Part shown: one piece after another, positions 1 to 64,000 of the stretch
How positions within the stretch are numbered: the first letter of the stretch is position 1
Layout of the letters: each line of letters starts with the position of its first letter
Origin: Lacunisphaera sp.
Lineage (GTDB): Bacteria > Verrucomicrobiota > Verrucomicrobiia > Opitutales > Opitutaceae
NCBI GenBank assembly: GCA_041917235.1
Contig: JAYRXZ010000006.1
Location: forward strand, 41,517-105,516
Direction of reading: 5' to 3'
Length of the DNA stretch: 64,000 nt
The notes under the pieces: generated by a model
The model's input: only the letters and a program-made list of their open reading frames with translations
What the model was told of the DNA's origin: nothing
Databases searched by the model: none
Made by a program: the position numbers and the translations under genes

Positions 1-1373
1 GTGCGGGCCACGGTGTCGAGCGGCTTGACGCGGCCGTTGACGAGCGTCGGCAGCTTGCCGAAGGCGTCGAGGTCGTAGTCCCCCTTCGGCGCGCGGGGAA
101 ACAGCGAAGAGGTGACGATCAGCCCCGCGAGCACCGGCACGAGGATCGCGGTGAGCCGGGCGGCGGTCCAGCGCGGGCCGGCGGGAGCGGCCGAGGCCGC
201 GGCGCCGGGCGCGGCGGCCGGGCGACGGCGCTTGCCGACGAAGCCGACGAGGTGCAGGCCGAACTGCCAGCCGAGGCCGAGCGTCATGATGCCGCACGCG
301 ATGTAGGGGATCAGCCAGCTCGGGTTGCGCACGACCTGGAGCACGGTGGTCGTGTCGTTGTTGTCGAAGCCGGCCTGATAGAACGTGAGCCCCGCGTAGC
401 GCAGCGGGTTGTTCATGTAGATGAGGACCTCGCGGTCGTCCTTGCCGTCGGGCGTGGTCAGGCGGAGGCGGCTGGAGAAGTTCTTCGGGATCTCGGTGCC
501 GGCGTAGCGGTCGTGGCTGAACTTCAGCAGCGTGAGCGAATACGGCTTGTAGTGCCGCGCATAGCGCAGCGCGATCTTCCACTTCCGGCCGCCGAACTCG
601 AAGGGCTGCGCGTCCAGCTGCGGCGCCACGAGCCACGTGCCGATCGGGCCGTCGGGGCCGGTCAGCTCGACGTAGGCGGCGGGCAGGTTGCGCTCGCCCT
701 CCTTGAAGGTCAGCGCCATCGGGCTGACGAGGATGCGCGGGCCGACGCCCTGGTTGGCCGGGCCGGTCGGGGCGTTGGCGCCGGGCATGGCCTCCGACAG
801 GCCGGCGTTGGGCAGGTAGGTGTGAACCCCGACGCGGAACGGCAGCTTGGGGTGCTGCACCGCCTGCTTGCGGGCGAGCGGCGCCTCGGGGATCGCGACC
901 ACCTCGTCGAACTTCGGGTCGGTCGTGTCGGTGATCGCCAGCTCGATGTTCCGGTAGCTCTCCGAGTAGTTCTTGGTCTCGCCCTGGTCGAGGCGCATCT
1001 GGAACTCGTCCTGCCAGAGCGCGGTGAGCAGCTGTCCGATGAGCAGGACGATCAGGCCGATGTGCGCCAGCCAGATGCCGAGCTTTTTCCAGCTGAACTG
1101 GAAGCGGTAGATGTGCGCGGCGATGAGGTTGACCAGCAGCAGCCCGCCCAGCGTGTAACCGCCGGGGAACACGGCGAGCGACATGTCGCCCACGTGCCAG
1201 AACACGATGAAGGTGTTGAAGTATTTCGCCTGCACCACCCAGATGCCGAGGTTCACCTGGTCCAGCGTGGCGACCAGGATGAGGATGATGGAGAACAGGA
1301 TCAGGACGACCGTGAGCTTGAGCGACACGAACAGGTCGCGCGCGTCGGAGAGGAGGGTGTTCAGGAATTTCAC
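1..1373 (-). CDS. Cytochrome c biogenesis protein, ResB/Ccs1 (CcsB) family, partial (C-terminus beyond window start). GTG start overlaps the stop of the upstream lipoprotein gene (GTGA).
   Basis: Own minus-strand translation (not in ORF track because no stop in window): VKFLNTLLSDARDLFVSLKLTVVLILFSIILILVATL... with N-terminal TM helices, a ~300 aa soluble domain, then ...YMNNPLRYAGLTFYQAGFD followed by a TM (WLIPYIACGIMTLGLGW). This resembles the ResB-family C-terminal signature. Strong GC3 bias. It then continues with a further TM and tail to the window edge. Confidence 0.55.
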   Translation of the reverse strand, partial: MKFLNTLLSDARDLFVSLKLTVVLILFSIILILVATLDQVNLGIWVVQAKYFNTFIVFWHVGDMSLAVFPGGYTLGGLLLVNLIAAHIYRFQFSWKKLGIWLAHIGLIVLLIGQLLTALWQDEFQMRLDQGETKNYSESYRNIELAITDTTDPKFDEVVAIPEAPLARKQAVQHPKLPFRVGVHTYLPNAGLSEAMPGANAPTGPANQGVGPRILVSPMALTFKEGERNLPAAYVELTGPDGPIGTWLVAPQLDAQPFEFGGRKWKIALRYARHYKPYSLTLLKFSHDRYAGTEIPKNFSSRLRLTTPDGKDDREVLIYMNNPLRYAGLTFYQAGFDNNDTTTVLQVVRNPSWLIPYIACGIMTLGLGWQFGLHLVGFVGKRRRPAAAPGAAASAAPAGPRWTAARLTAILVPVLAGLIVTSSLFPRAPKGDYDLDAFGKLPTLVNGRVKPLDTVAR

Positions 1374-2494
1374 GGCGCGGAGAGGGTTTGCACGAACGAG
1401 AGGAAGGCGGGCTTTTCCGCCGCGACCAGCGCGGCCGGACCGGTGAGCTTGAAGAACCACGTGGCGCCCGCGTGCGGGACCATCGCGCCGAGCAGGCGCT
1501 GCGGGTTGTCGCCGCCGCCCGTGATGTCCGCGAGCGTGACGGCCAGGCCGTTCACCGTGAGGCGCGTCACCGCGCCGGCGAACTCCGCCTCGGTGACGGG
1601 CGGCAGGCCGAGCTGGCCGCGCCAGCGGTTGAGATTGGCCAGGTCGCCGCCGACATCGCCGGGGAACGCCGTGACCGCGAGCTCGGCGGTGGCGCCGTTC
1701 GCGCCGGAAATGGTGAAGGTGGCCTTGCGCATCCCGACGCCGGTCTTCTCCAGCCAGCCGGCCGGGGCGGTCCACTTGAGACCGGGACCGCTGGCGCTGA
1801 CCACGGGCGAGCCGGTCATGTCCGCCGGCGGGGCGGCAGGTGCGGCGGTCACGGCTGCCGGGGTGGCGGCGGGCGCGGCCAGCGGCTGGGTGGAAACCTT
1901 GACGGTTTTCAGGAAGTCGAGGAACACGGCCTTTTCCGGCGCGACCACGGCGTCGGGGCCCGTGAGCTTGAAGAACCACGTGGCGCCCTGGTGCGGCACG
2001 ATGGCCCCGAGCATCCGCAGCGGGGCCTCGGCGGTGCCCCCGGCGAGGTCGACGACCTGCATGGCCACGCCCGCGCCGGACAGCGGCGTGAGGACGGCGG
2101 CAAGGTCCGCCGCGGCGATGGGCGGACGGCCGAGCTGGCCGAGCCAGCGGTTGACGTTGGCAAGGTCGCCGCCGACATCGCCCGGGAAGGCGGTGATCGC
2201 GAGGTCGGCGGCGGGGCCGCCCTCCGCGCCGATGGTGTAGCTGCCCTTGCGCATGGCGGATCCGGGCTTGGCCTTCCACGCGGCCGGGGCCGTCCAGGTG
2301 AGGCCGCCCGTCTCGGTGGAGGCAACCACCAGGCCGCCGGTGTCGGCGCCCATCGTCGCCGGGGTGGCGGCGGCCGCGGCCGGCGGCGGCGTGTCGTTTT
2401 CCTTGGGGATGCGGTAGGTGGCGACCTGGGCTTCGCGGCACGAGGCCAGGCCGAACGGAAGGACCATCAACAGGACCGGCCAGCGTGGGAGCAT
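1370..2494 (-). CDS. Lipoprotein of unknown function built from two tandem ~165-aa repeats (internal duplication)
   Basis: Track ORF 1370..2629(-); likely start at internal Met giving signal peptide MLPRWPVLLMVLPFGLASC (lipobox LASC). The two repeats share WTAPAxW...TAFPGDVGGDLANxNRWxGQLG...GAxVPHxGATWFFKLTGP. Co-oriented and overlapping with the ResB-like gene. Confidence 0.7.
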   Translation of the reverse strand: MLPRWPVLLMVLPFGLASCREAQVATYRIPKENDTPPPAAAAATPATMGADTGGLVVASTETGGLTWTAPAAWKAKPGSAMRKGSYTIGAEGGPAADLAITAFPGDVGGDLANVNRWLGQLGRPPIAAADLAAVLTPLSGAGVAMQVVDLAGGTAEAPLRMLGAIVPHQGATWFFKLTGPDAVVAPEKAVFLDFLKTVKVSTQPLAAPAATPAAVTAAPAAPPADMTGSPVVSASGPGLKWTAPAGWLEKTGVGMRKATFTISGANGATAELAVTAFPGDVGGDLANLNRWRGQLGLPPVTEAEFAGAVTRLTVNGLAVTLADITGGGDNPQRLLGAMVPHAGATWFFKLTGPAALVAAEKPAFLSFVQTLSAP

Positions 2495-2823
2495 GGCGCG
2501 GAGTGGAGAATAAAAGCGACCGCTTGGCAACCGTGACGGCCGGCGTGGAGGCAGACTGGATGGATTCATCGTGGAGCCGCGACTATGCCTGAAACCGGCC
2601 GGGGTGGCTGCGCATATCTTGCGAGCCATTAGCCGGGCCTTGCGGGAATTGCGTCCACCCCTCCGGCCGCCGGAGCAACAACCACAAACCCTGCGCGATA
2701 CTCGGCAACCAATGCGCAGCGACCGGAGCCGGTAACTGGCATTATAGGCGCGACAAGGTGCTGGGCCTCATTAATCTCCCGGCATCGCCTTCCTCATCCA
2801 TCATCACTCCATCCCCGCTCCTC

Positions 2824-3162
2824 ATGAAAAACCGCCATAAAGTCATCACCGCCGGCCTGGTCCTGCTCGCCGGCGCCACCCTGGGCCTCGCCGCCCCTGC
2901 CACCGAAAACTGGGAAAACCACTGCACCAAATGCCACGGCGAGGATGGCAAGGGCCAGACCAAGGTCGGCAAGAAACTCAAGCTGAAGGATTATACCGAC
3001 GCCAAGGCGCAGGCCGAGATGAAGGACGAGGACATGATCAAGGCCATCGCTGACGGCGTGAACGATGCCGCCGGCAAGGAGAAGATGAAGGCCTACAAGG
3101 ACGAGCTTTCGGCCGACGAGATCAAGGAACTCGTCGCCTACATCCGCAAGTTCAAGGCCTGA
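2824..3162 (+). CDS. Small soluble class I monoheme cytochrome c
   Basis: Track ORF 2758..3162; Met at 2824 gives signal peptide MKNRHKVITAGLVLLAGATLGLAAP; single CTKCH heme-binding motif; Lys-rich ~11 kDa mature protein. Confidence 0.8.
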   Translation: MKNRHKVITAGLVLLAGATLGLAAPATENWENHCTKCHGEDGKGQTKVGKKLKLKDYTDAKAQAEMKDEDMIKAIADGVNDAAGKEKMKAYKDELSADEIKELVAYIRKFKA

Positions 3163-3229
3163 GCCGTTCTCCCCCTGTTGCAGGGACGCCGCCTGACGGC
3201 GCCCCTGCCCTTCCCCTCATCCCACGCCC

Positions 3230-4714
3230 ATGTCCACGCCCACCCCGCCCCCCGTCGCGCCACGCTCCCACTTCAACAACTGGATCAGCGCCATCGGCGC
3301 CGTGCTCGCCGTGGGCGCGCTGTTCTCGTTCGCGCTGCTCTGCTGGATGGACCTGACCGGGGCGCACAAGAATCCCTACCTCGGCATCTTCACCTACCTC
3401 GTGGCCCCCGGCTTCCTCATCGCCGGCCTGGTCACGGTCTTTTTCGGCGCCTGGGCCCAGCGCCGCTGGGCGATCAAGCATGCGGCCACCATGCCCGACA
3501 AGTGGCGGCTGGACTTCACCAATCCCAAGCAGCGCAAGATGCTGGTCCTGTTCGGCATCGGGGGCGTCGGGTTCCTGCTCCTGAGCGCCTTCGGCAGCTA
3601 CCAGACCTACCATTACGCGGAGTCCACCCAGTTCTGCGGCCAGGTCTGCCACTCGGCCATGAACCCCGAGTTCGTCACCTACCAGCGCGGAGCACACGCC
3701 CGCGTGGACTGCGTGGAGTGCCATGTCGGGTCCGGCGCCACGGCTTTCATCAAGGCCAAGCTCAACGGCACGCGCCAGCTCATCGGCTATACGCTCAACA
3801 ACTACAACCGGCCGATCGACACGCCGGTGCACAACCTCCGCCCCGCCCGGGAGACCTGCGAGAAGTGCCACTGGCCGGAGAAGTTCCACGGCAACCTCGA
3901 CATCACCTTCGACCACTACCTTTCCGACAAGAAAAACACCCCCGCCAGCGTCCGCATGCTGCTGCATGTGAACTCCGGCCGGCAGGGCGGCCCGCTGGCC
4001 GGCATCCACTGGCACGTCAGCCCCGACAGCTCGGTCGAGTATTACGCCGCCGATGCTGACCGCCAGGACATCGTCTGGATGCGCGTCACGGACAAGAAGG
4101 CCGGCACGTCCCGGATCTACCGCAACGAGGAGTTCAAGGGCGAGCCGCCCGCAGGCACGGTCCGCACGATGGACTGCATCGATTGCCACAACCGCCCGGC
4201 CCACGCCTTCCCGACCGCCAACGACGCCGTCGAAAAGTCGCTCGGGCTCGGCACCCTCAGCACCAAGCTCCCCAACATCAAGCGCAGCGCCGTGCAGGCC
4301 ATGCTGCAGAAGGAGATCACCACCGACGCCGGCGCGCCGCAGCAGATCGCCGATTTCCTCACGGCCAAATACAAGGGCGACCCCGAGCTGCCCGCGGCCA
4401 TCGCCGAGGTGCAGCGCATCTACTCCACCTCCATCTTCCCCGAGCGCAAGGCCGACTGGCGCGTCTACCCGAACAACATCGGCCACAAGGACTGGCCCGG
4501 CTGCTTCCGCTGCCACGACGACAAGCACAAGACCGCCACCGGTGAAACCGTCCGCGCCAGCGACTGCACCTCGTGCCACTCGATCATCGCGCAGGGCAAG
4601 GGCGCCGAGCTCGCCACCATCTCGGCCAGCGGCCTGGAGTTCAAGCACCCCGGCGGCGAGCTCGATCCCGAGCTGAGCTGCGCGGACTGCCACAACGGCG
4701 GCATCCAGAAGTAA
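3230..4714 (+). CDS. Membrane-anchored multiheme cytochrome c, NapC/NirT/NrfH-like N-terminus with 7 CxxCH motifs (ImcH-like putative quinol dehydrogenase)
   Basis: N-terminal TM helices (ISAIGAVLAVGALFSFALL; VAPGFLIAGLVTVFFGAW), then CGQVCH, CVECH, CEKCH in NapC/NirT-like spacing, followed by CIDCH, CFRCH, CTSCH, CADCH. Confidence 0.85.
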   Translation: MSTPTPPPVAPRSHFNNWISAIGAVLAVGALFSFALLCWMDLTGAHKNPYLGIFTYLVAPGFLIAGLVTVFFGAWAQRRWAIKHAATMPDKWRLDFTNPKQRKMLVLFGIGGVGFLLLSAFGSYQTYHYAESTQFCGQVCHSAMNPEFVTYQRGAHARVDCVECHVGSGATAFIKAKLNGTRQLIGYTLNNYNRPIDTPVHNLRPARETCEKCHWPEKFHGNLDITFDHYLSDKKNTPASVRMLLHVNSGRQGGPLAGIHWHVSPDSSVEYYAADADRQDIVWMRVTDKKAGTSRIYRNEEFKGEPPAGTVRTMDCIDCHNRPAHAFPTANDAVEKSLGLGTLSTKLPNIKRSAVQAMLQKEITTDAGAPQQIADFLTAKYKGDPELPAAIAEVQRIYSTSIFPERKADWRVYPNNIGHKDWPGCFRCHDDKHKTATGETVRASDCTSCHSIIAQGKGAELATISASGLEFKHPGGELDPELSCADCHNGGIQK

Positions 4715-4804
4715 CGGCGCCCCGCCGGCAAATTACGCTCCGGTTCGGCCAAGCGCTGCGTAGCCGCGGCGCGGCATTCGGCGCATCCTGTGCGCGGAGC
4801 TACC

Positions 4805-6952
4805 ATGAACGCAATCTGCCGGCGGATCCCGCTACTCGTGTTCACCCTGCTGGCGCCCCTGGGCGCCCGCGCCGCCGACGCGGCCGTCACCCCCGCCCCG
4901 CTCAAGGCGCCGCCCGCGGTGCCCAACTCGGAGTGCATGGACTGCCACGAGGCCGAGTTCAAGGCCCCCAAGAAGGGCCTGCCGCCCGTCTGGATCGGTG
5001 TCCGGCCCGAGCTGTTCGCCAAGTCCGTGCACGGCGGACTGAACTGCGTGGACTGCCACGCCAGCATCAAGGACCCCACCCACGAGGACAAGCTGCCGCC
5101 CGCGCAGTGCGCCTCCTGCCACGAGGGCGCCGCCAAGCAGTTCGCCGCCAGCATCCACGGCGTGAAGCGCGACGGCGGGCTCCCCGTCGCCGCCACCTGC
5201 GCAAGCTGCCACGGCAAGACCCACGAGCTGCTGCCGGTGAAGCACGTGGATTCCCCCGTGGCGAAGTTCAGCCTCCTCGCCACCTGCGCGCAGTGCCACG
5301 AGGGCGACAAGACCAAGCTCGGCCTGAAGAACGGCGACGCCATTGCGCATTTCAAGGACAGCATCCACGGCCAGGGCCTCTACAAGATGGGGCTCAACGT
5401 CTCGCCCACCTGCAACGACTGCCACGGCGTGCACGACATCAAGTCCATCAAGGACGCCTCCGCCCACACCAGCCGCGCCGCCCTGTCCAAGACCTGCGGC
5501 GCCTGCCACGTCGGCGTCGAGAAGACCTACGCGGCCAGCATCCACGGCCAGCCCGCCAAGCCCGGCCAGAAGACCGCGGTCTGCACCGACTGCCACACCG
5601 CGCACGACATCGAGCGCCCCGGCAGCGCGCACTTCAAGCAGACCAGCGACCAGAAGTGCGGCGCCTGCCACGAGGACCGCCTCGCCAACTACCGCGAGAC
5701 CTACCACGGCAAGGCCATGCTGCTCGGCCAGGCCAGCGCCGCCACCGACGTCGCCGCGTGCTACGACTGCCACGGCCACCACGACATCCTCAAGCACACC
5801 GACCCGAAGTCGAAGCTCTCGGCCGGCAACATCGTCCAGACCTGCGCCTCGTGCCACAAGGGCGTCAACGCCGCCTTCACCCAATACCAGCCGCACGCGG
5901 ACCACACCGACGGGAAGAACTACCCGGTGCTCCACTGGACCTACCTCGCGATGACGACGCTGCTCGTCAGCGTGTTCGCCTTCTTCGGCGTGCACACGCT
6001 GCTCTGGATCACGCGCTTCACGCTCACTTATCTCCGCGACCCGGCCGGCTTCCGCGCCGCCCGCGCCGCGCTGCACGACGAGACGGAGACCTACCGCCGC
6101 TTCAACCCCTACGAGCGCTTCCTCCACATGCTCGTCGTCACGAGCTTCCTCGCGCTGGTGCTCACCGGCATGCCGCTGAAGTTCTATTACACCGAATGGG
6201 CGCGAGTCATGTTCAACGTCCTCGGCGGCCCCGAGGCCGCGCGCGTGCTGCACCACCTCGCCGCCCTCGTCACGTTCCTGTATTTCGGCCTGCACCTCGC
6301 CAGCCTCGCGCAGGGCCTGTGGCGGAACCGCGGCGCGGTGCGGGACCCCGCCACCGGGCGCTTCGCCCTCGGCCGGTTCTGGGGCGCCGTGTTCGGGCCC
6401 GACTCCATGGTCCCGTCCTTCCAGGACCTGCGCGACTTCCTCGCCCACGTGAAGTGGTTCCTCGGCCGGGGCCCGCGCCCCTCGTGGGACCGCTGGACCT
6501 ACTGGGAGCGCTTCGACTACCTCGCCGTCTTCTGGGGCGTCGGCATCATCGGCCTCTCCGGCCTCGTGCTGTGGTTCCCGAAGTTCTTCACCACCTTCCT
6601 GCCCGGCTGGCTGATCAACATCGCGGTGGTGATCCACTCCGACGAGGCCCTGCTCGCCGCGGGCTTCATCTTCACGTTCCATTTCTTCAACACGCACTTC
6701 CGGCTGGATAAGTTCCCGATGGATACCGTGATCTTCTCCGGCCACATCTCGAAGGCCGAGATGCTGACCGAGCGCCGCCGGTGGTATGACCGCCTCGTCG
6801 CCTCGGGGAAGCTCGAGCAGCACCGCGTGATCCACACCGACTGGGCCGCCCGGCGCACGCTCTACAAGACGCTCGGCTTCATCTTCGTCGGCATCGGGCT
6901 GCTGCTCCTCGCGCTGATGATCTACGCCCTGCTCTCGCGCCTCGGCCACTGA
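4805..6952 (+). CDS. Fusion protein: N-terminal periplasmic 11-heme c-type cytochrome + C-terminal dihaem cytochrome b membrane domain (FdnI/HydC/PhsC-like); CbcL-like
   Basis: Signal peptide MNAICRRIPLLVFTLLAPLGARA; 11 CxxCH motifs (CMDCH, CVDCH, CASCH x3, CAQCH, CNDCH, CGACH x2, CTDCH, CYDCH). C-terminal ~330 aa with 5-6 TM helices, motif RFNPYERFLHMLV and TM histidines (HHLAALVTFLYFGLH; VVIHSDEA; FTFHFFNTHF). Confidence 0.85.
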   Translation: MNAICRRIPLLVFTLLAPLGARAADAAVTPAPLKAPPAVPNSECMDCHEAEFKAPKKGLPPVWIGVRPELFAKSVHGGLNCVDCHASIKDPTHEDKLPPAQCASCHEGAAKQFAASIHGVKRDGGLPVAATCASCHGKTHELLPVKHVDSPVAKFSLLATCAQCHEGDKTKLGLKNGDAIAHFKDSIHGQGLYKMGLNVSPTCNDCHGVHDIKSIKDASAHTSRAALSKTCGACHVGVEKTYAASIHGQPAKPGQKTAVCTDCHTAHDIERPGSAHFKQTSDQKCGACHEDRLANYRETYHGKAMLLGQASAATDVAACYDCHGHHDILKHTDPKSKLSAGNIVQTCASCHKGVNAAFTQYQPHADHTDGKNYPVLHWTYLAMTTLLVSVFAFFGVHTLLWITRFTLTYLRDPAGFRAARAALHDETETYRRFNPYERFLHMLVVTSFLALVLTGMPLKFYYTEWARVMFNVLGGPEAARVLHHLAALVTFLYFGLHLASLAQGLWRNRGAVRDPATGRFALGRFWGAVFGPDSMVPSFQDLRDFLAHVKWFLGRGPRPSWDRWTYWERFDYLAVFWGVGIIGLSGLVLWFPKFFTTFLPGWLINIAVVIHSDEALLAAGFIFTFHFFNTHFRLDKFPMDTVIFSGHISKAEMLTERRRWYDRLVASGKLEQHRVIHTDWAARRTLYKTLGFIFVGIGLLLLALMIYALLSRLGH

Positions 6953-6962
6953 GGACCCTTCC

Positions 6963-8294
6963 ATGAACGCCACGCCGCTGCTCGACTCCATTCTGCTCGG
7001 GCTGTTCCGTTACCGCACGCGCGGTTTCATGCGGATGACCGACTGTGACGGCACGGTGCCGCCCCGGCCGCAATCAGGCGGGACCTACCTCTACGTGCAC
7101 ATCCCGTTCTGCGAGGCGCTGTGCCCGTTCTGCTCGTTCCACCGCGTGCTGCACTGCCGCCCGCAGGCGAAACGCTACTTCGCCGCGCTCCGCCGCGAGC
7201 TCGAGCTCTACCACGCGGCCGGCTTCGAATTCACCGGGGTCTACTTCGGCGGCGGCACCCCGACCGTCGAGCCGGAGGAGCTGCTTGAGACCATCGCGCT
7301 CGTGCGGACGCGGTTCGCCGTGAAGGAGATCTCGGTCGAGACCAACCCCCGCGACCTCCGCCCCGACCTGCTCGCCCGGCTGCGCGCCGGCGGCGTGACG
7401 CGCCTCTCGGTCGGCGTGCAGAGCTTCGACGACACGCTGCTGCGCGAGATGGGCCGCTTTGAGAAATACGGCGGCGGGGCCGAGACGGCGGAGCGCATCC
7501 GCGGCGTGGCGGGGCTCTTCCCCACCCTCAACGTCGACCTGATCTTCAACCAGCCGCACCAGACCCTCGCGTCGCTCGAGCGCGACCTGGAGATCTTCTC
7601 GACCCTCGGGGCCGGCCAGGTTTCCTGCTATCCGCTGATGACCTCGCCCTCCGGCCTGCGCCGCCTCGCCGGCGCAATGGGCGTGCCCGACCGGCGGCGG
7701 CTGCGCCGGTTTTACCAGACCATCGGGCGCCGGCTCGCGGCCGGCGGCTTCTCGCCGACCTCCGCGTGGTGCTTCACGCGGAACGGCCATGGCAGCGACG
7801 AATACATCGCCACCGCGGACAACTACGTCGGCGCCGGCAGCGGCGCGTTCAGCTACCTCGACGGGACGCTCTACTCGACGAGCTTCTCGCTCAACTCCTA
7901 CGAGGAGCGCATCGCGCGGGGCCTCACCGGCATCGTGACGCGGCACCAGCTCGGGGACACCGACCGCATGCGGTATGCGCTGCTCGTGCGGATGTTCGGC
8001 CTCGGCCTCGACCGCGCGTGGGCGGTCGAGCATCACGGCCGAAAATTCTTCCGCCGCCTCTGGGGCGAGCTGCTCACGCTTGAGCTCCTCGGCGCGGCCA
8101 CGCGCGACGCGCGCGGCTGGCGGCTGACGGAAAAGGGCCGCTACTGGCTCATGCTGATGATGGCGGAATTCTTCGAGTCGGTGAACGCCTACCGCGACGC
8201 GATGCGCGCGCACGTGGCGGCCGAGCAGGCCGCGACCGCGCTGGCCGACCCGCTGCACGCCGCCTCCGCAGATTCCGCTCAGGCCAGTGCCTGA
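6963..8294 (+). CDS. Radical SAM protein, HemN/HemW family (oxygen-independent coproporphyrinogen III oxidase-like / heme chaperone-like)
   Basis: CxxxCxxC cluster in YVHIPFCEALCPFCSF followed by the family hallmark YFGGGTP; ~440 aa. True start may be a downstream Met (MRMTD). Confidence 0.85.
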   Translation: MNATPLLDSILLGLFRYRTRGFMRMTDCDGTVPPRPQSGGTYLYVHIPFCEALCPFCSFHRVLHCRPQAKRYFAALRRELELYHAAGFEFTGVYFGGGTPTVEPEELLETIALVRTRFAVKEISVETNPRDLRPDLLARLRAGGVTRLSVGVQSFDDTLLREMGRFEKYGGGAETAERIRGVAGLFPTLNVDLIFNQPHQTLASLERDLEIFSTLGAGQVSCYPLMTSPSGLRRLAGAMGVPDRRRLRRFYQTIGRRLAAGGFSPTSAWCFTRNGHGSDEYIATADNYVGAGSGAFSYLDGTLYSTSFSLNSYEERIARGLTGIVTRHQLGDTDRMRYALLVRMFGLGLDRAWAVEHHGRKFFRRLWGELLTLELLGAATRDARGWRLTEKGRYWLMLMMAEFFESVNAYRDAMRAHVAAEQAATALADPLHAASADSAQASA

Positions 8295-8472
8295 CCTAAT
8301 GTTAGGTGTTAACCCTACCTCAGGCCTAAGCATCGCTAATACACACCAAATCGTGCATACAACTCCGCAAGTGATGCGCAGCCATTGCCACCCCGTTCCG
8401 ATAGAGTGACCACGCTGAACCAGAACCTTTCCCCCGAACCAAGCCCAACCCTTCACTCCTAACTTTACGCCC

Positions 8473-9252
8473 ATGAAACTCCCGCTCCGCTGGACAAAAA
8501 ACACGCTGATCTTCGGCGGCATCGCCGCCTGGGGCCTCCTGCTGGTCTCCTGCGTTTCCGTCAACCGCTCCGTCATGGCACCGCCCTCGGTGCCGGGGGC
8601 CAAATTCGTGGGCACCAAGGCCTGCGCCGAATGCCATGAGACCGTGACCACGGGATTCCATGACGCGACGCACGCCAAGCTCACCGCCGATGGCGGCAAC
8701 GGCCAGGACATCGGCTGCGAGGCCTGCCACGGCCCCGGCAGCATCCACGTGAAGTCCGGCGGCGGCGCCGGCAGCATCGTGAACCCGGGCAACTCGCCCG
8801 AGACCTGCTTCCAGTGCCACCTGGACAAGCGCGGCGAGTTCAGCCTGCCGAACACCCACCCGGTGCTCGCCGGCAAGATGAGCTGCAGCGACTGCCACAG
8901 CCCGCACACCGGCGACGCCATCAACGAGACCAACACCGGCATGTCGACGCTCAACTCGTCCTGCCTGAAGTGCCACACCTCACAGGGCGGCCCCTATGTC
9001 TTCGAGCACGAGGCTTCCCGCGAGGGTTGCATGTCCTGCCACAGCCCGCACGGCTCCGTGAACCAGAAGATGCTCAAGGCCCGCAATGCCAACCTCTGCC
9101 TGCAATGCCACTTCCAGGAGCAACCCTCCGCCGGTGTCATCATGATCGGCGGCCGCGACCACGCGAGCTTCCTGTCCCGCGGCACCTGCTGGTCCGGTGG
9201 CTGCCACGAGGCCGTCCACGGCTCACACGTCAGCTCCTCCCTCCGCTTCTAA
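8473..9252 (+). CDS. Periplasmic/lipoprotein multiheme cytochrome c (7 CxxCH + 1 CxxxxCH), MtrA/OmaB-like
   Basis: Signal/lipobox region IAAWGLLLVSC; motifs CAECH, CEACH, CFQCH, CSDCH, CLKCH, CMSCH, CLQCH plus CWSGGCH in 259 aa, i.e. extremely heme-dense. Confidence 0.85.
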   Translation: MKLPLRWTKNTLIFGGIAAWGLLLVSCVSVNRSVMAPPSVPGAKFVGTKACAECHETVTTGFHDATHAKLTADGGNGQDIGCEACHGPGSIHVKSGGGAGSIVNPGNSPETCFQCHLDKRGEFSLPNTHPVLAGKMSCSDCHSPHTGDAINETNTGMSTLNSSCLKCHTSQGGPYVFEHEASREGCMSCHSPHGSVNQKMLKARNANLCLQCHFQEQPSAGVIMIGGRDHASFLSRGTCWSGGCHEAVHGSHVSSSLRF

Positions 9253-9277
9253 CACCCAAACCATCACGGATACTCCG

Positions 9278-11404
9278 ATGAACTCCACCGCCATTCTCCA
9301 CCTGATTCGCCGGCCCATGCTGGTCCTCGCGGGGGCGAGCCTGCTGGGCCTGCCGGGCGCCTTGAGCGCCCAAACCGGCAAGGCCAAGGAACCGACCTAC
9401 GAGAACTACATCGACTTCTCCGCGGGCTACAACCTGCAGGAGGGCGACCGCCCCGGCTTCCAGAAGCAATTCCAGCTCAATAAAAAGGGATCCATCGGCA
9501 TCGAGGATCTCTACTACACCACCGAGCTGAAGAACGAGGCCGTCCTCAAGCTCCGTGGCCATGCCCTGGCCGGGAACCATGACTACCTCCTCGACCTGTC
9601 CATCACCAAGGACGAGGTCGGCTACCTGAAGGCCGGCTACAAGATGTTCCGCACCTGGTATGATGGCAGCGGCGGCGTCTGGCCCACCAACGGCCTGCGC
9701 ATCCAGCTCTACGACGAGGACCTGCATGTCGACCGCGGCAACCTCTGGCTGGAGGCCGGCTTCACCAAGCCCGACGCCGTCAACTTCATGTTCCGTTACG
9801 ACTACCTCACGAAGAAGGGCCAGAAGGATTCCACCAGCTGGATGGACACCGGTCTCGCCGTCAGCGCGTCGGCCACCCGCTACATCGTGCCGACCTACCT
9901 GACCTTCGACGAGAAGCGCCACATCCTCAACGGCACCGTCTCGAAGGTCGCGGGCAAGCATGACCTCGCCCTGGGCCTCCGTTACGACAAGGGCGAGTAT
10001 GAGAACGGCCGCTACAGCCGCCGCACCCCGGGGCAGTCGACCGACCGCTACGTCACCGCCAAGGAGGGCCAGGACTTCGATCTGTTCCAGATCCGCGGCA
10101 GCTATCTCAACCAGCTGACCGAGAAGCTCAAGCTGACCACCGCCGTCGCCCGCACCAAGATCGACACCATCCTCAGCGGCAGCCGCATCTTCGGCACCGG
10201 CTACGACGCGGACTACAGCAGCACCTTCCCGACCCGCCAGCAGCGCGACGAGGGCTATTTCAGCCTGCTCCCCGGCAACGAGCTCGGCAAATCGCAGATG
10301 ACGCAGACCGTCGCCACCCTCAGCGCGCTGTATCTCGGCTCCGAGACCCTCCGCATCACGCCCTCCTTCCGGTTCGAGAAGACCCAGTGGCACAACCTGA
10401 TCGGGTTCGAGGAAACGAACTTCGGTGCCGCCCCCACCTTCACGCCCATCAACGACGAGGTGGAGGCCCGGAGCGCGAAAAGCTGGAAGACCTACGCCGC
10501 CAGCGTCGAAGCCCGCTACACCGGTTACAAGAACGTCTCACTCAACTTCAAGGCCGACTGGTCCAACTCCGCGGGCGAGCTCCAGGAGGAGCGCATCCTT
10601 GAGCCGGGCACCCCGCTGCAGGCCATCTCGATCGACCGCGACACCGAGCTGGAGCGCAGCGTGCAGAAGTATGCCTACACCGCCAACTGGTATGCCCGCC
10701 CCGGCACCACCGTCGCGGTGCAATACTACTTCAAGGCCCGCCAGAACGACTACCGCGCCACCCGCGACAACACCGTCAGCACCGCCGACCGCTACCCGGC
10801 CTACGTCACCGGCCAGGACTTTGAGACCAATGACTTCAACATCCGCCTGTCGCACCGCCTGTCGCCCAACTTCCGGACGATCACGCGCTACGACTACCAG
10901 AAGACCACCGTCCGCTCGCAGGAGGTCGGCTTGGCGTTCGCCCAGAGCATGGAGTCCATCCAGCACATCCTCTCCGAGAGCGTGACCTGGAACCCGCTCG
11001 CCCGCTGGTATCTCCAGGGCAACGTCAACTACGTGAACGAGACCCTCAAGACTCCGGCCGTCGGCCTGACCGGCGCCGCGAGCAACCTCGTGAAGAACAG
11101 CGATTCGAACTACGTGAACTTCAGCCTGAGCAGCGGCTACGCCCTCGACGAACAGAGCGACCTACTGGTGGATTACATGCTCTACAAGGCGATGGGTAAT
11201 TACATCAACAACTCCGCCGTCACCGTGCCCTACGGCACCGACAGCAAGCTGCAGACCTTCTCGGTGGGCTGGAACCGCCGCATGAACGCCCGCACGACGG
11301 TCAACCTGAAGTATACCTACGCCAAGAACGAGGACGTCCCGTCGCTCGGCGCCGCTGACTACGAGGGCCACCTGCTCTACGGTAAGGTCCAGTATCGCTT
11401 CTGA
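9278..11404 (+). CDS. Outer-membrane beta-barrel protein (~708 aa), putative porin partner of the upstream multiheme cytochrome (MtrB/MtoB/OmbB-like)
   Basis: Track ORF 9197..11404; Met at 9278 gives signal peptide MNSTAILHLIRRPMLVLAGASLLGLPGALSAQ. Alternating hydrophobic/aromatic beta-strand pattern throughout; C-terminus ...LYGKVQYRF with terminal Phe typical of OMPs. Starts 26 bp after the cytochrome gene. Confidence 0.75.
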   Translation: MNSTAILHLIRRPMLVLAGASLLGLPGALSAQTGKAKEPTYENYIDFSAGYNLQEGDRPGFQKQFQLNKKGSIGIEDLYYTTELKNEAVLKLRGHALAGNHDYLLDLSITKDEVGYLKAGYKMFRTWYDGSGGVWPTNGLRIQLYDEDLHVDRGNLWLEAGFTKPDAVNFMFRYDYLTKKGQKDSTSWMDTGLAVSASATRYIVPTYLTFDEKRHILNGTVSKVAGKHDLALGLRYDKGEYENGRYSRRTPGQSTDRYVTAKEGQDFDLFQIRGSYLNQLTEKLKLTTAVARTKIDTILSGSRIFGTGYDADYSSTFPTRQQRDEGYFSLLPGNELGKSQMTQTVATLSALYLGSETLRITPSFRFEKTQWHNLIGFEETNFGAAPTFTPINDEVEARSAKSWKTYAASVEARYTGYKNVSLNFKADWSNSAGELQEERILEPGTPLQAISIDRDTELERSVQKYAYTANWYARPGTTVAVQYYFKARQNDYRATRDNTVSTADRYPAYVTGQDFETNDFNIRLSHRLSPNFRTITRYDYQKTTVRSQEVGLAFAQSMESIQHILSESVTWNPLARWYLQGNVNYVNETLKTPAVGLTGAASNLVKNSDSNYVNFSLSSGYALDEQSDLLVDYMLYKAMGNYINNSAVTVPYGTDSKLQTFSVGWNRRMNARTTVNLKYTYAKNEDVPSLGAADYEGHLLYGKVQYRF

Positions 11405-11423
11405 GGCCGACTCCCTCACCCCC

Positions 11424-11457
11424 GGCCGCGGCGTCCTCGGACCCGCGGCCTTTTTGT
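11424..11457 (+). terminator. Rho-independent terminator after the cytochrome/porin operon
   Basis: GGCCGCGG cgtcctcggac CCGCGGCC followed by TTTTTGTTT, 20 bp after the stop at 11404. Confidence 0.7.
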
Positions 11458-11704
11458 TTATTCCCTGTGGGTCTAACCCCCCGGAGCTTGCTCCGACTTG
11501 GATTGTGCAATCCCACGGCGAGGTCGCCGTGGCTCCAGATCCGGCGCCTGGAGCGCGGGCGACCCCGCCCGCGAAGGGTTCGTTCAAAGGCCCGGAGCTT
11601 GCTCCGGGGATATTTACGGCCCTGGCCCCGGGGCCCGCAATATCCGCGCAGTGCCTGACAACGGGCGCAGGGCCGACCGCGCCCCTCCCTGCTAGAATGA
11701 GGGC

Positions 11705-13117
11705 ATGAACCTGCTCGCGCCCTCCGCCCCGTCAGCTCCCGCCGCCGCATCGCACGTGTGGCCCGTGGCCGTCATCGGCGGCGGCCTCACCGGCCTCGCC
11801 ACCGCCTGGCAGCTGCGCCGGGCGGGCGTCCCGGTCGTGGTGTTCGAGGCCGGCGTGGCCCCCGGCGGCGTCATCGGCTCCGGCCGCGAGGGCGGCTGGC
11901 TGGTCGAGACCGGCCCCAACACCCTCTTCGAGAACACCCCGGATATCTCGGCCTTCCTCACGGAGCTCGGACTGCGCGATCGCCGGCTTGTGGCCAATCC
12001 CGCCGCGGCGAAGCGCTACGTCGTGCAACATGGCGCCCCCGTGGCCCTGCCCGACTCCGCGTTTAAGTTCATTACCACCCCGCTCCTGTCAGCCCGCGCC
12101 AAGCTCAACGTGCTCGGCGAACCCTTCCGTGGCCGCCCGCCGGCGGGCAAGGAGGAATCCGTCGCGGAGTTCGTCACGCGCCGCCTCGGCCCGGAGTTTC
12201 TCGACTACATCGTGAACCCGTTCGTCGCGGGCGTCTTCGCCGGCGACCCGGCCGCCCTGTCCGTGAAGCACGCCTTCCCCAAGCTCTTCGCGCTGGAACA
12301 CGAGCACGGCTCGCTCGTCCGCGGCTCGCTCGCGCGGCGCAACGCCACCGGCGCCCCGAAGGGCAGCATGATCTCCTTTCCTGACGGCCTGGCGGAGATC
12401 CCCCGCGCCCTCGCCCGGGCCCTCGGCTCCGACCTGCGACTCGGCCACGCCGTCACCCATGTCCGCCGCACCGGCTCGACCTGGCAGGTCGGCTTCATCA
12501 CCGGCGGCATCCGCCGGGAGGAGGAATTTGCCGCCGTGATCTGCGCGCTGCCGCCCGACCTGCTGGGCGGGCTCCGGTTTGAGGGCGCCCCCGCCGCCGG
12601 CGCGCTCGCCCAGCTGCGCCGGGTCACCTCGCCGGCCGTCGCCTCCGTGTTCCTCGGCTACCGCCGGGAGGACGTCGCGCACCCGCTCGACGGCTTCGGC
12701 ATCCTCACCCCCGCGGTCGAGCGGCGCCGCATCCTCGGCACGCTGTTTTCCAGCACCCTGTTCCCCGGCCGCGCGCCGGAGGGACATGTCGCCCTGACCA
12801 CCTTCGTCGGCGGCACGCGGCAGCCGGAACTCGCCGGCGCCAGCGACCGCGAGCTGCTCGACACCGTCCGCTCCGAACTTGGCGCGCTGCTCGGCGTGCA
12901 CGGCGAACCCGTGTTCACCCGGATCCAGCGCTGGCCGCACGCCATCCCGCAATACACCGTCGGCTTCCAACAGTTCAAGGATGCCTGCGCCGCCGCCGAG
13001 GCCGGCGCGCCCGGCCTTTTCATCGGCGGCACCAGCCGCGACGGTGTCTCGCTCTCGCAATGCATCGCCGCCGGCAAGCGGCTGGCTGCGGCCGTCCAAC
13101 AGGCCGTCACGGCCTGA
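11705..13117 (+). CDS. hemY: Protoporphyrinogen oxidase (HemY/PPOX family, FAD-dependent)
   Basis: N-terminal dinucleotide-binding motif VAVIGGGLTGLATAWQL; length and conservation pattern of PPOX (VQHGAPVALP; FxGGxSRDGVSL near C-terminus). Confidence 0.8.
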   Translation: MNLLAPSAPSAPAAASHVWPVAVIGGGLTGLATAWQLRRAGVPVVVFEAGVAPGGVIGSGREGGWLVETGPNTLFENTPDISAFLTELGLRDRRLVANPAAAKRYVVQHGAPVALPDSAFKFITTPLLSARAKLNVLGEPFRGRPPAGKEESVAEFVTRRLGPEFLDYIVNPFVAGVFAGDPAALSVKHAFPKLFALEHEHGSLVRGSLARRNATGAPKGSMISFPDGLAEIPRALARALGSDLRLGHAVTHVRRTGSTWQVGFITGGIRREEEFAAVICALPPDLLGGLRFEGAPAAGALAQLRRVTSPAVASVFLGYRREDVAHPLDGFGILTPAVERRRILGTLFSSTLFPGRAPEGHVALTTFVGGTRQPELAGASDRELLDTVRSELGALLGVHGEPVFTRIQRWPHAIPQYTVGFQQFKDACAAAEAGAPGLFIGGTSRDGVSLSQCIAAGKRLAAAVQQAVTA

Positions 13118-13450
13118 GGCAACTGCATCGAAGGTGGAACCCGGCCTCTGGACGGGTTGGTCAGATGTGCGCCAAGAAATCAGATCCAGCCTGTCCGCCA
13201 TAGTCTCGGCAAAGGCGGAAGGCCTGTTTCGCCCAGCGAGTGCTTTCAAACCCCTCAGCTTCCGAAACCTGTCATTCTGAGCGTAGCGAAGTCTAGCCAG
13301 CAGGCTGGTTCGACATCCAGTTGAATGCTCGCTGCTCAAGCAAAGCGGCCCACATCCCGATGCATTCTTCACTGCGTTCAGAATGACAAATCGAGATTCT
13401 AAAACACTTCCTGGTTTAACTCCGCATCCCGGCTCCGTCGCCAAGGGCCC

Positions 13451-14551
13451 TCACCCCGCCAGGCTGACGGCCGGATAAAACTCGACCGGACGGTCGGCGG
13501 CCGTCGCTTGGGCATCCCCGGCCTGCAGCGCCCGCTCGGCCTGCGCCCAGAGGGTGGTCGTGCGCTCGGCGAGGATCTCGCGGCAGCGGATGATCTCCGA
13601 CTCCCGCGCCGCGCGGTTTTCCGCGGCGATCTTCGCGAGGTCGTCGAGATTGTAGACAAAGACGTTCTTGAGCGCAGTGACGCCGGCATCGACGTCGCGC
13701 GGCAGGGCGGCATCGATGAAAAACATCGGCCGGCCCGAGCGCTGCTGCATCGCGGCGGCAGCCCGCTCCGGCGAGATGATGGCCGCGGGACAGGAGGTGG
13801 AGCAGACCACGACGTCGAATTCGCCCAGTCGGGTGAGCGCCTCGTCAAAGGAGACCGCCGTGGCCCCCAGTTCCATTGCCGCCTCGCTGGCACGCTCCAG
13901 GCGCCGGCTGGCGACCACCAACGAACCCGGGCTGCGGCTGCGGAAGGCGCGGCCGCTCTTCAGGCCGATGTCGCCGGCACCCAACAACAGCACCTTCGTT
14001 TCGTCGAGCTTGCCGAAGATCCGCAGCGCGACCTCCACGGCCACGTTCGAGACGCTGACCAGGCCCGCCGTGATGCCCGTGTGCGTGCGGACGTGCTTGG
14101 CCGCCTGGAAGGCTTTCTGGAAAATGCGGTTCAGGACCGGACCCGCCGAGCCCCGGCCCTGTGCGGTGAGGAAGGCTTTCTTCACCTGGCCGAAAATCTC
14201 GTTCTCGCCGATCATCTGGGAATCGAGGCCGCTCGCCACCTCCAGCAGATGCTCGACCGTCGCGCGGCCGGCCAAGCCCAGCTTGATCCGATCAAATTCC
14301 TCCGGCGCGAAGCCCTGCCGCGCGCAGAACGCCGCGGCCACTTGGGCGGCCTGGCGATCGTTCTCGCCGACCCCGTAGATTTCCACGCGGTTGCAGGTGT
14401 TCAGGATGACAAACTCGACCAGGCCCGGGAGCCCCTTCAGGTCCGCGGCCAGACCGGCCTCGTTCACGGCGGAGAGGGCCAGCTTTTCGCGCAGCCCGAG
14501 CGGGGCGGTGCGGTGGGTGGCGCCAACAAGAAACAGTTGTCCGTCGTTCAT
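13451..14551 (-). CDS. hemA: Glutamyl-tRNA reductase
   Basis: Track ORF 13451..14878(-); the conserved HemA N-terminus begins at internal Met MNDGQLFLVGATHRTAPLGLREKLAL; contains ILNTCNRVEIYG (catalytic Cys region) and NADPH-binding LLLGAGDIG. Confidence 0.85.
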   Translation of the reverse strand: MNDGQLFLVGATHRTAPLGLREKLALSAVNEAGLAADLKGLPGLVEFVILNTCNRVEIYGVGENDRQAAQVAAAFCARQGFAPEEFDRIKLGLAGRATVEHLLEVASGLDSQMIGENEIFGQVKKAFLTAQGRGSAGPVLNRIFQKAFQAAKHVRTHTGITAGLVSVSNVAVEVALRIFGKLDETKVLLLGAGDIGLKSGRAFRSRSPGSLVVASRRLERASEAAMELGATAVSFDEALTRLGEFDVVVCSTSCPAAIISPERAAAAMQQRSGRPMFFIDAALPRDVDAGVTALKNVFVYNLDDLAKIAAENRAARESEIIRCREILAERTTTLWAQAERALQAGDAQATAADRPVEFYPAVSLAG

Positions 14552-14798
14552 CGTGCGGTGGTAGGGTGAAATCTGAACCCGGCCAGTATCGCAGGGATGC
14601 CCGGAACCGTCTGCGCGACGGTTGCCATCCACTCCGCAGTTCTTGCGCCCTGTGCCTGGGGGACCGCCCCGGGACCCGCCTGATCCCCTAATGCCCCTTA
14701 TGAGAAGGCCTTGAACGTCCGCCGGCCCGCCGGGGGCCCCGGCGGGCCGGCCAAGTTTCTGTTCGACAAGCCCCCGCCCGGCGCCTTCTGTTCCGGCC

Positions 14799-15035
14799 AT
14801 GGCCTCGCCTGAGAAAAAGCCCTTTTCCGTCGTCACCCTCGTCATTGACCTGACGCTCACCGCCATCGCCTTTGGCATCTTTTACTGGCTCGTGAACTCG
14901 CACGTGCCCTCCAACGACCCGAAGATGGTCATGCTGTGGGGTGGCCTCGCCGCCGGCTGCATGGCCGGCGTGTTCTGGCTCGCCTGGCAGATGCTCAAGG
15001 TCGTCTTCCAGTTCCAGCGCGATTCGCGCAAGTGA
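14799..15035 (+). CDS. Small hypothetical membrane protein (78 aa, 2 predicted TM)
   Basis: Strong GC3 bias; two hydrophobic helices; no competing credible ORF (overlapping 14882..16366(-) ORF is antisense to a real gene). Confidence 0.5.
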   Translation: MASPEKKPFSVVTLVIDLTLTAIAFGIFYWLVNSHVPSNDPKMVMLWGGLAAGCMAGVFWLAWQMLKVVFQFQRDSRK

Positions 15036-15065
15036 GCCATGCGCCCCCGCGGCGCGAATAGATCT

Positions 15066-15097
15066 GGCCCCACCCCGGCGGTGGGGCTATTTTTTTG
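15066..15097 (+). terminator. Rho-independent terminator
   Basis: GGCCCCACC ccggc GGTGGGGC followed by TATTTTTTT. Confidence 0.6.
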
Positions 15098-15157
15098 CCA
15101 ATCCTGCCATGCGCCCCCGCCCCGAACCCCTGACCGGACGCTGACCGGCCTGCACGG

Positions 15158-16597
15158 ATGACCACCCCCGGGTTCCAACACATCGCCGTCATCGGCGGCG
15201 GTTTCAGCGGCACGATGGCCGCCCTCAACCTCGCCCGCCTCGGCGCCGCGCCCCTCCGCGTCACCCTGCTCAACCACGGCTCGCCTGCCGGCCGTGGCAT
15301 CGCCTACGGCACCCGCCGCCCCGAGCACCTGCTCAACGTCGCCGCCCGCAACATGTCGGCGCTGCCCGACCACCCGAACCATTTCCTCGAGTGGCTCCGC
15401 ACCCGCACCGAATACGCCGACGTGCCCGACGCCGAGCTGCGCGAGACCTTCATGCCGCGCCGCGTCTACGGCGACTACCTCCGCAGCCTGGCCCAGCACT
15501 ACATGCGGCCGCTCGACCCGCGGTGCGGCGCGGAGTTCGCCCAGCTCAATGACGAGGTCCTCGCGCTCGAGCCCGCCGGCGCTGGCGCCCGGCTCCGGCT
15601 CGCGAGCGGCGCCACGCTCGACGCCGACAAGGTCGTCCTCGCCACGGGCAACGAGCCGCCCGCCGACCTGCCGGGCCAAAACACCGTCGCCACCCACGCC
15701 GCCTGGTGCGCCAACCCGTGGCTGGACTGGGAATCGCGCATCCCCGCGTCGGGCGACATTGTGCTGCTCGGCACCGGCCTCACGACGGTGGATGCGATCA
15801 TCACCCTGCTCGCCCTCGGCTGGCGCGGCACCATCCACGCCGTCTCGCGCCACGGCCTGCTGCCCGAATCCCATTTCAAGGGCGTGGACGATCCGCTGTT
15901 TCCACCGCCCAACGTCGACCTCGCCACGCTCGGCCTCGGGGGCCTCGTCCGCCTCCTCGAGGAACACTGCGCCCGCCTGCGTGCCGCCGGCCTCAACCCC
16001 GCCATGGTCGTGGACAAGCTGCGCCCGCACACGCAGCGGATCTGGGGCGCCTTCACCGACGCGGAACGGCGCGAGTTCGTCGCGAAGCACGCCGCGCGCT
16101 GGAACGTCCTGCGCCATCGCATCGCCCCGTCCATCCACCGCCAGGTCACGGACGCCCTCGCTTCCGGCCGGCTGAAGATCACGCGCGCCGCCGTGACCGG
16201 CGTGAAACCCCTCGGCGCCAGGATCGGCGTCGAGCTGCGCGGCCGCGACGGGGTGGTTTCCGTCATGGAAGCCGCGCTCGCCATCAACTGCACCGGCCCG
16301 CACACCCGCTTCTCCGCCACGCGCTCGCCCCTGCTGCAGCAGCTCCTGCGGAGCGGACTCGCCCAACCCGACCCGATGGACATGGGCATCCGCGTCGAAC
16401 CGGACTTCGCGGTCGTCAATCGCGACGGCCGGCGCTCGCCCTGCCTGTTTGCCATCGGCCCGCTGTTGCGCGGCACGCTGTGGGAGAGCGTCGCGGTGCC
16501 CGAGCTGCGCGGCCAGGCGCTGCGCGTCGCGCAGACCCTGCTCGACGCCGGCACGACCGCGCCGGTCGAGACCACGGTCCTCGAATATCAGATCTGA
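15158..16597 (+). CDS. FAD/NAD(P)-binding oxidoreductase (YdhS/COG4529-like family)
   Basis: N-terminal IAVIGGGFSGTMAALNL Rossmann motif; second nucleotide-binding-like segment DIVLLGTGLTTVDAI; 479 aa. Confidence 0.75.
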   Translation: MTTPGFQHIAVIGGGFSGTMAALNLARLGAAPLRVTLLNHGSPAGRGIAYGTRRPEHLLNVAARNMSALPDHPNHFLEWLRTRTEYADVPDAELRETFMPRRVYGDYLRSLAQHYMRPLDPRCGAEFAQLNDEVLALEPAGAGARLRLASGATLDADKVVLATGNEPPADLPGQNTVATHAAWCANPWLDWESRIPASGDIVLLGTGLTTVDAIITLLALGWRGTIHAVSRHGLLPESHFKGVDDPLFPPPNVDLATLGLGGLVRLLEEHCARLRAAGLNPAMVVDKLRPHTQRIWGAFTDAERREFVAKHAARWNVLRHRIAPSIHRQVTDALASGRLKITRAAVTGVKPLGARIGVELRGRDGVVSVMEAALAINCTGPHTRFSATRSPLLQQLLRSGLAQPDPMDMGIRVEPDFAVVNRDGRRSPCLFAIGPLLRGTLWESVAVPELRGQALRVAQTLLDAGTTAPVETTVLEYQI

Positions 16598-16695
16598 GGG
16601 TGGAACCCGGCCTCCGGACGGGTTCGTGCCACGCCCATCAGACCGCTCCAGTCATCGCTTGCTCAAGCCAGCCCGTCCGGAGGCCGGGCTCCACC

Positions 16696-17430
16696 TCAAG
16701 CCACGGACTTCTTCCGCCGGCCCATGAAGGCCGAGGCCCAGATGGAAAGCTCATAGAGCAGGCACAACGGCACCGCGAAGAGCGTCTGCGTGACCATGTC
16801 CGGCGTCGGCGTGACGATGGCGGAGATGATGAAGCACACGACGATGGCGTGGCGGCGGTATCTGCGGAGCGTGGCGACCTCCACGAGGCCGATGTAGCTG
16901 GCGAGCACGATGAGCAGCGGAAACTCGAAGGTCACGCCCACCCCCAGCACCAGCCAGGTGAGCAGGCCGAAGTATTTGTCCGCCGTCCACATCGGGTCCA
17001 CGCCCATGTAGGCGCTGAACTCGTAGGCGATGCGCACCGTGCTCGGCACGAGCAGGAAATAGCCGAACGACGCGCCGATCAGGAACAGCACCAGGGCCGC
17101 CAGGCAGGCGGGCACGAGGACCTTCATCTCCTTCTTCGTCAGCGCGGGCGCGATGAACTGCGCCACGAAGAAGAACCAGAACGGCAGCGACAGCGCCACG
17201 CCGCCGACCAGCGCGATGCTGATGAGCATGTTGAAGATGCCCATCGGGCTGTTCGTGATCAGGTGGGTGGTGAACTGCGGGAAGTCGGCCCGCACGCTCT
17301 CCAGCGGCCAGATGAGCACCGCGTAGAATTCCTTGAGGTAGAAGCTGATCACGCCCACGAAGACCGCGAAGACGATGGCGCTTTTCATCAGCGTCCAGCG
17401 CAGGTCCTCCAGGTGGTCGAGGAAACCCAT
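16696..17430 (-). CDS. tatC: Sec-independent (twin-arginine) protein translocase subunit TatC
   Basis: MGFLDHLEDLRWTL... with 6 TM helices typical of TatC. Start placed at the internal Met; an upstream in-frame extension in the track ORF is probably non-coding. Confidence 0.8.
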   Translation of the reverse strand: MGFLDHLEDLRWTLMKSAIVFAVFVGVISFYLKEFYAVLIWPLESVRADFPQFTTHLITNSPMGIFNMLISIALVGGVALSLPFWFFFVAQFIAPALTKKEMKVLVPACLAALVLFLIGASFGYFLLVPSTVRIAYEFSAYMGVDPMWTADKYFGLLTWLVLGVGVTFEFPLLIVLASYIGLVEVATLRRYRRHAIVVCFIISAIVTPTPDMVTQTLFAVPLCLLYELSIWASAFMGRRKKSVA

Positions 17431-17701
17431 GGGCTTGCCCGCGGCGACCGCCGGCGCGGCGTCGCCGGTCGCGGCCTCATCATATTCATCCACTGGGGGT
17501 TGCTCGCTCAAGCCCTGACCTAGAAGCAACTTTCCCCCGGGCCCGCAAGGCCCGTATTTCCGCCCCGGGGGCCCGCCGCCCGGGCTGCGCATCCCTTGTC
17601 ATAACCAATTCCCGGGCCCGCCCTACAGTTAGACCCGCCTCGAACGTTGACACCCCCGCGCCCGCCCGCTGCGATAACCTTCCCTATTTTTCATTTCACC
17701 C

Positions 17702-20476
17702 ATGGCTAAAAAAACCACTGCTAAGAAGTCCGCCAAACCGGCGGCCAAGAAATCAACCGGCAAGTCCGCCAAATACGTTTACACGTGGGGCGCAGGCAAA
17801 GCCGACGGCAACGGGTCCATGAAGGCCCTCCTCGGCGGCAAGGGCGCCAACCTCGCCGAGATGACCCGCATCGGCCTGCCGGTGCCCCCGGGCTTCACCA
17901 TCACCACCGAGGTCTGCACCTACTACTACGCCAACAAGCGCACCTACCCGGCCTCGCTCCAGGCCCAGATGGAGGCCGGCGTCGCCAACATGGAGAAGAT
18001 CATGGGCACGAAGTTCGGCGCCACCAACGGCATGCCGCTCCTCGTCGCCGTCCGCTCCGGCGCCCGCGACTCCATGCCGGGCATGATGGACACCATCCTC
18101 AACCTCGGCCTCAACGACCAGACCGTCGTCGCCCTCGTCAACGCCACCAAGAACGAGCGCTTCGCCTGGGACTGCTACCGCCGCTTCATCCAGATGTATG
18201 GCGACGTCGTCCTCGGCGTGCAGAAGAAGGAAGGCGAGGACCACGAGCCGTTCGAGACCGTCATCGAGGGCTACAAGCACGAGAAGTATCACAAGGACAT
18301 CGTCGACTCCGAGCTCACCGCCGCCGACCAGCAGGAGCTCGTCAAGCGCTTCAAGGCCCTCGTCCTCGAGCGCACCGGCAAGGTGTTCCCCAACAATCCG
18401 TGGGACCAGTTGCGCGGCGCCGCCGGCGCCGTCTTCGGCTCGTGGATGAACGACCGCGCCATCGTCTACCGCCGCAAATACAATATCCCCTCCGAGTGGG
18501 GCACCGCCGTCAACGTCCAGGCCATGGTGTTCGGCAATACCGGCGAGACCTCCGGCTCCGGCGTCGCGTTCACCCGCAACCCGGCCAACGGCACCAACGA
18601 GTTCTACGGCGAGTTCCTCATCAACGCCCAGGGTGAGGACGTCGTCGCCGGCGTCCGCACGCCCGAGCCCGTCCTCAAGCTGAAGGACCAGATGCCGAAG
18701 TCCTACGCCGAGCTCCTCAAGGTCCGCAAGACCCTCGAGAAGCACTTCAAGGACGTCCAGGACATCGAGTTCACCATCCAGGACGGCAAGCTGTTCATGC
18801 TCCAGACGCGCAACGGCAAGCGCACCGCCGCCGCCGCGCTCAAGTTCTCCATCGACATGGTCAAGGAGAAGCTCATCGACTGGAAGACCGCGATCACGCG
18901 CAACCCGGCCGACCAGCTCGAGCAGCTCCTCGCCCCGATCTTCGACCTCGGCGAGGTCAAGAAGGCCACCGTCATCGCCACCGGCCTCCCGGCCGGCCCC
19001 GGCGCCGCCACCGGCAAGATCTACTTCAACGCCGACCGCGCGGTGCAGGCCGCCGAGAAGGGCGAGAAGGTCCTGCTCGTCCGCGTCGAGACCTCCCCCG
19101 AGGATCTCCGCGGCATGATCGCCGCCGAGGGCATCCTCACCGCCCGCGGCGGTGTGTCCTCGCACGCCGCCCTCGTCGCCCGCCAGATGGGCAAGGTCTG
19201 CGTCTGCGGCGCCGCCGCCCTCGAGGTCGATTACGACGCCAAGACGGTCACCGTCTCCGGCGCGACCTACAAGGAAGGCGACTTCCTCTCGATCGACGGC
19301 ACCGCCGGCACGGTCTACGCGGGCCAGATCAAGACGGCCCCGTCCGAGATCATCTCCGGCCTGCTCCACGGCGACAAGGCCGCCCAGGCCACCGAGAAGT
19401 TCAAGAGCTACGTCCAGCTGATGAAGTGGTGCGCCCAGGCCACCAAGCTGCAGGTCCGCACCAACGCCGACACGCCCGAGCAGACCGCCCAGGCGATCGC
19501 GTTCGGCGCCGTGGGCATCGGCCTCACCCGCACGGAACACATGTTCTTCGAGGGCGACCGCATCGACGCCATGCGCGAGATGATCCTCGCCGACTCGCTC
19601 GGCGCCCGCGAGGCCGCCCTGGCCAAGCTCCTGCCCTACCAGCGCGACGACTTCTACGGGATCTTCAAGGCCCTCAAGGGCTTCCCGGCGACCATCCGCT
19701 TCCTCGACCCGCCGCTGCACGAGTTCCTCCCGAACTCGAAGGAGGCCCAGATGGATCTCGCCCGGAAACTCAACGTCCCGGTCGAGCGGATCCAGCACCG
19801 CGTGCACGAGCTCCACGAGTTCAACCCGATGCTCGGTTTCCGCGGCTGCCGCCTCGGCATCAAGTATCCGGAGATCACCGCCATGCAGGCCCGCGCCGTC
19901 CTCGAGGCCGCGGCCGATGCGACGAAGGCCGGCTTCAAGGCCAAGCCCGAGATCATGATCCCGCTCGTCGGCTTCAAGCGCGAGCTCGACCTCCAGGTCG
20001 CGCTCGTCCACGAGGTCGCCGCCAAGGTCCAGGCCGAGAAGAAGGTGAAGATCAACTACTCGGTCGGCACCATGATCGAGATCCCGCGCGGCGCCCTCAC
20101 GGCCGACGAGATCGCGCACACGGCCGAGTTCTTCAGCTTCGGCACCAATGACCTCACGCAGACCTGCCTCGGCATGTCCCGCGACGACTCCGGCTCCTTC
20201 CTCGGCGCCTACCAGGAGTCCGAGATCATGAAGAAGAACCCCTTCGCCTCGATCGACCAGACCGGCGTCGGCCAGCTCATGCAGATCGCGATTGAGAAAG
20301 GCCGGAAGACCCGGCCCGACATCAAGCTCGGCATCTGCGGCGAGCACGGCGGCGATCCGGACTCGGTCAAGTTCTGCCACAAGCTCGGCCTCAGCTACGT
20401 GTCCTGCTCGCCTTACCGCGTGCCGGTCGCCCGCCTCGCCGCCGCCCAGGCGGCCATCGCCGACGGCAAGAAGTAA
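17702..20476 (+). CDS. ppdK: Pyruvate, phosphate dikinase
   Basis: [32 protein letters not shown]-terminal PEP-utilizing enzyme region, central phospho-histidine domain ([15 protein letters not shown]) and C-terminal TIM-barrel (ICGEHGGDP); 924 aa. Carries an unusual Lys/Ala-rich 21-aa N-terminal extension. Confidence 0.9.
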
Positions 20477-20511
20477 CCCGTGGGCCGGCGAGCTAGCTCG
20501 CGCCTCTCCCG

Positions 20512-20541
20512 AACCCGCCCTCACCGGCGGGTTCTTTTTTT
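20512..20541 (+). terminator. Rho-independent terminator after ppdK
   Basis: AACCCGCC ctcacc GGCGGGTT followed by CTTTTTTTT. Confidence 0.65.
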
Positions 20542-20593
20542 GCCCAAATCCGTCTTTGCGCTTTCCGCGCTTTTGGTGGCAAATCTCCCGCCC

Positions 20594-21544
20594 ATGAAAC
20601 TCCGTTGCCTCGCCGCCGCCCTCCTTCTCGGCGCCTCCCTCCACTCCCCCGCCTCCGCTCAACCGGCCGTTCCGGCCGGGGCCGCCGCCCAACCGGCCTC
20701 CGCCGATACCCAGGTCATGGCCGACCTCGGCAACCTCGTGAACCAGATCAAGCACAAGCTCCAGGCCGGCCAGCGCACCGCCGCGGCCCTCGAGCCCGAG
20801 CTCGCGCAATTCGACGCGCTGCTGCTGAAATACGGCGCCAACAAGACCGACATGGTCGCCAGCATCGCGCTGATGCGCGCCGGCCTCTACATCCAGGTCT
20901 TCGAGGACATGCCGAAGGCGCGCGAGCTGCTGCTCGCGCTCAAGCGCGACTTCCCCGGCACCCAACCCGCCAACAACGTCGAGAAGATGCTAGCGGAGCT
21001 GGACCTGATGGAGAAGGCCAAGGCGGCCAAGGCCGCGCTCATCGGCAGCCCGGCGCCTGAACTCAACTTCACCTGGTCCTCCCAGGCGGGCCTGAAAACC
21101 CTCTCCGGTCTCAAGGGCCAGGTTGTCGTCCTCGACTTCTGGGCCACGTGGTGCGGCCCCTGCATCGCCTCCTTTCCGCAGGTCCGCGAGCACGTCGCGC
21201 ACTTCAAGGGTTCGCCGGTCGCCTTCGTCGGCGTGACCAGCATCCAGGGTTTCGTCGCGAACATGGGCCCGCGCATCGACACGAAGAACGACCCGGCGAA
21301 GGAGATGGCGCTGATGACCGATTTCATGAGGGCCAAGGAAATGACGTGGGACGTGGCCTTCAGCGCCGAGCCGGTCTTCAACCCCGCCTACGGCATCGAG
21401 GGCATTCCCTTCGTCGCCATCATCGCGCCCGACGGCACGGTGCGCCACGCCGGCCTCCACCCCGGCGACCCGACCTCCGACATCGCCGGCAAGATCGAGG
21501 CCATCCTCAAGGAGTTCAAGCTGCCCCTCCCGGCCAAGTCTTAG
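20594..21544 (+). CDS. TlpA/ResA-like periplasmic thiol:disulfide oxidoreductase (thioredoxin fold, WCGPC)
   Basis: Signal peptide MKLRCLAAALLLGASLHSPASAQ; ~150-aa N-terminal helical domain then thioredoxin domain with VVLDFWATWCGPC. Confidence 0.8.
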   Translation: MKLRCLAAALLLGASLHSPASAQPAVPAGAAAQPASADTQVMADLGNLVNQIKHKLQAGQRTAAALEPELAQFDALLLKYGANKTDMVASIALMRAGLYIQVFEDMPKARELLLALKRDFPGTQPANNVEKMLAELDLMEKAKAAKAALIGSPAPELNFTWSSQAGLKTLSGLKGQVVVLDFWATWCGPCIASFPQVREHVAHFKGSPVAFVGVTSIQGFVANMGPRIDTKNDPAKEMALMTDFMRAKEMTWDVAFSAEPVFNPAYGIEGIPFVAIIAPDGTVRHAGLHPGDPTSDIAGKIEAILKEFKLPLPAKS

Positions 21545-21590
21545 GTTTGACGCGGGCCAGCGGGCTCGCCCGCGCCCTTCCCGCACTTCA

Positions 21591-21618
21591 AGCCCCAGCC
21601 ATCGCTGGGGCTTTTTTC
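21591..21618 (+). terminator. Rho-independent terminator
   Basis: AGCCCCAGC catcg GCTGGGGCT followed by TTTTTCC. Confidence 0.7.
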
Positions 21619-21695
21619 CGGCCCGCTGCTTTACGGTATGAGCAGCGCGGCCCTTGTCAGGGCAGCACGCGCCGGACTAACCTGCGCGCCACCCC

Positions 21696-23918
21696 ATGAA
21701 GCGGCTCCTCCTGTCCGTGCTCGTTTCGCTGCTGTCCGCCCTCCCGCTGGCGGCCGCCATTCCGGCGGCGATCAACCCCGCCTGGACCGAGGTCGCCCCG
21801 GGCGTGTGGAAAACCACCGTCGGCCAGGCTGATACCCTCACGTTGCTCGGCGCCGCCGGCGGCGTGCCGTCCCGCGCCGCGCTGGCCCGGCTGCCCAAGG
21901 CCGCCTTCCCGCTTGATCCCGCCGAGATCGAGGGTCGCAATTTCAACGCCAAGACCACCGTCCGCTTCCCGCTGGCCGGCAACGAGGACATCTACGGCCT
22001 CGGCGTGGACTTCGGTTCCATGCGCCGCAACGGCGGCGTGTTCGAGCTCCACGTGGACCACTGGGACAACAGGCGCGCCATCACCGGCCGCACCCACGCC
22101 CCCGTGCCCCTCTATGTGTCGACCAAGGGATTCGCCGTCCTCTTCGACACCGCACGCTACCTCAAGGTCAGCGTCGGCCATGGTGTCCGCCTCGCCGCCA
22201 AGGAAAAGCCGCCCGTCATCGACCGCACGACGAACCTGATCATGCCGGCCACGCCGGGCGCGGCACCGGTCGACGCCCGCTGGCAGTCCCAACCGCGCTC
22301 CGACTCGATCGAGGTGCTGGCCAACGCCGGGGGCATGGACGTCTACGTCTTCGCCGGCCCCAGTCCGCTCGACGCCGTGCGCCGCTACAACCTCTACGCC
22401 GGCGGCGGCGCCCTGCCGCCGAAGTGGGGCCTCGGTTTCCTCAACCGTGTCCGCACGCAATACACCGCCACCGAGGTGCTCAACGACATCGCCGAGTTCC
22501 GCGCCCAGGGCATCCCGCTCGACATGATCGGCCTCGAGCCTGGCTGGATGGACCACGCCTACCCTTGTTCGTTCGAGTGGGACCGGACCCGCTTCCCCGA
22601 TCCGAAGGCTTTCCTCGCCGAGGTCGCCAAGGCCGGCGTCCGCGTGAACCTCTGGTTCAACCCCTACATCGGCCCGCCGCAAACGCCGCTCTACCAGAAG
22701 CTGCTGCCCTACGCCGGCACGCACCTCGTGTGGAACGGCATTGTCCCCGATTACACCATGCCCGCGGCCCGGGAAATCTTCATCGATCACCTCAAGCGCA
22801 CCGTGATTGACGCCAACCCCGCCGCCGTCGGCGGCTTCAAACTCGACGAGGTCGACGGCTACGACCGCTACCTCTGGCCTGACACCGCGCTTTTCCCTTC
22901 CGGCCGCGATGCCGAGCAGCTCCGCCAGACCTACGGCCTGCTGCTGCAGAAGGCCGTCTTCGACGCCTTTCACTCGGCGAACCGCCGCACGATGGGCCAG
23001 GTCCGCGGCACCAACGCCGGCGCCTCGCCCTACCCGTTCGTCATCTACAACGACAACTACGAGTTCGACGGCTACATTACCGCCGTCAGCAACAGCGGCT
23101 TCGCCGGCGTGCTCTGGTCGCCCGAGGTCCGCGGCAGCGACAACGGCGAGGACATGCTCCGCCGCCTGCAGGCCGTGTGCTTCTCTCCGCTCGCGCTCTA
23201 CAACGGCTGGGCCTCGGCGCAAAAACTATGGACGCACGCCGAAGTAAAGGACGCCATGCGCGACGCCATCGTCCTGCGCGGCCGCCTGCTGCCGTATTTC
23301 TACCACACCTTCGCCCAATATCACCACGAGGGCACGCCACCCATCCGCCCGATGCAGCTCGCCGGCGGCGTCACCGCCCACGCGTCCGCCCCCGCGGCCG
23401 GCAAGCTCGACGCCACGGCGAATCCTTACGAGGTTCCGCCCGCCGTGCGCGAGGTGAAGGACCAGTATATGTTCGGCGACTCGCTGCTCGTCGCGCCCGT
23501 CCCGCCGGGCGTGAAGACCCGCAAGGTCCTCCTGCCCGCCGGCAAGTGGTATGACTTCCACACCGGGAAATACGCCGGGGCCAACGAGACCATCGAGGTC
23601 ACGCCTTCGCTCGCCACGATGCCCGTCTTCGTGAAGGACGGTGCGCTCATCCCGATGATCGAACCGCGCCCGCACGCCCCCGCGGCCGGCGAGACCGTAT
23701 CCCTGGAAGTCCGCCACTACGGCGAGGCCCCGGGCTCGCTCAGCCTCTACGATGATGACGGCGAGACCTTCGACTTCGAGCAGGGCGCCTGCTCTTGGAC
23801 CGGTCTGGCGGTCACGAGAAACGCCGCCGGCAAATGGACCGGCACCGTCACCCCCGACGCCCGCGGCCGGAAGTGGAGTTATGGCGAGGTAAAATGGACC
23901 TTCATGACAGCTCCCTGA
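21696..23918 (+). CDS. Secreted glycoside hydrolase family 31 (alpha-glucosidase/alpha-xylosidase-like)
   Basis: Signal peptide MKRLLLSVLVSLLSALPLAAA; GH31-like core (GIPLDMIGLEPGWMD; FKLDEVDG; WNPYIG); 740 aa. Confidence 0.75.
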   Translation: MKRLLLSVLVSLLSALPLAAAIPAAINPAWTEVAPGVWKTTVGQADTLTLLGAAGGVPSRAALARLPKAAFPLDPAEIEGRNFNAKTTVRFPLAGNEDIYGLGVDFGSMRRNGGVFELHVDHWDNRRAITGRTHAPVPLYVSTKGFAVLFDTARYLKVSVGHGVRLAAKEKPPVIDRTTNLIMPATPGAAPVDARWQSQPRSDSIEVLANAGGMDVYVFAGPSPLDAVRRYNLYAGGGALPPKWGLGFLNRVRTQYTATEVLNDIAEFRAQGIPLDMIGLEPGWMDHAYPCSFEWDRTRFPDPKAFLAEVAKAGVRVNLWFNPYIGPPQTPLYQKLLPYAGTHLVWNGIVPDYTMPAAREIFIDHLKRTVIDANPAAVGGFKLDEVDGYDRYLWPDTALFPSGRDAEQLRQTYGLLLQKAVFDAFHSANRRTMGQVRGTNAGASPYPFVIYNDNYEFDGYITAVSNSGFAGVLWSPEVRGSDNGEDMLRRLQAVCFSPLALYNGWASAQKLWTHAEVKDAMRDAIVLRGRLLPYFYHTFAQYHHEGTPPIRPMQLAGGVTAHASAPAAGKLDATANPYEVPPAVREVKDQYMFGDSLLVAPVPPGVKTRKVLLPAGKWYDFHTGKYAGANETIEVTPSLATMPVFVKDGALIPMIEPRPHAPAAGETVSLEVRHYGEAPGSLSLYDDDGETFDFEQGACSWTGLAVTRNAAGKWTGTVTPDARGRKWSYGEVKWTFMTAP

Positions 23919-24031
23919 GATGACCTCGCTCAAGGGATCACCCCGGCTTGCCCGGCCGGCCGCAGTTTGCATCGCCTTCCGTCCCCGACCCGCTTTGCTC
24001 GGGCCGGATCGGCAACTTGGTTCTTACCCTT

Positions 24032-24469
24032 ATGAAATCGTTCGCCCGCCTCGGCGTCTTGTTGTGCCTGACCCCCATGTTGCACGCCCAGACGCCACCT
24101 GCCCCCGCCCCCAGGCTCGCTTCCGCCGTCTACGACTGGGAAAAAATGCCCGTCACCCCGACACCCAAGGGCGAGCGGCGCGACGTCTTCGACGGCCCCA
24201 CCGCGACCCTCGACAAGGCCCACTGCCACATCACCACCCTCAACCCGGGCGAAAACAGCGGCGAGCCGCGCCTCCACCTGCAGGAGGAGATCATCATCGT
24301 GAAGGAGGGCCTGGTCGAGATGCACATCGACGGCAAGACCCACACCGCCGGCCCCGGCTCGGTCTTCTTCCTCGCCGCCCGGGCGACCACCGCCCTGCGC
24401 AACGCCGGCCCGACGCCGTGCACCTACATCGTCGTTTATTATCACACCCCGCTGACCCCGAAATCGTGA
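24032..24469 (+). CDS. Secreted cupin-domain protein
   Basis: Track ORF 23948..24469; Met at 24032 gives signal peptide MKSFARLGVLLCLTPMLHAQ; cupin beta-barrel signature (LHLQEEIIIVKEGLVEMHIDGKTHTAGPGSVFF). Confidence 0.6.
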   Translation: MKSFARLGVLLCLTPMLHAQTPPAPAPRLASAVYDWEKMPVTPTPKGERRDVFDGPTATLDKAHCHITTLNPGENSGEPRLHLQEEIIIVKEGLVEMHIDGKTHTAGPGSVFFLAARATTALRNAGPTPCTYIVVYYHTPLTPKS

Positions 24470-24572
24470 GATCGCGATCCCTAGTGGGAGGGGTTTTACA
24501 CCCTGACTCGCCCGCGGCACCTTATTCGGTCGGGGCATAAAACCCCTCCCACTCCAAGCCACCCCGCCCTAG

Positions 24573-25553
24573 ATGAAATCCCGCTTTCTTCTCCTGCTCC
24601 TCGCGCTCGCGCCCCTCGCCTCCCTCGCCGACGTCAAGCTCACCAAGCTGGCCGACCGCGTGCGCGTCGAGATCAACGGACAGCTTTTCACCGAATACGT
24701 GTTCGGCGACGGCGCCTCGCGGCCGTATTGCTACCCCGTCCTGCTCGGTGACGGCACGGGGCTCACGCGCGACTTCCCGATGAAGGACACGCCCGGCGAG
24801 GATCGCGACCACCCGCACCACCGCGCGCTGATGTTCGCCCACGGCAATGCCAACGGCATCGATTTCTGGAACGAGGGCAAAGCCGGCGGCAACACGCCCA
24901 AGGGCCGCACGGTCCACGACGGCGGCCTCGAGACCACCGACGGCGACACCGGCTCGCTCCGCACGCGCAACCGCTGGCTCTCCCCCGAGGGCAAGCTCAT
25001 CGCCACCGACGAGACGACGATCCGCTTTCGCGACGCCGGCAACGGCAACCGCACGCTCGATTACGAAGTCACGATCAAGGCGCTGCCCGACACCCCGCTC
25101 GTCATGGGTGACAGCAAGGAGGGCACGATGTCCATCCGCCTGGCCCAATGGCTCACCCTGCCGCACAAGATCTCGGGCAAGGACATCCCCGGGTTCGGCC
25201 ACTATCTCACCGCCGCCGGCGACCGCGATGGCACCGTCTGGGGCAAGCGCGCACCCTGGTGTGATGCCTACGCCACCCGCGAGGGAAAGACTTACGGCGT
25301 GGCCATCTTCGACCACCCGCAAAACCTCCGCCACCCGACCTGGTGGATGGCCCGCGACTACGGGCTCTTCAACGCCAACCCCTTCGGTCAGCATGAATTC
25401 GAGCCCGAGAAAAAACACCCCCGCGGCATGGGCGATTACACGATTCCCGCCGGCGGCAGCCTGACCCTGCGTTACCGTTTTTATTTCCACACCGGTGACC
25501 CGGACGCCGCCAAGGTCGCCGACCACTACGCCGCCTACGCCGCCGGCCGCTGA
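24573..25553 (+). CDS. Secreted DUF6807 (PmoA-like) family protein
   Basis: Signal peptide MKSRFLLLLLALAPLASLA; ~300 aa; typical pairing with a downstream Tat-secreted Gfo/Idh/MocA oxidoreductase as seen in Planctomycetes/Verrucomicrobia. Confidence 0.55.
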   Translation: MKSRFLLLLLALAPLASLADVKLTKLADRVRVEINGQLFTEYVFGDGASRPYCYPVLLGDGTGLTRDFPMKDTPGEDRDHPHHRALMFAHGNANGIDFWNEGKAGGNTPKGRTVHDGGLETTDGDTGSLRTRNRWLSPEGKLIATDETTIRFRDAGNGNRTLDYEVTIKALPDTPLVMGDSKEGTMSIRLAQWLTLPHKISGKDIPGFGHYLTAAGDRDGTVWGKRAPWCDAYATREGKTYGVAIFDHPQNLRHPTWWMARDYGLFNANPFGQHEFEPEKKHPRGMGDYTIPAGGSLTLRYRFYFHTGDPDAAKVADHYAAYAAGR

Positions 25554-25604
25554 TTTTCATTCCGCCCTCCGTCTTCTGTCCTCCGTCCTCTGCTTCCCCA
25601 CCCC

Positions 25605-27119
25605 ATGAACTTCACCCGCCGCACCTTCCTCAGGACCACCGCCCTCGGCCTCGCTGCCACCGCCTTCTCCGCCCGCTCGTGGGCGCAGGTCGCCGGGGCC
25701 AATGGCGACATCCGCGTCGCCGTCATCGGCCTCAACGGCCGCGGCAGGAACCACCTCACCAGCCTCGCCCGCATTCCCGGCGTCCGCATCGTGGCCATCT
25801 GCGACGTGGACGTCCTCGTGCTCGAGAAGACCGCCGCCGAACTTGCGAAACAGGGCCTCGCCCCGGAGAAGTTCACGGACGTCCGCCAGCTGCTGGCCAT
25901 GGAAGGCCTCGACGCCGTCACCATCGCCACGCCGAACCACTGGCACTCGCTCGGTGCCATCTGGGCCTGCCAGGCGGGCAAGGATGTCTTCGTCGAGAAA
26001 CCCGTCTCCCACAACGTCTGGGAGGGCCGCCAGCTGGTGGCTGCCGCCAAGATATACAACCGCGTCGTCCAGGCCGGCACGCAGATCCGCTCGGGCGAGG
26101 GCCTGATCGACGCCGTCGCCTGGGTCCGCGCCGGCAACCTCGGCAAAATCACCGCCGCGCGCGGGTTCTGTTACAAGCGCCGCGACAGCATCGGCCTGAC
26201 CAAGGCGCCCACCCCGGTGCCGCCGACCATCAATTACGACCTCTGGTCCGGCCCCGCGCCCATCATCGAGCCGCACCGCAACTCGAAGAAGAACGGCCCC
26301 GTGCACTACGACTGGCACTGGATCTACGCCTACGGCAACGGCGACGTCGGCAACCAGGGCATCCACCAGATGGACGTCGCCCGCTGGTTCCTCGGCGAGT
26401 CCGGCCTGCCGCGCCACACGCTGAGCGTCGGCGGCCGCCTCGGCTACGTGGACGACGGCGAGACGCCCAACACCCAGGTGATCATCCACGACTACGCCAC
26501 CGCCCCGCTCATCTTTGAGGTCCGCGGCCTGCCCGCCAAGCCCGACGCCGCCCCGGCCGCCACCGCCGGCCTGAATTCCGCCGAAGCCGCCGGTGCCGCC
26601 GCTTCCACCATGGACAAATACCGCGGGGTCAGCATCGGCAACGTGATCGACTGCGAGGGCGGCAGCATCGTCATCGGCGGTTACTTCGAGGCCACGGCGC
26701 TCGACCGCGCCGGCAAGGTCATCAAGGAATTCAAGGGCAAGGACCGTCTCATGGCCAATTTCATCGACGTCATCCGCAGCCGGAAGACCGCCGACCTCTA
26801 CGGCCCGATCGAGGAGGGCCATGTCTCCAGCGCACTCTGCCATGTCGGCAACATTTCCCACCAACTCGGCTCGAAGGCGTCCCCCGGCAAGGTGCAGGAC
26901 GAGGTCAAGGGCGACGCCCCGCTCGCCGAGGCCGTCGGCCGCATGACCGAGCACCTCGCGGTCAACGGCGTGGACCTCAAGAAGACCCGCCTCACGCTGG
27001 GCCGGCCGCTCACGATCGACCAGAAGGCGGAACGCTTCACCGGCAAGGGCGCCTCCGCCGCCAACAAACTCCTCACGCGCAACTACCGCGCCCCCTTCAC
27101 GGTCCCGCAGATCGCCTGA
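25605..27119 (+). CDS. Gfo/Idh/MocA-family NAD(P)-dependent oxidoreductase with twin-arginine signal peptide
   Basis: Tat motif MNFTRRTFLRTTALGLAATAFSA; Rossmann IRVAVIGLNGRGRNH and Gfo/Idh/MocA consensus region EKP. Confidence 0.85.
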   Translation: MNFTRRTFLRTTALGLAATAFSARSWAQVAGANGDIRVAVIGLNGRGRNHLTSLARIPGVRIVAICDVDVLVLEKTAAELAKQGLAPEKFTDVRQLLAMEGLDAVTIATPNHWHSLGAIWACQAGKDVFVEKPVSHNVWEGRQLVAAAKIYNRVVQAGTQIRSGEGLIDAVAWVRAGNLGKITAARGFCYKRRDSIGLTKAPTPVPPTINYDLWSGPAPIIEPHRNSKKNGPVHYDWHWIYAYGNGDVGNQGIHQMDVARWFLGESGLPRHTLSVGGRLGYVDDGETPNTQVIIHDYATAPLIFEVRGLPAKPDAAPAATAGLNSAEAAGAAASTMDKYRGVSIGNVIDCEGGSIVIGGYFEATALDRAGKVIKEFKGKDRLMANFIDVIRSRKTADLYGPIEEGHVSSALCHVGNISHQLGSKASPGKVQDEVKGDAPLAEAVGRMTEHLAVNGVDLKKTRLTLGRPLTIDQKAERFTGKGASAANKLLTRNYRAPFTVPQIA

Positions 27120-27134
27120 GATTCAGGCCAGCGC

Positions 27135-28040
27135 CTACAACGTCCGTTCAAACCACGCCACCGTCGCCTCTACCGCCCGCTTCGCGTGGCCGAGTTCGGG
27201 CTGGAACACGTTGAAAATATGGTCGGCCCCCTCGATCCTCACCTGTTCCTTGGGGCTCCCCGGCGCCGCCATCAATAAAGCTGCGTCGCAATCCACCCGC
27301 ACCTCACTGGTGATCGCACGCCCTTCGTCGCTGATCGTGGGCTTTTTCAAAACCCGCGTGGCCAGGAAATCCTCCGACCCCCGCACCGTGAGGAACGCGC
27401 CGGGGTATTTCGCCAGCGACTTGTCCAGGTCGACGCCGCGGAAGCTTTCGTAGAACGCGCGCTTCGTCGTGATTTTCTTCCAACCGGGCACCTCCTCCGT
27501 CGCCACGCCGTCACGCACCGCGGTGCAGCCGGTCTCCGTTTCCATATACATCGCATAATGGTCGCCGCCGGGACTCGACCACAGCGCCATGCTCTTGAAC
27601 CAGTCGGGGTAGTGCGCGCCGATCTCGATGGCCGTCGAGGCCCCGAGGCTCCAGCCCTGAACCCCCAGCCGGCTCGCATTCACGCCCGGCTGTTCGACCA
27701 GCCAGGCATACGCGGCCGCGGTGTCCTCGAGCCGCGTCGCGAAGGTCGACTCGATGTCCGTCCGGCGCTTGTCCCCCTCGCCCCGGAAGTTGATGCGCAG
27801 GCTCGCGATGCCCTTCGCCGCCAGCTCACCCGCCAGCCGCTTCGTCAGGTTGCCGGCCCCGTCCATATCGTCGGCGAAGCCGTGCAGCAACAGCACGGCG
27901 CGGCCGCTCCACCCCTTGTCCGGTTTCAGCCATGCACCCTTGAGCTCGGGCGTGATCGTGACCGCGGTTTCCGCCGCCGGAGCCGTGAACCCGAGCAGTC
28001 CCGCCGCCAGGCCGGTCGCAATCTGGCGAAGAAATTTCAT
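27135..28040 (-). CDS. Secreted alpha/beta-hydrolase fold protein
   Basis: Track ORF 27135..28268(-); internal Met gives signal peptide [23 protein letters not shown]; nucleophile elbow GWSLG; HGFADD oxyanion region. Confidence 0.75.
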
Positions 28041-28187
28041 GCCCGTCTCATTGCACGCCACGTGCCGGCCCGCCAGCCATTTTACCGGACGAATTCTCCG
28101 GGCGTGTAATCCGTCCTCCGCCAGTCTCGTCTTTTCTCGTTCCGAGCCTGTCTGTTCCCTGTCCTCGGTATTCCGTCCTCGGCCCCA

Positions 28188-30963
28188 CCCCATCCCCATG
28201 AACTTCCCCGCGTTTCGTCCGTTCCTCGCCTGTTTGTGTCTTGGCACCCTGACCGGACAGGCCGCCACCGATCAGCCGGTTACCGTCAAATGGCTCGGTG
28301 ACACTCCGGCTCCGCTCGGCACCGGGGTCAGCTTCGGTGTGCCGTGGCCGCGCGGCGCCGTGCCGAAAACGCAGGCCTTCACGCTCACCACCGCCGATAA
28401 CCGGGCCCTGCCGGTGCAGACCTGGCCGCTGGCCTACTGGCCGGACGGCTCGTTGAAATGGGTCGGCGTCGCCACCGTCGCCGGTCCCGAGACCAAGGGT
28501 GAGTTGAAACTGCTTCCGGTCGCCACGGCCACCCCCGGCGGAGCCGCCATCACCGTCCGCCGCAGCGACACAACCTTCCTGATCGACACCGGCCGCGTGA
28601 AGGCGGTCATCCCGATGCACGGCTCGAATATCATCGACCTCCTCACCGTCGACGGCCGGGAGGTGGCCCGCGCCGGCCGCCTCACCGCCATCGTGCAGGA
28701 CGGCCCCGATGGCGACGCCACCGCCGCGCCGGCGCGCGAAGCCTACGGCACCCGCGTGGACCGGGTGACCCTCGAGCAGTCCGGCCCCGTGCGCGCCGTC
28801 GTGAAGATCGAGGGCATGCACCTCTCCGCGAAGACCAGCCGCGCCTGGCTGCCGTTCGTGGTGCGCCTGTATTTCTACGCCGGCGAGGAATCCATCCGGA
28901 TGGTCCACACCTTCTTCTTCGACGGCGACGAGAGCCGGGACTTCATCCGCGGCCTCGGCGTCGTGTTCGGCGTGCCGCTGCGCGAGCAGGTGCAGAACCG
29001 CCACGTGCGCTTCTCCGGCGAGAACGGCGGGCTGTGGTCCGAGCCGATCCAACCGATGATCGGCCGCGGCGGCCGGTTCGTCGCCGAACCCAACGGCACC
29101 GCCGATGTCTATCCGCGCCAGGTCGACGGTCTGCGCGTGCCGAACCGCGAGGAGGTCACCCCCCGCAGCCAGGGCTGGCTCGCCGACTGGGCCGTGTGGG
29201 ACGGCTTCAAGCTCACCCAGCCCAACGCCGACGGCTTCACCGTCGTCAAACGCACCAACGCCGAGAGTGCGTGGATTGCCGCCGGCGCCGGTCGGCGCGC
29301 CTCGGGCCTCGTGTTCGCGGGCGATGTCAGCGGCGGCCTGGCCGTCAGCCTGAAGAATTTCTGGCAATCCTATCCCGCCTCACTGGAGGTGCAGAAGATG
29401 TCCACCGGCGAGGCCGAGCTGACGGTCTGGCTCTGGTCCCCCGACGCCCCCGGCATGGACCTGAGGCATTACGATACCAAGGCCCACGGACTCGAAGCCG
29501 TCTACGAAGACGTCCAGCCGGGCTTCAGCACGGCGCACGGCGTGGCCCGCACCAGCGAGCTGACCCTCTTTCCCTCCGCCGGCGTCCCGACCAAGGAGGA
29601 CACCGTGAAGATGGCCGCCATGGGTGCCGCCCCGCCGCTGCTCGTCTGCACACCGCAATATCTCCACTCCGCCAAGGCCTTCGGCCACTGGGGCCTCGAA
29701 GACCGTTCGACCCCCGTGAAGGCCGCCATCGAGCAGCGCCTCGACGCCACGCTCAACTTCTACCTCACCCAGCCCGAGCAGCACCGCTGGTATGGTTTCT
29801 GGGATTTCGGCGACGTCATGCACTCCTACGACGACGAGCGCCATGTCTGGCGCTACGACCTCGGCGGCATGGCCTGGGCGAACTCCGAACTCGGGCCCGA
29901 CCTGTGGCTCTGGTATAGCTTCCTGCGCTCGGGCCGCGCGGACGTGTTCCGCATGGCCGAGGCCATGACGCGCCACACCGGCGAGGTCGACTGCTACCAT
30001 CTCGGCAAATTCGCCGGGCTCGGCTCGCGCCACAATGTCCGCCACTGGGGCTGCGGCGCCAAGGAGGCCCGCATCAGCCAGGCCGGTTACCGCCGCTTCT
30101 ATTACTACCTCACCACCGACGAGCGCACGGGCGACGTCATGCGCGAGATGCTCAACGCCGACTTCAAGACCATCGACTACGATCCGATGCGTCTGGCCCA
30201 GCCCATCACCGAGGCCGAGAGGAAGATCGCACCGACGCGCGTCCGCCTCGGGCCCGACTGGCTGGCCTTCCTCGGCAACTGGATGACCGAGTGGGAGCGC
30301 ACCGGCGACACGCAGTGGCGCGACAAGATCCTCGCCGGCGTCGCGAGCCTCGACGCCATGCCGCTCGGCCTGCGCACGGGCAAGAACCTCGTCTTCGGCT
30401 ACGACCCCGCCACCGGGAAACTCTACCAGCTCAGCGCCGAACCGGGCGTCTACAACCTCGCCACCATCATGGGCGGCGCCGAGACCGTGTTCGAACTCAA
30501 CCTGATGCTCGACGACCCGCGGTGGCAGAAACTCTGGCTGCAATACTGCCGCCTCTACAGCGCCCCGAAGGATGTCATCGAACGCGACATGAAGACCGGC
30601 ACCGAGGGCGCCGACGCCTCCTTCGTCCGCGACGGCCGCCTCGCCTCCTATGTCTATTTCAAGACCGGCAACGAGGCCTTCCGCAAGGCCGGCATCGACG
30701 CCCTGCTGCGCACGGCCCGCGGCGGCGGCCGTAACCCTCCGTTGCAGCGGGTCGAGGGTCCCGAGTCGCTCAACCCGGTGGACGAGGGCCTCGGCGGCAC
30801 CAACGGCGCCTCGCAGAGCGGACTCGAGACCATCGCGATGCTCGGCCTGGTGGGCGACCACCTGCCGAGGGAGATTCCGCCCGTCACGCCCGAGGAACAG
30901 GCGACCATGTCACGCCGGCGCGAGGGCAACCCGCCGCCCGCGACTCCGCCCAAGCAGCCGTGA
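28188..30963 (+). CDS. Large secreted protein of unknown function (~925 aa), possibly a carbohydrate-active enzyme
   Basis: Track ORF 27721..30963; the 5' part overlaps the convergent hydrolase gene, so start placed at ATG 28188 giving signal peptide [22 protein letters not shown]. Trp/aromatic-rich conserved blocks ([34 protein letters not shown]...). No recognisable catalytic signature. Confidence 0.7.
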
Positions 30964-31022
30964 GACCCAGGTAGGGCGCGGACTCCGTCCGCGCCCCGGC
31001 GGCGAAGGGACTCGCCGCCCTA

Positions 31023-31145
31023 CCTCAATCCTCCCGCTTCATCTTCGGCGGGGTCTCGTCCTTCTTGGCCTTGATGATGACCATGATCAGCACGGCGATG
31101 CTGAGCAGGATGCCGAGGGCGGAAACAAACATGAGCAGGCGCATG
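31023..31145 (-). CDS. Small hypothetical membrane protein (40 aa) just downstream of the SPFH gene
   Basis: Own translation MRLLMFVSALGILLSIAVLIMVIIKAKKDETPPKMKRED; GGAG Shine-Dalgarno ~8 nt upstream of ATG; not in track (<60 aa). Confidence 0.35.
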
Positions 31146-31165
31146 GGAATTTCTCCGGTTGAAGA

Positions 31166-32836
31166 TTATTTGGCGGGGGCGGGCGGCACGGCCTGGCGGA
31201 GGATGGTGCCCATGAGGGCGTCCGTCGTGCCGCCGGTGCCGCTGCCGTTGACCATCACCTGCGGCGTGATCTGGACCTTGCCCTCGACGACGAGCTTGAG
31301 GAGCTCGAGCTGGGCGACCTGCTGCTGGCCGAGGGTCTCGACCAGGAGCTTGTAGGCCTTGGCGCGGCCCTCGCCGATGATGATCTGGGACTCGGCCTCG
31401 CCCTTGGCGCGGACGACCTGCGACTTGGCGTTCTCGCCCTCGACCTTCACCTTGTATTCGGCGGCCGCGAGCTGGCGCTGCTGCTCGGCCTCCTCCTGCG
31501 CGCGGACGAACTTGGCGCGGGATTCCTCGGCCTGCTTCTGCTGGGTGTAGAGCTTTTCCTGGTTCACCGCGACCTCGCGGTCGGTCTGTGTGGCGAGCAG
31601 CTGCTGGCCGGCGGGGCTGGCGTCGAGGTGGATGTTGCCGACGTAGACACCGTCGCAGCTCACGCGGAAGCGCGCGAGCTCGGCGGTGATGCGCTGGCCG
31701 ACCAGCGCCTCGATCTCGCTGCGGCGGTTGACGAACTCGAGCGCGTTCATCGTCTCCGCCACGTTGCGGAAGATCGCGCGGATGGACGGCAGGATGATGC
31801 GGGCCTCGAGCACCTCGAGTTCCTCGCCCTCCTGCTCGTCCTGCACGACGGCGTCGGGGTTGCCGAGCAGGGCGACCAGGTAGGGGGCGTTCTTGGCCTC
31901 GACGGCGCAGGCGACGCGCACGTCGACCGGGAACGAGAAGCCGTCCTTCGAGCGGACGGAGACGGACCAGTCGGTGTTGCCCGAGGCCGCGGCCTGGGGC
32001 GCGGCGCGGACCGCGGCCGCCGCGCGGGCGGCCGGGGCGGGCGCCGGGGCGGGCTTGTTGTAGGTGTCCGCCTGGTAGGTGTAGGTCCGCTGGGTGGTCT
32101 TCACCACGGTGGGCACGTAGGCGTTCGTGTTCAGGTAATAGCCGCCGGGCGTCAGCGGCTCGGACCAGACGCCGATGTGGTCGCGCGGGACCAGCGGCAC
32201 GCCGTTGACCAGGTCACCCTGGCCGTCGGCGGCGGTCCAGCGCTTGCCGGAGTTGCTCTTGATGACGACGACCGTGCCGGCCGCGACCTGCAGGGCGGGG
32301 ATGGCCGTGACCTCGTGCAGCGCCGTGTTGTAGCGGTAGGTGCCGGGCGTGAGGATGGTGGTCTGCGGGCCGCGGCGGCCGCCCTTGGCGAGGAAGGTGG
32401 TGGGATTGAGCATGTCCTGCGCGCTTTCCCAGGCCGGCGCGAACATCTCGTTCTCCGGCAGCGGCTGGCCGTCGCGCGCGGTGACAAAGCCGACCTGGCC
32501 GGACGGCACGGTGATCACGCGGTCGATGCGCACCTGGTAGGTGAAGGGATAGAAGCCGAAGTGCCAGCCGGGGCCGAGGATCTCGGCCTGCGGGCCCATC
32601 TCGCCGGCCCGGGCGATGATCTGGCCGGTCGGCAGCGGGTTGCCGAAGAATTGCTTGTGCACGATGCCGACCTCGTCCTGGTCGATGACGACCGACGAGC
32701 CGACCACGAGCCCGAAGCCGAACAGCGAGAATGCGAGCACGACCAGCGCGCCGCGGCCGGCGGCCGGCAGCGTGAGGACGAAAGAGGCGCCCAGCGCGAC
32801 GATCGCGAGCACCGTGAAGAAGAGGATCAAGGCCAT
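31166..32836 (-). CDS. SPFH/band-7 (flotillin-like) domain membrane protein
   Basis: Track ORF 31166..34093(-) overlaps a real plus-strand gene upstream of 32836; credible start MALILFFTVLAIVALGASFVL (TM anchor), SPFH core, then long Glu/Lys/Gln-rich coiled-coil C-terminus. Confidence 0.8.
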   Translation of the reverse strand: MALILFFTVLAIVALGASFVLTLPAAGRGALVVLAFSLFGFGLVVGSSVVIDQDEVGIVHKQFFGNPLPTGQIIARAGEMGPQAEILGPGWHFGFYPFTYQVRIDRVITVPSGQVGFVTARDGQPLPENEMFAPAWESAQDMLNPTTFLAKGGRRGPQTTILTPGTYRYNTALHEVTAIPALQVAAGTVVVIKSNSGKRWTAADGQGDLVNGVPLVPRDHIGVWSEPLTPGGYYLNTNAYVPTVVKTTQRTYTYQADTYNKPAPAPAPAARAAAAVRAAPQAAASGNTDWSVSVRSKDGFSFPVDVRVACAVEAKNAPYLVALLGNPDAVVQDEQEGEELEVLEARIILPSIRAIFRNVAETMNALEFVNRRSEIEALVGQRITAELARFRVSCDGVYVGNIHLDASPAGQQLLATQTDREVAVNQEKLYTQQKQAEESRAKFVRAQEEAEQQRQLAAAEYKVKVEGENAKSQVVRAKGEAESQIIIGEGRAKAYKLLVETLGQQQVAQLELLKLVVEGKVQITPQVMVNGSGTGGTTDALMGTILRQAVPPAPAK

Positions 32837-33022
32837 GTGTGTGCGGAGTTGAGGTTCTGCCCGGACGGGCGAAACGGGTCTGTAACGCCGGCAGCAAAGC
32901 GCACCGCGCCCGGCCAGTCGAGCCCGGAGGGGCCGGCACGAAACGCTCCTCCCGATTATAATAAACGCGCACGGCAAGCATTTGCCGGCTCCACCCGCCG
33001 GGCGGGAGGTCACTGTAACCAC

Positions 33023-34252
33023 ATGAAGCTGCTCTCCTGTTGTCCCTACTGGCCGCTCAAGGACGGCCTGCCCGCGAGTTTCCCACCGCTGGGCCGCCAG
33101 GTGTCCTGCGAGGTCGCGATCATCGGCGCGGGCATCACCGGCGCCTTGATGGCCTGGCATCTGGCGGAGGCCGGGATCAGCACCGTGGTCCTGGACCGGC
33201 GCGAGGCGGCGCATGGCAGCACGGCCGGCAGCACGGCGCTGTTGCAATATGAGATCGACCTGCCGCTGCACCGCCTGGCCCGGCGGCTCGGCGCGGCGCG
33301 CGCCGAGCGCGCCTATCACGGCTGCCTTGGCGCCGTGCACGGCCTCGGCCGCCTGGTGAAGCAACTCAACCTGGACGTCGGCTTCGCCCCCAAGGGCAGC
33401 GTGCTGCTGGCCCGCCACCGCGCGCACGTGCCGGCGTTGCGCCGCGAGTTCCTGGCGCGCCAGGCCGCGGGTTTTCCCGTCGAGTGGTGGCCGCGCGGCG
33501 AACTGGCCCGCCGCGGCAGCCTGCCCCAGCCGGCGGCCCTTTTTTCCCGCGCCGGCTCGGCCGCGCAGGTCGATGCCTATGCGTTCGCCTACGGCCTGCT
33601 CGCGGCGGCACGGCGGCGGGGGGCAGCGGTGCACGACCGCACCGCCGTGGCGCATCACCGCCTCACCGCGCGCGGGGTCGAGCTGGTGACGGACCGCGGG
33701 CACCGCGTCCGCGCACGCTGGCTGGTGGTGGCGTCGGGTTACGAGGCGGACCGGTTCCTGCCGGAAAAGGTCACAACGCTCCACAGCACCTATGCGCTGG
33801 CCAGCGAACCGGTCGCGGATTTCCCCGGCTGGCCCGCCGGGCTGCCGGTCATCTGGGAAACCGGCGACCCTTACCTCTACCTGCGCACCACGGAGGACCG
33901 GCGGATCATCCTGGGCGGCTACGACGAGCCGTTCCGCGATCCCGCGGCGCGCGACCGCCTGCTGCCCCGCAAGGTCGCTGCGCTGCGCCGGCGGTTCGCG
34001 CAGCTGTTTCCCCGCATCCCGCTCGAGGTCGCCACGGCGTGGGCGGGCACCTTTGGCAAAACGGCGGACGGCCTCCCGTTCATCGGCGGACATCCGGGCG
34101 TGCCCCGCACATGGTTCGCCCTCGGCTACGGGGGCAACGGCATCACCTACAGCCTGCTCGCCGCGGAACTCTTCCGCGACCGGCTGGCCGGAAACCCCGC
34201 GCGCGACGCCGACCTGTATGGCTTCGGCCGCCGGCCGGACCCGCTGGGCTGA
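33023..34252 (+). CDS. FAD-dependent oxidoreductase (DAO/glycine oxidase-like family)
   Basis: In-frame portion of track ORF 31628..34252; start ATG 33023 (MKLLSCC...), dinucleotide motif VAIIGAGITGALMAWHLAEAG, C-terminal GYGGNGITYS. Confidence 0.8.
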   Translation: MKLLSCCPYWPLKDGLPASFPPLGRQVSCEVAIIGAGITGALMAWHLAEAGISTVVLDRREAAHGSTAGSTALLQYEIDLPLHRLARRLGAARAERAYHGCLGAVHGLGRLVKQLNLDVGFAPKGSVLLARHRAHVPALRREFLARQAAGFPVEWWPRGELARRGSLPQPAALFSRAGSAAQVDAYAFAYGLLAAARRRGAAVHDRTAVAHHRLTARGVELVTDRGHRVRARWLVVASGYEADRFLPEKVTTLHSTYALASEPVADFPGWPAGLPVIWETGDPYLYLRTTEDRRIILGGYDEPFRDPAARDRLLPRKVAALRRRFAQLFPRIPLEVATAWAGTFGKTADGLPFIGGHPGVPRTWFALGYGGNGITYSLLAAELFRDRLAGNPARDADLYGFGRRPDPLG

Positions 34253-34259
34253 GGACCCT

Positions 34260-36089
<1,830 letters not shown>

Positions 36090-36144
36090 GGGAATGGGCG
36101 AACGTAGGCCCCGCCCCGGCCGGTGCAACCCAAAGCTCGGGGAT

Positions 36145-36290
36145 TTTTAACCACTAATCCTCACTAATGAGGCACTAATCCAAACATCGGGCTCAGAGCT
36201 GCTTGATGACTTGGCCCGATCCTCTTCATTCGGTTCCCAGTCCGCTGATTAGTGATCCCTGAGTGTGGATTAGTGGTTAAAACAGAACTC
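36145..36290. repeat. Intergenic AT-rich element: ~34-bp imperfect inverted repeat (TTAACCACTAATCC ... GGATTAGTGGTTAA) carrying 5 copies of heptamer CACTAAT/ATTAGTG
   Basis: Direct reading: ccACTAATcc tcACTAATga ggcACTAATcc ... tgATTAGTga ... ggATTAGTggttaa; arms ~70 bp apart; lies between divergent genes (ABC-F on minus, small ORF/acyltransferase on plus). Confidence 0.5.
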
Positions 36291-36330
36291 CGGTTGACTC
36301 CACCGCCGGCCTCCCTGCACTCTCCGCCCG

Positions 36331-36593
36331 TGACGACGACCGCCCAACCTCCCTTTCACCAGACCCTGCGCTGGCTGGCCACCCATGCCCGTTTCCCCGC
36401 GCAGCGTTTGCCGGAAAAGGCGGAGCTGCTGGTGCTGATCGCCACGGCCGCGGCCACCGAGGAAAGCAACGCCGCCGGCAAGCCGGCCAACGCGATCCTG
36501 ATCAAGAACAAGACCTTCGCGGCCCAGATTCGCAGCTACACCGCCCAGCGCCGGCGCGCCCACATCACCTGCGACAACAGCGCCAAGACCTAG
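36331..36593 (+). CDS. Small hypothetical protein (~87 aa, GTG start)
   Basis: Part of track ORF 36252..36593; strong GC3 bias from GTG at 36331 (VTTTAQPPFHQTLRW...); no recognisable domain. Confidence 0.35.
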
Positions 36594-36632
36594 GCGCCCG
36601 GAAACATCCCCCCGGCGCCCACCCCCGCGCGA

Positions 36633-37820
36633 ATGACGCCGTCCAAGGCCAGTGGCTCCACCCCGCCGCCCGCGTCCGTTCCGGGCTCCCGGATTGAGTC
36701 ACTCGATGCTTTTCGCGGGGCGTGCGCGCTGGCGGTTTTCCTGACGCACTGGTTCCTTTGGGCAAATTTCCGGCCCGCGGGTGAAACGGAGCGCCTGTTC
36801 CATGACTGCCTCGACACCGCCTACCAGGTGTTCGGCCTCCTCACCTGGAACAGCAACGGCCATCATCCGGCCGTGCTCGGTTTTTTCGTGTTGAGCGGCT
36901 TCTGCATCCACGCCTCGCGGGCGCGGCGGACGGCGGGCGGGGGAGCGGCACCGGATTGGCGCCGGTATTTCGTGAGCCGGGGGCGCCGCATCCTGCCGGT
37001 TTATTGGTGGGGCACCCTCCTGGGCGTGGGGCTCATGGCCCTGCAGGCAACCTGGCCCTCCGGCAACCCCATCCTGGCCGCCCACGTGGCCGGCGACTTG
37101 CGTGACCTGGTGGTCCGGCTGTTCGCCGTCACCGCGGTCGTGCCCGGGGATGTCATCCTGGGCAATTGGTCGCTCAACACCGTGTCCTCGGAAATCGCCA
37201 TCTATGCACTTTACCCGCTCCTGTTCATCGGCACCCGCCGGCTGGGCGGGTGGCCGCTGCTGGCGGGCCTGATCGCGCTGCAGTTTGTCGCGCTGGCCTT
37301 GCTGCCGTATTTTCCCATGCATTGGATTTTCGGCACGCCGCTGATGATGGGGGCCTACTGGTATCTCGGCATGCTGGCGGCCGAGTGGCATTTCAAGGGG
37401 GGCCGCCCGGTGCCAGCCTGGGTTCTGCTGCCCGCCTGGGGCTTGTTCCTGGCACTGCGCGGCCTCCCCTACTCTCCCGTCACCTTTGTCTTGGTGCAAC
37501 TGATCCGCGCGGCGGGTTTCACCGTGCTGCTGCTCTGGCTGGTGGGCCGGGAAACCCGTTTTCCCTTTTTTGTCGGCAACCGGCCGCTCCGCTTTCTGCG
37601 CTGGGTGGGTCAGGGCAGTTACAGCCTCTACGCCGTTCATCCGCCTGTCATCATGGCGACCACGTGGGCCCTGGGCAACCTGACCGGCATCCGGAGCAAC
37701 ACCGTCCAGCTGTTGCTCACCTTGCTGACCACGGTGCTCGCCACGGTGCTAACCTATCGGTTCATCGAGCGGCCATATCTCGTTTCCGCAAGGAAGGATC
37801 CCGTTCCGAAGGCCGCCTGA
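36633..37820 (+). CDS. Acyltransferase family 3 (OafA/YrhL-like) integral membrane protein
   Basis: SLDAFRGACALAVFLTHW N-terminal motif, ~10 TM helices, 395 aa. Confidence 0.8.
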   Translation: MTPSKASGSTPPPASVPGSRIESLDAFRGACALAVFLTHWFLWANFRPAGETERLFHDCLDTAYQVFGLLTWNSNGHHPAVLGFFVLSGFCIHASRARRTAGGGAAPDWRRYFVSRGRRILPVYWWGTLLGVGLMALQATWPSGNPILAAHVAGDLRDLVVRLFAVTAVVPGDVILGNWSLNTVSSEIAIYALYPLLFIGTRRLGGWPLLAGLIALQFVALALLPYFPMHWIFGTPLMMGAYWYLGMLAAEWHFKGGRPVPAWVLLPAWGLFLALRGLPYSPVTFVLVQLIRAAGFTVLLLWLVGRETRFPFFVGNRPLRFLRWVGQGSYSLYAVHPPVIMATTWALGNLTGIRSNTVQLLLTLLTTVLATVLTYRFIERPYLVSARKDPVPKAA

Positions 37821-37925
37821 CGCCCGCCGCGGGCCTGATCGTTTTTCCGGCCCGACTGCAGACAAACCGGCTGCCGGGCGGCGCTTAAAGGCAGCGCGGC
37901 GCACCGCGCCTGCCCACCCCCACCC

Positions 37926-40616
37926 ATGGATATCCTCACGTCCGCCTTCCGGCAGCTGCGCGCCCACGCGGCGTTCAGCGCGCTCATCATCGCCCTGCTC
38001 GCCCTCGGCATCGGCGCCAACACCGCCATCTTCGGCGTCGTCCACGCCGTCCTGCTCAAGCCCCTGCCCTACCCCGAGCCCGGCGACCTTGTGCTGGTCC
38101 GCAAGGTCCCGCGCGACCCCGCCGCCCAGATCCCCGGCAACGGCGACATGATGCCGGACAATGAATTCCTCGCGCTCACCGAGGCCGTGCCCAAGTCCTT
38201 CCGCGCCCTGGCGGGCTACCGCAACAATTCCGCCACGCTGTCGCGCGGCGACGGCGCCGTCCGCGTGCCCTCGGCCGCGGTCACCGGCGGGTTCTTTCCG
38301 CTGCTCGGCGTCAGCGCGTGGCGCGGCCGGCTCTTTGACGAGAACGACCTCAAGCCCGGCGCCCCGCCGACCACCGTGCTCAGCCACGCGGCGTGGCAGG
38401 CGCGCTTCAACGGCGAGGATAGCGCACTCGGCCAGGTCGTGAAGCTCGACGACGTGGCGCACACCGTGATCGGCGTGCTGCCGGCCTCGTTCGAGTTCAC
38501 CGACCCGGTGCAGTTCTGGCGGCCGCTGCCCGTCGCCCCGAACGCACCCGGCCAGCTGCGCATCACCATGATCCGCGTCTTCGGCCGGCTGCTGCCCGGC
38601 ACCCCGCTCGACGTCGCCGGACGCGAGCTCGACGGGATCTCCGATCGCTTCTGGAACAACCTGACCGCCGGCTTCAGCGGCCCCGGCCCGCAGCCGGCCA
38701 ATGGGGGCGGGGTGCCCCCACCCCGCGGCGAGCAGCGTGTCATCGCCGGTTCCGCCGGTGCTCAGCCCAACCAGCCCAATGTAGGGCCGGCGCTCGTCGC
38801 CGCGCCTCGCCCGCAATCCGGTCCGCCGACAAGCAGTGACCCTACAGCCCAAGCTAACGCCACCCCCAACCGCCAGGTGGTCGCCGTCCCCTCCGCTGGT
38901 CCCGGCGGCCCGCGCTTCCGCCCGCCCTTCGCCGACGCCGTGAGCTCGCTCGTGCCGCTGCAGGAGCAACTCGTGAAGCAATCGCGCACCACCCTCTGGC
39001 TGCTGCTCGGGGCCGTGGGTTTCGTCCTCCTCATCGCCTGCGCCAACATCGCCAACCTCCAGCTGGCCCGCGCCGCCGGCCGCAAGCGCGACAGCGCCGT
39101 CCGGGCCGCGCTCGGCGCCTCGCCCCTCCGGCTCGCGCTGGAACTGCTCGCCGAAAACCTGCTGCTGGCGCTCGCGGGCGGCTTGCTCGGCGTGCTGCTC
39201 GCCTGGTGGGGCACGCAGGGACTGACGGCGTGGCTCGCGGACTACCTGCCGCGGATCAACCCGGTCGGCCTCGACGCCTCCGTGCTCGGCTTCGCCGTGC
39301 TGCTGGCCGTCGTGGCGGGCCTCGGCTTCGGCCTCGCTCCCGCCTGGTCGGGGAGCCGCGTGGACCTGCTCGAAACCCTCAAGGAAGGCGGCCACCAGAG
39401 TTCCCCCGCCGGCCACCGCTGGCGGCAGGGCCTCGTCGCCCTCGAGGTCGCCCTCGCGCTCGTGCTGGCCGTCAACACCGGCCTCCTGGTGAAGAGCATC
39501 TACCAGCTTTACAGCACCGAGCTCGGCTACCGCACCAGCGACGTGCTCACCGCCAACCTCGCCCTGCCGCGCCGCTATGGCACGCCCGTCCAGCAGCGTG
39601 ACTTCGCCAACCGCTGGCTCGAGGGCCTGGCCGCCCTGCCGGGCGTCAAGGCCGCGTCCCTCACCGACGCGCCGCCGCTTTCGGCCTACTCGCAGGTGGT
39701 CTTCTCGTCCACCACCCAGGGCTCCTCCGCGGCCAATGCCTCCGCCGGCAGCGCCCCGCGCTCGATGGCGGTGGCCGGTGTGACGCCGGACTTCTTCCGC
39801 GCCACCGGCATCGCGCTGCGCCAGGGCCGGTTCTTCACCGCGCAGGACGGCGCCGACGCCCCGGTCGTGGCGATCGTGAACGAGTCCTTTGTGAAGCAAT
39901 ACTATCCGGAGGGCATCACCCTGGGCGCGCAGATCACCGGACCGGTCAACCCCGGCGCGCATGGCGGGAAGCCGTCCACCGCCGCGGTCGTCGGCGTCGT
40001 CGCCGACGTGCGCCCGCGCGGCTTTGAGAGCAGCGCCCAGCCGCTGGCCTATTTCCCCCTCGAGCAGCAGCCGCGCACGCGGCTGTCCGCCGTGCTCCAG
40101 TTCGAGGGCGACGCGGCCGCCCTCGGCCGCGCCGTCACCGCCGCCACGCACAAGCTCGATGCCGAGCTCGCCCTGGACCAGCCGTCCACCCTCGAGCAGC
40201 AGATTTCCCGGCAAACCGCGCCGCGACGGATCACCCTGATGCTCACGGGCGCCTTCGCGCTCACCGCCGTCATCCTTGCCGCGCTCGGCATCTTCGGCGT
40301 CATGAGCTACACCGTGACCCAGCGCACGCAGGAGATCGGCGTGCGCATGGCGCTCGGCGCCGACGCCGGCATGATCCTGCGCTGGATGCTGCGTTACGGC
40401 GGACTGGCCGTGGGCGCGGGGCTCGTGGCCGGGCTCGGCCTGACCTTCGCCACCAGCAAGCTGCTGACCACGCTGCTCACGGGCGTCACTGCGCTCGATC
40501 CGCTGGTGATCGCCGCCGGCATGGCGGGCCTCGCCCTGATCGGCCTGATCGCCTGCCTGCTGCCGGCGCGCCGCGCGACCCGGGTGAACCCCGTGGAGGC
40601 GTTGCGCAGCGAGTAG
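37926..40616 (+). CDS. ABC transporter permease with duplicated FtsX domains (MacB-like)
   Basis: N-terminal TM then large periplasmic MacB_PCD-like region, FtsX 4-TM bundles at both halves (…IACANIANLQLARAAGRKRD… and C-terminal …TQRTQEIGVRMALGA…); 896 aa. Confidence 0.8.
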   Translation: MDILTSAFRQLRAHAAFSALIIALLALGIGANTAIFGVVHAVLLKPLPYPEPGDLVLVRKVPRDPAAQIPGNGDMMPDNEFLALTEAVPKSFRALAGYRNNSATLSRGDGAVRVPSAAVTGGFFPLLGVSAWRGRLFDENDLKPGAPPTTVLSHAAWQARFNGEDSALGQVVKLDDVAHTVIGVLPASFEFTDPVQFWRPLPVAPNAPGQLRITMIRVFGRLLPGTPLDVAGRELDGISDRFWNNLTAGFSGPGPQPANGGGVPPPRGEQRVIAGSAGAQPNQPNVGPALVAAPRPQSGPPTSSDPTAQANATPNRQVVAVPSAGPGGPRFRPPFADAVSSLVPLQEQLVKQSRTTLWLLLGAVGFVLLIACANIANLQLARAAGRKRDSAVRAALGASPLRLALELLAENLLLALAGGLLGVLLAWWGTQGLTAWLADYLPRINPVGLDASVLGFAVLLAVVAGLGFGLAPAWSGSRVDLLETLKEGGHQSSPAGHRWRQGLVALEVALALVLAVNTGLLVKSIYQLYSTELGYRTSDVLTANLALPRRYGTPVQQRDFANRWLEGLAALPGVKAASLTDAPPLSAYSQVVFSSTTQGSSAANASAGSAPRSMAVAGVTPDFFRATGIALRQGRFFTAQDGADAPVVAIVNESFVKQYYPEGITLGAQITGPVNPGAHGGKPSTAAVVGVVADVRPRGFESSAQPLAYFPLEQQPRTRLSAVLQFEGDAAALGRAVTAATHKLDAELALDQPSTLEQQISRQTAPRRITLMLTGAFALTAVILAALGIFGVMSYTVTQRTQEIGVRMALGADAGMILRWMLRYGGLAVGAGLVAGLGLTFATSKLLTTLLTGVTALDPLVIAAGMAGLALIGLIACLLPARRATRVNPVEALRSE

Positions 40617-40673
40617 ACCGCGCGAGGTTTACCGTCAGTGTAACCGCCGCTCGCCTAATCGGCGGCTTCGGGC

Positions 40674-43589
40674 TTGGCTTCCCCCATGCCCCGCCCCCTC
40701 CGCTGGTTGACCGGCCTCCTGCTTGCCGGCCTGTCCCTCAACGCCCAAAGCACGACATCATCCCTCGCCGGCGAATGGCGCTTCGCCCTCGACCGGGCCG
40801 ACGCCGGGGTGACCGAGGCCTGGTTCAACCGCGACCTGCCCGATCGCATCACCCTGCCGGGGGTCCTGCAGGCGCAGGGCTATGGCAATGACATCGCCAC
40901 CGACACGCCCTGGGTCGTCGCGCTGGGTGATGCGTGGTGGAAGCTCCAGCCTGCCGAACTGCGCGATAAGTTCTCCCAGCCCGGCCGCGTCGAGGTGCCA
41001 TTCCTCGCACAACCGCCCAAGCACTACCTCGGCGCCGCGTGGTATCAGCGCGACATCGAGATCCCCGCCGGCTGGGCCGGCCGCCGGCTCGCGCTCTTTC
41101 TCGAACGGCCGCGCTGGGAGACCACCGTCTGGCTCGACGGCAACAGGATCGGCTCGAACAACAGCCTGGTTGCACCCCACGAGTTCGAACTGGGCCGGCC
41201 CGCGCCGGGAAGGCACCGGCTGACCATCCGCATCGACAACCGCCAGATCGTCCGCGATCCGCGGAACGACGGCCACGGCGTGGACAGCCACGCCATCTCC
41301 GACGCCCTCGGCAGCACGTGGAACGGCATTGCCGGGCGGATCGAGTTGCAGGCCACGACGCCGGTCTGGATCCACGACGCACAGGTGTTTCCCAACGTCG
41401 AAAGGAAATCCGCCCGGATCAAGGTGACCCTCGGCAACGCCTCGGGCGCGGCCGGCTCGGGCACGATCAACGCCGGTGGCCATTCAACCGCGATCAAGTG
41501 GGATGAATATGGCGGCTGGGCCGAGCTCGAGGTGCCGCTCGGCGCGGACGCGCGCCCCTGGGATGAATTCGCCCCGACCTTGCAGCAGTTGACCGTGACC
41601 CTCAAAGGCCCCGACGCAGACGACACGCGCACCGTCACCTTCGGCCTCCGCCAGATCACCCGGAACGGCAAGGACCTCGTCCTCAACGGTCGCGTCGTCA
41701 ACCTGCGCACCACACACTTCGGCGGCGACTTCCCGCTCACGGGTTATCCCGCGATGGACGTCGAGTCGTGGCGCAAGATCATCCGCGCCTGCCAGGCGCA
41801 CGGACTCAACGGCATGCGTTTCCACTCGTGGTGCCCGCCCGGGGCCGCGTTCACCGCGGCCGACGAGCTCGGCTTCTACCTCCAACCCGAGCTCGGCCTG
41901 TGGGTGCCGTTCAACCCGGGCAGCACCTACACGAAATACATGGAGGAGGAGACACCGCGCCTCCTGCGCGCCTACGGCAACCACGCGTCGTTCGTCCTGT
42001 TCTCGCCGGGCAACGAGCCCGCCGGCAACTATGAACAGGTCACGCCCGCCTGGGCGAAGGCCTGGTTTGAGCAGGACCCGCGCCGGCTCTACTCCGCCGG
42101 CACCGGCTGGTTCCGCCGCGGCCAGGTCGAGGGCGGCGCCCAGTTCGCCGTGCTCGTCCGCTACGGCAAGGATCCGCGCAACATGGCCGACCTGCGGGGC
42201 ACCGACGGCTGGTTCGGCGGCGACTACCGCGCCGCGCTCGGGAATGTCGGCATCCCCGTCCTCGCCCACGAGAACGGCCAGTGGTGCTCCTACCCCGACT
42301 TTGACGTGATCAAGAAATTCACCGGCTACCTGCGGCCGTCGAACTACAATATCTTCCGCCACATCGCGGAACAGACCGGCGTGCTCGAATACAACCGGGC
42401 CTTCGCCCGCGCCTCGGGCCGCTTCCAGCTGATGTGCTACAAGGAGGAGATCGAGGCCAACCTGCGCACCCCCGGCCTGGCCGGCTTCCAGCTGCTCGAC
42501 CTGCACGACTACCTCGGCCAGGGCACCGCGCTCATCGGCCTGCTCGATGCCTTCTGGGAATCCAAGGGCTATGTCACGCCGCAGGAGTTCCGCCGCTTCA
42601 GCGGTCCCACCGTCCCGCTCGCCCGCCTCGCGCAGCGCACCTTCACCACCGCGGAGACGCTCATCGCCGACGTAGAGCTCTACCACTTTGGCGCCAAACC
42701 CCTCACGCAGGCCGCGGCGTATTGGGAAGTCGTCGACGCGTCCGGCCTCACCGTGGCCGGCGGCGATTTTGCGCCGCGGGACGTCCCGATCGGCAAGAAC
42801 CTCCCGCTCGGCCGGATCGCGCTCGCGCTGGACCGGCTGCCCGCCCCCGCCGCCTACAAACTCATCGTCAGCTTCAAGGACGACACCGATGCCGGCAACG
42901 ACTGGAACTTCTGGCTCTACCCCGCCGTCATCGACCCCGCCCCGCCCGCCGCGGTGCTGGTCACGGACAAGTGGGCCGAGGCCGAGGCGCGCCTCGCCGC
43001 CGGCGGCCGCGTCGTCTTCACGCCGACCGCGGCCGACCTCGATCCCGCGCGCAGCCCGCCGATGAAGCGCGTGCCGGTTTTCTGGAACATCCAGATGACC
43101 GTGCGTCCGCCGCGGAACAACACGCCGCGCTTCGACGCCATGCTCGGCCTGCTCGCCGACCCGGCGCACGCCGCTCTCGCGCAATTCCCCACCACCGAGG
43201 CGTGCGACTGGCAGTGGACTCCGCTCATCGACAATGTCCGCTCGGTCAACCTCACCGGCGCCCCGCGCGAGCTGAAGCCCATCGTCGCGGCCATCGACGA
43301 CTGGAACCGCAACTGGCGGCTCGGCGTGATCTTCGAGTGCGCGGTCGGCCCCGGCCGCCTGCTCGTCTCCGCCATCCCGCTCGATGGCCAGACGCCCGGC
43401 GCCCGGCAGCTGCGCCGGTCGCTGCTCGACTATGCCGCGAGTGACAAATTCAAGCCCGCCGCCCAACTCACGACCGGGCAAGTCAGGGCCCTCTGGACCC
43501 GCGGCCAGGCCGCGACCGGCCAGCCCGCCGAACGTGCGTTCGACCCCGACCTCGACGACGGCACGAAGCGGCCGGTGCCGAAGGCATAA
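40674..43589 (+). CDS. Secreted glycoside hydrolase family 2-like protein
   Basis: Signal peptide MPRPLRWLTGLLLAGLSLNAQS; GH2 sugar-binding/jelly-roll N-terminus (WRFALD...PGVLQAQGYG...YLGAAWYQRDIEIP); 971 aa. Confidence 0.75.
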   Translation: MASPMPRPLRWLTGLLLAGLSLNAQSTTSSLAGEWRFALDRADAGVTEAWFNRDLPDRITLPGVLQAQGYGNDIATDTPWVVALGDAWWKLQPAELRDKFSQPGRVEVPFLAQPPKHYLGAAWYQRDIEIPAGWAGRRLALFLERPRWETTVWLDGNRIGSNNSLVAPHEFELGRPAPGRHRLTIRIDNRQIVRDPRNDGHGVDSHAISDALGSTWNGIAGRIELQATTPVWIHDAQVFPNVERKSARIKVTLGNASGAAGSGTINAGGHSTAIKWDEYGGWAELEVPLGADARPWDEFAPTLQQLTVTLKGPDADDTRTVTFGLRQITRNGKDLVLNGRVVNLRTTHFGGDFPLTGYPAMDVESWRKIIRACQAHGLNGMRFHSWCPPGAAFTAADELGFYLQPELGLWVPFNPGSTYTKYMEEETPRLLRAYGNHASFVLFSPGNEPAGNYEQVTPAWAKAWFEQDPRRLYSAGTGWFRRGQVEGGAQFAVLVRYGKDPRNMADLRGTDGWFGGDYRAALGNVGIPVLAHENGQWCSYPDFDVIKKFTGYLRPSNYNIFRHIAEQTGVLEYNRAFARASGRFQLMCYKEEIEANLRTPGLAGFQLLDLHDYLGQGTALIGLLDAFWESKGYVTPQEFRRFSGPTVPLARLAQRTFTTAETLIADVELYHFGAKPLTQAAAYWEVVDASGLTVAGGDFAPRDVPIGKNLPLGRIALALDRLPAPAAYKLIVSFKDDTDAGNDWNFWLYPAVIDPAPPAAVLVTDKWAEAEARLAAGGRVVFTPTAADLDPARSPPMKRVPVFWNIQMTVRPPRNNTPRFDAMLGLLADPAHAALAQFPTTEACDWQWTPLIDNVRSVNLTGAPRELKPIVAAIDDWNRNWRLGVIFECAVGPGRLLVSAIPLDGQTPGARQLRRSLLDYAASDKFKPAAQLTTGQVRALWTRGQAATGQPAERAFDPDLDDGTKRPVPKA

Positions 43590-43647
43590 GGCAGGGCGTG
43601 GACTCCGCCCCGCGCCCCGGCGGCGAAGCGATATACCGCCCCACCTG

Positions 43648-44046
43648 TCACTTCTTATCCACGCTGAACTTCCCCGCCCCGGCGGCAAACAGCACGAGGT
43701 AGCCGCCGAAATACAGCCAGGCCAGTTCACCCTTGGCAAAGGCGGCGCCGTTCACGACGAAGAACGCCACGCCCATCGTGAACGCCAGGATCAGCGCCGC
43801 CCAGCGCGTCCACAGCCCGAGCACGAGCAGCACCGAGCACCCCACCTCGGCGAGGATGGTGAGCAGGAAACTCGGCACCTCGCCGATGCCGAGCGGGTCG
43901 AGGAAAGATGTCTTGCCCGAGAACAACGCGGCCAGCTTGCCCCAGCCGTGGAGCCACACCATCGAGACACCGAGCCAGAGCCGGAGCACCAGCAGACCCG
44001 CGTCCGGGCTGCTCGCGATGAATTCAAGGCGGAGAAACTTTTGCAT
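43648..44046 (-). CDS. DoxX-family membrane protein
   Basis: Start at internal Met MQKFLRL; 4 TM helices with DoxX pattern (LLVLRLWLGVSMVWLHGWGKL). Confidence 0.7.
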   Translation of the reverse strand: MQKFLRLEFIASSPDAGLLVLRLWLGVSMVWLHGWGKLAALFSGKTSFLDPLGIGEVPSFLLTILAEVGCSVLLVLGLWTRWAALILAFTMGVAFFVVNGAAFAKGELAWLYFGGYLVLFAAGAGKFSVDKK

Positions 44047-44212
44047 GGGGTTGCCGGCAGTGTGCACGACTTTTCCGGCCCTGCAATCCTCTCATTGGAG
44101 GCGGGGCCATCAGCCCCGTCAGGCATGGGCCCGCCAACAACGGCTCGGCTGTTTTTTGTTGCATACGCAACTATCTGCTTGTTTCCGCCCGCCCGCCGGC
44201 TAATGTGTCCTC

Positions 44213-44704
44213 ATGCCAGCCACCAATCCACCCATCGCCGCCGGGACCCGCATCGGCCACGTCCACCTGAAAGTCGCCGACCTGACGCGCGCACTCGGCT
44301 TCTACGTCGGTGTGCTCGGCTTCCAGCTCATGCAAAAATATGGTGCGCAGGCGGCGTTCATCTCCGCCGGCGGTTACCACCACCACATCGGGCTCAACAC
44401 CTGGGAAAGCCTCGGCGGGACGCCGCCGCCCCCGGGTCACACCGGGCTTTTCCACACGGCCATCCTCTACCCCACCCGCGCCGCGCTGGCTGACGCCCTG
44501 CGCCGGCTCATCGCCGCGCAGATCCCGCTCGACGGCGCCTCCGACCACGGCGTGAGCGAGGCGCTCTACCTGCGCGACCCCGACGGCAACGGCGTCGAAC
44601 TCTACTGGGATCGCCCCCAGTCCGAGTGGCCGCGCGACGCGAAGGGCGGGCTCGCGATGATGACCGCGCGACTGGACTTGGAAAATCTCCTGTCCGAGCG
44701 TTGA
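44213..44704 (+). CDS. VOC-family (glyoxalase/bleomycin-resistance/extradiol dioxygenase fold) protein
   Basis: IGHVHLKVADLTRALGFYVGVLGF N-terminal βαβββ module, second module with HHIGLN; 163 aa. Confidence 0.75.
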   Translation: MPATNPPIAAGTRIGHVHLKVADLTRALGFYVGVLGFQLMQKYGAQAAFISAGGYHHHIGLNTWESLGGTPPPPGHTGLFHTAILYPTRAALADALRRLIAAQIPLDGASDHGVSEALYLRDPDGNGVELYWDRPQSEWPRDAKGGLAMMTARLDLENLLSER

Positions 44705-44806
44705 TCGGAGCCTCGTTCCCGTTTTCAAGACCGGACGAAAACGAAACCGATAGAAAAGCGGGAACAAGGATAAGCCGCACTCCGGGCTCGCCAGCCGGGC
44801 GGCCGC

Positions 44807-45757
44807 GTGGCTGGCTCGGCGGCCATGTCGCGCGTGCTGACCCTGCTCACGAACGCTTTTCCGGTGTGGGTGCTGACCGGCGGCATCATCGCGCTTTTCC
44901 AGCCCGAGTGGTTCACGTGGTTCAGCGGCCCGTGGATCGTGTGGGGGCTCGCCGTCATCATGCTCGGCATGGGGCTGACGCTGACCTTTGACGATTTCCG
45001 CGCCGTCGGCCGGATGCCGCGGGCCGTGGCCCTGGGCTTCGTGGCGCAGTTCACCATCATGCCCCTGCTCGGCTGGCTCATGGGCCGGCTCTTCCAACTG
45101 CCCACCCCTTTCGCCGTCGGGCTGATCCTGGTGGCCTGCTGTCCGGGTGGCACGGCTTCCAATGTCGTGACCTATCTCGCCAAGGCCAACGTCTGCCTCT
45201 CGGTCGTGATGACGATGTGCTCCACCTTCGCGGCCGTGATCATGACGCCGCTGCTGACCTCCTGGCTGGCGGGCACGCTGGTGCGGGTGGACGCGTGGGG
45301 CCTGTTCTGGAGCACCTGCCAGGTCGTGATCCTGCCGGTCGTGCTCGGTCTGTGGATCAACCGCCTGGCCCCGCGGCTCGTGCAACGGGCCCAGCTGATC
45401 CTGCCGCTGGTCTCGGTCGTCGTCATCGCCCTCATCTGCGCCAGCATCATCGGCGGCAGCGCCGCCGCCGTGCGCGCCGCCGGCCTGCCGTTGCTCGGCG
45501 CGGTGTTCTGCCTGCATGCCGGCGGCTTCGCCCTCGGTTATATCGCCACCCGGCTGCTGCGTTTCGAGGAGACCGCCGCCCGCACCGTCTCGATCGAGGT
45601 CGGCATGCAGAATTCCGGCCTCGGCGTCGTGCTGGCGCGCAAACATTTCGCGGACCCGCTGACGGCGGTGCCCTGCGCCATCTCCAGCGTGTTCCACTCC
45701 GTGATCGGCAGCGTGCTCGCCGGGTGGTGGCGCTGGCGCAGCCGGCCGGCGCGTTAA
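44807..45757 (+). CDS. Bile acid:sodium symporter (BASS) family transporter
   Basis: ~10 TM helices; conserved CCPGGTASNV and GMQNSGLG motifs. Confidence 0.8.
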   Translation: MAGSAAMSRVLTLLTNAFPVWVLTGGIIALFQPEWFTWFSGPWIVWGLAVIMLGMGLTLTFDDFRAVGRMPRAVALGFVAQFTIMPLLGWLMGRLFQLPTPFAVGLILVACCPGGTASNVVTYLAKANVCLSVVMTMCSTFAAVIMTPLLTSWLAGTLVRVDAWGLFWSTCQVVILPVVLGLWINRLAPRLVQRAQLILPLVSVVVIALICASIIGGSAAAVRAAGLPLLGAVFCLHAGGFALGYIATRLLRFEETAARTVSIEVGMQNSGLGVVLARKHFADPLTAVPCAISSVFHSVIGSVLAGWWRWRSRPAR

Positions 45758-46191
45758 TTCAGGCCCAGTTCCGCCAGCGCGGGCGCCCAGTGCATCTCGC
45801 CGCCGCCGAAGCGCCCGACCAGTCCGTCGGCCGCGGCCTGCAGGCGTTCGTGGCGCCGGGCGAAAGCCTCGTCCGTCTCGTCCGGGCTCTCGATCAGCAG
45901 GAAGCTGACGAGCGTGCGGCGGGGGGACAGCGCCACGACCCGGATGGGCGTGAGCCGGAATCGCTCGGGTGAGGCACCGGCGCGGAAATCAATCACGCCG
46001 GTGCCGGCGCTCGTCTCCATGTCGACCACCTGCTCGCCCTCGGACGTCAGCGCCCACCAGCGGCCGCGCTGCAACATGAGGCGCTCGCACCAGTTCGCCG
46101 TCCATTTGGGCAGGTTCTCAATGTCGGCCAGGAAATTGAAAACAATGTCGCGCGGGGCGGCCACGCTGACGGTGATGGGCTGGATGTTCAT
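45754..46191 (-). CDS. SRPBCC (polyketide cyclase/START-like) family protein
   Basis: 145 aa; NIQPITVSVAAPRDIVFNFLADIENLPKW typical Bet v1-like N-terminus. Confidence 0.6.
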   Translation of the reverse strand: MNIQPITVSVAAPRDIVFNFLADIENLPKWTANWCERLMLQRGRWWALTSEGEQVVDMETSAGTGVIDFRAGASPERFRLTPIRVVALSPRRTLVSFLLIESPDETDEAFARRHERLQAAADGLVGRFGGGEMHWAPALAELGLN

Positions 46192-46234
46192 GGGGTTTTG
46201 GTATCGGGTCTGCGGGTGAAAAGGCAGCGGACAT

Positions 46235-46606
46235 TCAGCTTTTTTTGTGGTGGATGATGAGCGAGTTGCCGTCGGGATCCGCGATGATGGCCATCGCGCA
46301 GAAGCCGGTGTCCATCGGCCCGAGGTTGAACTTCACCCCGGCGGCCTGCAGGTCGGCCACGGCCGCCGCGAAGTCCGCCACTTCCAGCGCCAGCGAGGGC
46401 CCGTCCGGCGAAGGCTTCCACTGACCGGACGACATGTTCGATATCCCCAGCGTGCCGCCGCCGATCTCGTATTCGATCCACTGTTTGCCCTCGTGGTCGA
46501 AGATCGTGGCGGTCCTGAGCCCCAACAAGCCCTCATAGAAGGCGCGGGCGCGCGGCATGTCGGTGACGGGATAACCCGTGTAGGCGATGGCCGTGATGTT
46601 GATCAT
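46235..46606 (-). CDS. VOC/glyoxalase-family protein (124 aa)
   Basis: Track ORF 46235..46945(-); credible start at internal Met MINITAIAYTGYPVTDMPRARAFYEGLLGL; upstream extension is low-complexity Arg/Ser/Cys-rich, GC-frame artifact. Confidence 0.7.
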   Translation of the reverse strand: MINITAIAYTGYPVTDMPRARAFYEGLLGLRTATIFDHEGKQWIEYEIGGGTLGISNMSSGQWKPSPDGPSLALEVADFAAAVADLQAAGVKFNLGPMDTGFCAMAIIADPDGNSLIIHHKKS

Positions 46607-46613
46607 GGGAAAA

Positions 46614-47108
46614 TCATTTCGCGGGTTCGGCCGGCAACGGCAACGATGCCTGGCCGAAGACATATTTCCAGCCGGCCGGCGTGCGCACGTAGGTGTCGCT
46701 GAACCACACCTTGTAATCGAAGGCCTGGCCGCCGCCGGTCGTGCCCTTGCACCACAGCAGCGCCGTGACGACGGCGGTGTCGCCCCAGACGCGCACCTGC
46801 TGCGTGCCCGGCACCTCGTCCTGCTGCTCGTAGAGGCGCTCCTTCTTTTGCGCGGACACGATATGATCCTGTTTCGTGAAGACCCGGCCCCGGCCGGTGA
46901 CGAGCACCATGTCGTCAGCCAGGTGGCGCGCGATGGTGGCGGCATCGTTGTGCTTCACGGCGGCCTGGAACTCGGTGTCGAGCGCCGCGATGATCCGGGC
47001 GTCATCGACGGCCACGGCATCGGCGGTGGCCGGAGCGAGGGTGAAGGCCAGGCCGGCGGTGAGGAGGCCCAGCACGGGGCCGGAGCGGAAAGCGGGGTGG
47101 TTGAGCAT
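46614..47108 (-). CDS. Secreted SnoaL-like/NTF2-like (DUF4440-type) protein
   Basis: Signal peptide MLNHPAFRSGPVLGLLTAGLAFTLAPATADA; NTF2-like core pattern. Confidence 0.6.
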   Translation of the reverse strand: MLNHPAFRSGPVLGLLTAGLAFTLAPATADAVAVDDARIIAALDTEFQAAVKHNDAATIARHLADDMVLVTGRGRVFTKQDHIVSAQKKERLYEQQDEVPGTQQVRVWGDTAVVTALLWCKGTTGGGQAFDYKVWFSDTYVRTPAGWKYVFGQASLPLPAEPAK

Positions 47109-47163
47109 GCCCCATCCTACCAGAAGCTCCTGACAACCCTATGTCAGGAGCGGCCAGGCCCGC

Positions 47164-48120
47164 CTATTTCGCGTGCAGGCGCGCGATTTTCTCGGCCTCG
47201 GCGCGCACCAAGGCTCGCAATTTTGCCGGCGCCAGCGCCTCGGCGCGGTCGCCAAATGACAACAGCCACCGCGCCATCCATTCGAGCGACCAGGCGTAGA
47301 GCGCGAATTCCGCGCCGCCGTCGCGCGTCTTTTCCTCGATGAGCGTGGCGTAACTCTCGCGCTGCGCGCGTTCCTGCGCCGTGCGATGGAACCACACGCG
47401 CACCGGCAGGGTTTTCTCCCGGGCGGAGGATTCCTCCATGTGCTGCTTGAACGAGAATCCCTCGCGCACCTCAAATTTCTCCGGGATGAGCTCCAGTCGG
47501 CGGATGCGGTCGATTCGGAAATGCCGGTAATCCGCCCGCAGCCGGCACCACGCGACCAGCGTCCACGCGCCGCCGTAGAAAACCACACCCAGCGGTTCCA
47601 CGTCGCGCGCCGTCTCCTCCGCGCGCTCCTGCCCCTGATAGCTCAGGCGCAGCACGCGCCGCAGCACCACGCCCTGCTGCACCGGCAGCAGCCAGCGCTG
47701 ATCCGCCGCCGGCGGCGAGCCCCGCCGCGACGACTGGCCATAGACCACCGTGCGCGCCACCAGCCGCTCGACGTGATCCTGCCGGTCGCGCGGCAGCACG
47801 GCGCGGAGCTTGTCGAGCGCCGACATCATCGGCGCCTGCAACGAGGCGTCGGTGAACTGTTTCACCAGTTCGCCGCCGACGAACAGGGACACCGCCTCCT
47901 CGGCCGTGAACATCACCGGCGGGAGCTGGTAGCCTTTCAACAGGCTGTAACCGACGCCCGCCTCGCCGGAAATGGGCACGCCCGCCTCGCCGAGCGCGGC
48001 GATGTCGCGGTAGACCGTCCGCTCCGTGATGTCGAAACGCTCCGCCAGTTCGGACGCGCGCACGACGCGCCGCCCCTGCAGGTGCAACACCATCGCGACA
48101 AGCCGGTCCGTGCGGTTCAT
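47164..48120 (-). CDS. YafY-family transcriptional regulator (HTH + WYL domain)
   Basis: N-terminal HTH (RTDRLVAMVLHLQGRRVVRASELAERFDITERTVYRDIAAL) and central WYL-type segment; 318 aa. Confidence 0.8.
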   Translation of the reverse strand: MNRTDRLVAMVLHLQGRRVVRASELAERFDITERTVYRDIAALGEAGVPISGEAGVGYSLLKGYQLPPVMFTAEEAVSLFVGGELVKQFTDASLQAPMMSALDKLRAVLPRDRQDHVERLVARTVVYGQSSRRGSPPAADQRWLLPVQQGVVLRRVLRLSYQGQERAEETARDVEPLGVVFYGGAWTLVAWCRLRADYRHFRIDRIRRLELIPEKFEVREGFSFKQHMEESSAREKTLPVRVWFHRTAQERAQRESYATLIEEKTRDGGAEFALYAWSLEWMARWLLSFGDRAEALAPAKLRALVRAEAEKIARLHAK

Positions 48121-48241
48121 TGCCGGCCGAAGATGCCGTCTCCGCCCGGCCTGCCAATCTGTTTTTACGCGCGGCCGCCCCGCACTTCCGGCCGTTCCCG
48201 GCCTCCCCCGCCCGGTCGCGCCCGCCGGTCGGCCGGCGTCC

Positions 48242-49138
48242 TCACGCCCGCTTCGTCACCGTCCGCATGACCTCCACGAAATTTGTCGCCAGTTGCGAAT
48301 GTGCGCCCTGCCGCCAGACCGCCAAGATCCGCACCTGCAGATCATCGCCCTCCTCCTTGATCCGCCGGAACGTGATGTGGTTCTCGCTCCGGATCAGCGG
48401 CAGCAACAGGGAGATCCCTTGGTCGCCCGCGATCATCGCGATCAGCGATTCCGATCCGTTCACGCGCCGCAGCGGCCGGTGTTTGATGCCCCGCGCGGCA
48501 AACATGCTCTGGATCTTCTGCCCGTGCAGGCTGTGCCGCTCCATCTCGCCGACATACAGGAGTGGCTCGGCGGCGATCTCCGTCAGCGAAACCTTCGTTG
48601 ATCGCGCCAGCCGGTGCCCGGGGCTCATCGCCACCGCGACCCGTGACTCCAGCACCTCGACCGCCTGCAGTCCCTGCGGCAACGCCGTGGGCGGCTCCAC
48701 GGAAAAACACACCTGCACCTCCCCCGCCTGCAACGCCGCCAGTTGATCCGGCAGGCTCAGCTCATGCAAATTGACCTCGACCTGCGGATACTTGGCCCGG
48801 AAGGCCAGCAACGTCGCCGGCAGGAATACCGCCGAGATCGCGCCGAGATTGCCCACCGTCAGCCGGCCGCTGCGCCCGGCCGCCGCCTCCCGCGCCGCCG
48901 CCGCCGCCATCTCCACCCGTTCGAGAATATCCCGCACCTCCTCCAGCAACACCACCCCGGCATCCGTAAGCATCACGCCGCTGGTGTTGCGATCCAGCAA
49001 GCGCGCGCCCACCGCGTGCTCGAGATCCTTGATCTGCTTGCTCAGCGCCGGCTGCGCCACCCGCAACTGTTCGGCCGCGCGGCGGAAATTCAGCGCCTCC
49101 GCCACCGCTACAAAATATCGCAAATGCCTCAGTTCCAC
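48242..49138 (-). CDS. LysR-family transcriptional regulator
   Basis: HTH LRHLRYFVAVAEALNFRRAAEQLRVAQPALSKQIKDLE; probable GTG start (VELRHL); divergent from MarR/RND operon. Confidence 0.85.
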   Translation of the reverse strand: MELRHLRYFVAVAEALNFRRAAEQLRVAQPALSKQIKDLEHAVGARLLDRNTSGVMLTDAGVVLLEEVRDILERVEMAAAAAREAAAGRSGRLTVGNLGAISAVFLPATLLAFRAKYPQVEVNLHELSLPDQLAALQAGEVQVCFSVEPPTALPQGLQAVEVLESRVAVAMSPGHRLARSTKVSLTEIAAEPLLYVGEMERHSLHGQKIQSMFAARGIKHRPLRRVNGSESLIAMIAGDQGISLLLPLIRSENHITFRRIKEEGDDLQVRILAVWRQGAHSQLATNFVEVMRTVTKRA

Positions 49139-49220
49139 TCCGACCCCTGATATCCGAAAGTTATCAGCCCGCAAACAACAAAGTAATACCGCCTTTCGCT
49201 ATCTGCGCTATTCTCGGCGC

Positions 49221-49733
49221 ATGTCTGTCCTGCCCAGCCACGATCCCGCCCGCACCGCGCTGCTCTCCGCCGCGCGGGGTTGCTCGCCGGACGTCAGGCG
49301 CCAGTGCCACGCCCTCCTCGCACTCGTGGACACCTGCCAGGCGCTCAGCCAGTGGCTCCGCCGCGATCTCGCCCGCAGCAACCTGACCGAGCCCGGTTTC
49401 CGTCTGCTGGCCCACGTCATCGGGCACGCCCCGGCCGATCTCACCCCGAGTGAAATTTCAACCGAACTCGGCCTGCCCCGCCAACTCATCGCCGCCACCC
49501 TCGGCCGGCTTGAAGTTTCCGGCCTGGTCGCCCGCGAGCGCAACGCGCATGATCGCCGCACCTTTACCTTGAAAGCCACCCCCAAGGGTCGCCGGGTCTT
49601 TTCCGCCGCTTTGCAACATTGCTTGCGGGCGATCGGCCGCATTATGTCTCCCCTCGAACCCCAGGAGCTCGTCCGGCTCGACCACCTGTGCGCCCAACTG
49701 CGCGAAAACTCTCTTCAAACCGCCTCCCGTTAA
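49221..49733 (+). CDS. MarR-family transcriptional regulator
   Basis: In-frame ATG within track ORF 48771..49733; winged-helix core (LTPSEISTELGLPRQLIAATLGRLEVSGLVARERNAHDRRTFTLKATPKG). Confidence 0.75.
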   Translation: MSVLPSHDPARTALLSAARGCSPDVRRQCHALLALVDTCQALSQWLRRDLARSNLTEPGFRLLAHVIGHAPADLTPSEISTELGLPRQLIAATLGRLEVSGLVARERNAHDRRTFTLKATPKGRRVFSAALQHCLRAIGRIMSPLEPQELVRLDHLCAQLRENSLQTASR

Positions 49734-49750
49734 TCCCGTTTAATCCCGCC

Positions 49751-50932
49751 ATGCAATCCGCCCTCCCCCCCCGCACCCGCCCGACCCGCTCCATCGTCCT
49801 GGCCTTCGCCTCCGTCGCTGGAGTCCTGATCCTGGCCGGTTGCGGCAAAAAGACATCCGCGCCGCAAGGCGCTCCCGCCGCCCTCGAAGCCCACGTGCTG
49901 GTCATCCAGCCCACCAGCGCCGCCCTCTCGCGGGAGCTGCCCGGCCGCACCTCCGCCTACCGGATCGCGGAGGTTCGCGCCCGGATCAGCGGCATCGTCC
50001 AAAAACGCCTTTTCACCGAAGGCGCCGACGTGAAGGCCGGCGACACGCTTTTCGAGATCGACCCGGCGCCGTATCAGGCAGCCCTGGACAGTGCCCGCGC
50101 CACCCTCGCCAAGGCCCAGGCCGGCCTCGCCTCCGCCGGCGCGCAGGCTGAACGCTACAAGGATCTCGTCGCCAGTGACGCCGTCTCGAAGCAGTCCTAC
50201 GATGACGCCATCGCCAATCAGCTTTCCGCCACCGCCGATGTCGCCGCCGCCGCCGCCGCCGTGCAGACCGCCGAGATCAACCTCGGCTACACCCGCGTCA
50301 CCTCGCCTCTTTCCGGCCGCATCGGCCGCGCCGAGGTCACCGAAGGCGCCTACGTGCAGCAAAGCTCCGCCACCTTGCTCGCCACCGTGCAGCAACTCGA
50401 CCCGCTCTACGTCGATCTCAACCAATCCGCCGCCGAAGTCCTGCAACTCAAGGAGGCCCACGCCGCCGGCCGGCTGCAGCGCAGCGGCGAAGGCGGCGCG
50501 AAATTCACCCTGACCCTCGACGGCGGCCAGGCCTACGCCCAGCCCGGCGCGTTGGAATTTTCCGACGTCTCCGTCAACTCCACGACCGGCACCGTCCTGC
50601 TTCGCGGCACCGTGCCCAATCCTCGGCTCGACCTCCTCCCGGGCATGTTCGTCCGCGCCCGCCTGGAAGAAGGTGTCGCCACCGATGCCATCCTCGTCCC
50701 GCAGGCCGTCGTCAGCCGCAATGCCGCTGGCCAGGCCACGGTGCTCGTCGTCGGCGCCGAGCAAAAAGTGGAAAGCCGCGTGCTGACCGTCTCCCGCACG
50801 GTCGGCGACCAGTGGCTGGTCACCGCCGGCCTCAAGCCCGGCGATCAGGTTATCCTCGATAATCGCCAGAAGCTGCGTCCCGGCTCCCCCGTCAAGCCGG
50901 TCGTCCAGGCCGCTGCCCCCGCCAAAAGCTGA
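49751..50932 (+). CDS. RND efflux membrane fusion protein (periplasmic adaptor, AcrA/MexA-like)
   Basis: Lipoprotein signal LILAGCGKK; biotinyl/lipoyl hairpin (VKAGDTLFEIDPAPYQAALDSARATLAKAQ) and beta-barrel domains. Confidence 0.85.
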   Translation: MQSALPPRTRPTRSIVLAFASVAGVLILAGCGKKTSAPQGAPAALEAHVLVIQPTSAALSRELPGRTSAYRIAEVRARISGIVQKRLFTEGADVKAGDTLFEIDPAPYQAALDSARATLAKAQAGLASAGAQAERYKDLVASDAVSKQSYDDAIANQLSATADVAAAAAAVQTAEINLGYTRVTSPLSGRIGRAEVTEGAYVQQSSATLLATVQQLDPLYVDLNQSAAEVLQLKEAHAAGRLQRSGEGGAKFTLTLDGGQAYAQPGALEFSDVSVNSTTGTVLLRGTVPNPRLDLLPGMFVRARLEEGVATDAILVPQAVVSRNAAGQATVLVVGAEQKVESRVLTVSRTVGDQWLVTAGLKPGDQVILDNRQKLRPGSPVKPVVQAAAPAKS

Positions 50933-50989
50933 GATCTGCCTCTCCAGATCCCAAACCCTAGATCCTAGACCCTCCTTTCCCTTTCCGTC

Positions 50990-53900
50990 ATGGCCCGCTT
51001 TTTCATCGACCGCCCCATCTTTGCATGGGTCATCGCCATCGTCATCATGGTGGCTGGCATCATCTCCATCCGATCCCTCCCGATCGCGCAGTATCCGAAC
51101 ATCGCGCCGCCGCAGATCGCCATCGCCGCCAGCTATCCCGGCGCCTCCGCCCAGACCGTCGAGGACTCCGTGACCCAGGTCATCGAACAGCGCATGAGCG
51201 GTATCGACCGTTTGCGCTACATGGAGTCCTCCAGTGACTCCGCCGGCAACGTCAGCATCACCATCACTTTCGACGCCGGCACCGACCCCGACATCGCCCA
51301 GGTGCAGGTGCAGAACAAGCTCGCCCTGGCCACCCCGCTCCTCCCGCAGGAAGTGCAACAGCTCGGCGTGCGGGTGACCAAGTCCGTCCGCAACTTCCTC
51401 CTCGTGGTTGGCTTCCGTTCCACTGACGGCAGCATGACCGCCACCGATATCGGTGATTTCGTTTCCAGTCGCATCCAGGATCCGCTCAGCCGCGTGCCGG
51501 GCGTCGGCGACATCCAAAGCTTCGCCAACCAATATGCGATGCGCATCTGGCTCCGGCCCGACAAGCTCCAGACCTACGGGCTCATGCCCTCCGATGTGAG
51601 CGCAGCAATCCGGGCCCAGAACGCCCAGGTCTCCGCCGGTCAGCTCGGCGCCGAGCCGGCCGTCCCCGGCCAGATGCTCAACGCCACCATCACCGCGCAG
51701 ACCCGCCTCGAGACCGCCGAGCAATTCGATAACATCCTGATCCGCGTCAATCCCGACGGCTCCCAGATCCGCCTGCGCGATGTCGCCCGGGTCGAACTCG
51801 GCTCCGAAGGCTACGATCGTATCTCCCGCTTCAACGCCCTGCCCGCCGCGGGCATTGCCATCCGGCCCGCCACCGGGGCCAACGCGCTCGAAGCCGTCGC
51901 CGCCATTCGGGCCAAGATCGACGAGCTCAAGCCCTTCTTCCCTGCGGGCCTCGAGGTCGTCTACCCGCTCGACACCACGCCCTTTGTGCGCCTCTCCGTC
52001 GAGGAGGTCGTCAAGACCCTCGTCGAGGCCGTCATCCTCGTGTTCCTGGTGATGTATCTGTTTCTCCAAAATTTCCGCGCCACCCTCATCCCGACCATCG
52101 CGGTGCCGGTCGTGCTGCTCGGCACGTTCGCCATCATGGCCGCAGCCGGCTTCTCCATCAACACGCTCACGCTCTTCGGCGTCGTGCTCGCCATCGGCCT
52201 GCTGGTCGACGACGCCATCGTCGTCGTCGAAAACGTCGAGCGCGTGATGACCGAGGAAGGCCTCTCGCCCAAGGAGGCCACCCGGAAATCCATGACCCAG
52301 ATCACCGGCGCGCTCGTCGGCATCGCCATGGTGCTCTCCGCCGTGTTCATCCCCATGGCGTTCTTCGGCGGCTCGACCGGCGTGATCTACCGCCAGTTCT
52401 CCATCACGATCGTCTCCGCCATGGCACTCTCCGTCCTCGTGGCGATTGTCCTCACCCCCGCCCTCTGCGCGACGTTGCTCAAACCCGCCGCCGCCGGCGA
52501 GCACCACGAAAAACGCGGCTTCTTCGGCTGGTTCAACCGTTTCTTTGATCGCAGCACCAATCGCTATGCCAACGGCGTCACCCGCCTCCTCCACCGCACC
52601 GGCCGCACCCTCCTCATTTATGTGCTCATCCTCGGTGGTCTCATCTACCTCTTCGGCCGGATCCCTACCGGCTTCCTCCCCGACGAGGATCAGGGCATCA
52701 TGTTTGCCCAGGCCCAATTGCCGCCTGGCGCCACCACCGCGCAGACTCAAGCCGTCCTGGAAAGGATCGAGCATCACTTTCTCGTCGACGAAAAGGACAA
52801 CGTCGAAGGCATGTTCGGCGTCACCGGCTTCAGTTTCTCCGGCTTCGGCCAGAACCAGGCCTTCGCCTTCATCCGCCTGAAAGACTGGGAGCATCGCTCA
52901 CGCCCTGATCAGAAGGTCAAGGCCATCTCGGGCCGTGCCATGGCCAAGTTCTCCCAATTCAAGGACTCCTTCGCCTTCGCGTTCGCGCCGCCTGCCGTGC
53001 TCGAACTCGGCACCGCCAGCGGCTTCGACCTGCGCCTCACCGACAACGGCTCCAACGGCCACAATGCCCTCATCGCCGCCCGCAACCAGCTCCTCGGCAT
53101 GGCGGCCGCCGACCCGCGCCTGCGCAGCGTCCGGCCCAACGGCCTCGACGACACCCCGCAGTTCCGCCTCGATATCGACCAGGAGAAAGCCTCCGCCCTC
53201 GGCATCTCGCTCGCCGACATCAACTCGACGCTCTCCGCCGCGTGGGGCTCCTCCTACGTCAACGACTTCATCGACCGCGGCCGCATCAAAAAAGTCTACC
53301 TCCAGGCCGACGCGCCCTACCGCATGATGCCCGAGGACATCGGCCGCTGGTATGTCCGCAGCAGCACCGGCACGATGGTTCCGTTCTCCAGCTTCAGCAG
53401 CGCCCACTGGATCCTCGGCTCGCCCAAACTCGAACGCTTCAACGGCTCGCCGTCCGTCTCCATCCAAGGTGAGCCCGCCCCCGGCTACAGCTCCGGTGCC
53501 GCCATGGAGGCCATGACTGAGCTGGCCGCCAAGCTGCCCCCCGGCTTCGGCCTTGAGTGGGCCGGCCTCTCCTACGAGGAACGTCTCTCCGGCTCGCAGG
53601 GCCCCGCCCTCTACGCGATCTCGCTCCTCATCGTCTTCCTCTGCCTCGCGGCCCTCTACGAAAGCTGGTCCATCCCGGCCTCCGTTCTGCTCATCGTGCC
53701 GCTCGGCGTCATCGGCACCTTGCTCGCCGCCTGGTTCACCGGCCTGCCCAACGACGTTTATTTCCAGGTCGGCCTTCTCACCATCGTCGGCCTCTCGGCC
53801 AAGAACGCCATCCTCATCGTCGAGTTTGCCAAGGAGGGCTACGACCGCGGCATGGGCTTGCTCGAGGCCGCCGTGCACGCGGCCCGCCAGCGCCTGCGGC

Positions 53901-54118
53901 CGATCCTCATGACCTCGCTCGCCTTCGGCCTCGGCGTGCTCCCGCTTGCCATCGCTTCCGGCGCCGGTTCCGGCAGCCAAAACGCCATCGGCATCGGCGT
54001 CCTCGGCGGCACCTTCACCGCCACCGCCCTCGGCATCTTCTTCGTGCCCGTCTTCTTCGTCGTCGTGCTCCGCCTCTTCCGCGTGAAATCCACGGCCGCC
54101 ACCACCTCTTCCAAGTAA
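50990..54118 (+). CDS. RND multidrug efflux transporter, AcrB/MexB (HAE1) family
   Basis: [20 protein letters not shown]... 12-TM, 1042 aa, canonical AcrB N-terminus and conserved TM4/TM10 motifs. Confidence 0.9.
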
Positions 54119-54134
54119 GATCCCATTCCGTCTC

Positions 54135-55559
54135 ATGAGAGCCCTCAGTCCCATTCTCCTCAGCCTCGCCCTCGCCGGCTGCTCGCTCGCGCCCCAATAC
54201 GAGCGTCCCGCCTCGCCCGTCGCCACCACCTTCCCGACCACTCCGGCCGCGCCCGCCACCCCGACGGGCCCGGCCGCCGCCGATCTGGCCTGGGACAAGT
54301 TCTTCCAGGACGCCCGCCTGCAAGCCGTGATCCGCGCCGCCCTCGAGCACAACCGCGACCTGCGGGTCGCCGCGCTCAACGTCGAACGCGTCCGCGCGCT
54401 CTACAACATCCAGCGCACCGCCCTCATCCCCAGCCTCAATGCGACCGCCGACGGTTCGCGCCGCCGCACCCCGGGCGACCTGTCCGGCACCGGCCGCCCG
54501 GCCATCAGTTCGTCCTATCAGATCGGCCTGGAGATTCCTTCCTACGAACTCGATTTCTTCGGCCGCGTGACGAGCCTCCGCGATCAGGTGCTGCAACAAT
54601 ACCTCGCCACCGAGGCCGCGCAACGCAGCTCCCAGCTCAGCCTCATCTCCAGCGTCGCCCGCCAGTATTTCACCGTCCTGGCCACGGAGGAACAACTCGA
54701 GCTCGCCCACCAGACCCTCGCGGCCGCCGAGCGCTCCTACGAGCTCAACCGCAAATCCTTCAACGCCGGCGTCGCCTCGGAGCTCGACCTCCGCACCGCC
54801 GAGGCGCAGCGCGAATCCGTGCGCGCCAGCACCGCCTCCCTTGAACAGTCGCGCGACCTCGCCCAGAACGCGCTGGCGCTCCTCGTCGGCACCACCCTGC
54901 CCGCCGACCTGCCGGCGCCCGGCACGCTCGCGACGCAGAACCTGATCGAGGATCTGCCCGCCGGCCTGCCCTCCGACCTGCTCGCCCGCCGGCCCGACAT
55001 CCTCGCCGCCGAACACACCCTGCAGGCCGCCAACGCCAACATCGGGGTCGCCCGCGCCGCGTTTTTCCCCTCGGTCAAGCTCACGGCCTTCGGCGGCACC
55101 GCCAGCTCCGAACTCTCCGGCCTGTTTGACAGCGGCTCCAAGGCCTGGAGCTTCGCGCCGTCGGTCAGCCTGCCGATCTTTGCGGCCGGCCGTAACAAGG
55201 CCCAGCTCAACGTCGCCAAGATCGAAACCCGCATCGAAGTGGCCAACTACGAGAAGGCGATCCAGACCGCCTTTCGCGAAGTGTCCGACGCTCTCGCCGT
55301 GCGCCGCACCATCGGCACCCAGATCGACGCGCAGACCGCCCGCACCGCCGCCGCCCAGCGCCGCTATGAGCTCACCGAAAGCCGCTACAAGGCCGGTGTG
55401 GACAGCTTTCTCTCGCTCCTGCTCGCGCAGCAGGAACTGTTCAGCGCCCAACAGCAGCTCATCTCAGCCCGCCTCTCGCGCCTCGACAACCTGACCACGC
55501 TCTACGGCGCCCTCGGCGGCGGCTGGTCCGAGCCGACCGCGGCCACGGCCACCCAGTAA
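54135..55559 (+). CDS. RND efflux outer-membrane factor lipoprotein (OprM/NodT family)
   Basis: Lipobox LALAGCSLAP; two TolC-like repeats; 474 aa. Confidence 0.85.
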   Translation: MRALSPILLSLALAGCSLAPQYERPASPVATTFPTTPAAPATPTGPAAADLAWDKFFQDARLQAVIRAALEHNRDLRVAALNVERVRALYNIQRTALIPSLNATADGSRRRTPGDLSGTGRPAISSSYQIGLEIPSYELDFFGRVTSLRDQVLQQYLATEAAQRSSQLSLISSVARQYFTVLATEEQLELAHQTLAAAERSYELNRKSFNAGVASELDLRTAEAQRESVRASTASLEQSRDLAQNALALLVGTTLPADLPAPGTLATQNLIEDLPAGLPSDLLARRPDILAAEHTLQAANANIGVARAAFFPSVKLTAFGGTASSELSGLFDSGSKAWSFAPSVSLPIFAAGRNKAQLNVAKIETRIEVANYEKAIQTAFREVSDALAVRRTIGTQIDAQTARTAAAQRRYELTESRYKAGVDSFLSLLLAQQELFSAQQQLISARLSRLDNLTTLYGALGGGWSEPTAATATQ

Positions 55560-55576
55560 GCCGACCACGCCCCGCC

Positions 55577-56011
55577 ATGCTCTCCCCGGCCCTCTTCCAC
55601 CGCCTGCGCGCCGCCCAGCGCCGTTCCGTCCGTGAACAGGAAATCCTGTCCGGCCGGAATTGGATCCTGATCTGCGCCCTCGCTCACCTGCTGGCGGCGG
55701 TCTATCCGGCCTTTCTCCTCTTCACCGTGATCTGGCTCGACACGCCATCGCCGAGCCAGCACCTGCACCCAGGGTTCACCCTCGCATCCACCGTGTTCAC
55801 GGGCATCGTGCTTCTCGGGTTCTGGTGGTGGGCCCGCTACGCGCCCTATCGCGGCGCGCTCGCGGCCCTCGTCGTCTACCTCATCATTCAAGGCATCATC
55901 GCCACGCTCGATCCCCGCCAGCTCCTAATCGGCGCCACGCTCAAGGCCCTGATCATCCTCGGGCTCGTGCAAGCCGTGCGCACCGGCTTCCGCCGCCACC
56001 GTCCGCAATGA
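55577..56011 (+). CDS. Hypothetical membrane protein (144 aa, ~4 TM)
   Basis: GC3-biased ORF immediately after the efflux operon; hydrophobic helices; ATGA overlap with the next ORF. Confidence 0.45.
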   Translation: MLSPALFHRLRAAQRRSVREQEILSGRNWILICALAHLLAAVYPAFLLFTVIWLDTPSPSQHLHPGFTLASTVFTGIVLLGFWWWARYAPYRGALAALVVYLIIQGIIATLDPRQLLIGATLKALIILGLVQAVRTGFRRHRPQ

Positions 56012-56811
56012 ACGCCCCCGCCCAATCCCCGCTCGTGGCCGAGCCGGCCGCGACCACGCCCGACGCCGGCCCGCAGCACTTTGCCGGCCCGCTCACTTGG
56101 TTTGTCTTTATCAGTTGCACCTTGGCCGCCTTCGGCGCCGCGCTGCTGTTCTATCAGCAGGACGGTGTGGTCTGGCCGCTCGCCGCCCTCATCGGGTTTG
56201 TCTGCATCGCCATCTTCGCCGCCGTCCGCCTCCTCGTCCGCCGCCGCTGTCATGAAACGCTGCCCGCCAGCCGCGATGTGCTCACCGGCGCGCTCGGCTT
56301 CGAGCTTCACTACACCTGTCGCGATGTGGCCGCCACGGTCTTTCTTCATCCCGATCACGTGACTCCCGGTCATCCGACGCAGGTTCTGTGTTTTGTGGAG
56401 AACTACGCCTCGCGCCAGCGCATCGCCTGTTTCCGCATCGGCCCGCATCCCGAGCTGGGCCTGCCCGCCGCCCACTCCGTGGCCCTCCACCTCGCCGCCG
56501 GTCAGGCCGCCGTTTATATTCTGCCGCTCGAGGTCAACCGCACATTGTCTCCCGGCGCGCATGATTTGCCCGTCACTCTCTGCGTGCAGAATCCCGCCGG
56601 TGACGGCTTCCGCCTGCCCGGCACCTCGCGGCGGCTGCACGACTTGTGGAGCGTTCGTTTCGCCGCCCCATTCACGCTGCCACAGCATGGCGCCGAACCC
56701 GACACGGTCACGCCATCCCTCGGGGCGGCCCGCTACCTCAGCCTTGCCGCCGTCGACTCACCGACCCTCCATCTTGAGGCGCTGGAGTCGGTGCTCACCC
56801 GCCGGCCTTGA
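56008..56811 (+). CDS. Hypothetical membrane-anchored protein (267 aa)
   Basis: In-frame ATG of track ORF 55660..56811; two N-terminal TM helices then a soluble domain; no recognisable family. Confidence 0.45.
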   Translation: MNAPAQSPLVAEPAATTPDAGPQHFAGPLTWFVFISCTLAAFGAALLFYQQDGVVWPLAALIGFVCIAIFAAVRLLVRRRCHETLPASRDVLTGALGFELHYTCRDVAATVFLHPDHVTPGHPTQVLCFVENYASRQRIACFRIGPHPELGLPAAHSVALHLAAGQAAVYILPLEVNRTLSPGAHDLPVTLCVQNPAGDGFRLPGTSRRLHDLWSVRFAAPFTLPQHGAEPDTVTPSLGAARYLSLAAVDSPTLHLEALESVLTRRP

Positions 56812-57052
56812 TCCCTGCGGCGAGGTGGTTTCGGCCAATCGCCGCGAAGTGTGGTGATCAATTTCCGGGCTATGTTCACTCCAAGATTTTTGTCCCCAGG
56901 ATCGAGAGCGAGCCAGGGGGTTCTGACTTGATCGAGTCGAGCTTGCTCGCAACTCAGGGTGCTTCTGGGCGCGAACAAGCGCGATACCACAATTTCCACT
57001 GCATGCCTCTGGCTGAAAACGCCCGCCTCTCCGGGTTTGCCAACCGGCCGGC

Positions 57053-58867
57053 GTGGTTTATGACACAGCCATGATTCGCGCTACATCCTCCCTCCGCGGT
57101 GCCGCCGTTGCGGCGCTGCTGGCCGCCTCCGTTTCGTTCGCCGCCGATGCCAACCCCACGCAGGAACGCGCCGACCGTTTCCTGCTCCTCGTCAACTCGG
57201 CCTACAAGTCCCTCGTCACCCTCGAAGGCAACGCCCAATGGAAAGCCCTCACCGACGTCTCCCCCGTCCACGACGCCGGCTCCGAGGCAGCCAGCAAGGC
57301 CCGCGCCGCCTTCACCGGCGATCCTGTCCTCATCAACGAGGCCAAGGCGCTCCTCCTCCAACGCCACGAGCTGAACGAACTCACCGTCCGCGAACTCCAG
57401 CAGCTGCTCCTCGCCGCCGCCGAGGGCCCGATGACCAACCCCCAACTCGTCGCCGACCGCATCGACGCCGAGGTCGCGCAGGCCTCCACACTCAACGGCT
57501 TCGAGTTCAAGCTGGCCGGAAAACCGATCACGGTGAACGAAATCGACAACCTCCTCAACGCGAGCACCGATCTCGCGGCCCGGCAGGCTGTCTGGGAGGC
57601 CTCCAAGGAATCCGGCCAGGCCCTCAAGCCCGGCCTCGTGAAACTCCGCGACCTCCGCAACGGCGTCGCGCGGGAACTCGATTATCCCGACTACTTCGCC
57701 CTGCAGGTCGCCGGCTACGGCATGACGACCGAGGAGATGATCAAGCTGCAGGACGACTTCATGCGCGAGCTGCGTCCGCTCTACCTGCAGCTCCACACCT
57801 GGGTGAAATACAAGCTCGCCGAGAAATACGGCCAGCCCGTGCCCAAGCGCATCCCCGCCCACTGGATCAACAACCGCTGGTCGCAGGAATGGGGCGGCCT
57901 CGCCGAGGGCGCCGACCTCACGACATTCTTCAAGGACAGGACGCCCGAGTGGGTCGCCCGCTCCTCCGAACAGTTCTACGTCGGCCTCGGCTTCCCGAAG
58001 CTGCCGCAATCCTTCTGGGACAAATCCGACCTCTACTCCGTCCCCGCCGGCGACAAGCGCAAGAAAAACACCCACGCCTCCGCCTGGCACGTCGACCTCG
58101 AGAACGACCTGCGCTCGCTGCAAAGCATCGAGGCCAACCCCTGGTGGTTCACGACCAATCACCATGAGTTCGGCCACATCTATTATTTTATCAGCTACAC
58201 CCGGCCCGAGGTGCCGGCCCTGCTTCGCACCGGCGCCAACCCGGCCTTCCACGAGGGTTTCGGCGAACTGACCGCCCTCGCCTCCGGCATGGCGCCCTAC
58301 CTCAAGTCGCTCGGCGTCCTGCCCGCCGACTTCAAGGTCGATGAAAACGCCTTCCTCCTCAACAACGCCCTCGTCCCCGGCGTGCCGTTTATCTTCTGGT
58401 CGTCCGGCGTCATGGCACACTGGGAGGCCGACATCTACGCGAAGAACCTGCCCGCCGACCAGTGGAACGCCCGCTGGTGGCAATACGTCCGCGACTTCCA
58501 GGGCGTCGAACCCCCGACCGAACGCGGCGAGGAATGGTGCGACGCTGCGACGAAGACCCACATCAACGACACGCCCTGCTACTATTACAGCTACGCCATC
58601 GCGCAGGTCTTCAAATACCAGCTCAACGACTACATCGCGAAAAACATCCTCAAGCAGCCCCCGCAGAGCTGCAATTACGCGAACAACAAAGAAGTCGGCG
58701 ACTTCCTCCGCCAGATCATGGCGAAGGGCAAGACCGAGGACTGGCGCAAAGTCATCAAGGAAGCCACCGGCGAGGAACTCAGCACGCGCGCCATGGTGGA
58801 ATACTACGCCCCGCTGATGAAGTGGCTGCAGGAACAGAACAAGGGCCGCCAGATCGGCTGGGATTGA
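57053..58867 (+). CDS. Secreted M2-family zinc metallopeptidase (angiotensin-converting enzyme-like peptidyl-dipeptidase)
   Basis: Signal peptide AALLAASVSFAADA; gluzincin motif TNHHEFGHIYYFISY and downstream HEGFGELTALASG closely matching ACE HHEMGHIQY / HEAIGDVLALS. Confidence 0.85.
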   Translation: MVYDTAMIRATSSLRGAAVAALLAASVSFAADANPTQERADRFLLLVNSAYKSLVTLEGNAQWKALTDVSPVHDAGSEAASKARAAFTGDPVLINEAKALLLQRHELNELTVRELQQLLLAAAEGPMTNPQLVADRIDAEVAQASTLNGFEFKLAGKPITVNEIDNLLNASTDLAARQAVWEASKESGQALKPGLVKLRDLRNGVARELDYPDYFALQVAGYGMTTEEMIKLQDDFMRELRPLYLQLHTWVKYKLAEKYGQPVPKRIPAHWINNRWSQEWGGLAEGADLTTFFKDRTPEWVARSSEQFYVGLGFPKLPQSFWDKSDLYSVPAGDKRKKNTHASAWHVDLENDLRSLQSIEANPWWFTTNHHEFGHIYYFISYTRPEVPALLRTGANPAFHEGFGELTALASGMAPYLKSLGVLPADFKVDENAFLLNNALVPGVPFIFWSSGVMAHWEADIYAKNLPADQWNARWWQYVRDFQGVEPPTERGEEWCDAATKTHINDTPCYYYSYAIAQVFKYQLNDYIAKNILKQPPQSCNYANNKEVGDFLRQIMAKGKTEDWRKVIKEATGEELSTRAMVEYYAPLMKWLQEQNKGRQIGWD

Positions 58868-58960
58868 TTCAATCTTTTGGAGTGCCGGTCTCCAGACCGG
58901 CCGCGGTCAACCGGGAGTCCGACCCTCCACCCCACCCGCCCCATTAGTCCATCAAATCGA

Positions 58961-58986
58961 ACCCCGGCCCGCGCCGGGGTTTTTCT
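58961..58986 (+). terminator. Rho-independent terminator after the M2 peptidase gene
   Basis: ACCCCGGC ccgc GCCGGGGT followed by TTTTCTT. Confidence 0.7.
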
Positions 58987-59082
58987 TATACTGGTCCCGG
59001 TGTATCTCCCTCGGAAATGGCAAGAAATGCGCCTTTTCCGACAAGCCCAGCCTTTACCAATCCGCGCTTGTAAGACATAGTA

Positions 59083-60957
59083 TTGTCTATGGTCAGTCCT
59101 TCTACCCCAGGACCCCTGGACGCTTCGCAGCGCCTCTCGGGTGAAACCCCATCCATCCCCGACGTTGTCATCCGGCTCGCGGGCAATTCCCAGGACGGCA
59201 TCCAGGCCGTCGGCGGTTTCCTCGCCCGCCTCGCCGGCCGCTCCGACCAGGAGGTCATGACCTACATGACCATCCCGTCGACCATCTCCGGCGGCCCCTC
59301 CATCTTCCAGGTTCGCATGGGCTCCGGCGAGATCCTCTCGTCCGGCGACCGCGCCGACGTGCTCGTGGCCTTCTACCAGCACAGCTACGAGAGCCACCGC
59401 GCCTCGCTCCGCCCCGGCGGCGTGCTCCTCTACGACACCGACCACGTCACCCCGAATCCCGACGACAAGGACATCACCGCCGTCGGCATCCCGATGACCT
59501 CCGCGACCGTCGAGGCCGTCGGCGGCTCGACCAAGGAAAAGGGCAAGAACATCTACGTGCTCGGCCTGCTCACCCGCATGTTCGACCTCGATGTGCCGAA
59601 GCTCAGCCAGCTCATCAAGGAGCGCTTCGCCGGCAAGAACGAGGACATCGTGCGCAACGCCATGCTGGCCTTCGACGCCGGCTACGCCTACCCCGCCGAG
59701 AACCTCCGCTACCGCCTCGACAAGGCCGCCGCGCCCGCCGCCGGCGCCCGCCCGCAGGTCACCACCGACGGCAACACCGCCCTCGCCTACGGCCTGATCG
59801 CCGCCGGCGTCCGCCACGGCGCCGCCTACCCGATCACCCCGTGGTCCTCCATCATGGAGACCCTCCGCGTCGAGCTGCCGAAATACGGCGGCATCTTCGT
59901 GCAGTGCGAGGACGAGATCGCCGCCGCCTCCACCGCGCTCGGCTTCGCCTACGGCGGCCACCTCGCCATCACCGGTTCCTCCGGCCCCGGCCTCTCCCTC
60001 AAGATGGAGGCCCTCGGCTGGGCCACCATGGCCGAGATGCCCCTCATCGTCGTCAACATCCAGCGCGGCGGCCCGTCCACCGGCATGCCGACCAACATCG
60101 AGCAGAGCGACCTGATGCAGGCCATCTACGGCTCGCACGGCGACTGCCCGCGCGTCGTGCTCGCCCCGAAGAACGTCGAGGACTGTTTCTACGTCGCCCT
60201 CGAGGCCGGCCGCATCGCCCGCGAATACAGCACGCCGGTCATCATCCTCTCCGACCAGGCCATCGCCACCCGCATCGAGGCCTTCCCGGAGCCCGAGCTC
60301 GCCAAGCTCATGGGCCCGACCAAACCCGACGTCCGTCCGCGCGACGCCTCCTTCAAGCCCTACCCGCTCGACCAGGCCACCCACCACGCGCCCCCGGGCT
60401 CCGTGATGGGCTCCGGCAAATACCCGACCGTCACCGGCCTCGAGCACGACGAGCTCGGCCACCCGACCGCCAATCCCGGCCTGCACATGAAGATGACGGC
60501 CAAGCGCCGCGAAAAGCTGAAGAAGCTCGCCTCGACCCTGCCGGCCCCCGAGCTGGCCGGCGATCATTCCGGCGACGTCCTCCTCGTCGGCTGGGGCTGC
60601 ACCTACGGCCCGATCCGCGAGGCCATGGGCCGCCTGCGCGGCGCCGGCGCCAAGGTCGGCCACATGCAGCTGCGCCACATCCACCCGCTCGCCCCGGGCC
60701 TCGCCGAGACCTTCGCCCGCTACCAGCACATCATCGTGGTCGAGATCAACGACGAGGGCCTCTACGGCTACGGCCAGCTCACCACCCTCCTCCGCGGCTG
60801 CTTCTGCAACCCCGCCATCGAGAGCATCACGAAGACCGACGGCCTCACCTACAAGGTCAGCGAGATCGTCGAGCGCGTCGCCAAGAAGCTCGGCCTCGCC
60901 GACACCACCGTCGGCATGCGCAAGCAAAGCGTCCTCGCCATCCCGGCCCGCAGCTAA
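59083..60957 (+). CDS. korA: 2-oxoacid:ferredoxin oxidoreductase, alpha subunit (KorA-type, fused gamma+alpha domains)
   Basis: N-terminal PFOR gamma-like domain (VVIRLAGNSQDGIQAVGG) then alpha domain (TDGNTALAYGLIAAGVRHGAAYPITPWSSIME); 624 aa. Confidence 0.85.
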   Translation: MSMVSPSTPGPLDASQRLSGETPSIPDVVIRLAGNSQDGIQAVGGFLARLAGRSDQEVMTYMTIPSTISGGPSIFQVRMGSGEILSSGDRADVLVAFYQHSYESHRASLRPGGVLLYDTDHVTPNPDDKDITAVGIPMTSATVEAVGGSTKEKGKNIYVLGLLTRMFDLDVPKLSQLIKERFAGKNEDIVRNAMLAFDAGYAYPAENLRYRLDKAAAPAAGARPQVTTDGNTALAYGLIAAGVRHGAAYPITPWSSIMETLRVELPKYGGIFVQCEDEIAAASTALGFAYGGHLAITGSSGPGLSLKMEALGWATMAEMPLIVVNIQRGGPSTGMPTNIEQSDLMQAIYGSHGDCPRVVLAPKNVEDCFYVALEAGRIAREYSTPVIILSDQAIATRIEAFPEPELAKLMGPTKPDVRPRDASFKPYPLDQATHHAPPGSVMGSGKYPTVTGLEHDELGHPTANPGLHMKMTAKRREKLKKLASTLPAPELAGDHSGDVLLVGWGCTYGPIREAMGRLRGAGAKVGHMQLRHIHPLAPGLAETFARYQHIIVVEINDEGLYGYGQLTTLLRGCFCNPAIESITKTDGLTYKVSEIVERVAKKLGLADTTVGMRKQSVLAIPARS

Positions 60958-60977
60958 ACCCCCAATCCTTTCCTCCC

Positions 60978-61916
60978 ATGTCCACTGTTGCCGTTCCCCC
61001 TCCCGCCCCGGGCGCCCCGCTGACCAAGAAGGCCCTGACCGCCGACCACCCGACGTGGTGCCCCGGCTGCGGCGACTTCGCCGTGCTGGCCTCGTTCTAC
61101 AAGGTCCTCGAGAAGCTCAACTACCCGCAGGAGAAGATCGTCACTTTCGCCGGCATCGGCTGCTCCTCGCGCTTCCCGTATTTCGTCAACACCCACGGCG
61201 GCCACTACATCCACGGCCGGTCCCTGCCCTTCGCCGCCGGCATCTCGCTCGGCCGCGACGACCTGCATGTGTTTGTGTTCGGCGGTGACGGCGACGGCTT
61301 CTCCATCGGCGGCAACCACCTCGTCCACACCGCCCGCAAGAACCCGCGTCTGACCTACGTCATCATGGACAACTCGGTCTACGGCCTGACGAAAAAGCAG
61401 ACCTCCCCGACCTCGCCGCTCGGCTTCAAGTCCAAGACCGATCCCTGGGGCGCCTTCGACCAGCCGATCAACCCGATGCGCACGCTCCTCAACAGCGGCG
61501 CCACCTTCGTCGCCCGCTCGCACGCCACCCAGGTCAACCACATGGTCGACATGATGCTCCGCGCGGCCAACCACGACGGCTTCTCGGTCGTCGAGATCCT
61601 GTCCGAGTGCGTCGAGTTCTTCGAGGGCGCCTTCGACGGCGCCAACCCCCGCAAGGGCGGCGCCTGGCAGACCATCGACCTCAAGAAGAACGACGGCACG
61701 CCCGAGGACGCCCTGCGCCACGACCCGACCGACGAGATCGCGGCCTTCAAGCTCGCCTCCGAGCCCTGGCCCGGGAAGTTCGGCGTGTTCTACGAGAACA
61801 AGACCCGCCCGACCAAGAACGCCCTCGAGCAGAAGCTCATCGCCACCACCCGCGAGAAGACCAAGAACGCCTCCGACCTGGAGCTGCTCTCGAAGACCTT
61901 CGCCCGGATGCGCTGA
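60978..61916 (+). CDS. korB: 2-oxoacid:ferredoxin oxidoreductase, beta subunit (TPP-binding, KorB-type)
   Basis: In-frame ATG within the mis-framed track ORF 59841..61916; [11 protein letters not shown] and [12 protein letters not shown]/[4Fe-4S]-proximal motifs, GDGD TPP-Mg site. Confidence 0.85.
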
Positions 61917-61952
61917 GCCGGCAGGGCGCGTTATCCCTGACGCGCCGTCTTC

Positions 61953-61979
61953 GCCCCGGCTTCGGCCGGGGCTTTTTAT
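61953..61979 (+). terminator. Rho-independent terminator after korB
   Basis: GCCCCGGC ttcg GCCGGGGC followed by TTTTTATT. Confidence 0.75.
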
Positions 61980-62118
61980 TGCCCTCCCGTCACCACCGCG
62001 AAAAACGTCGTTGCTTCCGGGCAAGACCGGATGCCATTTTGGGCCCAGCCGGAATTGTCCGGGTCACCTTAAAACTAAAATTCCGTCAGCTCTCCATTTC
62101 TCCTTCGGGAGATGGGCC

Positions 62119-62331
62119 ATGGAGAAAACCATCATCCTTTGTCCGCAATGCGGACAGCGGCTCGCGCAGCTATTGGGCGAGATCGGTCAGCGCCGCCGGC
62201 TTAAAGCCCTCGGCGAGGCCCGCGTGCGCACGGCGAAGAACGCGCTGGGCGAGGAACTCGCCTCGATCATCTGCCCGAAGTGCAAGGCGGAGAAGCAGAT
62301 CAACCCCGCCCACTGGCTCGGCGACCGCTGA
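62119..62331 (+). CDS. Small zinc-ribbon protein (70 aa, two CxxC pairs)
   Basis: [15 protein letters not shown]...[10 protein letters not shown]; in-frame Met of track ORF 62011..62331. Confidence 0.45.
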
Positions 62332-62383
62332 GGACGGTTTTTGTTTTCGACCCCGGCGCCGCGGGCTGCTTGGCTCCGCCTGC

Positions 62384-62959
62384 ATGTCGAAGGTTTACTT
62401 CTATTACTCGGCGATGAACGCCGGCAAATCGACCGTCCTGCTCCAGTCGAGCTACAACTACCATGAGCGGGGGATGCGCACCCTCCTCTTCACCCCGGCC
62501 ATCGACACCCGCGCGGGCATCGGCAAGGTCAAGTCCCGCATCGGGCTTGAGGCCGAGGCCATGGCCCTGCCGGCCGACGAGGACATCTACGCCCACGTGA
62601 AGTCGGCCCACGCCGCCCAGCCCGTCGCCTGCGTGCTCATCGACGAGGCCCAGTTCCTCACCCGCCGGCAGGTCGAGCAATTGACCGAGATCGCCGATCA
62701 GCTCCGCATCCCCGTCCTGTGCTACGGCCTGCGCACCGACTTCCAGGCCCAGCTCTTCCCCGGCAGCGCGGCGCTGCTGGCGCTGGCCGACAACCTCATC
62801 GAGCTGAAAACCATCTGCCACTGCGGCCGCAAGGCCACGATGAACCTGCGCGTCGGTCCCGACGGCCGCGGCCTGAAGGAGGGAGCCCAGGTCGAGATCG
62901 GCGGCAACGAGCGCTACGTCGCGATGTGCCGCCGCCACTACAAGGAAGCCCTGGCGTGA
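62384..62959 (+). CDS. tdk: Thymidine kinase
   Basis: [21 protein letters not shown] (P-loop), CxxC...CxxC zinc lasso (ICHCGRKA...AMCRRH); 191 aa. Confidence 0.9.
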
Positions 62960-63025
62960 TCTGATTTTTGCACAGGAGGTAACAGGGAAAACAGAGTTCC
63001 CTATCCCTCCCCTCCGTTACCTCCT

Positions 63026-64000
63026 GTGAAAATTCTCTCCCTCCTCGCCCTCACTTTCACTCTCACTTCCCCCATGTCCGCCGCCAGCCACCTCATCTTT
63101 CTCGGCACTTACACCAAGGACGGCAGCAAGGGCATCTACGCAGTGCGGCTCGACTCCGCCACCGGCGCGCTGGGCGAGCCCGTCGTGGCGGCCGAGACGC
63201 CCAACCCGACCTTCCTCGCCTGGCATCCCGACCACCGCGTGCTCTACGCCCTCGGCGAGGGCCCGGGGCCCGATGGCAAGACCAGCGGCGGCGCGGCGGC
63301 TTTCAGCTTCGACGCCGCCTCAGGCAAGCTCTCCCCGCTGAACACCCGCGGCGCCGGCGGTGGCAACACCACCATGCTCGCCCCCGACGCCACCGGCCGG
63401 ATGCTCGTCACGGTCAGCTATGGCGGCGGCCAGGTCGCCTCCTATCCGCTCGCCGCCGACGGACGGATCGGCGAACGCACCTCCTTCATCCCGCAGGCCG
63501 GCCCGCTGGGCCCGAACAAGACCCGGCAGGACAAACCCCACCCGCACTCGGTGACCTTCTCGCCCGACAACCGCTTCGCCTTCGTCGCCGACCTCGGCCT
63601 CGACCGCGTGCTGGCCTACCGGGTCGATCCCGCCGCCGGCACGCTCACCCCGCACGACCCCGCGTTCATCCCGACCCCGCCCGGCTCGGGCCCGCGCCAC
63701 ACCAAGTTTTCCCGTGACGGAAAGTTCTTCTACATCCTGAACGAGATCGACGGCTCGATCAGCGCTTGCGCCTACGATGCCGCGCGCGGCGCCGGCACGC
63801 CCATCCAGCACATTTCCACCCTGCCCGCGGGCTTCGTCGTCACCGATCCCGACCGTGCCGCCGAGATCCGGATCCATCCGAACGGCAAATTCGTCTACGC
63901 CTCCAACCGCGGCCACGAGAGCATCGCGGTCTTCGCGATCCAGGCCGACGGCACGCTCAAGCTGGTCGAGATCACGCCCTGCGGCGGCAAGCACCCGCGC
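63026..64000 (+). CDS. Secreted 7-bladed beta-propeller lactonase (6-phosphogluconolactonase/3-carboxymuconate cyclase-like), partial (runs off window end)
   Basis: Own translation from GTG 63026: VKILSLLALTFTLTSPMSAASHLIFLGTYTKDGSKGIYAVRLD... with motifs HPHSVTFSPDNRFAFVADLGLDRVLAYR and IHPNGKFVYASNRGHESIAVFAI typical of the Pgl/YkgB lactonase family. Confidence 0.75.
   Translation, partial: MKILSLLALTFTLTSPMSAASHLIFLGTYTKDGSKGIYAVRLDSATGALGEPVVAAETPNPTFLAWHPDHRVLYALGEGPGPDGKTSGGAAAFSFDAASGKLSPLNTRGAGGGNTTMLAPDATGRMLVTVSYGGGQVASYPLAADGRIGERTSFIPQAGPLGPNKTRQDKPHPHSVTFSPDNRFAFVADLGLDRVLAYRVDPAAGTLTPHDPAFIPTPPGSGPRHTKFSRDGKFFYILNEIDGSISACAYDAARGAGTPIQHISTLPAGFVVTDPDRAAEIRIHPNGKFVYASNRGHESIAVFAIQADGTLKLVEITPCGGKHPR

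Follow-up and report, generated by a model that had tools for sequence, protein, structure and literature searches.

Can a compact run of multihaem cytochrome genes in a Lacunisphaera-like Opitutaceae bacterium carry electrons between the quinone pool and the outside of the cell, and if so, in which direction would they move? We examined this in a 64-kb stretch of DNA (the window), for which a sequence-only reading had proposed a conduit encoded by six co-directional genes. Our analysis suggests that the cluster is probably an MtrAB/MtoAB-type trans-envelope electron-transfer system.

Gene content of the cluster

All six open reading frames lie on the + strand between positions 2824 and 11404, as claimed, and their GC3 of 0.81–0.96 is the bias of real genes in this genome (68% GC).

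2824-3162, + strand: gene A, 112 aa, signal peptide, one CxxCH
3230-4714, + strand: gene B, 494 aa, three hydrophobic helices, CX3CH and six CxxCH
4805 (or GTG 4790)-6952, + strand: gene C, signal peptide, 11 CxxCH, then a polytopic membrane domain
6963-8294, + strand: gene D, radical SAM protein, motif CEALCPFC
8473-9252, + strand: gene E, 259 aa, lipobox LVSC, seven CxxCH and one CX4CH
9278-11404, + strand: gene F, 708 aa, signal peptide, no Cys, C-terminal YRF

Genes A, B, C and E together hold 27 c-type haem sites (1 + 7 + 11 + 8), matching the minimum of 27 given earlier, and each of these cytochromes has a signal peptide, transmembrane or lipoprotein leader. Across all six frames of the 64 kb we counted 25 CxxCH motifs, 24 of them inside the four cytochrome genes and a single stray at 15096, a concentration far from chance. 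The genes had been described as tightly spaced, which holds for the gaps A-B, B-C, C-D and E-F (67, 90, 10 and 25 nt) but not for the 178 nt between D and E.

Inner-membrane and periplasmic components

Judged by its profile matches (PF00034 Cytochrom_C, 44 bits; PF13442 Cytochrome_CBB3, 42.7 bits), A is a secreted monohaem class I cytochrome c, much as the earlier description of a soluble monohaem protein had it. Its best solved relatives are Kuenenia c-552 proteins (8.6e-10), and it would serve as a shuttle that ferries electrons through the periplasm.

B has the features expected of an ImcH-type inner-membrane heptahaem cytochrome and may act as a (mena)quinol dehydrogenase. Hydropathy places its helices at residues 17-44, 50-76 and 103-124, with the CX3CH following at residue 136, and the N-terminal NapC/NirT region scored 50.6 bits on PF03264 (Pfam cut-off 24.1), with further matches to the NrfH model TIGR03153 (5.7e-15) and the NrfH structure 2j7a (2.7e-5). 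The haem-motif positions are those of Oter_2584, a published ImcH homologue, at an offset of 16-17 residues. Three transmembrane helices, a NapC/NirT-like region and seven haem motifs of which the first is CX3CH are shared with ImcH of Geobacter sulfurreducens, the architecture that had been suggested for B.

The likeness proposed between C and CbcL was also borne out, as both join an N-terminal multihaem c domain to a HydC/FdnI-like six-helix b domain, although C has 11 haems and Geobacter CbcL nine. The putative dihaem b domain is FdnI/Ni_hydr_CYTB-like (TIGR01583, 6.2e-8; PF01292, 28.6 bits, below the cut-off of 30.1), and its six membrane His, all haem Cys and the 11 haem motifs are kept across 21 homologues; C is of the CbcL/MtrH/MtoC type. 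A tblastn match links C, at 63% identity, with the protein encoded by a 722-aa gene in a related locus (L007, 16633-18801); we take that protein to be Verru16b_03342, a CbcL/MtoC homologue of the same length in PMC6295460. Together, B and C would exchange electrons with the quinone pool, oxidizing quinol if flow is outward.

D belongs to the HemN family of radical SAM proteins, given a score of 412.8 bits on NF006385 (cut-off 355), and the earlier HemN/HemW assignment holds at the level of the family, though D is under both the HemW and HemN cut-offs. In our comparison set of 37 well-flanked related genomes or loci, nearly all Opitutaceae, a D-type gene lies directly 3′ of the CbcL-like gene wherever it is present (7/37), making it an optional companion of that gene. 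It may be a haem chaperone or haem-synthesis enzyme, probably concerned with haem supply or insertion for C.

The octahaem lipoprotein and its barrel

E had been read as an eight-haem periplasmic lipoprotein, and its alignment to MtrA (PDB 6r2q_A, 5.7e-28), with the seven C-terminal motifs of MtrA in line with its own haem motifs 2-8, shows that it is a genuine homologue of MtrA by sequence, shortened to an octahaem lipoprotein. The lipobox, the seven CxxCH plus CX4CH and a C-terminal SSLRF are kept across ~70 E homologues. Structure prediction gave no reliable model of E (pLDDT 48.7). On the DmsE-family model TIGR03508 it reached 155.6 bits, below the cut-off of 192.2 and about equal to its score on any other model. 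This score, along with the lack of a surface cytochrome gene nearby, would also suit a DmsEF-like system in which E-F feeds a non-cytochrome terminal reductase at the surface, encoded elsewhere in the genome, and not minerals or humics directly. In Shewanella, however, dmsEFAB are co-located, and neither the window nor any of the 37 loci links E-F to a molybdopterin oxidoreductase or to another enzyme that might act at the surface, so we give this reading very little credence.

F is predicted to be an outer-membrane β-barrel with an MtrB-like fold. Its model forms a 26-strand barrel with no plug domain and MtrB as the best structural match, in keeping with the barrel of ~708 aa anticipated just 3′ of E. 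F is ~10% identical to MtrB, with no similarity detectable by sequence; MtrB/PioB models do not recognise it, and Pfam and other profile searches gave it no family assignment. Weak matches to Pfam MtrB_PioB were found in 4 of 56 distant F relatives (best 1.1e-7). An N-terminal CXXC is reported for Shewanella-type MtrB, and F, having no Cys, therefore lacks it. A large barrel fold by itself is not proof that F sheathes a cytochrome.

It is conceivable that the cytochromes form a periplasmic respiratory or detoxification chain, ending in a soluble reductase or peroxidase encoded elsewhere, and that F is simply a large porin or transporter next door. The missing family assignment of F fits such an arrangement, as do weak matches of E to NrfB and the annotation of its L. 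limnophila homologue as an NrfB-like pentahaem subunit, but E matches NrfB far less well (7.7e-7) than MtrA, and the structural match of F is to MtrB and not to a transporter, with 26 strands rather than 22. E also lies directly upstream of F in 36 of the 37 genomes, mostly with gaps of ~20-150 nt, even though E sequences diverge to ~50% identity, and in some genomes the pair is duplicated as a unit. Finally, terminal reductase genes are missing from the window and the related loci, with no nitrite, hydroxylamine or sulfite reductase genes (nrfA and hao included) beside the block, and we find this explanation highly improbable.

Returning to the trans-envelope conduit, we infer that the eight haems of E span barrel F, with E as a haem wire inside the sheath that conducts electrons through the outer membrane. 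Since no MtrC-like surface cytochrome gene was found in the 64 kb or in related loci, in agreement with the earlier remark that no extracellular decahaem lipoprotein follows the barrel, electrons would pass straight between the last haem of E and its extracellular partners, which would be soluble or colloidal, for example humic quinones, shuttles or chelated Fe(III)/Mn. This would resemble what is proposed for two-component conduits of the MtoAB/PioAB type, the class in which the cluster had been placed and which our results support. Points that count against a conduit are the eight haems of E in place of 10, its N-terminal lipid anchor and the absence of MtrB sequence similarity in F.

Conservation of the neighbourhood and direction of flow

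The block recurs in related genomes with its order permuted, from A-B-C-D-E-F here to E-F-A-B-C in L. limnophila and Oleiharenicola. An A-like monohaem gene lies within 10 kb of the E-F pair in 34/37 loci and an ImcH-like gene within 10 kb in 30/37, while CbcL-like genes are found in 16/37, so that, of the two inner-membrane partners, B has the tighter link to the conduit.

The direction of flow is not readable from sequence, as had been stated from the outset. A class I monohaem c beside the conduit is also how MtoD is placed in the mto cluster of Fe(II) oxidisers, which counts against an outward reading; A matches MtoD 4xxl weakly (0.012). The conduit might then run inward as proposed for MtoAB/PioAB, with Fe(II), reduced humics or other extracellular compounds as donors, and with electrons going either by way of A to a terminal oxidase or, uphill, through C into the quinone pool. 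The two-component make-up agrees with inward flow, and the family of C occurs in oxidisers as well as reducers (PMC6295460), but ImcH homologues have so far come only from Fe(III) reducers (PMC6295460) and it is these, more than CbcL-like genes, that accompany the pair. The window also encodes GH31, GH2, a PcRGLX-like protein, PPDK and 2-oxoacid:ferredoxin oxidoreductase, gene content that points to a polysaccharide-degrading heterotroph, and no carbon-fixation genes were seen within it. We consider inward flow unlikely; outward flow, by which a polysaccharide-fermenting heterotroph would respire anaerobically, seems the likelier of the two. To our knowledge, metal respiration has not been reported for cultured Lacunisphaera and Opitutaceae, and our literature search returned no such report. 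Dissimilatory Fe(III) reduction has now been seen within the phylum, in Limisphaera (PMC13608581).

Comparison with known systems

This type of system is already published. He et al. 2017 (mSphere, PMC5615132) described verrucomicrobial clusters in which a large porin, predicted to have 20 strands or more, adjoins a periplasmic cytochrome whose eight haem sites are conserved, with homologues in Opitutus terrae, Opitutus sp. GAS368 and IMCC26134, and hypothesized extracellular electron transfer to humic substances, an idea reached independently for the present gene family. E-F is of the same kind, and one locus of the F family (L065) comes from a MAG that bears the label Opitutus sp. GAS368. 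Verrucomicrobial porin-cytochrome clusters are also the subject of He et al. 2019 (PMC6344600), while Zhong & Shi 2018 (PMC6295460) catalogued ImcH and CbcL homologues of Opitutus and Lacunisphaera. PMC5615132 calls the porin-cytochrome pair not homologous to Mtr or Pcc, whereas E is clearly homologous to MtrA and F has a predicted MtrB fold; it places an extracellular multihaem cytochrome gene beside the pair "in several cases", whereas this window has none; and, in the text available to us, it makes no mention of linkage to ImcH-type, CbcL-type or monohaem c genes, of the lipoprotein nature of E or of a shared promoter motif. What is added here is the MtrB-like barrel fold, the universally conserved lipobox, the linkage of imcH to E-F and a 16-nt motif pointing to at least two transcription units.

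MtoAB of Sideroxydans/Gallionella, PioAB of Rhodopseudomonas palustris and E-F all pair an MtrA-type cytochrome with a barrel and have no MtrC-type protein, and genes for a quinone-linked inner-membrane cytochrome (NapC/NirT or CbcL/MtoC-type; PMC6295460) and a class I monohaem c lie beside the pair. MtoA and PioA, however, are soluble decahaem proteins whereas E, with its lipid anchor and eight haems, falls short of the DmsE/MtrA family cut-off, F is not picked up by MtrB/PioB models, the ImcH-type partner is not known from oxidisers, and the host here is a heterotroph. Shewanella MtrCAB (6r2q) shares the order of cytochrome then barrel but differs in having MtrC, 10 haems, no lipid anchor on MtrA, and CymA in place of ImcH- and CbcL-type partners. 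Compared with Geobacter, E has eight haems like OmaB but is Mtr-type and not OmaB-type, there is no OmcB-like surface lipoprotein, and in place of the trihaem PpcA a monohaem c is the candidate periplasmic carrier. Genes for imcH, cbcL and pcc are scattered in Geobacter and all clustered here, and Zhong & Shi (PMC6295460) found no mtrAB adjacent to imcH.

Flanking genes and transcription units

The ResB-like, hemY, hemA, tatC and TlpA/ResA-like thioredoxin genes named earlier as flanks were all recovered with Pfam, but U1, between the ResB-like gene and the cluster, had been overlooked.

3-1373, - strand: ResB/CcsB-like System II cytochrome c maturation gene (PF05140 ResB, 61.8 bits, cut-off 24.6)
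1370-2629, - strand: U1, 419-aa repeat lipoprotein, lipobox LASC, GC3 0.90
11705-13117, + strand: HemY-type FAD amine-oxidase-family gene, protoporphyrinogen or coproporphyrinogen oxidase (PF01593, 217 bits)
13451-14551, - strand: hemA, glutamyl-tRNA reductase, GluTR (PF05201, 146.5 bits; PF01488, 106.2 bits)
16696-17493, - strand: tatC (Pfam)
20597-21544: redoxin/thioredoxin, WCGPC (Pfam)

System II maturation and haem-synthesis genes on the flanks count in favour of a conduit. The ResB-like gene is cut off at the left edge of the window; its counterpart in relatives is a ResB+CcsA fusion, in L009 a 1009-aa protein of ResB+Cytochrom_C_asm. U1, co-directional with and directly upstream of the ccsB-like gene, consists of two tandem repeats of ~165 aa, had no Pfam or PDB match and probably starts downstream of 2629. 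Its homologue adjoins a ResB-like gene in 13 related loci.

A 16-nt cis-element, GCAA-N3-ATGCGCAGC, occurs in the window as three exact copies, where chance would give 0.23, and a further copy has 1 mismatch.

2607-2622, - strand: exact match in the sense orientation of U1-ccsB
2705-2720, + strand: ~100 nt upstream of A, putative regulator/promoter site of A-B-C-D
8367-8382, + strand: ~90 nt upstream of E, putative promoter/operator of E-F

The element has the same placement upstream of A in five related loci (L001, L010, L011, L050 and L065), and in many Opitutaceae loci it precedes E by the same distance. Because A and E are each preceded by this conserved promoter-region motif, the six genes probably do not form the single operon that had been claimed; transcription probably starts from two or more promoters, which share the motif with the divergent cytochrome-maturation operon U1-ccsB. 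Near the copy at E, a related box is found 21 nt earlier and a CATAnnnT-like box after it.

Gene Content and Haem Count

The stretch 2824–11404 on the forward strand, taken from the sequence alone as a cluster of six genes, proved to hold six open reading frames with a GC3 of 0.81–0.96, which is the bias of true genes, and we regard the cluster as real. GC content across the window is 65–73%.

Genes of the cluster (window positions)
2824–3162, + strand: gene A, monohaem cytochrome c, 112 aa, signal peptide, one CxxCH
3230–4714, + strand: gene B, ImcH-type cytochrome, 494 aa, CX3CH at residue 136 and six CxxCH
4805 or 4790–6952, + strand: gene C, CbcL/MtoC-type cytochrome, 11 CxxCH followed by a hydrophobic C-terminal half
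6963–8294, + strand: gene D, radical SAM protein, 443 aa, radical SAM motif CEALCPFC
8473–9252, + strand: gene E, octahaem cytochrome, 259 aa, leader ending in LLLVSC, seven CxxCH and one CX4CH
9278–11404, + strand: gene F, barrel, 708 aa, signal peptide, without cysteine, C-terminal YRF

The ATG chosen for gene A, giving the 112-aa product, is the one picked in the sequence-only reading, and the translated open reading frames give the same total of 27 c-haem sites that had been counted there. The gaps between the genes are, in order, 67, 90, 10, 178 and 25 nt. A six-frame scan of the 64 kb found 25 CxxCH motifs, 24 of them inside the four cytochrome genes and the 25th a lone match at 15096, and this clustering is not chance.

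The Octahaem Cytochrome E

To place E, we searched all PDB sequences with phmmer. Residues 78–254 aligned to residues 156–326 of MtrA (6r2q_A, the MtrA chain of the Mtr complex, though mislabelled in the sequence file) with an E-value of 5.7e-28 and 101.8 bits, while NrfB reached only 7.7e-7 in the same search. Haem motifs 2–8 of E are collinear with the seven C-terminal motifs of MtrA, the CX4CH of E falling against the last CxxCH of MtrA. By these alignments E is a genuine MtrA homologue. It scores below the cut-off of the MtrA/DmsE family model (TIGR03508; 155.6 against 192.2 bits), which is consistent with eight rather than ten haems, and below that of the GSU2203-family model (169.1 against 325). 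Instead of the ten CXXCH of the MtrA/DmsE family, E has seven CxxCH and one CX4CH, a count kept in about 70 homologues. The two types also differ in their export signals: MtrA/DmsE proteins are soluble in the periplasm, are exported by an ordinary Sec signal and lack a lipid anchor, whereas E has a predicted lipobox, and among the roughly 70 homologues the pattern L-[VIA]-[SGA]-C is conserved in every one whose N-terminus is intact.

Judging from the alignment, E appears to lack two of the N-terminal haems of MtrA. The N-terminal end of MtrA protrudes into the periplasm in 6r2q, which makes a shorter, lipid-tethered wire just spanning the barrel plausible for E. An AlphaFold2 model of E from a 49-sequence alignment was unusable (pLDDT 48.7, pTM 0.30), the likely cause being haem-free prediction from a shallow alignment (64–92% identity). 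The C-terminus of E, HGSHVSSSLRF (9220–9252), is near-invariant in the approximately 70 homologues and its final aromatic residue recalls the β-signal of outer-membrane proteins; it could serve as a barrel contact or an assembly signal.

The Predicted Outer-Membrane Barrel F

The gene for F lies directly 3′ of the mtrA-type gene E, 25 nt away. F had no match in Pfam at E-values up to 1 or in NCBIfam at E-values up to 10, PF11854 included, and neither F alone (phmmer) nor two F-family profiles matched anything among all PDB sequences. The AlphaFold2 model built with 57 homologues was confident (pLDDT 84, pTM 0.76) and contains 26 long antiparallel strands. When this model was compared with the PDB using Foldseek, MtrB (6r2q_B) was the top match, with an E-value of 2e-13 and TM-scores of 0.64/0.69, and the runners-up were 22-strand TonB-dependent receptors with TM-scores of 0.36–0.44. 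As modelled, F adopts the fold of MtrB, and its similarity to MtrB in sequence is at or under the detection limit. The earlier description of F as a transmembrane β-barrel therefore holds for the predicted structure, whose 26 strands would be wide enough to sheathe a multihaem cytochrome. We rejected a link between F and MtrB at the level of sequence, as the PDB, Pfam and NCBIfam searches were empty; the sole trace is that 4 of 56 diverse F-family members weakly match Pfam MtrB_PioB (PF11854), the best at 1.1e-7.

Inner-Membrane and Periplasmic Cytochromes and the Radical SAM Protein

A matches the Pfam families Cytochrom_C and Cytochrome_CBB3. Its closest solved relatives are the small soluble c-552 cytochromes of Kuenenia (8.6e-10), and the match to the MtoD structure 4xxl is weak (0.012).

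ImcH is defined by three N-terminal transmembrane helices, a CX3CH followed by six CX2CH motifs, and a NapC/NirT-like region near the third helix and first haems (PMC6295460; ImcH preprint). B has this family architecture in its helices, motif order and NapC/NirT-like region: hydrophobic helices span residues 17–44, 50–76 and 103–124, the CxxCH motifs that follow the CX3CH lie at 161, 210, 316, 425, 446 and 484, and PF03264 matches residues 101–193 with 50.6 bits, above the Pfam cut-off. B also matches NrfH (TIGR03153, 5.7e-15; structure 2j7a, 2.7e-5). The haem-motif positions are those of Oter_2584, catalogued as an ImcH homologue by Zhong & Shi 2018 (PMC6295460), with an offset of 16–17 residues. 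Near the haem-1 region B has Glu, Lys and Tyr residues that are compatible, by position and unaligned, with the conserved E127/K173/Y188 of ImcH.

C has the CbcL/MtrH/MtoC architecture, an N-terminal multihaem c domain joined to a C-terminal HydC/FdnI-like dihaem-b domain with six transmembrane helices. The FdnI/Ni_hydr_CYTB-like membrane domain scores slightly below the PF01292 cut-off (28.6 against 30.1 bits) and matches TIGR01583 at 6.2e-8, and both CbcL-like genes of the related locus in L. limnophila (L007) match PF01292 strongly. Among 21 homologues, including paralogues at 27–32% identity, none of the 22 haem cysteines varies, nor do six histidines of the membrane domain, a number sufficient for two b haems. 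Of the proteins catalogued as CbcL/MtrH/MtoC homologues, Verru16b_03342 from L. limnophila has 722 aa, 11 motifs at 48 to 353 and six transmembrane helices (PMC6295460 supplement), and Oter_2603 is also catalogued as a CbcL/MtoC homologue (PMC6295460). The motifs of C run from 49 to 352 with the open reading frame numbered from 4790, and C is 63% identical, across the tblastn match, to the product of a 722-aa gene at 16633–18801 of L007, which we take to be Verru16b_03342 on its length and motif pattern. The direct repeats found by a repeat search mirror only the recurring haem-motif modules of C and E. In the haem domain of C (5100–5800), modules of about 57–59 aa recur as near-repeats spaced 171–177 nt apart, pointing to growth of the 11-haem array through internal duplication.

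D passes the model for the "coproporphyrinogen III oxidase family protein" (NF006385; 412.8 against a cut-off of 355) and falls below the equivalog cut-offs for HemN (TIGR00538; 102.7 against 324.95) and HemW (TIGR00539; 129.6 against 205.4). Wherever it is present in related loci it directly follows the CbcL-like gene, even in permuted clusters (L013, L016, L017). HemW is a known haem chaperone, and by analogy D may load haem into C; it is equally possible that D acts in ordinary haem synthesis, beside hemY and hemA.

Distribution and Synteny

The nearest relatives of F are in Lacunisphaera MAGs, at 97% identity in CBDFNB010000022.1 and 91–92% in others. A scan of one genome per species gave 61 F loci, nearly all in Opitutaceae/Opitutales, along with one Binatia locus at 25% identity, and the F-family profile matched 1088 clusters (50% identity) at E-values up to 0.001 among 1.84 billion representatives. 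Synteny was counted by searching all loci with the six window proteins by tblastn, and the counts cover those 37 genome loci in which the barrel gene is flanked by 6 kb or more on each side.

Partner genes in 37 related loci
MtrA-like gene directly upstream of the barrel gene: 36/37
Monohaem c gene in the locus: 34/37
ImcH-like gene in the locus, always alongside the monohaem c gene: 30/37
Any CbcL-like gene in the locus: 16/37
CbcL-like gene at 55% identity or more: 11/37
Radical SAM gene in the locus: 7/37
Second, paralogous cytochrome and barrel pair: 4/37

In L. limnophila and Oleiharenicola lentus the genes run E-F-A-B-C(-C′), and in the window, L009–L011 and L035 they run A-B-C-D-E-F. 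Linkage kept despite permuted gene order argues for functional coupling. No open reading frame with at least 10 haems was found near the pair in related loci, where we saw only ones with 4–5 haems beside Fer4/NrfD modules, so that a missing MtrC-like partner is typical of the lineage.

Several related loci carry genes besides these. In L009 the barrel gene is followed (12322–16041) by genes for a monohaem c, a 4-haem cytochrome, a 4Fe-4S protein and an NrfD-like membrane subunit, which resemble a further quinone-linked Qrc/ACIII-like module, and similar 4–5-haem open reading frames lie near the pair in about 10 loci. Locus L001 belongs to a near-identical strain whose E protein is 100% identical to that of the window, and has a further, paralogous pair inserted after the barrel gene and before hemY (10882–13981). 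Its cytochrome, of 271 aa, shares 65% identity with E, and its barrel, of 752 aa, shares 28% with F; this pair is absent from the window (11405–11704). Compared with the closest Lacunisphaera MAG (L010), most of 1–11500 is 92–97% identical, the periplasmic part of the ImcH-like gene (3500–4500) is only 75–78% identical, and 1 kb within the barrel gene (10251–11250) is 100% identical. Such mosaic divergence suggests that there are recombination tracts here or that the imcH-like allele has been replaced.

Gene Surroundings and a Shared cis-Element

Two genes on the reverse strand lie upstream of the cluster.

Genes upstream of the cluster
3–1373, − strand: ResB-like System II maturation gene (ccsB), 61.8 bits
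1370–2629, − strand: U1, a 419-aa predicted lipoprotein with lipobox LASC and two tandem repeats of about 165 aa

U1 has no Pfam or PDB match. In 13 related loci the ResB/CcsBA gene has a homologue of U1 immediately upstream and on its own strand, in several of them with a single repeat, and U1 may act as an accessory in System II cytochrome c maturation that has so far gone unrecognised. Downstream of the cluster are genes for a HemY-type oxidase, hemA, an FAD/NAD-binding protein, tatC, PPDK (17702–20476) and a redoxin with WCGPC, and the remainder of the window holds glycoside hydrolases, an RND efflux pump, a 2-oxoacid (pyruvate):ferredoxin oxidoreductase-type gene (59074–60957) and similar genes. 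The oxidoreductase and PPDK genes point to a host capacity for anaerobic or fermentative metabolism, which bears on whether the conduit serves anaerobic respiration. Nitrite, hydroxylamine or sulfite reductase neighbours had been named at the outset as the sign of a periplasmic respiratory role instead, and the 64-kb window contains none of these, nor any molybdopterin reductase gene. An Rfam scan of 1–22000 found no RNA families.

The repeat search also led to a 16-mer, GCAA-N3-ATGCGCAGC. The 64 kb contain three exact copies, where chance would give 0.23, each copy in sense orientation relative to the following gene.

Copies of the cis-element
2705–2720, + strand: about 100 nt upstream of A
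8367–8382, + strand: about 90 nt upstream of E
2607–2622, − strand: upstream of U1-ccsB
17584–17599, − strand: weaker copy with one mismatch, upstream of tatC

The element is kept about 90–105 nt upstream of the MtrA-like (E) or monohaem c (A) gene in many Opitutaceae loci, accompanied by a related CAA-N4-TGC box 21 nt earlier and a CATAnnnT-like box after it, and from this pattern it is likely a shared putative regulator or promoter site. On that reading, the copies upstream of both A and E would divide what had been called one operon into two or more transcription units that share their regulation with cytochrome c maturation. We do not treat the tatC copy as an established site, given its mismatch and its conservation in nearest relatives only. 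TGGC...TTGC was rejected as a sigma-54 promoter: its GG-GC spacing exceeds that of such promoters by 3 nt, and it faces away from the genes downstream, in antisense orientation. Between 2400 and 11800, a consensus promoter scan was uninformative, with no sigma-70-like sites and with terminator-like hairpins at chance level only.

Proposed Mechanism and Direction of Electron Flow

The cluster probably encodes a trans-envelope electron conduit. It had been read from the sequence as a two-component, MtoAB/PioAB-like system with the direction of flow left undecided, and the two-component design is supported by the homology of E to MtrA, the predicted fold of F, the gene content and the conserved linkage. 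In the mechanism that we infer, from its quinol chemistry and the shuttle role of A to the insertion of E in F and the direction of flow, B and/or C would exchange electrons with the (mena)quinone pool and A would ferry them through the periplasm. E would sit inside barrel F, with its N-terminal lipid anchoring it at the periplasmic mouth, and its terminal haem would react directly with extracellular partners, as proposed for MtoAB/PioAB.

Electrons could in principle enter the cell by this route, since the mto cluster has the same two-component design and likewise a monohaem c and an MtoC-type protein. ImcH homologues, however, are known only from reducers (PMC6295460), no other partner is as tightly linked to the conduit as B, and the genome context is that of a heterotroph, so we consider inward flow unlikely and favour outward flow.

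We suggest more tentatively, as a possibility we rate somewhat below even, that the Opitutaceae have a distinct minimal architecture of Mtr-type conduit. In it, an eight-haem MtrA relative, tethered by lipid where a strongly diverged 26-strand barrel opens to the periplasm, would be fed via monohaem c by dedicated ImcH- and CbcL-type quinol dehydrogenases, and be co-regulated with System II maturation through the conserved cis-element. If such a minimal conduit is functional, widespread polysaccharide degraders of soil and freshwater would be electroactive towards humics, iron or manganese, possibly in both directions.

Relation to Published Systems

The type of system and its parts are already published as bioinformatic predictions, and the window is an additional Lacunisphaera example. 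For Verrucomicrobia, He et al. 2017 (PMC5615132) reported "novel porin-MHC" clusters, in which a porin of at least 20 strands lies beside a periplasmic cytochrome with eight conserved haem sites, and proposed extracellular electron transfer (EET) to humic substances. The E–F pair, with its predicted porin of at least 20 strands and eight haem sites in a member of the Verrucomicrobia, is of this kind. Their homologues came from Opitutus terrae, Opitutus sp. GAS368 and IMCC26134, and L065, one of our F-family loci, carries the label Opitutus sp. GAS368. He et al. 2017 (PMC5615132) state that Mtr/Pcc homologues are absent, whereas here E is by alignment an MtrA homologue and F has a predicted MtrB fold. 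Similarly, Zhong & Shi 2018 (PMC6295460) report no mtrAB beside imcH, whereas here imcH usually adjoins the pair; presumably the barrel was undetectable to them by sequence. The homology of E to MtrA, the MtrB fold of F, the imcH linkage, the family-wide lipobox and the shared promoter-region motif were not found in either paper.

The two surveys of Mtr and Fe oxidation that we searched do not mention Verrucomicrobia, and our literature searches found no experimental EET work on Opitutaceae or Lacunisphaera and none joining Opitutaceae with ImcH/CbcL. The first report of dissimilatory Fe(III) reduction in the phylum dates from September 2026 and concerns Limisphaera, a different lineage, with no genetic link (PMC13608581). 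Soils, sediments and lakes commonly harbour Opitutaceae, which are seen as degraders of sugars and polysaccharides. Should the cluster function as predicted, these bacteria could use humic substances or metal oxides for respiration, or draw electrons from reduced iron or humics, and either direction, if true, would shift carbon flow from fermentation and methanogenesis in anoxic, humus-rich habitats, a significance already raised by He et al. 2017 (PMC5615132). The cluster itself would not surprise a specialist; the structural link to Mtr and the regulatory motif are concrete experimental handles in a widespread system, which is directly testable because relatives that can be cultivated (L. 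limnophila, Oleiharenicola lentus) carry the cluster. An octahaem MtrA with a predicted lipid anchor, paired with a barrel invisible to sequence searches, shows that entire lineages of Mtr-like conduits are missed by HMM-based surveys. The database names of E homologues are generic or wrong, among them "cytochrome c3 family" and "nitrite reductase pentaheme subunit".

Follow-up and report, generated by a model that had tools for sequence, protein, structure and literature searches.

An ImcH-family seven-haem cytochrome gene adjoins a CbcL-like gene in a cytochrome island of an Opitutaceae bacterium

The window analysed here is a 64-kb stretch of Opitutaceae (Verrucomicrobiota) DNA, and an island of cytochrome genes that includes imcH lies towards its left edge. 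The genes of the island and its flanks are listed below, with the basis of each assignment in brackets.

3..1376, minus strand: ResB-like System II cytochrome c biogenesis protein, running off the left window edge (PF05140, E 7e-17)
1370..2494, minus strand: conserved 374-aa lipoprotein, divergent from the cluster (LASC lipobox; internal duplication)
2824..3162, plus strand: monohaem class I cytochrome c, 112-aa precursor with signal peptide, candidate periplasmic partner (PF00034, PF13442)
3230..4714 including the stop codon, plus strand: ImcH-family gene, inner-membrane hepta-haem cytochrome c, 494 aa (ORF, haem motifs, TM helices, Geobacter ImcH homology, PF03264)
4805..6952, alternative GTG start at 4790, plus strand: CbcL/MtoC/MtrH-like bc-cytochrome, 715 or 720 aa (motif count, hydropathy, family scores)
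6963..8294, plus strand: radical-SAM HemN-like 'coproporphyrinogen III oxidase family' protein (NF006385, 412.8 bits against a cut-off of 355)
8473..9252, plus strand: MtrA/DmsE-like periplasmic multihaem cytochrome, 259 aa (eight sites: seven CX2CH and one CX4CH)
9275..11404, plus strand: MtrB-fold outer-membrane beta-barrel porin, 709 aa, C-terminal ...QYRF (AF2 and Foldseek)
11705..13117, plus strand: protoporphyrinogen oxidase of haem synthesis, flank (TIGR00562, 286.8 bits against a cut-off of 97.85)
13451..14881, minus strand: glutamyl-tRNA reductase HemA of haem synthesis, flank (Pfam GlutR_N and Shikimate_DH)

Genes for haem synthesis and cytochrome maturation are found on either side of the island. 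The HemN-like gene occupies an equal position in a related locus (L002). The 374-aa lipoprotein matched no Pfam or NCBIfam family; its repeat halves are identical at 89 of 161 residues, and its homologs adjoin the imcH cluster in many Verrucomicrobiota loci. A promoter and terminator scan of positions 2400-13400 gave nothing above shuffled expectation. The rest of the window has the gene content of a saccharolytic heterotroph (GH31, GH2, PcRGLX, PFOR-like).

The imcH ORF is real, with an ATG start, a third-position GC of 0.94 and an identical 494-aa protein called separately on public contigs (P0001). A motif scan found seven haem-c sites, one CX3CH and six CX2CH. The initial annotation had described CGQVCH, CVECH and CEKCH all as CxxCH motifs; this is right for the second and third, but the first is CX3CH. 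The features of the protein are as follows.

3281..3358, plus strand: TM helix 1, residues 18-43 (hydropathy peak 2.36; AF2 helix 18-43)
3374..3478, plus strand: TM helix 2, residues 49-83, hydrophobic core ~49-75 (hydropathy peak 2.10; AF2 helix 49-83)
3524..3619, plus strand: TM helix 3, residues 99-130, ending right before conserved Glu131 (hydropathy; AF2 helix; aligns with the sole NrfH TM helix)
3635..3652, plus strand: haem site 1, CGQVCH, an atypical CX3CH, residues 136-141, presumed quinol-site haem (aligns with C132-H137 of Geobacter ImcH)
3710..3724, plus strand: haem site 2, CVECH, residues 161-165 (invariant in both family alignments)
3857..3871, plus strand: haem site 3, CEKCH, residues 210-214 (invariant in both family alignments)
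4175..4189, plus strand: haem site 4, CIDCH, residues 316-320 (invariant in both family alignments)
4502..4516, plus strand: haem site 5, CFRCH, residues 425-429 (invariant in both family alignments)
4565..4579, plus strand: haem site 6, CTSCH, residues 446-450 (invariant in both family alignments)
4679..4693, plus strand: haem site 7, CADCH, residues 484-488, presumed exit haem (invariant in both family alignments)

Hydropathy and the AF2 model agree on three N-terminal TM helices, where the initial annotation had given no number. Between helices 2 and 3, residues 77-102 hold eight Lys/Arg. By the positive-inside rule this loop is thus cytoplasmic and everything beyond residue ~130 periplasmic, including the four further haem sites that had been placed in a periplasmic extension and do lie in the last ~280 aa. 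As read from its sequence, the protein is anchored N-in, C-out by three membrane helices and carries its seven haem-c sites in the periplasmic part. The AF2 model is of moderate confidence (pLDDT 69.3) and contains a beta-rich insertion of ~100 residues (223-298). It is poorest near the haem sites, where pLDDT falls below 50; because these are too uncertain for ligand geometry, invariant histidines were relied on for haem ligation. Six non-motif His are invariant in the family, a number that would suffice for bis-His ligation of haems 2-7.

A CX3CH as first haem motif, beside the last TM helix, is the hallmark of ImcH (PMC4251993, PMC6295460). As Geobacter comparator we used a 507-aa protein from metagenome contig L084, a near-relative of GSU3259 rather than the reference sequence. 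The contig was found through a search of metagenome contigs with published GSU3259 primers; its flanks match four such primers with 0-2 mismatches, and the protein has E127, C132, H137, K173, Q179 and Y188 at their literature positions. The window protein aligns with it end to end at 39% identity over 488 aa (E 1e-117); published identities of ImcH to non-Geobacter homologs span 31.5-49%. All seven haem motifs line up. So does the haem-1 pocket, with Glu131, His141, Lys177, Gln183 and Tyr192 equivalent to Glu127, His137, Lys173, Gln179 and Tyr188 of G. sulfurreducens. A deeper family alignment shows no variation at E131, H141, K177 and Q183 and at least 90% conservation at Y192. Representative P0125, whose residue numbering fits, was also tried as a proxy for the Geobacter clade and rejected: a second homology search gave Bacteroidota, Ignavibacteria, Melioribacteraceae and Calditrichia as its relatives, and it was kept for alignment depth only.

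The family comprises 3295 clusters (50% identity) at E<=1e-3 and 655 at E<=1e-30. Motif order and spacing are uniform across them, indicating that the seven-haem architecture is no chance pattern, and a 'CG..CH' first motif occurs in nearly all of 150 family representatives. The helix count, the CX3CH plus six CX2CH motifs and the Geobacter alignment bear out the ImcH-type architecture first proposed. The sequence evidence thus supports an ImcH-like seven-haem inner-membrane cytochrome of the NapC/NirT superfamily, encoded beside a CbcL-like gene, and within its family the protein is an ordinary member. The role 'at high redox potential' that had also been assigned is a Geobacter mutant phenotype, ImcH being needed there to reduce extracellular acceptors above about -0.1 V (PMC4251993, PMC5322298), and lies beyond what sequence can tell.

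The same superfamily includes membrane anchors of the NrfH, NapC or TorC type, each feeding its own periplasmic reductase for nitrite, nitrate, TMAO or DMSO. Automatic annotation names the window protein a 'nitrate/TMAO reductase-like tetraheme cytochrome c subunit', in line with its Pfam NapC/NirT N-terminal match (PF03264, residues 101-193, E 2.4e-13), which covers TM3 and the first haems. The nearest solved structure is NrfH, both as the only PDB relative by sequence (2j7a_C; phmmer, E 2.7e-5, query residues 102-215, haem motifs 1-3 aligned) and as the only significant fold match of the model (Foldseek, probability 1.0, TM 0.51-0.53). Scores are however far under the equivalog cut-offs: 55.6 bits for the window protein and 50.7 bits for Geobacter ImcH with the NrfH model TIGR03153 (cut-off 134.2), and 24.5-24.8 bits for the window protein with the TorC models (cut-offs 455-478). 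NrfH, NapC, TorC and CymA anchors have one TM helix, 4-5 haems and ~150-390 aa, and three helices, seven haems and 494 aa fit none of these families. The initial annotation had seen no NrfA or NapAB genes, and we likewise found no NrfA, NapA/B, TorA or DmsA-type partner within the 64-kb window, whose only four CXXCH-bearing ORFs all belong to the imcH cluster. Nor was a partner reductase gene seen beside imcH homologs in the best 80 related loci, screened with the window's own proteins only; the neighbours there are CbcL-like, cytochrome c and porin-cytochrome genes. A dedicated reductase anchor is thus already contradicted by the sequence evidence, and we consider it very improbable.

Downstream in the island, the AF2 model of the porin is nearly all beta (pLDDT 84.3, pTM 0.78). 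Its top Foldseek match is MtrB (6r2q_B, E 3e-13, TM 0.62/0.67), against TM ~0.4 for TonB-dependent barrels; the Pfam MtrB_PioB model gave no match. The adjacent multihaem cytochrome scores below cut-off with both TIGR03508 (155.6 against 192.2 bits) and NF041028 (169.1 against 325), and is related to, and shorter than, the decahaem family. In the cultured Opitutus terrae PB90-1 (CP001032.1, region 3307865-3329355), the gene for cytochrome c is followed by those for ImcH, the multihaem cytochrome and the porin, and ResB and CcsA stand at the position matching the ResB-like gene of the window.

The monohaem cytochrome gene ends 67 bp upstream of imcH, and its 112-aa product also appears in public contig calls. 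An MtoD ortholog was considered and rejected, the match to 4xxl being marginal (E 0.008) and that to Kuenenia c-552 better (E 1e-9). Among protein families, the monohaem cytochrome best matches cbb3-oxidase-associated and c6-type cytochromes. Among the best 80 loci, a homolog stands directly upstream of imcH in 27 of the 74 evaluable ones, essentially all of Verrucomicrobiota type. Both observations would suit a simple quinol:cytochrome c oxidoreductase, in which ImcH and the monohaem cytochrome form a bc1- or ACIII-like bypass to a terminal oxidase or periplasmic peroxidase rather than an extracellular conduit. So would the 16 of 43 Verrucomicrobiota-type loci whose retrieved flanks showed no porin-cytochrome pair and no CbcL-like gene. 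By contrast, porin-cytochrome genes are contiguous with cytochrome c and imcH in 13 of these 43 loci (again among the best 80), as they are in the window and in O. terrae. The window is free of oxidase and peroxidase genes, and O. terrae has been described as anaerobic (PMC5615132). We therefore regard such a bypass as quite improbable.

The gene immediately downstream of imcH encodes a protein with a signal peptide, 11 CXXCH motifs at residues 49-356 and a C-terminal cytochrome-b-like membrane domain of ~6 hydrophobic segments. On this architecture 'CbcL-like' is a fair label, as the initial annotation had it; the cytochrome-b matches themselves are sub-threshold (PF01292, 28.6 against 30.1 bits; FdnI TIGR01583, 32.9 against 115.85). 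The side-by-side pairing with imcH had been called notable. It does differ from Geobacter, where the two genes are unlinked, but it is not rare: a CbcL-like gene adjoins imcH in 35 of 80 species-level loci from several phyla, these being the best 80 of at least 597 genomic hits in the contig scan, with no Geobacter among them. The pairing is thus common in nature. Beside acidobacterial imcH stands a paralog type that is ~29% identical to the CbcL-like protein of the window.

We conclude that imcH probably encodes an ImcH-family (mena)quinol:periplasmic-cytochrome oxidoreductase of an Opitutaceae bacterium which feeds an outward conduit, judging from its sequence, from analogy with G. sulfurreducens and from conserved gene context. 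Its NrfH-like module consists of helix 3 and haems 1-3 or 1-4, with the CX3CH haem 1 and a pocket of Glu131, Lys177, Gln183 and Tyr192. By analogy with G. sulfurreducens ImcH, quinol would be oxidised at haem 1, on the periplasmic face of the membrane, with protons released into the periplasm in an electroneutral step, and electrons would travel a seven-haem wire to the exit haem. Gene context suggests that one or both of the co-encoded periplasmic carriers, monohaem cytochrome c and 8-haem MtrA-like cytochrome, then receive them, and that the MtrB-fold porin lets them out to extracellular acceptors, for instance Fe(III) or humic quinones. From the quinone pool, electrons may also enter by way of the adjacent CbcL-like bc-cytochrome. 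Several observations count against this reading: no MtrC-like cytochrome is encoded in the window, the co-encoded monohaem cytochrome is of class I, a type that is usually high-potential, and Geobacter ImcH did not interact with the monohaem PccH (bioRxiv 10.1101/2023.05.03.539133).

Electrons could also flow the other way, from extracellular donors such as Fe(II) or reduced humics through the porin and the 8-haem cytochrome to the monohaem cytochrome c, with ImcH and/or the CbcL-like protein acting as quinone reductases like CymA(ES-1) and MtoC. The gene content does parallel mtoA-mtoB-mtoD-cymA and mtoA-mtoB-mtoC-mtoD (PMC6295460), and homologs of CbcL/MtoC/MtrH are known in reducers and oxidisers alike. 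An extracellular MtrC/OmcA-type cytochrome was not found in the window, none of the four CXXCH-bearing ORFs being MtrC-like, and the weak match of the monohaem cytochrome to MtoD points in the same direction. Its best structural relatives are however the Kuenenia c-552 proteins, and the remaining genes of the window are those of a saccharolytic heterotroph. Quinol oxidation is the only role so far implicated for ImcH (PMC6295460), and the porin-cytochrome type described by He et al. 2017 came from anoxic, humic-rich waters, with outward transfer proposed (PMC5615132). Reverse flow thus seems unlikely.

Few genetic markers indicate respiration of extracellular acceptors, and ImcH is among them. 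Levar et al. 2014 pointed out that identifying ImcH-interacting proteins would improve sequence-based prediction (PMC4251993). In the window and in cultured O. terrae PB90-1, imcH shares one co-oriented cluster with the genes of the monohaem cytochrome c, the MtrA-like 8-haem cytochrome and the porin of MtrB fold. Together they make up a complete candidate route by which electrons from quinol could reach the cell surface of Verrucomicrobiota, abundant polysaccharide degraders of soil and freshwater which are not known to reduce metals or humics. The contiguity also qualifies the published statement that imcH never stands beside porin-cytochrome genes, a survey later than He et al. 2017 having reported no mtrAB or mtoAB genes adjacent to imcH (PMC6295460). 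We regard this link to a porin-cytochrome conduit as the moderately interesting aspect of the window's imcH.

More tentatively, ImcH could supply the missing entry, at the inner membrane, to the verrucomicrobial conduit of MtrB-fold porin and 8-haem cytochrome, and ImcH and the CbcL-like protein could form a conserved two-gene module of Verrucomicrobiota, Acidobacteriota, Bacteroidota and other phyla; taken together we would call this possible but doubtful. He et al. 2017 left the inner-membrane step as 'ET in IM', and ImcH, CbcL and NapC are absent from their text (PMC5615132). In the literature searched we found no earlier account of imcH lying next to cbcL or of ImcH as part of the verrucomicrobial cluster. 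If the proposal is true, the kept adjacency would imply functional or physical coupling, for example through a shared periplasmic partner, potential-dependent co-regulation or a redox loop. Such coupled quinone-pool cytochromes would contrast with the two independent, unlinked alternatives of Geobacter.

Among known systems, the window protein is most directly compared with ImcH of G. sulfurreducens (GSU3259; Levar et al. 2014, PMC4251993; Pimenta et al. 2023, bioRxiv 10.1101/2023.05.03.539133). The two share three N-terminal TM helices, motif order and spacing, the pocket residues, an NrfH-like N-terminal module and similar length (494 against 507 aa). They come from different phyla, and whilst the Geobacter gene is monocistronic, with no linkage to cbcL, the window gene lies in one co-oriented run with the monohaem cytochrome c gene, the CbcL-like gene and the porin-cytochrome pair, with no gene for a PpcA-type trihaem partner nearby.

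NrfH of Desulfovibrio vulgaris (2J7A/2VR0) and the NapC/NirT/CymA tetrahaem quinol dehydrogenases share with it the module of TM helix and first haems, and a Lys equivalent to the quinol-site lysine of NrfH. NrfH, a tetrahaem protein of ~150 aa, has a single TM helix; its haem 1 is bound by a CXXCH motif, and NrfA is its dedicated partner. The window protein has two more TM helices, CX3CH at haem 1, the beta-rich insertion, three or four extra haems and no partner reductase.

The neighbouring bc-cytochrome resembles CbcL, MtoC and MtrH in plan, its N-terminal periplasmic multihaem domain being followed at the C-terminus by a putative cytochrome b domain of the HydC/FdnI kind. Published members have 416-1034 aa and 3-23 motifs, limits within which its 715-720 aa and 11 motifs fall. 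CbcL of G. sulfurreducens differs in having nine haems and no linkage to imcH, and its likeness to the window protein is one of architecture.

As a whole, the island recalls the mtoAB-mtoD-cymA and mtoC clusters of Fe(II)-oxidising Betaproteobacteria, in which a multihaem cytochrome, a porin, a monohaem class I cytochrome c and an inner-membrane quinone-pool cytochrome are likewise encoded side by side. It differs from them in its inner-membrane part, which is ImcH plus a CbcL-like protein instead of CymA, in its multihaem cytochrome, which has eight rather than 10 haem sites, in its saccharolytic heterotroph host and in the marginal likeness of its cytochrome c to MtoD. As no extracellular MtrC-like cytochrome is encoded in the window, the conduit is similar to the MtoAB/PioAB type, which has two components and is known from Fe(II) oxidisers. 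In the verrucomicrobial porin-multihaem cluster of He et al. 2017 in mSphere (PMC5615132), found in Opitutaceae including O. terrae, a large porin stands beside a periplasmic cytochrome with eight conserved haem sites, and the window has exactly such a pair at 8473-11404. In both the window and O. terrae, imcH is contiguous with this pair.

The imcH gene (3230-4714, + strand; ATG start, 494 aa) has a third-position GC of 0.94, characteristic of genuine genes at the window's 68% GC and indicating that the ORF is real. Its product, ImcH, is identical to a public protein (P0001) called independently on public contigs. The same GC content gives rise to very long spurious antisense ORFs; 252-2240 (+) and other long ORFs antisense to real genes (e.g. 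662 aa) are not genes. A motif search found seven haem-c sites. Four fall within the last ~280 residues, in agreement with the initial annotation. The first motif had been described there as CxxCH, but it has three residues between its cysteines and is CX3CH.

Haem-c sites of ImcH (motif search)
Residue 136: site 1, CGQVCH (CX3CH)
Residue 161: site 2, CVECH
Residue 210: site 3, CEKCH
Residue 316: site 4, CIDCH
Residue 425: site 5, CFRCH
Residue 446: site 6, CTSCH
Residue 484: site 7, CADCH

Hydropathy identified three hydrophobic segments, and an AlphaFold2 model places long helices at 18-43, 49-83 and 99-130. Residues 77-102 contain eight Lys/Arg, so by the positive-inside rule ImcH is predicted to be N-in with everything beyond residue ~130 in the periplasm, the side also demanded by c-type haem attachment. 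The N-terminal helices first noted are thus three in number and the haem-bearing part is predicted to be periplasmic.

The suggested link to the NapC/NirT superfamily was borne out. The Pfam NapC/NirT N-terminal family matches ImcH residues 101-193 (E 2.4e-13), and the sole relative with a solved structure, by sequence and by fold, is NrfH of D. vulgaris (sequence E 2.7e-5 with haem motifs 1-3 aligned; fold probability 1.0, TM 0.51-0.53 over ~110 columns; remaining matches noise). An NrfH/NapC-type anchor serving a periplasmic reductase is nevertheless very improbable, being contradicted by the architecture, by scores against NCBIfam models for NrfH (55.6 bits, below the 134.2 cut-off) and TorC (~24.5 bits; cut-off 455-478), and by the absence of partner genes. 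The 64-kb window encodes no NrfA or NapAB, as the initial annotation had observed, and no TorA or DmsA.

An exhaustive search clustered at 50% identity returned 3295 family clusters at E<=1e-3 and 655 at E<=1e-30, and ImcH belongs to a very large, uniform family. Full-length relatives share 35-52% identity, and the closest homologs (72-85%) are from Opitutaceae, Lacunisphaera and Opitutus terrae, which places the window in an Opitutaceae bacterium (Verrucomicrobiota). Among the 150 best relatives, almost every one has a 'CG..CH' CX3CH motif first and then five or six CX2CH motifs, with spacing kept. When 25 diverse members were aligned, all seven haem motifs were invariant, as were Lys177, Met144, Pro146 and six histidines (H156, H260, H262, H325, H419 and H473). 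Six invariant distal histidines is exactly the number that haems 2-7 would need for bis-His ligation.

Published ImcH proteins have three TM helices, an atypical CX3CH first motif and six CX2CH motifs, are 495-519 aa long in the Geobacter clade and share 31.5-49% identity between that clade and the homologs of other bacteria (PMC4251993; PMC6295460). The haem-1 pocket of G. sulfurreducens ImcH comprises proximal His137 and distal Gln179 with Glu127, Lys173 and Tyr188 (bioRxiv 10.1101/2023.05.03.539133). We obtained a Geobacter comparator by searching metagenome contigs for the published primer 3259KHis1. The protein on the resulting contig, L084, is 507 aa long, has E127, C132, C136, H137, K173, Q179 and Y188 exactly at the published positions, and its flanks match four primers for GSU3259 (G. 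sulfurreducens imcH) with 0-2 mismatches. By these primer matches and residue positions it is identified as a Geobacter ImcH very near to the reference. Aligned with it, window ImcH shows 39% identity over 488 residues (E 1e-117) with all seven haem motifs in register, upholding the ImcH-like identity first assigned. The pocket equivalents are Glu131, His141, Lys177, Gln183 and Tyr192, each invariant or at least 90% conserved in a 62-sequence alignment. The L084 protein scores 50.7 bits against the NrfH model, as weak as window ImcH. Every ImcH trait testable by sequence is present; those of NrfH, NapC and TorC are not.

Of all the ORFs in the window, just four bear CXXCH motifs, and they lie together in one co-oriented run; outside this cluster and its flanking genes, the window encodes sugar metabolism, efflux and housekeeping functions.

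Genes around imcH
3-1376, - strand: ResB-like cytochrome maturation gene (System II), cluster flank
1370-2494, - strand: conserved duplicated lipoprotein gene, 374 aa, predicted signal peptide and LASC lipobox
2824-3162, + strand: monohaem class I cytochrome c (Pfam)
4805-6952, + strand: CbcL-like protein, 11 haem sites, cytochrome-b-like C-terminal domain, ~6 TM segments
6963-8294, + strand: HemN-like radical SAM gene (NF006385 'coproporphyrinogen III oxidase family', 412.8 bits), between the CbcL-like and MtrA-like genes
8473-9252, + strand: MtrA/DmsE-like cytochrome, 259 aa, seven CX2CH and one CX4CH
9275-11404, + strand: MtrB-fold porin, 709 aa, no Pfam family, directly after the MtrA-like gene
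11705-13117, + strand: protoporphyrinogen oxidase, cluster flank
13451-14881, - strand: HemA, cluster flank

The gene directly downstream of imcH fits the architecture published for CbcL/MtoC/MtrH, in keeping with the CbcL-like reading of the initial annotation. The AlphaFold2 model of the porin is a large beta-barrel (pLDDT 84.3, pTM 0.78). Among PDB structures it comes closest to MtrB of the Mtr complex (6r2q_B, E 3e-13, TM 0.62/0.67), with TonB-dependent barrels clearly behind (TM ~0.4). The porin's family is small (169 database hits), Opitutaceae-centred, without a Pfam model and mostly annotated hypothetical. In the MtrA-like cytochrome, haem site eight has the unusual form CX4CH (CWSGGCH). 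The N-terminal sequence of this protein, …GLLLVSC, looks like a lipobox, so that it may be lipid-anchored rather than soluble. The predicted 374-aa lipoprotein is internally duplicated (89/161 residues identical between halves) and has no Pfam or NCBIfam family and no haem motif. At least 13 Verrucomicrobiota loci have a homolog of it adjoining ImcH or porin-cytochrome genes, so this lipoprotein may be a component of the system that has yet to be characterised. The HemN-like protein may serve in haem synthesis, haem chaperoning or haem modification. With ResB-like, protoporphyrinogen oxidase and HemA genes flanking the cluster, ~15 kb brings together 27 c-haem sites with functions in making haem and attaching it.

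Taken together, we consider it likely that this protein is an ImcH and works as follows; family membership is the best-supported part and outward electron transfer as its physiological role is less certain. Sequence-level support comes from the membrane topology, an NrfH-like quinol module carrying the haem-1 pocket specific to ImcH, and seven periplasmic haem sites. By analogy with Geobacter ImcH, menaquinol would be oxidised at haem 1 on the periplasmic face, and the step would be electroneutral because protons are released to the periplasm. Electrons would then travel along haems separated by less than 12 Å until they reach an exposed terminal haem. Gene context points to the monohaem cytochrome encoded alongside, the 8-haem cytochrome seated in the MtrB-fold porin, or both, as acceptor, to extracellular Fe(III) or humic quinones as final acceptors, and to the CbcL-like protein as a second quinol exit. 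A cluster taking electrons inward would fit the parallel between this gene set and the mtoAB-mtoD-cymA/mtoC clusters of Fe(II) oxidisers, and also the lack of an extracellular MtrC-like cytochrome among the CXXCH-bearing ORFs of the 64-kb window, but we regard it as unlikely. Still less probable is that ImcH and the monohaem cytochrome feed a terminal oxidase or peroxidase, as the tight pairing of imcH with a cbb3/c6-type cytochrome could suggest, since imcH is contiguous with the porin-cytochrome genes.

We also compared imcH neighbourhoods across species, using a pattern scan in which each species was represented by one genome; the 80 loci that it returned were searched by tblastn with the window's proteins. 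They derive from Verrucomicrobiota, Acidobacteriota, Bacteroidota, Ignavibacteria, Calditrichota, Omnitrophota and others. Of these 80 loci, 35 have a full-length CbcL-like gene no more than 600 bp from imcH and co-oriented with it. The 80 are those most similar to the query, so that frequencies are not unbiased estimates for the whole family; adjacency was found in 30/59 where at least 2.5 kb was available on both sides. The ImcH/CbcL-like pairing singled out in the initial annotation is therefore real but not peculiar to the window. The adjacent CbcL-like genes encode 9-21 CXXCH motifs and 4-7 hydrophobic segments. Verrucomicrobiota carry the window's type downstream of imcH (54-84% identity); Acidobacteriota and others carry a paralog type (~29-40% identical) upstream. 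In many loci (e.g. L003, L004, L007, L009, L013, L018, L027) two CbcL-like paralogs lie side by side, one of the window's type (55-62% identity) and one of a second type (~28-30%); in Acidobacteriota, it is the ~29% type that directly precedes imcH.

Adjacency of imcH to periplasmic and outer-membrane electron-transfer components is conserved. A monohaem cytochrome c gene directly precedes imcH in 27/74 loci, all of Verrucomicrobiota type, and 13/43 Verrucomicrobiota-type loci have an MtrA-like and barrel pair, most often arranged as multihaem cytochrome, porin, cytochrome c, ImcH. This pair occurs together with a CbcL-like gene in only 1/43; the window has both. Locus L002 shares the window's gene order to the end of its contig, with the HemN-like gene in the same position. 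Verrucomicrobial-type ImcH clusters (47-50% identity) on three contigs labelled Bifidobacterium/Bifidobacteriaceae MAGs (L012, L014, L022) probably reflect binning or labelling errors in public records.

ImcH homologs outside Geobacter, Verrucomicrobia included, have already been reported (PMC4251993; PMC6295460; Pimenta et al.). What is added here is context: the physical linkage of imcH to the verrucomicrobial porin-cytochrome conduit and an ImcH/CbcL-like gene pair recurring across phyla. We found no prior description of either in the searchable literature, and either can be put to a direct test in O. terrae. At the locus of the cultured O. terrae PB90-1 (L087; CP001032.1 3307865-3329355), ccsA, resB and a 388-aa gene, positioned as the 374-aa lipoprotein gene is in the window, lie on the minus strand; they are followed on the plus strand by genes for cytochrome c, ImcH, a multihaem cytochrome of 259 aa and a porin of 676 aa. 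The porin gene is immediately followed by an oppositely oriented type II NADH dehydrogenase (NDH-2) gene, which could place quinone-pool electron input beside the putative output pathway.

A 'novel porin-multihaem cytochrome c' cluster was described in Verrucomicrobia, including O. terrae, by He et al. 2017, who made no mention of ImcH, CbcL or NapC and left the inner-membrane step open. The window's 8-haem cytochrome and porin are this cluster. Earlier work stated that imcH has no mtrAB/mtoAB genes beside it (PMC6295460). The verrucomicrobial pair is too divergent for detection as an MtrAB homolog by sequence, and the position of imcH beside this MtrA-like and porin pair qualifies that statement.

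Follow-up and report, generated by a model that had tools for sequence, protein, structure and literature searches.

An eleven-haem bc-type cytochrome of the CbcL/MtrH/MtoC family encoded beside a porin-cytochrome pair in a Lacunisphaera-like Opitutaceae

What is the role of a single gene that joins a multihaem cytochrome c to a membrane cytochrome b in the chromosome of a Lacunisphaera-like member of the Opitutaceae? The gene is complete and occupies positions 4805..6952, stop codon included, on the forward strand of the 64,000-nt stretch of DNA that we analyzed (the window). GGAG lies 5 nt 5′ of its start codon, and its GC3 is 0.97. Public collections hold a protein identical to its 715-aa product, and public databases name this protein or its homologues "hypothetical protein," "formate dehydrogenase gamma subunit," "formate dehydrogenase-O subunit gamma," or "cytochrome b subunit of formate dehydrogenase." Judged by its sequence, the protein belongs to the already described CbcL/MtrH/MtoC family and does not represent a new design. 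In Geobacter sulfurreducens, CbcL (GSU0274) serves as a bc-type menaquinol oxidase for extracellular acceptors of low potential.

Domain architecture of the encoded protein

The protein begins with a predicted Sec signal peptide (aa 1-23; 4805..4873), read from the sequence as a hydrophobic core followed by A-R-A, after which cleavage is expected. An AF2 model of the 715-aa protein, built without cofactors and of moderate quality (pLDDT 73), had pLDDT <50 over this region. Next comes a periplasmic multihaem cytochrome c domain (aa 24-372; 4874..5920), in which a motif count gave 11 CxxCH motifs between aa 44 and 347. The domain matched Cytochrome_C7, Cytochrom_c3_2, and Paired_CXXCH_1 in Pfam, and profile-profile alignment (hhalign) with the c domain of CbcL gave a probability of 100% (E 8e-45). 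At least 11 c-domain histidines outside the motifs (H76, H118, H140, H188, H210, H247, H267, H301, H325, H326, and H364) were invariant in 42 homologues. This number is consistent with bis-His ligation of the c haems, as measured for the haems of CbcL (PMC9129911).

Hydropathy revealed six hydrophobic segments, matched by long helices of the AF2 model, at positions that parallel the Oter_2603 and Verru16b_03342 rows of PMC6295460 Table S2. The first, TM-A (aa 378-405; 5936..6019; AF2 helix 374-411), connects the c domain with the b core; its conserved HTxLW motif contains H397, a histidine kept in 97% of 65 b-domains. It is followed by an FdnI-type four-helix dihaem b core (aa 432-633; 6098..6703) that contains RFNPYERFLH and the ligand histidines H441, H483, H611, and H626. 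A sixth, C-terminal transmembrane helix spans aa 684-715 (6854..6949; AF2 helix 680-714).

Between helices 2 and 3 of the b core is a family-specific cytoplasmic insert (aa 506-569; 6320..6511) that is conserved in homologues and has the signature FGPDS...P..D...WF..GP.P...RWTYWE[KR]FD. Residues S534, D541, W551, F552, P559, Y566, and E568 were conserved over 65 diverse homologues. The insert sits between the two b-domain profile stretches that align to FdnI, and it is present in G. sulfurreducens CbcL and absent from FdnI. Structure and profile comparison showed that the b core has the four-helix dihaem b fold of FdnI with its four His ligands; the conserved H397, H631, and H497 are without FdnI counterparts. 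A Pfam register that put TM-A on profile helix 2 was rejected in favor of the register backed by the FdnI structure and profile.

These results bear out most of what the initial annotation had described: a single polypeptide with a signal peptide and an 11-CxxCH c domain, followed by an FdnI/HydC-type dihaem b domain with RFNPYERFLH and transmembrane histidines. Its estimate of five to six transmembrane helices resolves to six. It had expected domain searches to return both multihaem cytochrome families and Ni_hydr_CYTB; the multihaem families were matched, but Ni_hydr_CYTB fell slightly under its gathering score on the full-length protein. When the PDB was searched by sequence, using either the protein or a profile of 42 sequences, no solved structure of the family came up, only weak multihaem c matches (28pb_A, cytochromes c3, and octahaem nitrite reductase).

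Gene neighborhood and direction of electron flow

All neighbors described here lie on the forward strand. Upstream are genes for a small monohaem cytochrome c of class I that may act as a periplasmic carrier (2758..3162; Pfam Cytochrom_C and Cytochrome_CBB3), and for a 494-aa homologue of ImcH-type NapC/NirT multihaem quinol dehydrogenases (3230..4714; Pfam Cytochrom_NNT). With three transmembrane helices, one CX3CH, and six CxxCH motifs, the ImcH-like protein has the motif and transmembrane pattern of Oter_2584 (PMC6295460 Table S3). A gene for a HemN-family radical SAM protein (6963..8294) follows 10 bp 3′ of the CbcL-like stop codon, and its product scored 412.8 bits with NCBIfam NF006385 (cut-off 355). 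Farther downstream is a gene for a periplasmic MtrA/DmsE-related 8-haem cytochrome (8473..9252), recognized by partial matches to the NCBIfam DmsE/GSU2203 families and by its motif count (seven CxxCH plus CWSGGCH). A putative outer-membrane beta-barrel porin (9278..11404; 708 aa, with a signal peptide and a C-terminal YRF) was assigned from its position beside this cytochrome; searches of its sequence against Pfam and NCBIfam gave no match.

The 8-haem cytochrome fits the "8 conserved haem sites" of a verrucomicrobial porin-MHC system (PMC5615132). A putative porin beside the 8-haem cytochrome, as found here and in loci L001 and L082, is the arrangement of that system, and the porin-cytochrome pair has been proposed to carry out extracellular electron transfer (PMC5615132). 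The monohaem cytochrome c, ImcH-like protein, 8-haem cytochrome, and porin recur as neighbors across three related genomes (L001, L082, and L083). The monohaem cytochrome c occurs with ImcH-like and CbcL-like genes in all three, the ImcH-like gene adjoins CbcL-like genes in L001 and L083, and the HemN-like gene has the same position in L082. No terminator-like sites were found on the forward strand between the cytochrome c, ImcH-like, CbcL-like, and HemN-like genes (scan sites occurred at the shuffled-background rate), and a promoter scan returned 0 promoters. The surrounding chromosome, with genes for GH31, GH2, PcRGLX, and PFOR, is that of a sugar-degrading heterotroph.

We consider it likely, largely by analogy with characterized relatives, that this inner-membrane bc cytochrome acts as a menaquinol:periplasmic-cytochrome oxidoreductase feeding extracellular electron transfer. 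Sec would export the N-terminal domain, which would mature in the periplasm. Menaquinol would be oxidized at the membrane domain, near the cytoplasm-side haem b (predicted ligands H441 and H626), with protons passing to the cytoplasm. This placement of the quinol site draws on the FdnI quinone site and on a proposal for CbcL, which also supplies the mechanistic analogy (bioRxiv 10.1101/2022.08.31.506072). Electrons would cross the membrane via the two b haems, the periplasm-side one probably held by H483 and H611, and enter the chain of 11 bis-His c haems. From there, periplasmic carriers, perhaps including the monohaem cytochrome c encoded nearby, would relay them through the neighboring 8-haem cytochrome/porin conduit to acceptors outside the cell, such as Fe(III) or humic quinones. 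The ImcH-type enzyme encoded just upstream may give electrons of the quinol pool another way out, possibly in another redox-potential window, as in Geobacter. At the level of structure, the sequence features support the initial proposal of a self-contained wire from quinol to multihaem domain.

The same protein could instead run in reverse, as a quinone reductase that draws electrons through the porin-cytochrome pair and the periplasm from a cathode, from Fe(II), or from reduced humics, as proposed for MtoC. FdnI, the membrane subunit of formate dehydrogenase-N (1KQF), reduces quinone. Members of the CbcL/MtrH/MtoC family are found in Fe(III) reducers as well as in Fe(II) oxidizers, and no sequence feature tells the directions apart (PMC6295460). 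Since the Fe(II) oxidizers have MtoC homologues, family membership alone does not fix direction. However, the gene adjoins a homologue of ImcH, which has so far been tied only to outward electron transfer (PMC6295460), and the chromosome of a sugar-degrading heterotroph agrees with the suggestion that bog Verrucomicrobia require an electron sink (PMC5615132). We regard reverse flow as unlikely and prefer menaquinol oxidation with outward electron transfer.

Kinship with CbcL, MtoC/MtrH, and FdnI

The GSU0274 sequence was obtained through a second homologue search (seed P0181) as P0357, a 619-aa protein whose motif positions are identical to those in PMC6295460 Table S2. [quoted passage not shown] Residues 97-715 of the 715-aa protein aligned co-linearly with residues 30-619 of P0357 (38% identity over 640 columns, E 2e-135), and the b domain alone was 47.5% identical. 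In both proteins a signal peptide precedes the N-terminal multihaem c domain, and the six transmembrane helices that follow include an FdnI/HydC-type dihaem b core. They also have in common the four b-haem ligands, H397 (H308 in CbcL), F621 (F525 in CbcL), and the FGPDS...RWTYWEKFD insert. They differ in the number of haem sites (eleven versus nine), in the Verrucomicrobiota host, and in the setting of the gene, which here lies right next to an imcH homologue and to a porin-cytochrome pair.

Smith-Waterman and hhalign alignments both mapped all nine CbcL motifs to nine of the 11 sites. The two sites without a counterpart in the 9-haem Geobacter protein were sites 8 and 9 (5582..5671), opposite which Geobacter CbcL has a 43-residue haem-free loop containing V205. 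Mutation of V205 relieves the potential-dependent inactivation of CbcL (bioRxiv 10.1101/2022.08.31.506072). The top BLAST register, which placed the two extra haems at the N terminus (C44 and C81), was downgraded because Smith-Waterman and profile-profile alignment favor the internal site. The additional sites are most probably, though not certainly, C260 and C285.

The initial annotation had suggested that both domain order and haem count set this protein apart from CbcL as a distinct variant. The count does differ, eleven motifs against nine in GSU0274, but the order is c then b in both. A structurally distinct, non-CbcL protein is very improbable given the identical order, the co-linear alignment over CbcL 30-619, the placement of every CbcL motif, and the fact that the 11-haem architecture is already catalogued in a family documented with 3-23 CXXCH motifs (PMC6295460). 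Of the top 150 relatives, more had eleven haems than any other number. With 832 clusters at 50% identity scoring E<=1e-30, the family is very large. A search of genome contigs with a 9-haem alignment profile recovered 80 Thermodesulfobacteriota/Syntrophales loci, G. sulfurreducens not among them; one, L043, reproduced the catalogued OGP74219.1 (PMC6295460) with 37% identity and E 9e-136.

Catalogued 11-haem members with six transmembrane helices come from Opitutus terrae, Lacunisphaera limnophila, an Opitutae MAG, and a Verrucomicrobia MAG (PMC6295460 Table S2). The initial annotation had looked to orthologues and their contexts, and both were found. P0064 (WP_069963319.1; L. limnophila Verru16b_03342) was 64% identical over its full length with the same motif positions, and the contexts of L001, L082, and L083 were alike. 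Verru16b_03342 (722 aa) and Oter_2603 (729 aa), orthologues or paralogues in other species that Zhong and Shi (2018) list, fall in the same length class, with six transmembrane helices and 11 CXXCH motifs whose positions match. L. limnophila has two tandem copies, whereas the window holds one, as tblastn found no second paralogue within its 64,000 nt. Betaproteobacterial MtoC/MtrH proteins (Daro_1404, Galf_2006, and Rfer_4073), from Fe(II) oxidizers and Fe(III) reducers, belong to the same family, have the c-then-b order, and are encoded in clusters with mtrAB/mtoAB-type porin-cytochrome genes (PMC6295460), just as 4805..6952 is clustered with a porin-cytochrome pair. They have nine haems rather than eleven. 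P0212, a relative chosen by MtoC/MtrH motif spacing (~30% identical), lacks other sites than CbcL does, approximately numbers 4 and 6 in the series of eleven.

In Escherichia coli formate dehydrogenase-N, the gamma subunit FdnI (PDB 1KQF/1KQG chain C) is a polypeptide of its own, 217 aa long, and docks to FdnGH. FdnI is without c haems, TM-A, the sixth helix, and the ~64-residue cytoplasmic insert, and its sequence identity to the protein is ~15-17%. The likeness to FdnI reflects a shared fold, and likely a shared haem geometry, rather than membership in a dehydrogenase. A role as membrane gamma subunit in a formate dehydrogenase or in a NiFe hydrogenase, which the names given to homologues by several sources, the FdnI-like fold and ligands, and weak TIGR01583 and NF007924 matches might suggest, is the least probable reading of all, as both equivalog scores covered the first two helices only and were far under their cut-offs (32.9 bits versus 115.85 and 31.6 versus 341), no molybdopterin, 4Fe-4S, or NiFe subunit genes were found near 4805..6952 or in L001, L082, and L083, and the 11 c haems, as periplasmic partner, are part of the same polypeptide.

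A tentative ancestral form and its implications

One further reading, which we hold to be possible but doubtful, joins these observations. The 11-haem form could be the ancestral template of the family, from which the 9-haem Geobacter CbcL derived when haems 8-9 were replaced by the V205 loop, giving a potential-dependent shut-off. In that case the protein from Verrucomicrobiota would be a continuous wire of two b and 11 c haems with no gate, co-transcribed with the ImcH-type enzyme, the monohaem cytochrome c, and the porin/8-haem conduit as a complete pathway from quinol to the cell surface. H397, a fifth and nearly universal membrane histidine, might, together with H631, mark the site for quinol or protons, or perhaps a third haem. 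If true, this reading would place a complete pathway in a sugar-degrading phylum that is not known for metal respiration.

The main effect of our analysis is to correct annotation: a protein now called "hypothetical protein" or "formate dehydrogenase gamma subunit" becomes a CbcL-type exit from the quinone pool. The comparison of 11- and 9-haem forms points to the CbcL V205 loop as a lineage-specific replacement of two haems and a possible basis for redox gating. The conservation of H397, H631, and the cytoplasmic insert across phyla provides concrete targets for a candidate quinol site. The locus also adds to the evidence that Opitutaceae, abundant in soil and fresh water, have all quinol-to-surface modules in one place, which bears on carbon flow in anoxic, humic-rich habitats.

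Architecture and family of the CbcL-like protein

One ORF of 715 codons makes up the gene at 4805-6952 (+). It begins with an ATG that follows a GGAG at a distance of 5 nt and is a more likely start than the in-frame GTG at 4790. Its third-position GC of 0.97 is like that of the neighbouring genes. The identical 715-aa product is already among public gene calls and shares a 90%-identity cluster with a Lacunisphaera sp. MAG protein labelled 'hypothetical protein'. Behind an N-terminus that resembles a signal peptide (…LLAPLGARA-AD) are eleven CxxCH motifs (aa 44, 81, 102, 132, 161, 203, 231, 260, 285, 319, and 347), compared to 0.045 expected from composition. Six hydrophobic helices (~378-405, 438-461, 481-503, 570-599, 604-625, and 684-715) are also long helices in the AlphaFold2 model (mean pLDDT 73), and RFNPYERFLH occupies aa 432-441. 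Thus, the initial annotation described the protein accurately, both in its motif count and in its transmembrane (TM) helices, of which we find six.

The same annotation proposed that the domain order and haem count set the protein apart from CbcL-type proteins, which is wrong. In CbcL itself (G. sulfurreducens GSU0274), a c domain is likewise followed by a b domain. The CbcL sequence that we retrieved (P0357) is annotated as G. sulfurreducens, is 619 aa long, and has motif positions identical to those of GSU0274 in Table S2 of the 2018 family catalogue (PMC6295460). BLASTP aligned the window protein to CbcL with 38% identity over 640 columns (E 2e-135), from CbcL residue 30 through the last residue, and the two b domains are 47.5% identical. 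Both proteins contain the four haem ligands and a family-specific insert, and F621 of the window protein corresponds to F525, a gain-of-function position of CbcL. The catalogue contains 138 CbcL/MtrH/MtoC homologues from 15 phyla, with 3-23 haem motifs; four Verrucomicrobia proteins in Table S2 have eleven motifs and six TM helices, namely Opitutus terrae Oter_2603, Lacunisphaera limnophila Verru16b_03342, and two MAG proteins (PMC6295460). Verru16b_03342 corresponds to P0064, whose length and motif positions agree with the Table S2 entry; P0064 and the window protein share 64% identity. The family is very extensive: in a library of 50%-identity representatives, 5529 clusters match at E<=1e-3, of which 832 reach E<=1e-30. 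For the 150 best-scoring representatives, haem-motif counts range from 0 to 22, with 11 the commonest (38/150). Since the homology to CbcL is co-linear, eleven-haem members are catalogued, and the haem count falls within the family range, the window protein is a regular member of the described CbcL/MtrH/MtoC family, and its novelty is not supported.

The window protein has two haem sites more than CbcL. In the best BLAST alignment, the extra sites are the first two, C44 and C81; Smith-Waterman and hhalign instead pair sites 1-7 and 10-11 with CbcL sites 1-9, although internal repeats in the c domain make all haem-site alignments somewhat ambiguous. The hhalign comparison used c-domain profiles of 40 eleven-haem and 38 nine-haem proteins (probability 100%, E 8e-45). 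In the Smith-Waterman/hhalign register, C260 and C285 lack partners and lie opposite a 43-residue haem-free loop of CbcL. This loop contains V205, substitution of which lets CbcL operate above its usual -0.1 V cut-off (bioRxiv 10.1101/2022.08.31.506072). When other nine-haem lineages were mapped to the eleven sites, different pairs were absent, which suggests, but does not prove, that shorter forms stem from an eleven-site template. The 11-haem module is present twice in a 1005-aa relative with 22 haems (P0122).

The dihaem b domain

The C-terminal half had been assigned to FdnI/HydC-type cytochromes b. Pfam Ni_hydr_CYTB scored 28.7 bits on the full-length protein, slightly below the 30.1 cut-off, and 31.8 bits on the isolated b domain; it matched 20 of 24 diverse family b-domains. 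A profile built from 24 diverse b-domains retrieved E. coli FdnI, the gamma subunit of formate dehydrogenase-N (FDH-N) (PDB 1KQF chain C; E 4.1e-11), and 1kqf_C was the single significant match when the window-protein model was compared to the PDB using Foldseek (E 6e-4, target TM-score 0.76). Across 65 aligned b-domains that are 33-57% identical to that of the window protein, H441, H483, H611, and H626 are conserved at 97, 100, 100, and 97%, respectively. The profile comparison aligns these residues to FdnI His18, His57, His155, and His169, the residues that ligate both b haems axially in the solved structure of FDH-N. As cytochrome b models match and the four membrane histidines are present, the assignment as a dihaem cytochrome b domain stands.

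Compared to FdnI, the window b domain has an additional N-terminal helix (TM-A) joining it to the c domain, another helix, the sixth, at its C-terminus, and a conserved ~64-residue insert between core helices 2 and 3 with the signature FGPDS…RWTYWE[KR]FD. Besides the four haem b ligands, three histidines without FdnI counterparts lie towards the cytoplasmic face: H397 (5993-5995; 97% conserved), which belongs to the TM-A motif HTxLW and corresponds to CbcL H308; H631 (6695-6697; 86%); and H497 (6293-6295; 71%). These residues could be part of a quinol or proton site.

FdnI equivalog models scored far below their cut-offs on the window protein, and we found no formate dehydrogenase or hydrogenase subunit genes near the CbcL-like genes in the window or in three related Opitutaceae loci (L082, L083, and L001 of L. 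limnophila). Thus, the database label 'formate dehydrogenase gamma subunit' is a misnomer based on fold.

The cytochrome cluster and related loci

The CbcL-like gene lies in an ordinary chromosome, that of an Opitutaceae bacterium that degrades polysaccharides; the genes around it include GH31, GH2, PcRGLX-like, PPDK, PFOR, and RND efflux genes. The cluster contains a monohaem cytochrome c (2758-3162, +) and, 90 bp upstream of the CbcL-like gene, a homologue of the ImcH-type seven-haem quinol dehydrogenase (3230-4714, +) with three TM helices, a NapC/NirT region, six CxxCH, and an atypical CX3CH at aa 136, a motif and TM pattern also seen in Oter_2584. A HemN-family radical SAM gene (6963-8294, +; NF006385 above cut-off) begins 10 bp past the CbcL-like stop, a position kept in L082. 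Downstream are a periplasmic 8-haem cytochrome related to MtrA/DmsE (8473-9252, +; 7 CxxCH and CWSGGCH) and a 708-aa putative porin (9278-11404, +) with a signal peptide and C-terminal …YRF, for which we found no Pfam or NCBIfam match. This gene pair fits the verrucomicrobial 'novel porin-multiheme cytochrome c' system, which has been described from members such as O. terrae (He et al. 2017, PMC5615132). Unlike the catalogued imcH genes, which are not adjacent to mtrAB-type genes (PMC6295460), this cluster joins imcH-like and cbcL-like genes with a porin-cytochrome pair.

Haem-synthesis genes, one protoporphyrinogen-oxidase-like (11705-13117) and the other hemA (13451-14878, -), flank the cluster. 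Counting the HemN-family gene as well, genes for haem supply or chaperoning sit within a locus whose proteins require about 29 haems per set. Divergently transcribed from the cluster is a 419-aa putative lipoprotein (1370-2629, -) with an LASC lipobox and two tandem ~140-aa repeats (…TAFPGDVGGDLANxNRWxGQLGxPP…MVPHxGATWFFKLTGP…), which matched no Pfam or NCBIfam family.

The gene set recurs, in varying order, in L. limnophila, L082, and L083. The L082 CbcL-like orthologue is 92% identical. The window carries one CbcL-like copy, while L. limnophila has two tandem paralogues (L001 7712-12169; 732 and 722 aa) and L083 has two in the same cluster (4996-12274; 769 and 757 aa). Just upstream of the L083 CbcL-like/ImcH-like cluster are genes for a small cytochrome, a 4Fe-4S protein, and an NrfD-type membrane protein (454-2940). 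This trio, which is absent from the window, would add a quinol-interacting module of a third type.

A proposed route for electrons

Our model builds on the domain architecture, the conserved haem motifs and ligands, the homology to CbcL, and the recurrent clustering with ImcH-type and porin-cytochrome genes. The N-terminal domain would be exported and would receive 11 bis-His c haems, as the window protein has at least eleven invariant non-motif histidines and all nine CbcL haems are bis-His (PMC9129911). Two b haems are predicted to stack across the membrane in the four-helix core. Menaquinol would be oxidized at the membrane domain. The position of the quinone site in FdnI, taken as an analogue, and the case made for CbcL suggest that this happens near the cytoplasm-side haem and that the protons go to the cytoplasm. 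Electrons would then pass to the periplasm, where soluble carriers and the porin-cytochrome conduit would take them over. The initial annotation, which read the protein as a self-contained quinol:multihaem electron wire, was largely right as to function. The main rival is that electrons flow in reverse, making the protein a quinone reductase like MtoC; its sequence fits both directions. In the direction that we favor, an ImcH-type and a CbcL-type exit side by side may suit acceptors of different potential, which is also the case in Geobacter. The value of the window protein lies mostly in the locus-level picture that it gives for Opitutaceae and in comparative clues on CbcL.

Follow-up and report, generated by a model that had tools for sequence, protein, structure and literature searches.

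Adjacent genes for a multihaem cytochrome and a large outer-membrane barrel in a Lacunisphaera-type Verrucomicrobia genome raise the question of whether these genes specify an electron conduit across the outer membrane and, if so, in which direction electrons would run through it. The question was addressed by analysis of a 64-kb window (i.e., the whole stretch of DNA under study) and of homologous loci from related species.

Organization of the locus

The two genes adjoin on the + strand, the cytochrome ORF at 8473–9252 and the barrel ORF at 9278–11404, as given in the original prediction of a porin-cytochrome pair, with 25 nt between the cytochrome stop codon and the barrel start. A GTG at 9197 was rejected as the start of the barrel gene; this codon overlaps the cytochrome gene, and homologues of the barrel align from the ATG at 9278. 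The intrinsic terminator that had been noted straight after the barrel gene was located on the + strand at 11424–11462 and consists of a GC-rich hairpin (11424–11450; fold energy −24.5 kcal/mol, z = −2.0 against shuffles) followed by a U-tract, UUUUUGUUUAUU, which closes the two-gene unit. A consensus scan found no sigma-70-like promoter and also missed the terminator, and no match to Rfam was obtained in positions 1–20000. A palindrome, CGGAGCTTGCTCCG, is present in two copies in the spacer 3' of the barrel gene; the idea that it serves as an operator was dropped, the palindrome being absent from the closest related MAGs.

Multihaem ORFs other than that of the cytochrome were limited to 3230–4714 and 4790–6952 in the 64-kb window, and there is therefore no surface decahaem gene nearby. 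Thus, the original observation that no surface decahaem (i.e., MtrC-like) gene follows the pair extends to the entire window, while an extracellular cytochrome partner is possibly encoded elsewhere in the genome.

Features of the eight-haem cytochrome

The 259-aa cytochrome contains seven CXXCH motifs, which start at residues 51, 82, 112, 138, 164, 186 and 209, and one CWSGGCH (CX4CH) motif at residues 239–245 (nt 9187–9207, + strand), the attachment site of the eighth and last haem. These motifs are those first reported for this protein, and the seven CXXCH compare with a chance expectation of approximately 0.08, even given the Cys/His-rich composition of the cytochrome itself. Eight invariant histidines were seen outside the haem motifs in an alignment of cytochrome homologues, a number that matches, at the level of sequence, eight bis-His haems.

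Homology to MtrA, also part of the original prediction, was evident from a phmmer match to MtrA of PDB 6r2q_A (E 5.7e-28; query residues 78–254 against MtrA residues 156–326), from 36% identity to Photobacterium MtrA in a MAFFT alignment and from a C-terminal HGS...LR[F/Y] tail common to both proteins. By these comparisons the cytochrome is a clear MtrA homologue. Its scores did not reach the trusted cut-off of either decahaem family, DmsE (TIGR03508; E 1.6e-45, 155.6 bits for a cut-off of 192.2 bits) or GSU2203 (NF041028; 169.1 bits for a cut-off of 325). In the MAFFT alignment the eight motifs were in register with MtrA motifs 3–10, MtrA haems 1 and 2 having no counterpart, and in alignments with S. 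baltica as well as Photobacterium MtrA the CX4CH site fell, with a two-residue insertion, on haem 10, the outward-facing haem, where MtrA has CXXCH. In a second register, obtained with HMMER, the cytochrome matched CEACHGP...H.K.GG of MtrA haem 2, and the loss of haems relative to MtrA could therefore be internal. The AF2 model of the cytochrome, built on 45 aligned sequences, was too poor to be of use (pLDDT 46.7, pTM 0.26) and was excluded from the fold search and from haem mapping.

The CX4CH site, in the form CW-x-x-G/A-CH, was kept in all of 120 close homologues and in every one of the 78 cytochrome ORFs taken from 78 GTDB species loci, nearly all from Verrucomicrobiota, that were retained as related loci. 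The lipoprotein-type signal was likewise conserved, a lipobox being present in 119/120 close homologues and in 74 of the 78 ORFs. Conservation of both features in nearly all relatives indicates that neither is a frameshift or sequencing artefact, a possibility that had been raised for the CX4CH motif. The predicted SPII-type signal peptide (8473–8553, + strand) ends in the lipobox L-V-S-C, of which Cys27 (nt 8551–8553) was invariant in 45/45 aligned homologues with the lipobox form L[VI][SGA]C and is predicted from the sequence to be the lipidated first residue of the mature cytochrome. Photobacterium MtrA, by contrast, has a signal of the ...VHA|A type. For Verrucomicrobia, sequence does not tell whether a lipoprotein is placed in the inner membrane, on the cell surface or in the inner leaflet of the outer membrane.

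The conserved lipobox bears on the possibility that the cytochrome is a surface lipoprotein, equivalent to MtrC or OmcB, that is threaded from outside or exported or docked by the barrel, in which case another carrier would serve the periplasm-facing half. The lipoprotein cytochromes of the model systems, MtrC and OmcB, are indeed those found on the surface, which counts for this arrangement, as does strong conservation of the loop before the last haem despite the missing MtrC partner. Nevertheless, we regard it as quite improbable, since the haem-by-haem homology is to MtrA, which is internal to its barrel, rather than to MtrC, the match to the MtrC domain family PF22113 reaching only 21.8 bits for a cut-off of 30. 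Moreover, the N-terminus of MtrA is its periplasmic end (PMC7198977), and the approximately 23 residues between the predicted lipidated Cys27 and the first haem motif agree with a tether located where the barrel opens to the periplasm.

Relationship of the barrel to MtrB

The 708-aa product of 9278–11404 begins with a signal peptide (residues 1–31, nt 9278–9370, ...ALSA|QTG) and ends with the C-terminal beta-signal ...VQYRF. Its AF2 model (mean pLDDT 82, pTM 0.75) was all-beta with 26 long strands, at the low end of the 26–28 originally guessed for a large outer-membrane barrel ending in YRF. The first strands of the model were short and a helix (residues 58–65) was present between strands 1 and 2; both features, like the number of strands, are described for MtrB (PMC7198977). 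In the model, approximately 13 residues separate the first strand from the predicted signal-peptide cleavage site, too few to accommodate a plug domain.

Sequence searches with the barrel, either alone or as a 37-sequence profile, gave no family match in Pfam, NCBIfam or PDB sequences. Nothing was obtained with PF11854 (MtrB/PioB) and the window barrel even at E ≤ 10, and this model matched 1/37 members of the barrel family (E 8.6e-07; genuine MtrB scores 510.6 bits). No pairwise similarity was found between the barrel and MtrB, a phmmer search of 267 family members with MtrB was unconvincing, and hhalign of a shallow barrel profile against the single Photobacterium MtrB sequence returned a probability of 1%. 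Grading of the family into PF11854 was also considered and was not seen, 10 distant representatives giving weak generic-porin Pfam matches only. Homology became visible only between profiles, after both were broadened: hhalign of a 67-sequence barrel-family profile against a 26-sequence MtrB/PioB profile gave 99.6% probability (E 1.7e-24) over 610 aligned columns, 41–707 against 45–701 (i.e., full length), although the barrel is only approximately 10% identical to MtrB. In its modelled fold and by profile, then, the barrel is specifically an MtrB match, and the profile alignment makes it a remote homologue of MtrB/PioB.

Conservation and distribution of the pair

A cytochrome with seven CXXCH and one CX4CH was present in 70/78 related species loci, and for 59/78 such cytochrome ORFs the very next ORF was 500 aa or longer, most of the others being cut by contig ends. 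Pairing of cytochrome and barrel was kept down to 35% barrel identity, and several genomes contained tandem copies of the whole pair. The family comprised 1089 cluster representatives and was present in 361 species genomes. Cultured carriers were Lacunisphaera limnophila and Oleiharenicola. In the L. limnophila genome CP016094, which we take to be that of strain IMCC26134, homologues of the barrel (56% identical) and of the cytochrome (72% identical) were found with the same neighbouring genes, clustered in an order that differs from that of the Lacunisphaera sp. locus. Another cultured bacterium, Opitutus terrae, is listed as a carrier of a cluster of this type by He et al. (PMC5615132).

In public annotation the cytochrome homologue of L. 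limnophila is named "cytochrome c nitrite reductase pentaheme subunit", as would be expected if the protein were an ordinary periplasmic electron carrier of the NrfB type and merely lay beside a generic porin or transporter, with no conduit being formed. The cytochrome does match NrfB weakly (E 9e-10), and the barrel has no Pfam or NCBIfam family assignment. However, the NrfB equivalog model gave only 38.5 bits for a 184-bit cut-off, on which score the annotation was rejected, and the window contains no gene for a multihaem NrfA-type nitrite reductase, as just three of its ORFs have at least two CXXCH and all are accounted for. A chance neighbourhood is also difficult to reconcile with the persistence of pairing and the tandem duplication noted above, or with a barrel that matches MtrB in fold and profile and has no room for a plug. 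The absence of a conduit is, on these grounds, extremely unlikely.

Genes upstream of the pair

Linked genes upstream of the pair, namely 2824–3162, 3230–4714 and 4790–6952, were missed in the original prediction. The first of these (+ strand) encodes a 112-aa monohaem class-I cytochrome c with a signal peptide and a CTKCH motif, which matched PF00034 and PF13442 above cut-offs and was 58% identical (tblastn) to the 113-aa cytochrome encoded after the barrel gene of L. limnophila. This protein is a candidate periplasmic shuttle, MtoD-like in position.

The 494-aa product of 3230–4714 (+ strand) has hydrophobic segments at residues 17–44, 50–76 and 103–124, consistent with three N-terminal helices, an atypical CX3CH (CGQVCH, residue 136) beside the third helix and six CXXCH. 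Judged against the published description, it has the ImcH signature of approximately 495–519 aa, three N-terminal transmembrane helices, an adjacent atypical CX3CH and six CXXCH (PMC6295460). The NapC/NirT N-terminal region (PF03264) was matched, and NrfH/TorC models were matched weakly. An ImcH-like ORF was found in 49/78 related loci and was the most consistently linked inner-membrane gene.

The 720-aa protein encoded by 4790–6952 (+ strand) consists of an N-terminal periplasmic domain with 11 CXXCH followed by hydrophobic segments and a putative C-terminal membrane cytochrome b domain of the HydC/FdnI type (PF01292, 28.6 bits for a cut-off of 30.1; formate dehydrogenase gamma/FdnI-type, E 6e-8), a predicted architecture that fits the CbcL/MtoC/MtrH family. 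It was 63% identical to a PF01292-bearing protein of the L. limnophila cluster. Between the genes for these inner-membrane cytochromes and the conduit pair lies a gene (6963–8294, + strand) for a HemN-family radical-SAM protein (coproporphyrinogen III oxidase family; NF006385, 412.8 bits for a cut-off of 355 bits; PF04055 also matched), which is probably linked to haem supply and not part of the wire.

Proposed route and direction of electron flow

The gene pair is likely to specify a two-protein MtrAB-type electron conduit across the outer membrane, and the predicted products of the upstream genes together with the pair outline a complete route from quinol to the outside. By homology to the solved MtrCAB structure, we infer that the eight-haem cytochrome would be seated within the 26-strand barrel as its sheath, with the N-terminus toward the periplasm and the last haem (i.e., the CX4CH haem corresponding to MtrA haem 10) toward the cell surface. 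The predicted sheathing of the cytochrome by the barrel is supported by conserved gene adjacency. Given its lipoprotein signal, the cytochrome is probably anchored in the inner leaflet of the outer membrane through a lipid at its N-terminus, whereas MtrA projects freely into the periplasm. Electrons would leave the quinol pool via the ImcH-like and CbcL-like inner-membrane cytochromes, be carried over the periplasm by the small monohaem cytochrome c, run along the eight-haem chain and exit at the exposed terminal haem. Because no MtrC-like partner is encoded nearby, the acceptors would most likely be soluble or colloidal, such as humic quinones and chelated Fe(III). Reduction of soluble Fe(III) by MtrAB without MtrC, via the exposed edge of haem A10, has been described (PMC7198977).

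The same conduit could run inward in the manner of MtoAB/PioAB, the systems of Fe(II) oxidisers to which the pair was originally likened; the donor would then be a partner cell, extracellular Fe(II) or reduced humics, and the recipient an oxidase or the quinone pool. With regard to composition that comparison stands, the pair having two components and no MtrC in the window, and the monohaem c, MtoD-like in position, and the putative CbcL/MtoC/MtrH-family protein are of types that both accompany Fe(II)-oxidising Mto systems. In addition, the latter family occurs in Fe(III) reducers as well as Fe(II) oxidisers, and Mtr conduits can operate either way (PMC6295460). The Fe(II)-oxidiser reading itself did not fare as well, since ImcH, to which the gene present in the 49 loci mentioned above is similar, has been found in outward-transferring organisms only and has to date been linked to quinol oxidation alone (PMC6295460). 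He et al. encountered the cluster only in genomes of an anoxic bog rich in humics, and describe these bacteria as polysaccharide degraders (PMC5615132). The ImcH association and the ecology of these bacteria thus argue for the outward direction; the ImcH link makes humics or Fe(III) as acceptors more plausible than oxidation of Fe(II), and inward flow is considered unlikely.

A more far-reaching interpretation of the outward conduit, offered tentatively and as a possibility that we would not expect to hold, is a minimal self-sufficient Mtr wire in which a lipid-anchored, shortened eight-haem MtrA homologue, with its invariant Trp-containing CX4CH haem as the surface terminal reductase, dispenses with an MtrC-type partner and is genomically hard-wired to ImcH. 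An earlier survey reported that linkage of mtrAB or mtoAB to ImcH was absent.

Comparison with known systems

Shewanella MtrAB (PDB 6R2Q; Edwards et al. 2020, PMC7198977) resembles the Lacunisphaera pair in that eight of the ten MtrA motifs are aligned, the modelled barrel has 26 strands and the cytochrome gene lies directly upstream of the barrel gene. Differences are that Shewanella MtrA has ten haems, of which the last is bound by CXXCH, and a Sec signal, whereas the Lacunisphaera cytochrome has eight haems, CX4CH last and a lipoprotein signal, and that the Lacunisphaera locus lacks the MtrC of MtrCAB and carries ImcH- and CbcL-like inner-membrane partners instead of CymA.

MtoA and PioA are decahaem proteins of the MtrA family and, to our knowledge, are not lipoproteins. 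Compared by description, MtoAB/PioAB share with the Lacunisphaera locus a make-up of two components without MtrC, as well as a monohaem c and a CbcL/MtoC-family partner, putative in Lacunisphaera (PMC6295460), but their hosts are iron oxidisers while the ImcH-like neighbour in Lacunisphaera points to outward flow.

The Geobacter OmaB/OmbB/OmcB system, likewise compared by description, also combines an eight-haem inner cytochrome with a porin-like barrel, and tandemly repeated modules are present in some genomes for both systems. The inner-membrane partners in Geobacter are ImcH and CbcL, to which those of Lacunisphaera are similar. Geobacter differs in having a third component, the surface lipoprotein cytochrome OmcB, and its porin is predicted to have approximately 20 strands. 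It is considered unrelated to Mtr, whereas the Lacunisphaera pair is Mtr-related.

The closest precedent is the "novel porin-multihaem cytochrome c" gene cluster described by He et al. 2017 (mSphere; PMC5615132) from freshwater genomes of Verrucomicrobia, with Trout Bog MAGs, Opitutus terrae PB90-1, Opitutus sp. GAS368 and Verrucomicrobia bacterium IMCC26134 as carriers. In that cluster a cytochrome with eight conserved haem-binding sites adjoins a porin predicted to have 20 strands or more (PMC5615132), and the Lacunisphaera locus agrees with this description in its barrel strands, haem sites and Verrucomicrobial origin. Thus, the pair is real, but its cluster type was already predicted from freshwater Verrucomicrobia in 2017. 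He et al. called the cytochrome periplasmic, whereas the Lacunisphaera cytochrome has a conserved lipobox; they reported that no Mtr-homologous systems were present, whereas here the cytochrome is an MtrA homologue and the barrel family a remote MtrB/PioB homologue; and they noted an extracellular multihaem gene "in several cases", whereas none is present at the Lacunisphaera locus (PMC5615132).

Significance

The present analysis adds that the Verrucomicrobial porin-cytochrome pair is a distant relative of MtrAB, that the cytochrome is predicted to be a lipoprotein and has an altered attachment site for its terminal haem, and that the pair travels with an ImcH-type gene. These additions are refinements of a published hypothesis and do not define a new kind of system. 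The existence of cultured carriers makes the prediction directly testable. Soils, lakes and peat are rich in Opitutaceae and other Verrucomicrobiota, and if the conduit works, sugar-degrading bacteria in these habitats would respire humics or iron and so divert carbon from fermentation and methane formation. Were the tentative minimal-wire interpretation true, Verrucomicrobiota would own a compact five-gene quinol-to-humics route in hundreds of species.

The cytochrome and its haem sites

The cytochrome ORF (8473-9252, + strand; 259 aa), which is co-directional with the outer-membrane barrel ORF, contained seven CXXCH motifs, starting at residues 51, 82, 112, 138, 164, 186 and 209, and one CX4CH site, CWSGGCH, at residues 239-245. 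Given the Cys- and His-rich composition of the protein itself, approximately 0.08 CXXCH would be expected by chance. The non-canonical CX4CH site of the original prediction was borne out by comparison with two sets of homologues. CW[STA][AGST][GA]CH was present at the same place in all 120 of the nearest homologues in the database (64-92% identity), of which 118 contained seven CXXCH, and the pattern of seven CXXCH and one CX4CH was kept in every cytochrome ORF of 78 loci drawn from the genomes of different GTDB species, with barrel identity down to 35%. In an alignment of 45 sequences, eight histidines that are not part of the motifs were invariant (H67, H92, H129, H145, H179, H193, H230 and H249), which is the number required for a second His ligand on each of eight haems, so that the CX4CH of the cytochrome behaves as a real eighth haem site.

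The N-terminus of the protein, MKLPLRWTKNTLIFGGIAAWGLLLVSC, was a signal peptide with a lipobox at its end. The presence of a lipobox in 119/120 of the closest homologues and in 74/78 of the species loci agrees with the lipoprotein-type signal originally predicted. The C-terminal sequence [SA]LRF, encoded in the window at 9238-9249, was found in 71 of the 78 species loci; this ending is similar to ALRY, with which Photobacterium MtrA terminates, and bears a superficial likeness to the C-terminal aromatic signal found in outer-membrane barrels.

In an alignment to Photobacterium MtrA, the cytochrome of a Shewanella-type conduit, taken from a verified mtrCAB locus, the eight sites corresponded to MtrA haems 3-10, and the N-terminal MtrA segment with haems 1-2 had no counterpart. 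In a second, weaker HMMER register, CEACHGP..H.K.GG of the second site corresponded to MtrA haem 2, so internal loss of two haems is also possible as an alternative to N-terminal loss. In both alignments, the CX4CH site corresponded to the last MtrA motif, with an insertion of two residues. [quoted passage not shown] The public name of the Lacunisphaera limnophila homologue P0156, "cytochrome c nitrite reductase pentaheme subunit", is probably a misannotation, as the NrfB model scored 38.5 bits on the window protein versus a cut-off of 184 bits. The PDB name table labels 6r2q_A, which is MtrA, as "Cystathionine beta-synthase".

The barrel and the downstream spacer

The start codon of the barrel ORF (9278-11404, + strand) was 25 nt past the cytochrome stop codon; a GTG start at 9197 was rejected, since it would overlap the cytochrome gene and was without homologue support. 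The predicted protein had a signal peptide (...GALSA, then QTG) and a C-terminal VQYRF. An AlphaFold2 model built on a 37-sequence alignment was confident (mean pLDDT 82, pTM 0.75) and all-beta with 26 long strands, as anticipated for the outer-membrane barrel claimed originally. The N-terminal strands of the model were short, strand 1 was followed by a helix (residues 58-65) before strand 2, and approximately 13 residues separated the predicted signal cleavage site from the first strand, too few to accommodate a plug domain. The strand number, the short first strands and the helix between strands 1 and 2 have also been described for MtrB (PMC7198977).

Searches of Pfam, NCBIfam and PDB sequences with the single barrel sequence or a 37-sequence profile gave no match, and one of the 37 family members matched PF11854 (MtrB_PioB; E 8.6e-07). 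The corresponding comparison of profiles was made by hhalign between 67 sequences of the barrel family, from an all-against-library search, and 26 aligned true MtrB/PioB proteins, collected with Photobacterium MtrB as query. These profiles matched end to end over 610 aligned columns (99.6% probability, E 1.7e-24), so that the barrel family is a remote, full-length MtrB/PioB homologue missed by current family models.

The terminator predicted straight after the barrel was found as a GC-rich hairpin at 11424-11450 (+ strand), followed by UUUUUGUUUAUU and located 20 nt past the barrel stop codon; a consensus terminator scanner made no call at this hairpin. Two copies of a perfect palindrome, CGGAGCTTGCTCCG, lay 111 nt apart (11482-11495 and 11593-11606) in the 300-nt spacer that separates the barrel terminator from the protoporphyrinogen oxidase gene. 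This palindrome was absent from the rest of the window (0.04 matches expected by chance). It was not found in the closest related MAGs (L003, L004 and L028) and is therefore probably not a conserved operator.

Neighboring genes

The absence of a surface decahaem partner next to the pair was also confirmed: apart from the cytochrome gene itself, at least two CXXCH were encoded in the 64-kb window only by the ORFs at 3230-4714 and 4790-6952, just upstream on the same strand. The first (494 aa) encodes three N-terminal hydrophobic helices followed by an atypical CX3CH and six CXXCH, and fits the published signature of the inner-membrane cytochrome ImcH (criteria of PMC6295460). The second encodes eleven CXXCH fused to a HydC/FdnI cytochrome b-like membrane domain (PF01292 score slightly under threshold), which fits a CbcL/MtoC/MtrH architecture. 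The product of 2824-3162 (+ strand) is a small class-I cytochrome c with one haem site and a signal peptide. A HemN-family radical-SAM gene (6963-8294, + strand) lies between the upstream cytochrome genes and the pair, and the spacer 5' of the cytochrome gene is 178 bp. The same gene set occurs in L. limnophila in another order, i.e., cytochrome, barrel, monohaem c, ImcH-like and two CbcL-like genes.

Haem-biosynthesis genes were noted on both sides of the cluster, namely the HemN-family gene, protoporphyrinogen oxidase (11705-13117, + strand) and glutamyl-tRNA reductase (HemA; 13451-14551, - strand), and haem supply genes may thus be co-located with haem-rich proteins. The L. limnophila cluster is bordered instead by a cytochrome c assembly gene (PF01578). 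The ORF at 1370-2629 (- strand; 419 aa) has a lipobox-like LASC close to its N-terminus and two internal repeats of approximately 130 aa (...AFPGDVGGDLAN[VL]NRW.GQLG...GATWFFKLTGP...); a family search with this protein gave no convincing match, with one NCBIfam match at E 0.0012. GC skew was negative over nearly the whole window, being near zero or positive for a short stretch at about 30000-36000, and GC content peaked at 0.72-0.73 around 32-34 kb and 38-40 kb.

Distribution among relatives

The window shared 99.99% identity with a contig assembled from run SRR26835158, and its identity to Lacunisphaera MAGs was 91-93%. The genomes of 361 GTDB species contained relatives of the barrel, whose family comprises 1089 representatives after clustering at 50% identity. 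Of the best 80 stretches, which represent 78 distinct loci, nearly all were from Verrucomicrobiota, including Opitutaceae, Pedosphaera, Chthoniobacterales and Limisphaerales. An ImcH-like ORF was present in 49/78 species loci, each covering at most 10 kb on each side of the barrel, and large extra multihaem genes adjoining the pair, as potential surface partners, were rare. Two or three tandem cytochrome-barrel pairs were seen in several genomes (L020, L039, L046, L048, L054 and L069; cytochrome ORFs at 2353, 5800 and 9009 in L048), recalling the duplicated porin-cytochrome modules of Geobacter. An ORF of approximately 230-250 aa with four CXXCH, which was not found in the window, recurred near the pair in several relatives (L005, L018, L031, L038, L039, L044 and L048) and could encode a CymA/NrfH-like or periplasmic tetrahaem partner.

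Discussion

The pair originally predicted is real and its reading was largely correct. Sequence comparison established homology of the two proteins to MtrA and MtrB, the pairing of cytochrome and barrel genes is conserved, and so is the link of the pair to ImcH-, CbcL- and monohaem-cytochrome genes. By analogy with the MtrCAB structure, the cytochrome would lie in the barrel lumen; its N-terminus would be at the periplasmic end of the lumen and the CX4CH haem at the outer end. The lipobox suggests a lipid tether, and the approximately 23 residues from Cys27 to the first haem motif make the inner leaflet of the outer membrane its probable location; the tether would stand in place of the two-haem segment by which MtrA reaches into the periplasm. 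Judging from the neighboring genes, electrons might pass from quinol to the ImcH- or CbcL-like proteins, possibly to the monohaem cytochrome c, and through the conduit to the outside. Since no MtrC-like protein is encoded nearby, the most plausible acceptors would be soluble or colloidal, for example humic quinones or chelated Fe(III), as also proposed by He et al. (PMC5615132). The direction of flow is the weakest step of this proposal: both CbcL/MtoC-family proteins and Mtr conduits can work either way, although outward transfer is the only direction to which ImcH has been linked so far (PMC6295460).

The window locus belongs to the porin-cytochrome family of He et al., which was reported from bog MAGs, Opitutus terrae, Opitutus sp. 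GAS368 and IMCC26134 and consists of a porin of at least 20 strands encoded next to a cytochrome in which eight haem sites are conserved (PMC5615132). In contrast with that paper, which reported Mtr homologues as absent and the cytochrome as free in the periplasm, the present pair is homologous to MtrAB and its cytochrome is a predicted lipoprotein. Likewise, mtrAB or mtoAB did not adjoin imcH in a 2018 survey (PMC6295460) whereas ImcH-type genes accompany the pair here. Verrucomicrobia were not listed in a survey of MtrCAB distribution, as expected, since the search was for the three-gene cluster including MtrC (PMC8805035), and a 2026 preprint describes transcription in peat of porin-cytochrome clusters from other Verrucomicrobiota orders. 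The pair adds another member to a putative system that had been predicted in earlier literature, and its practical value is as a well-defined experimental target in cultured Opitutaceae.
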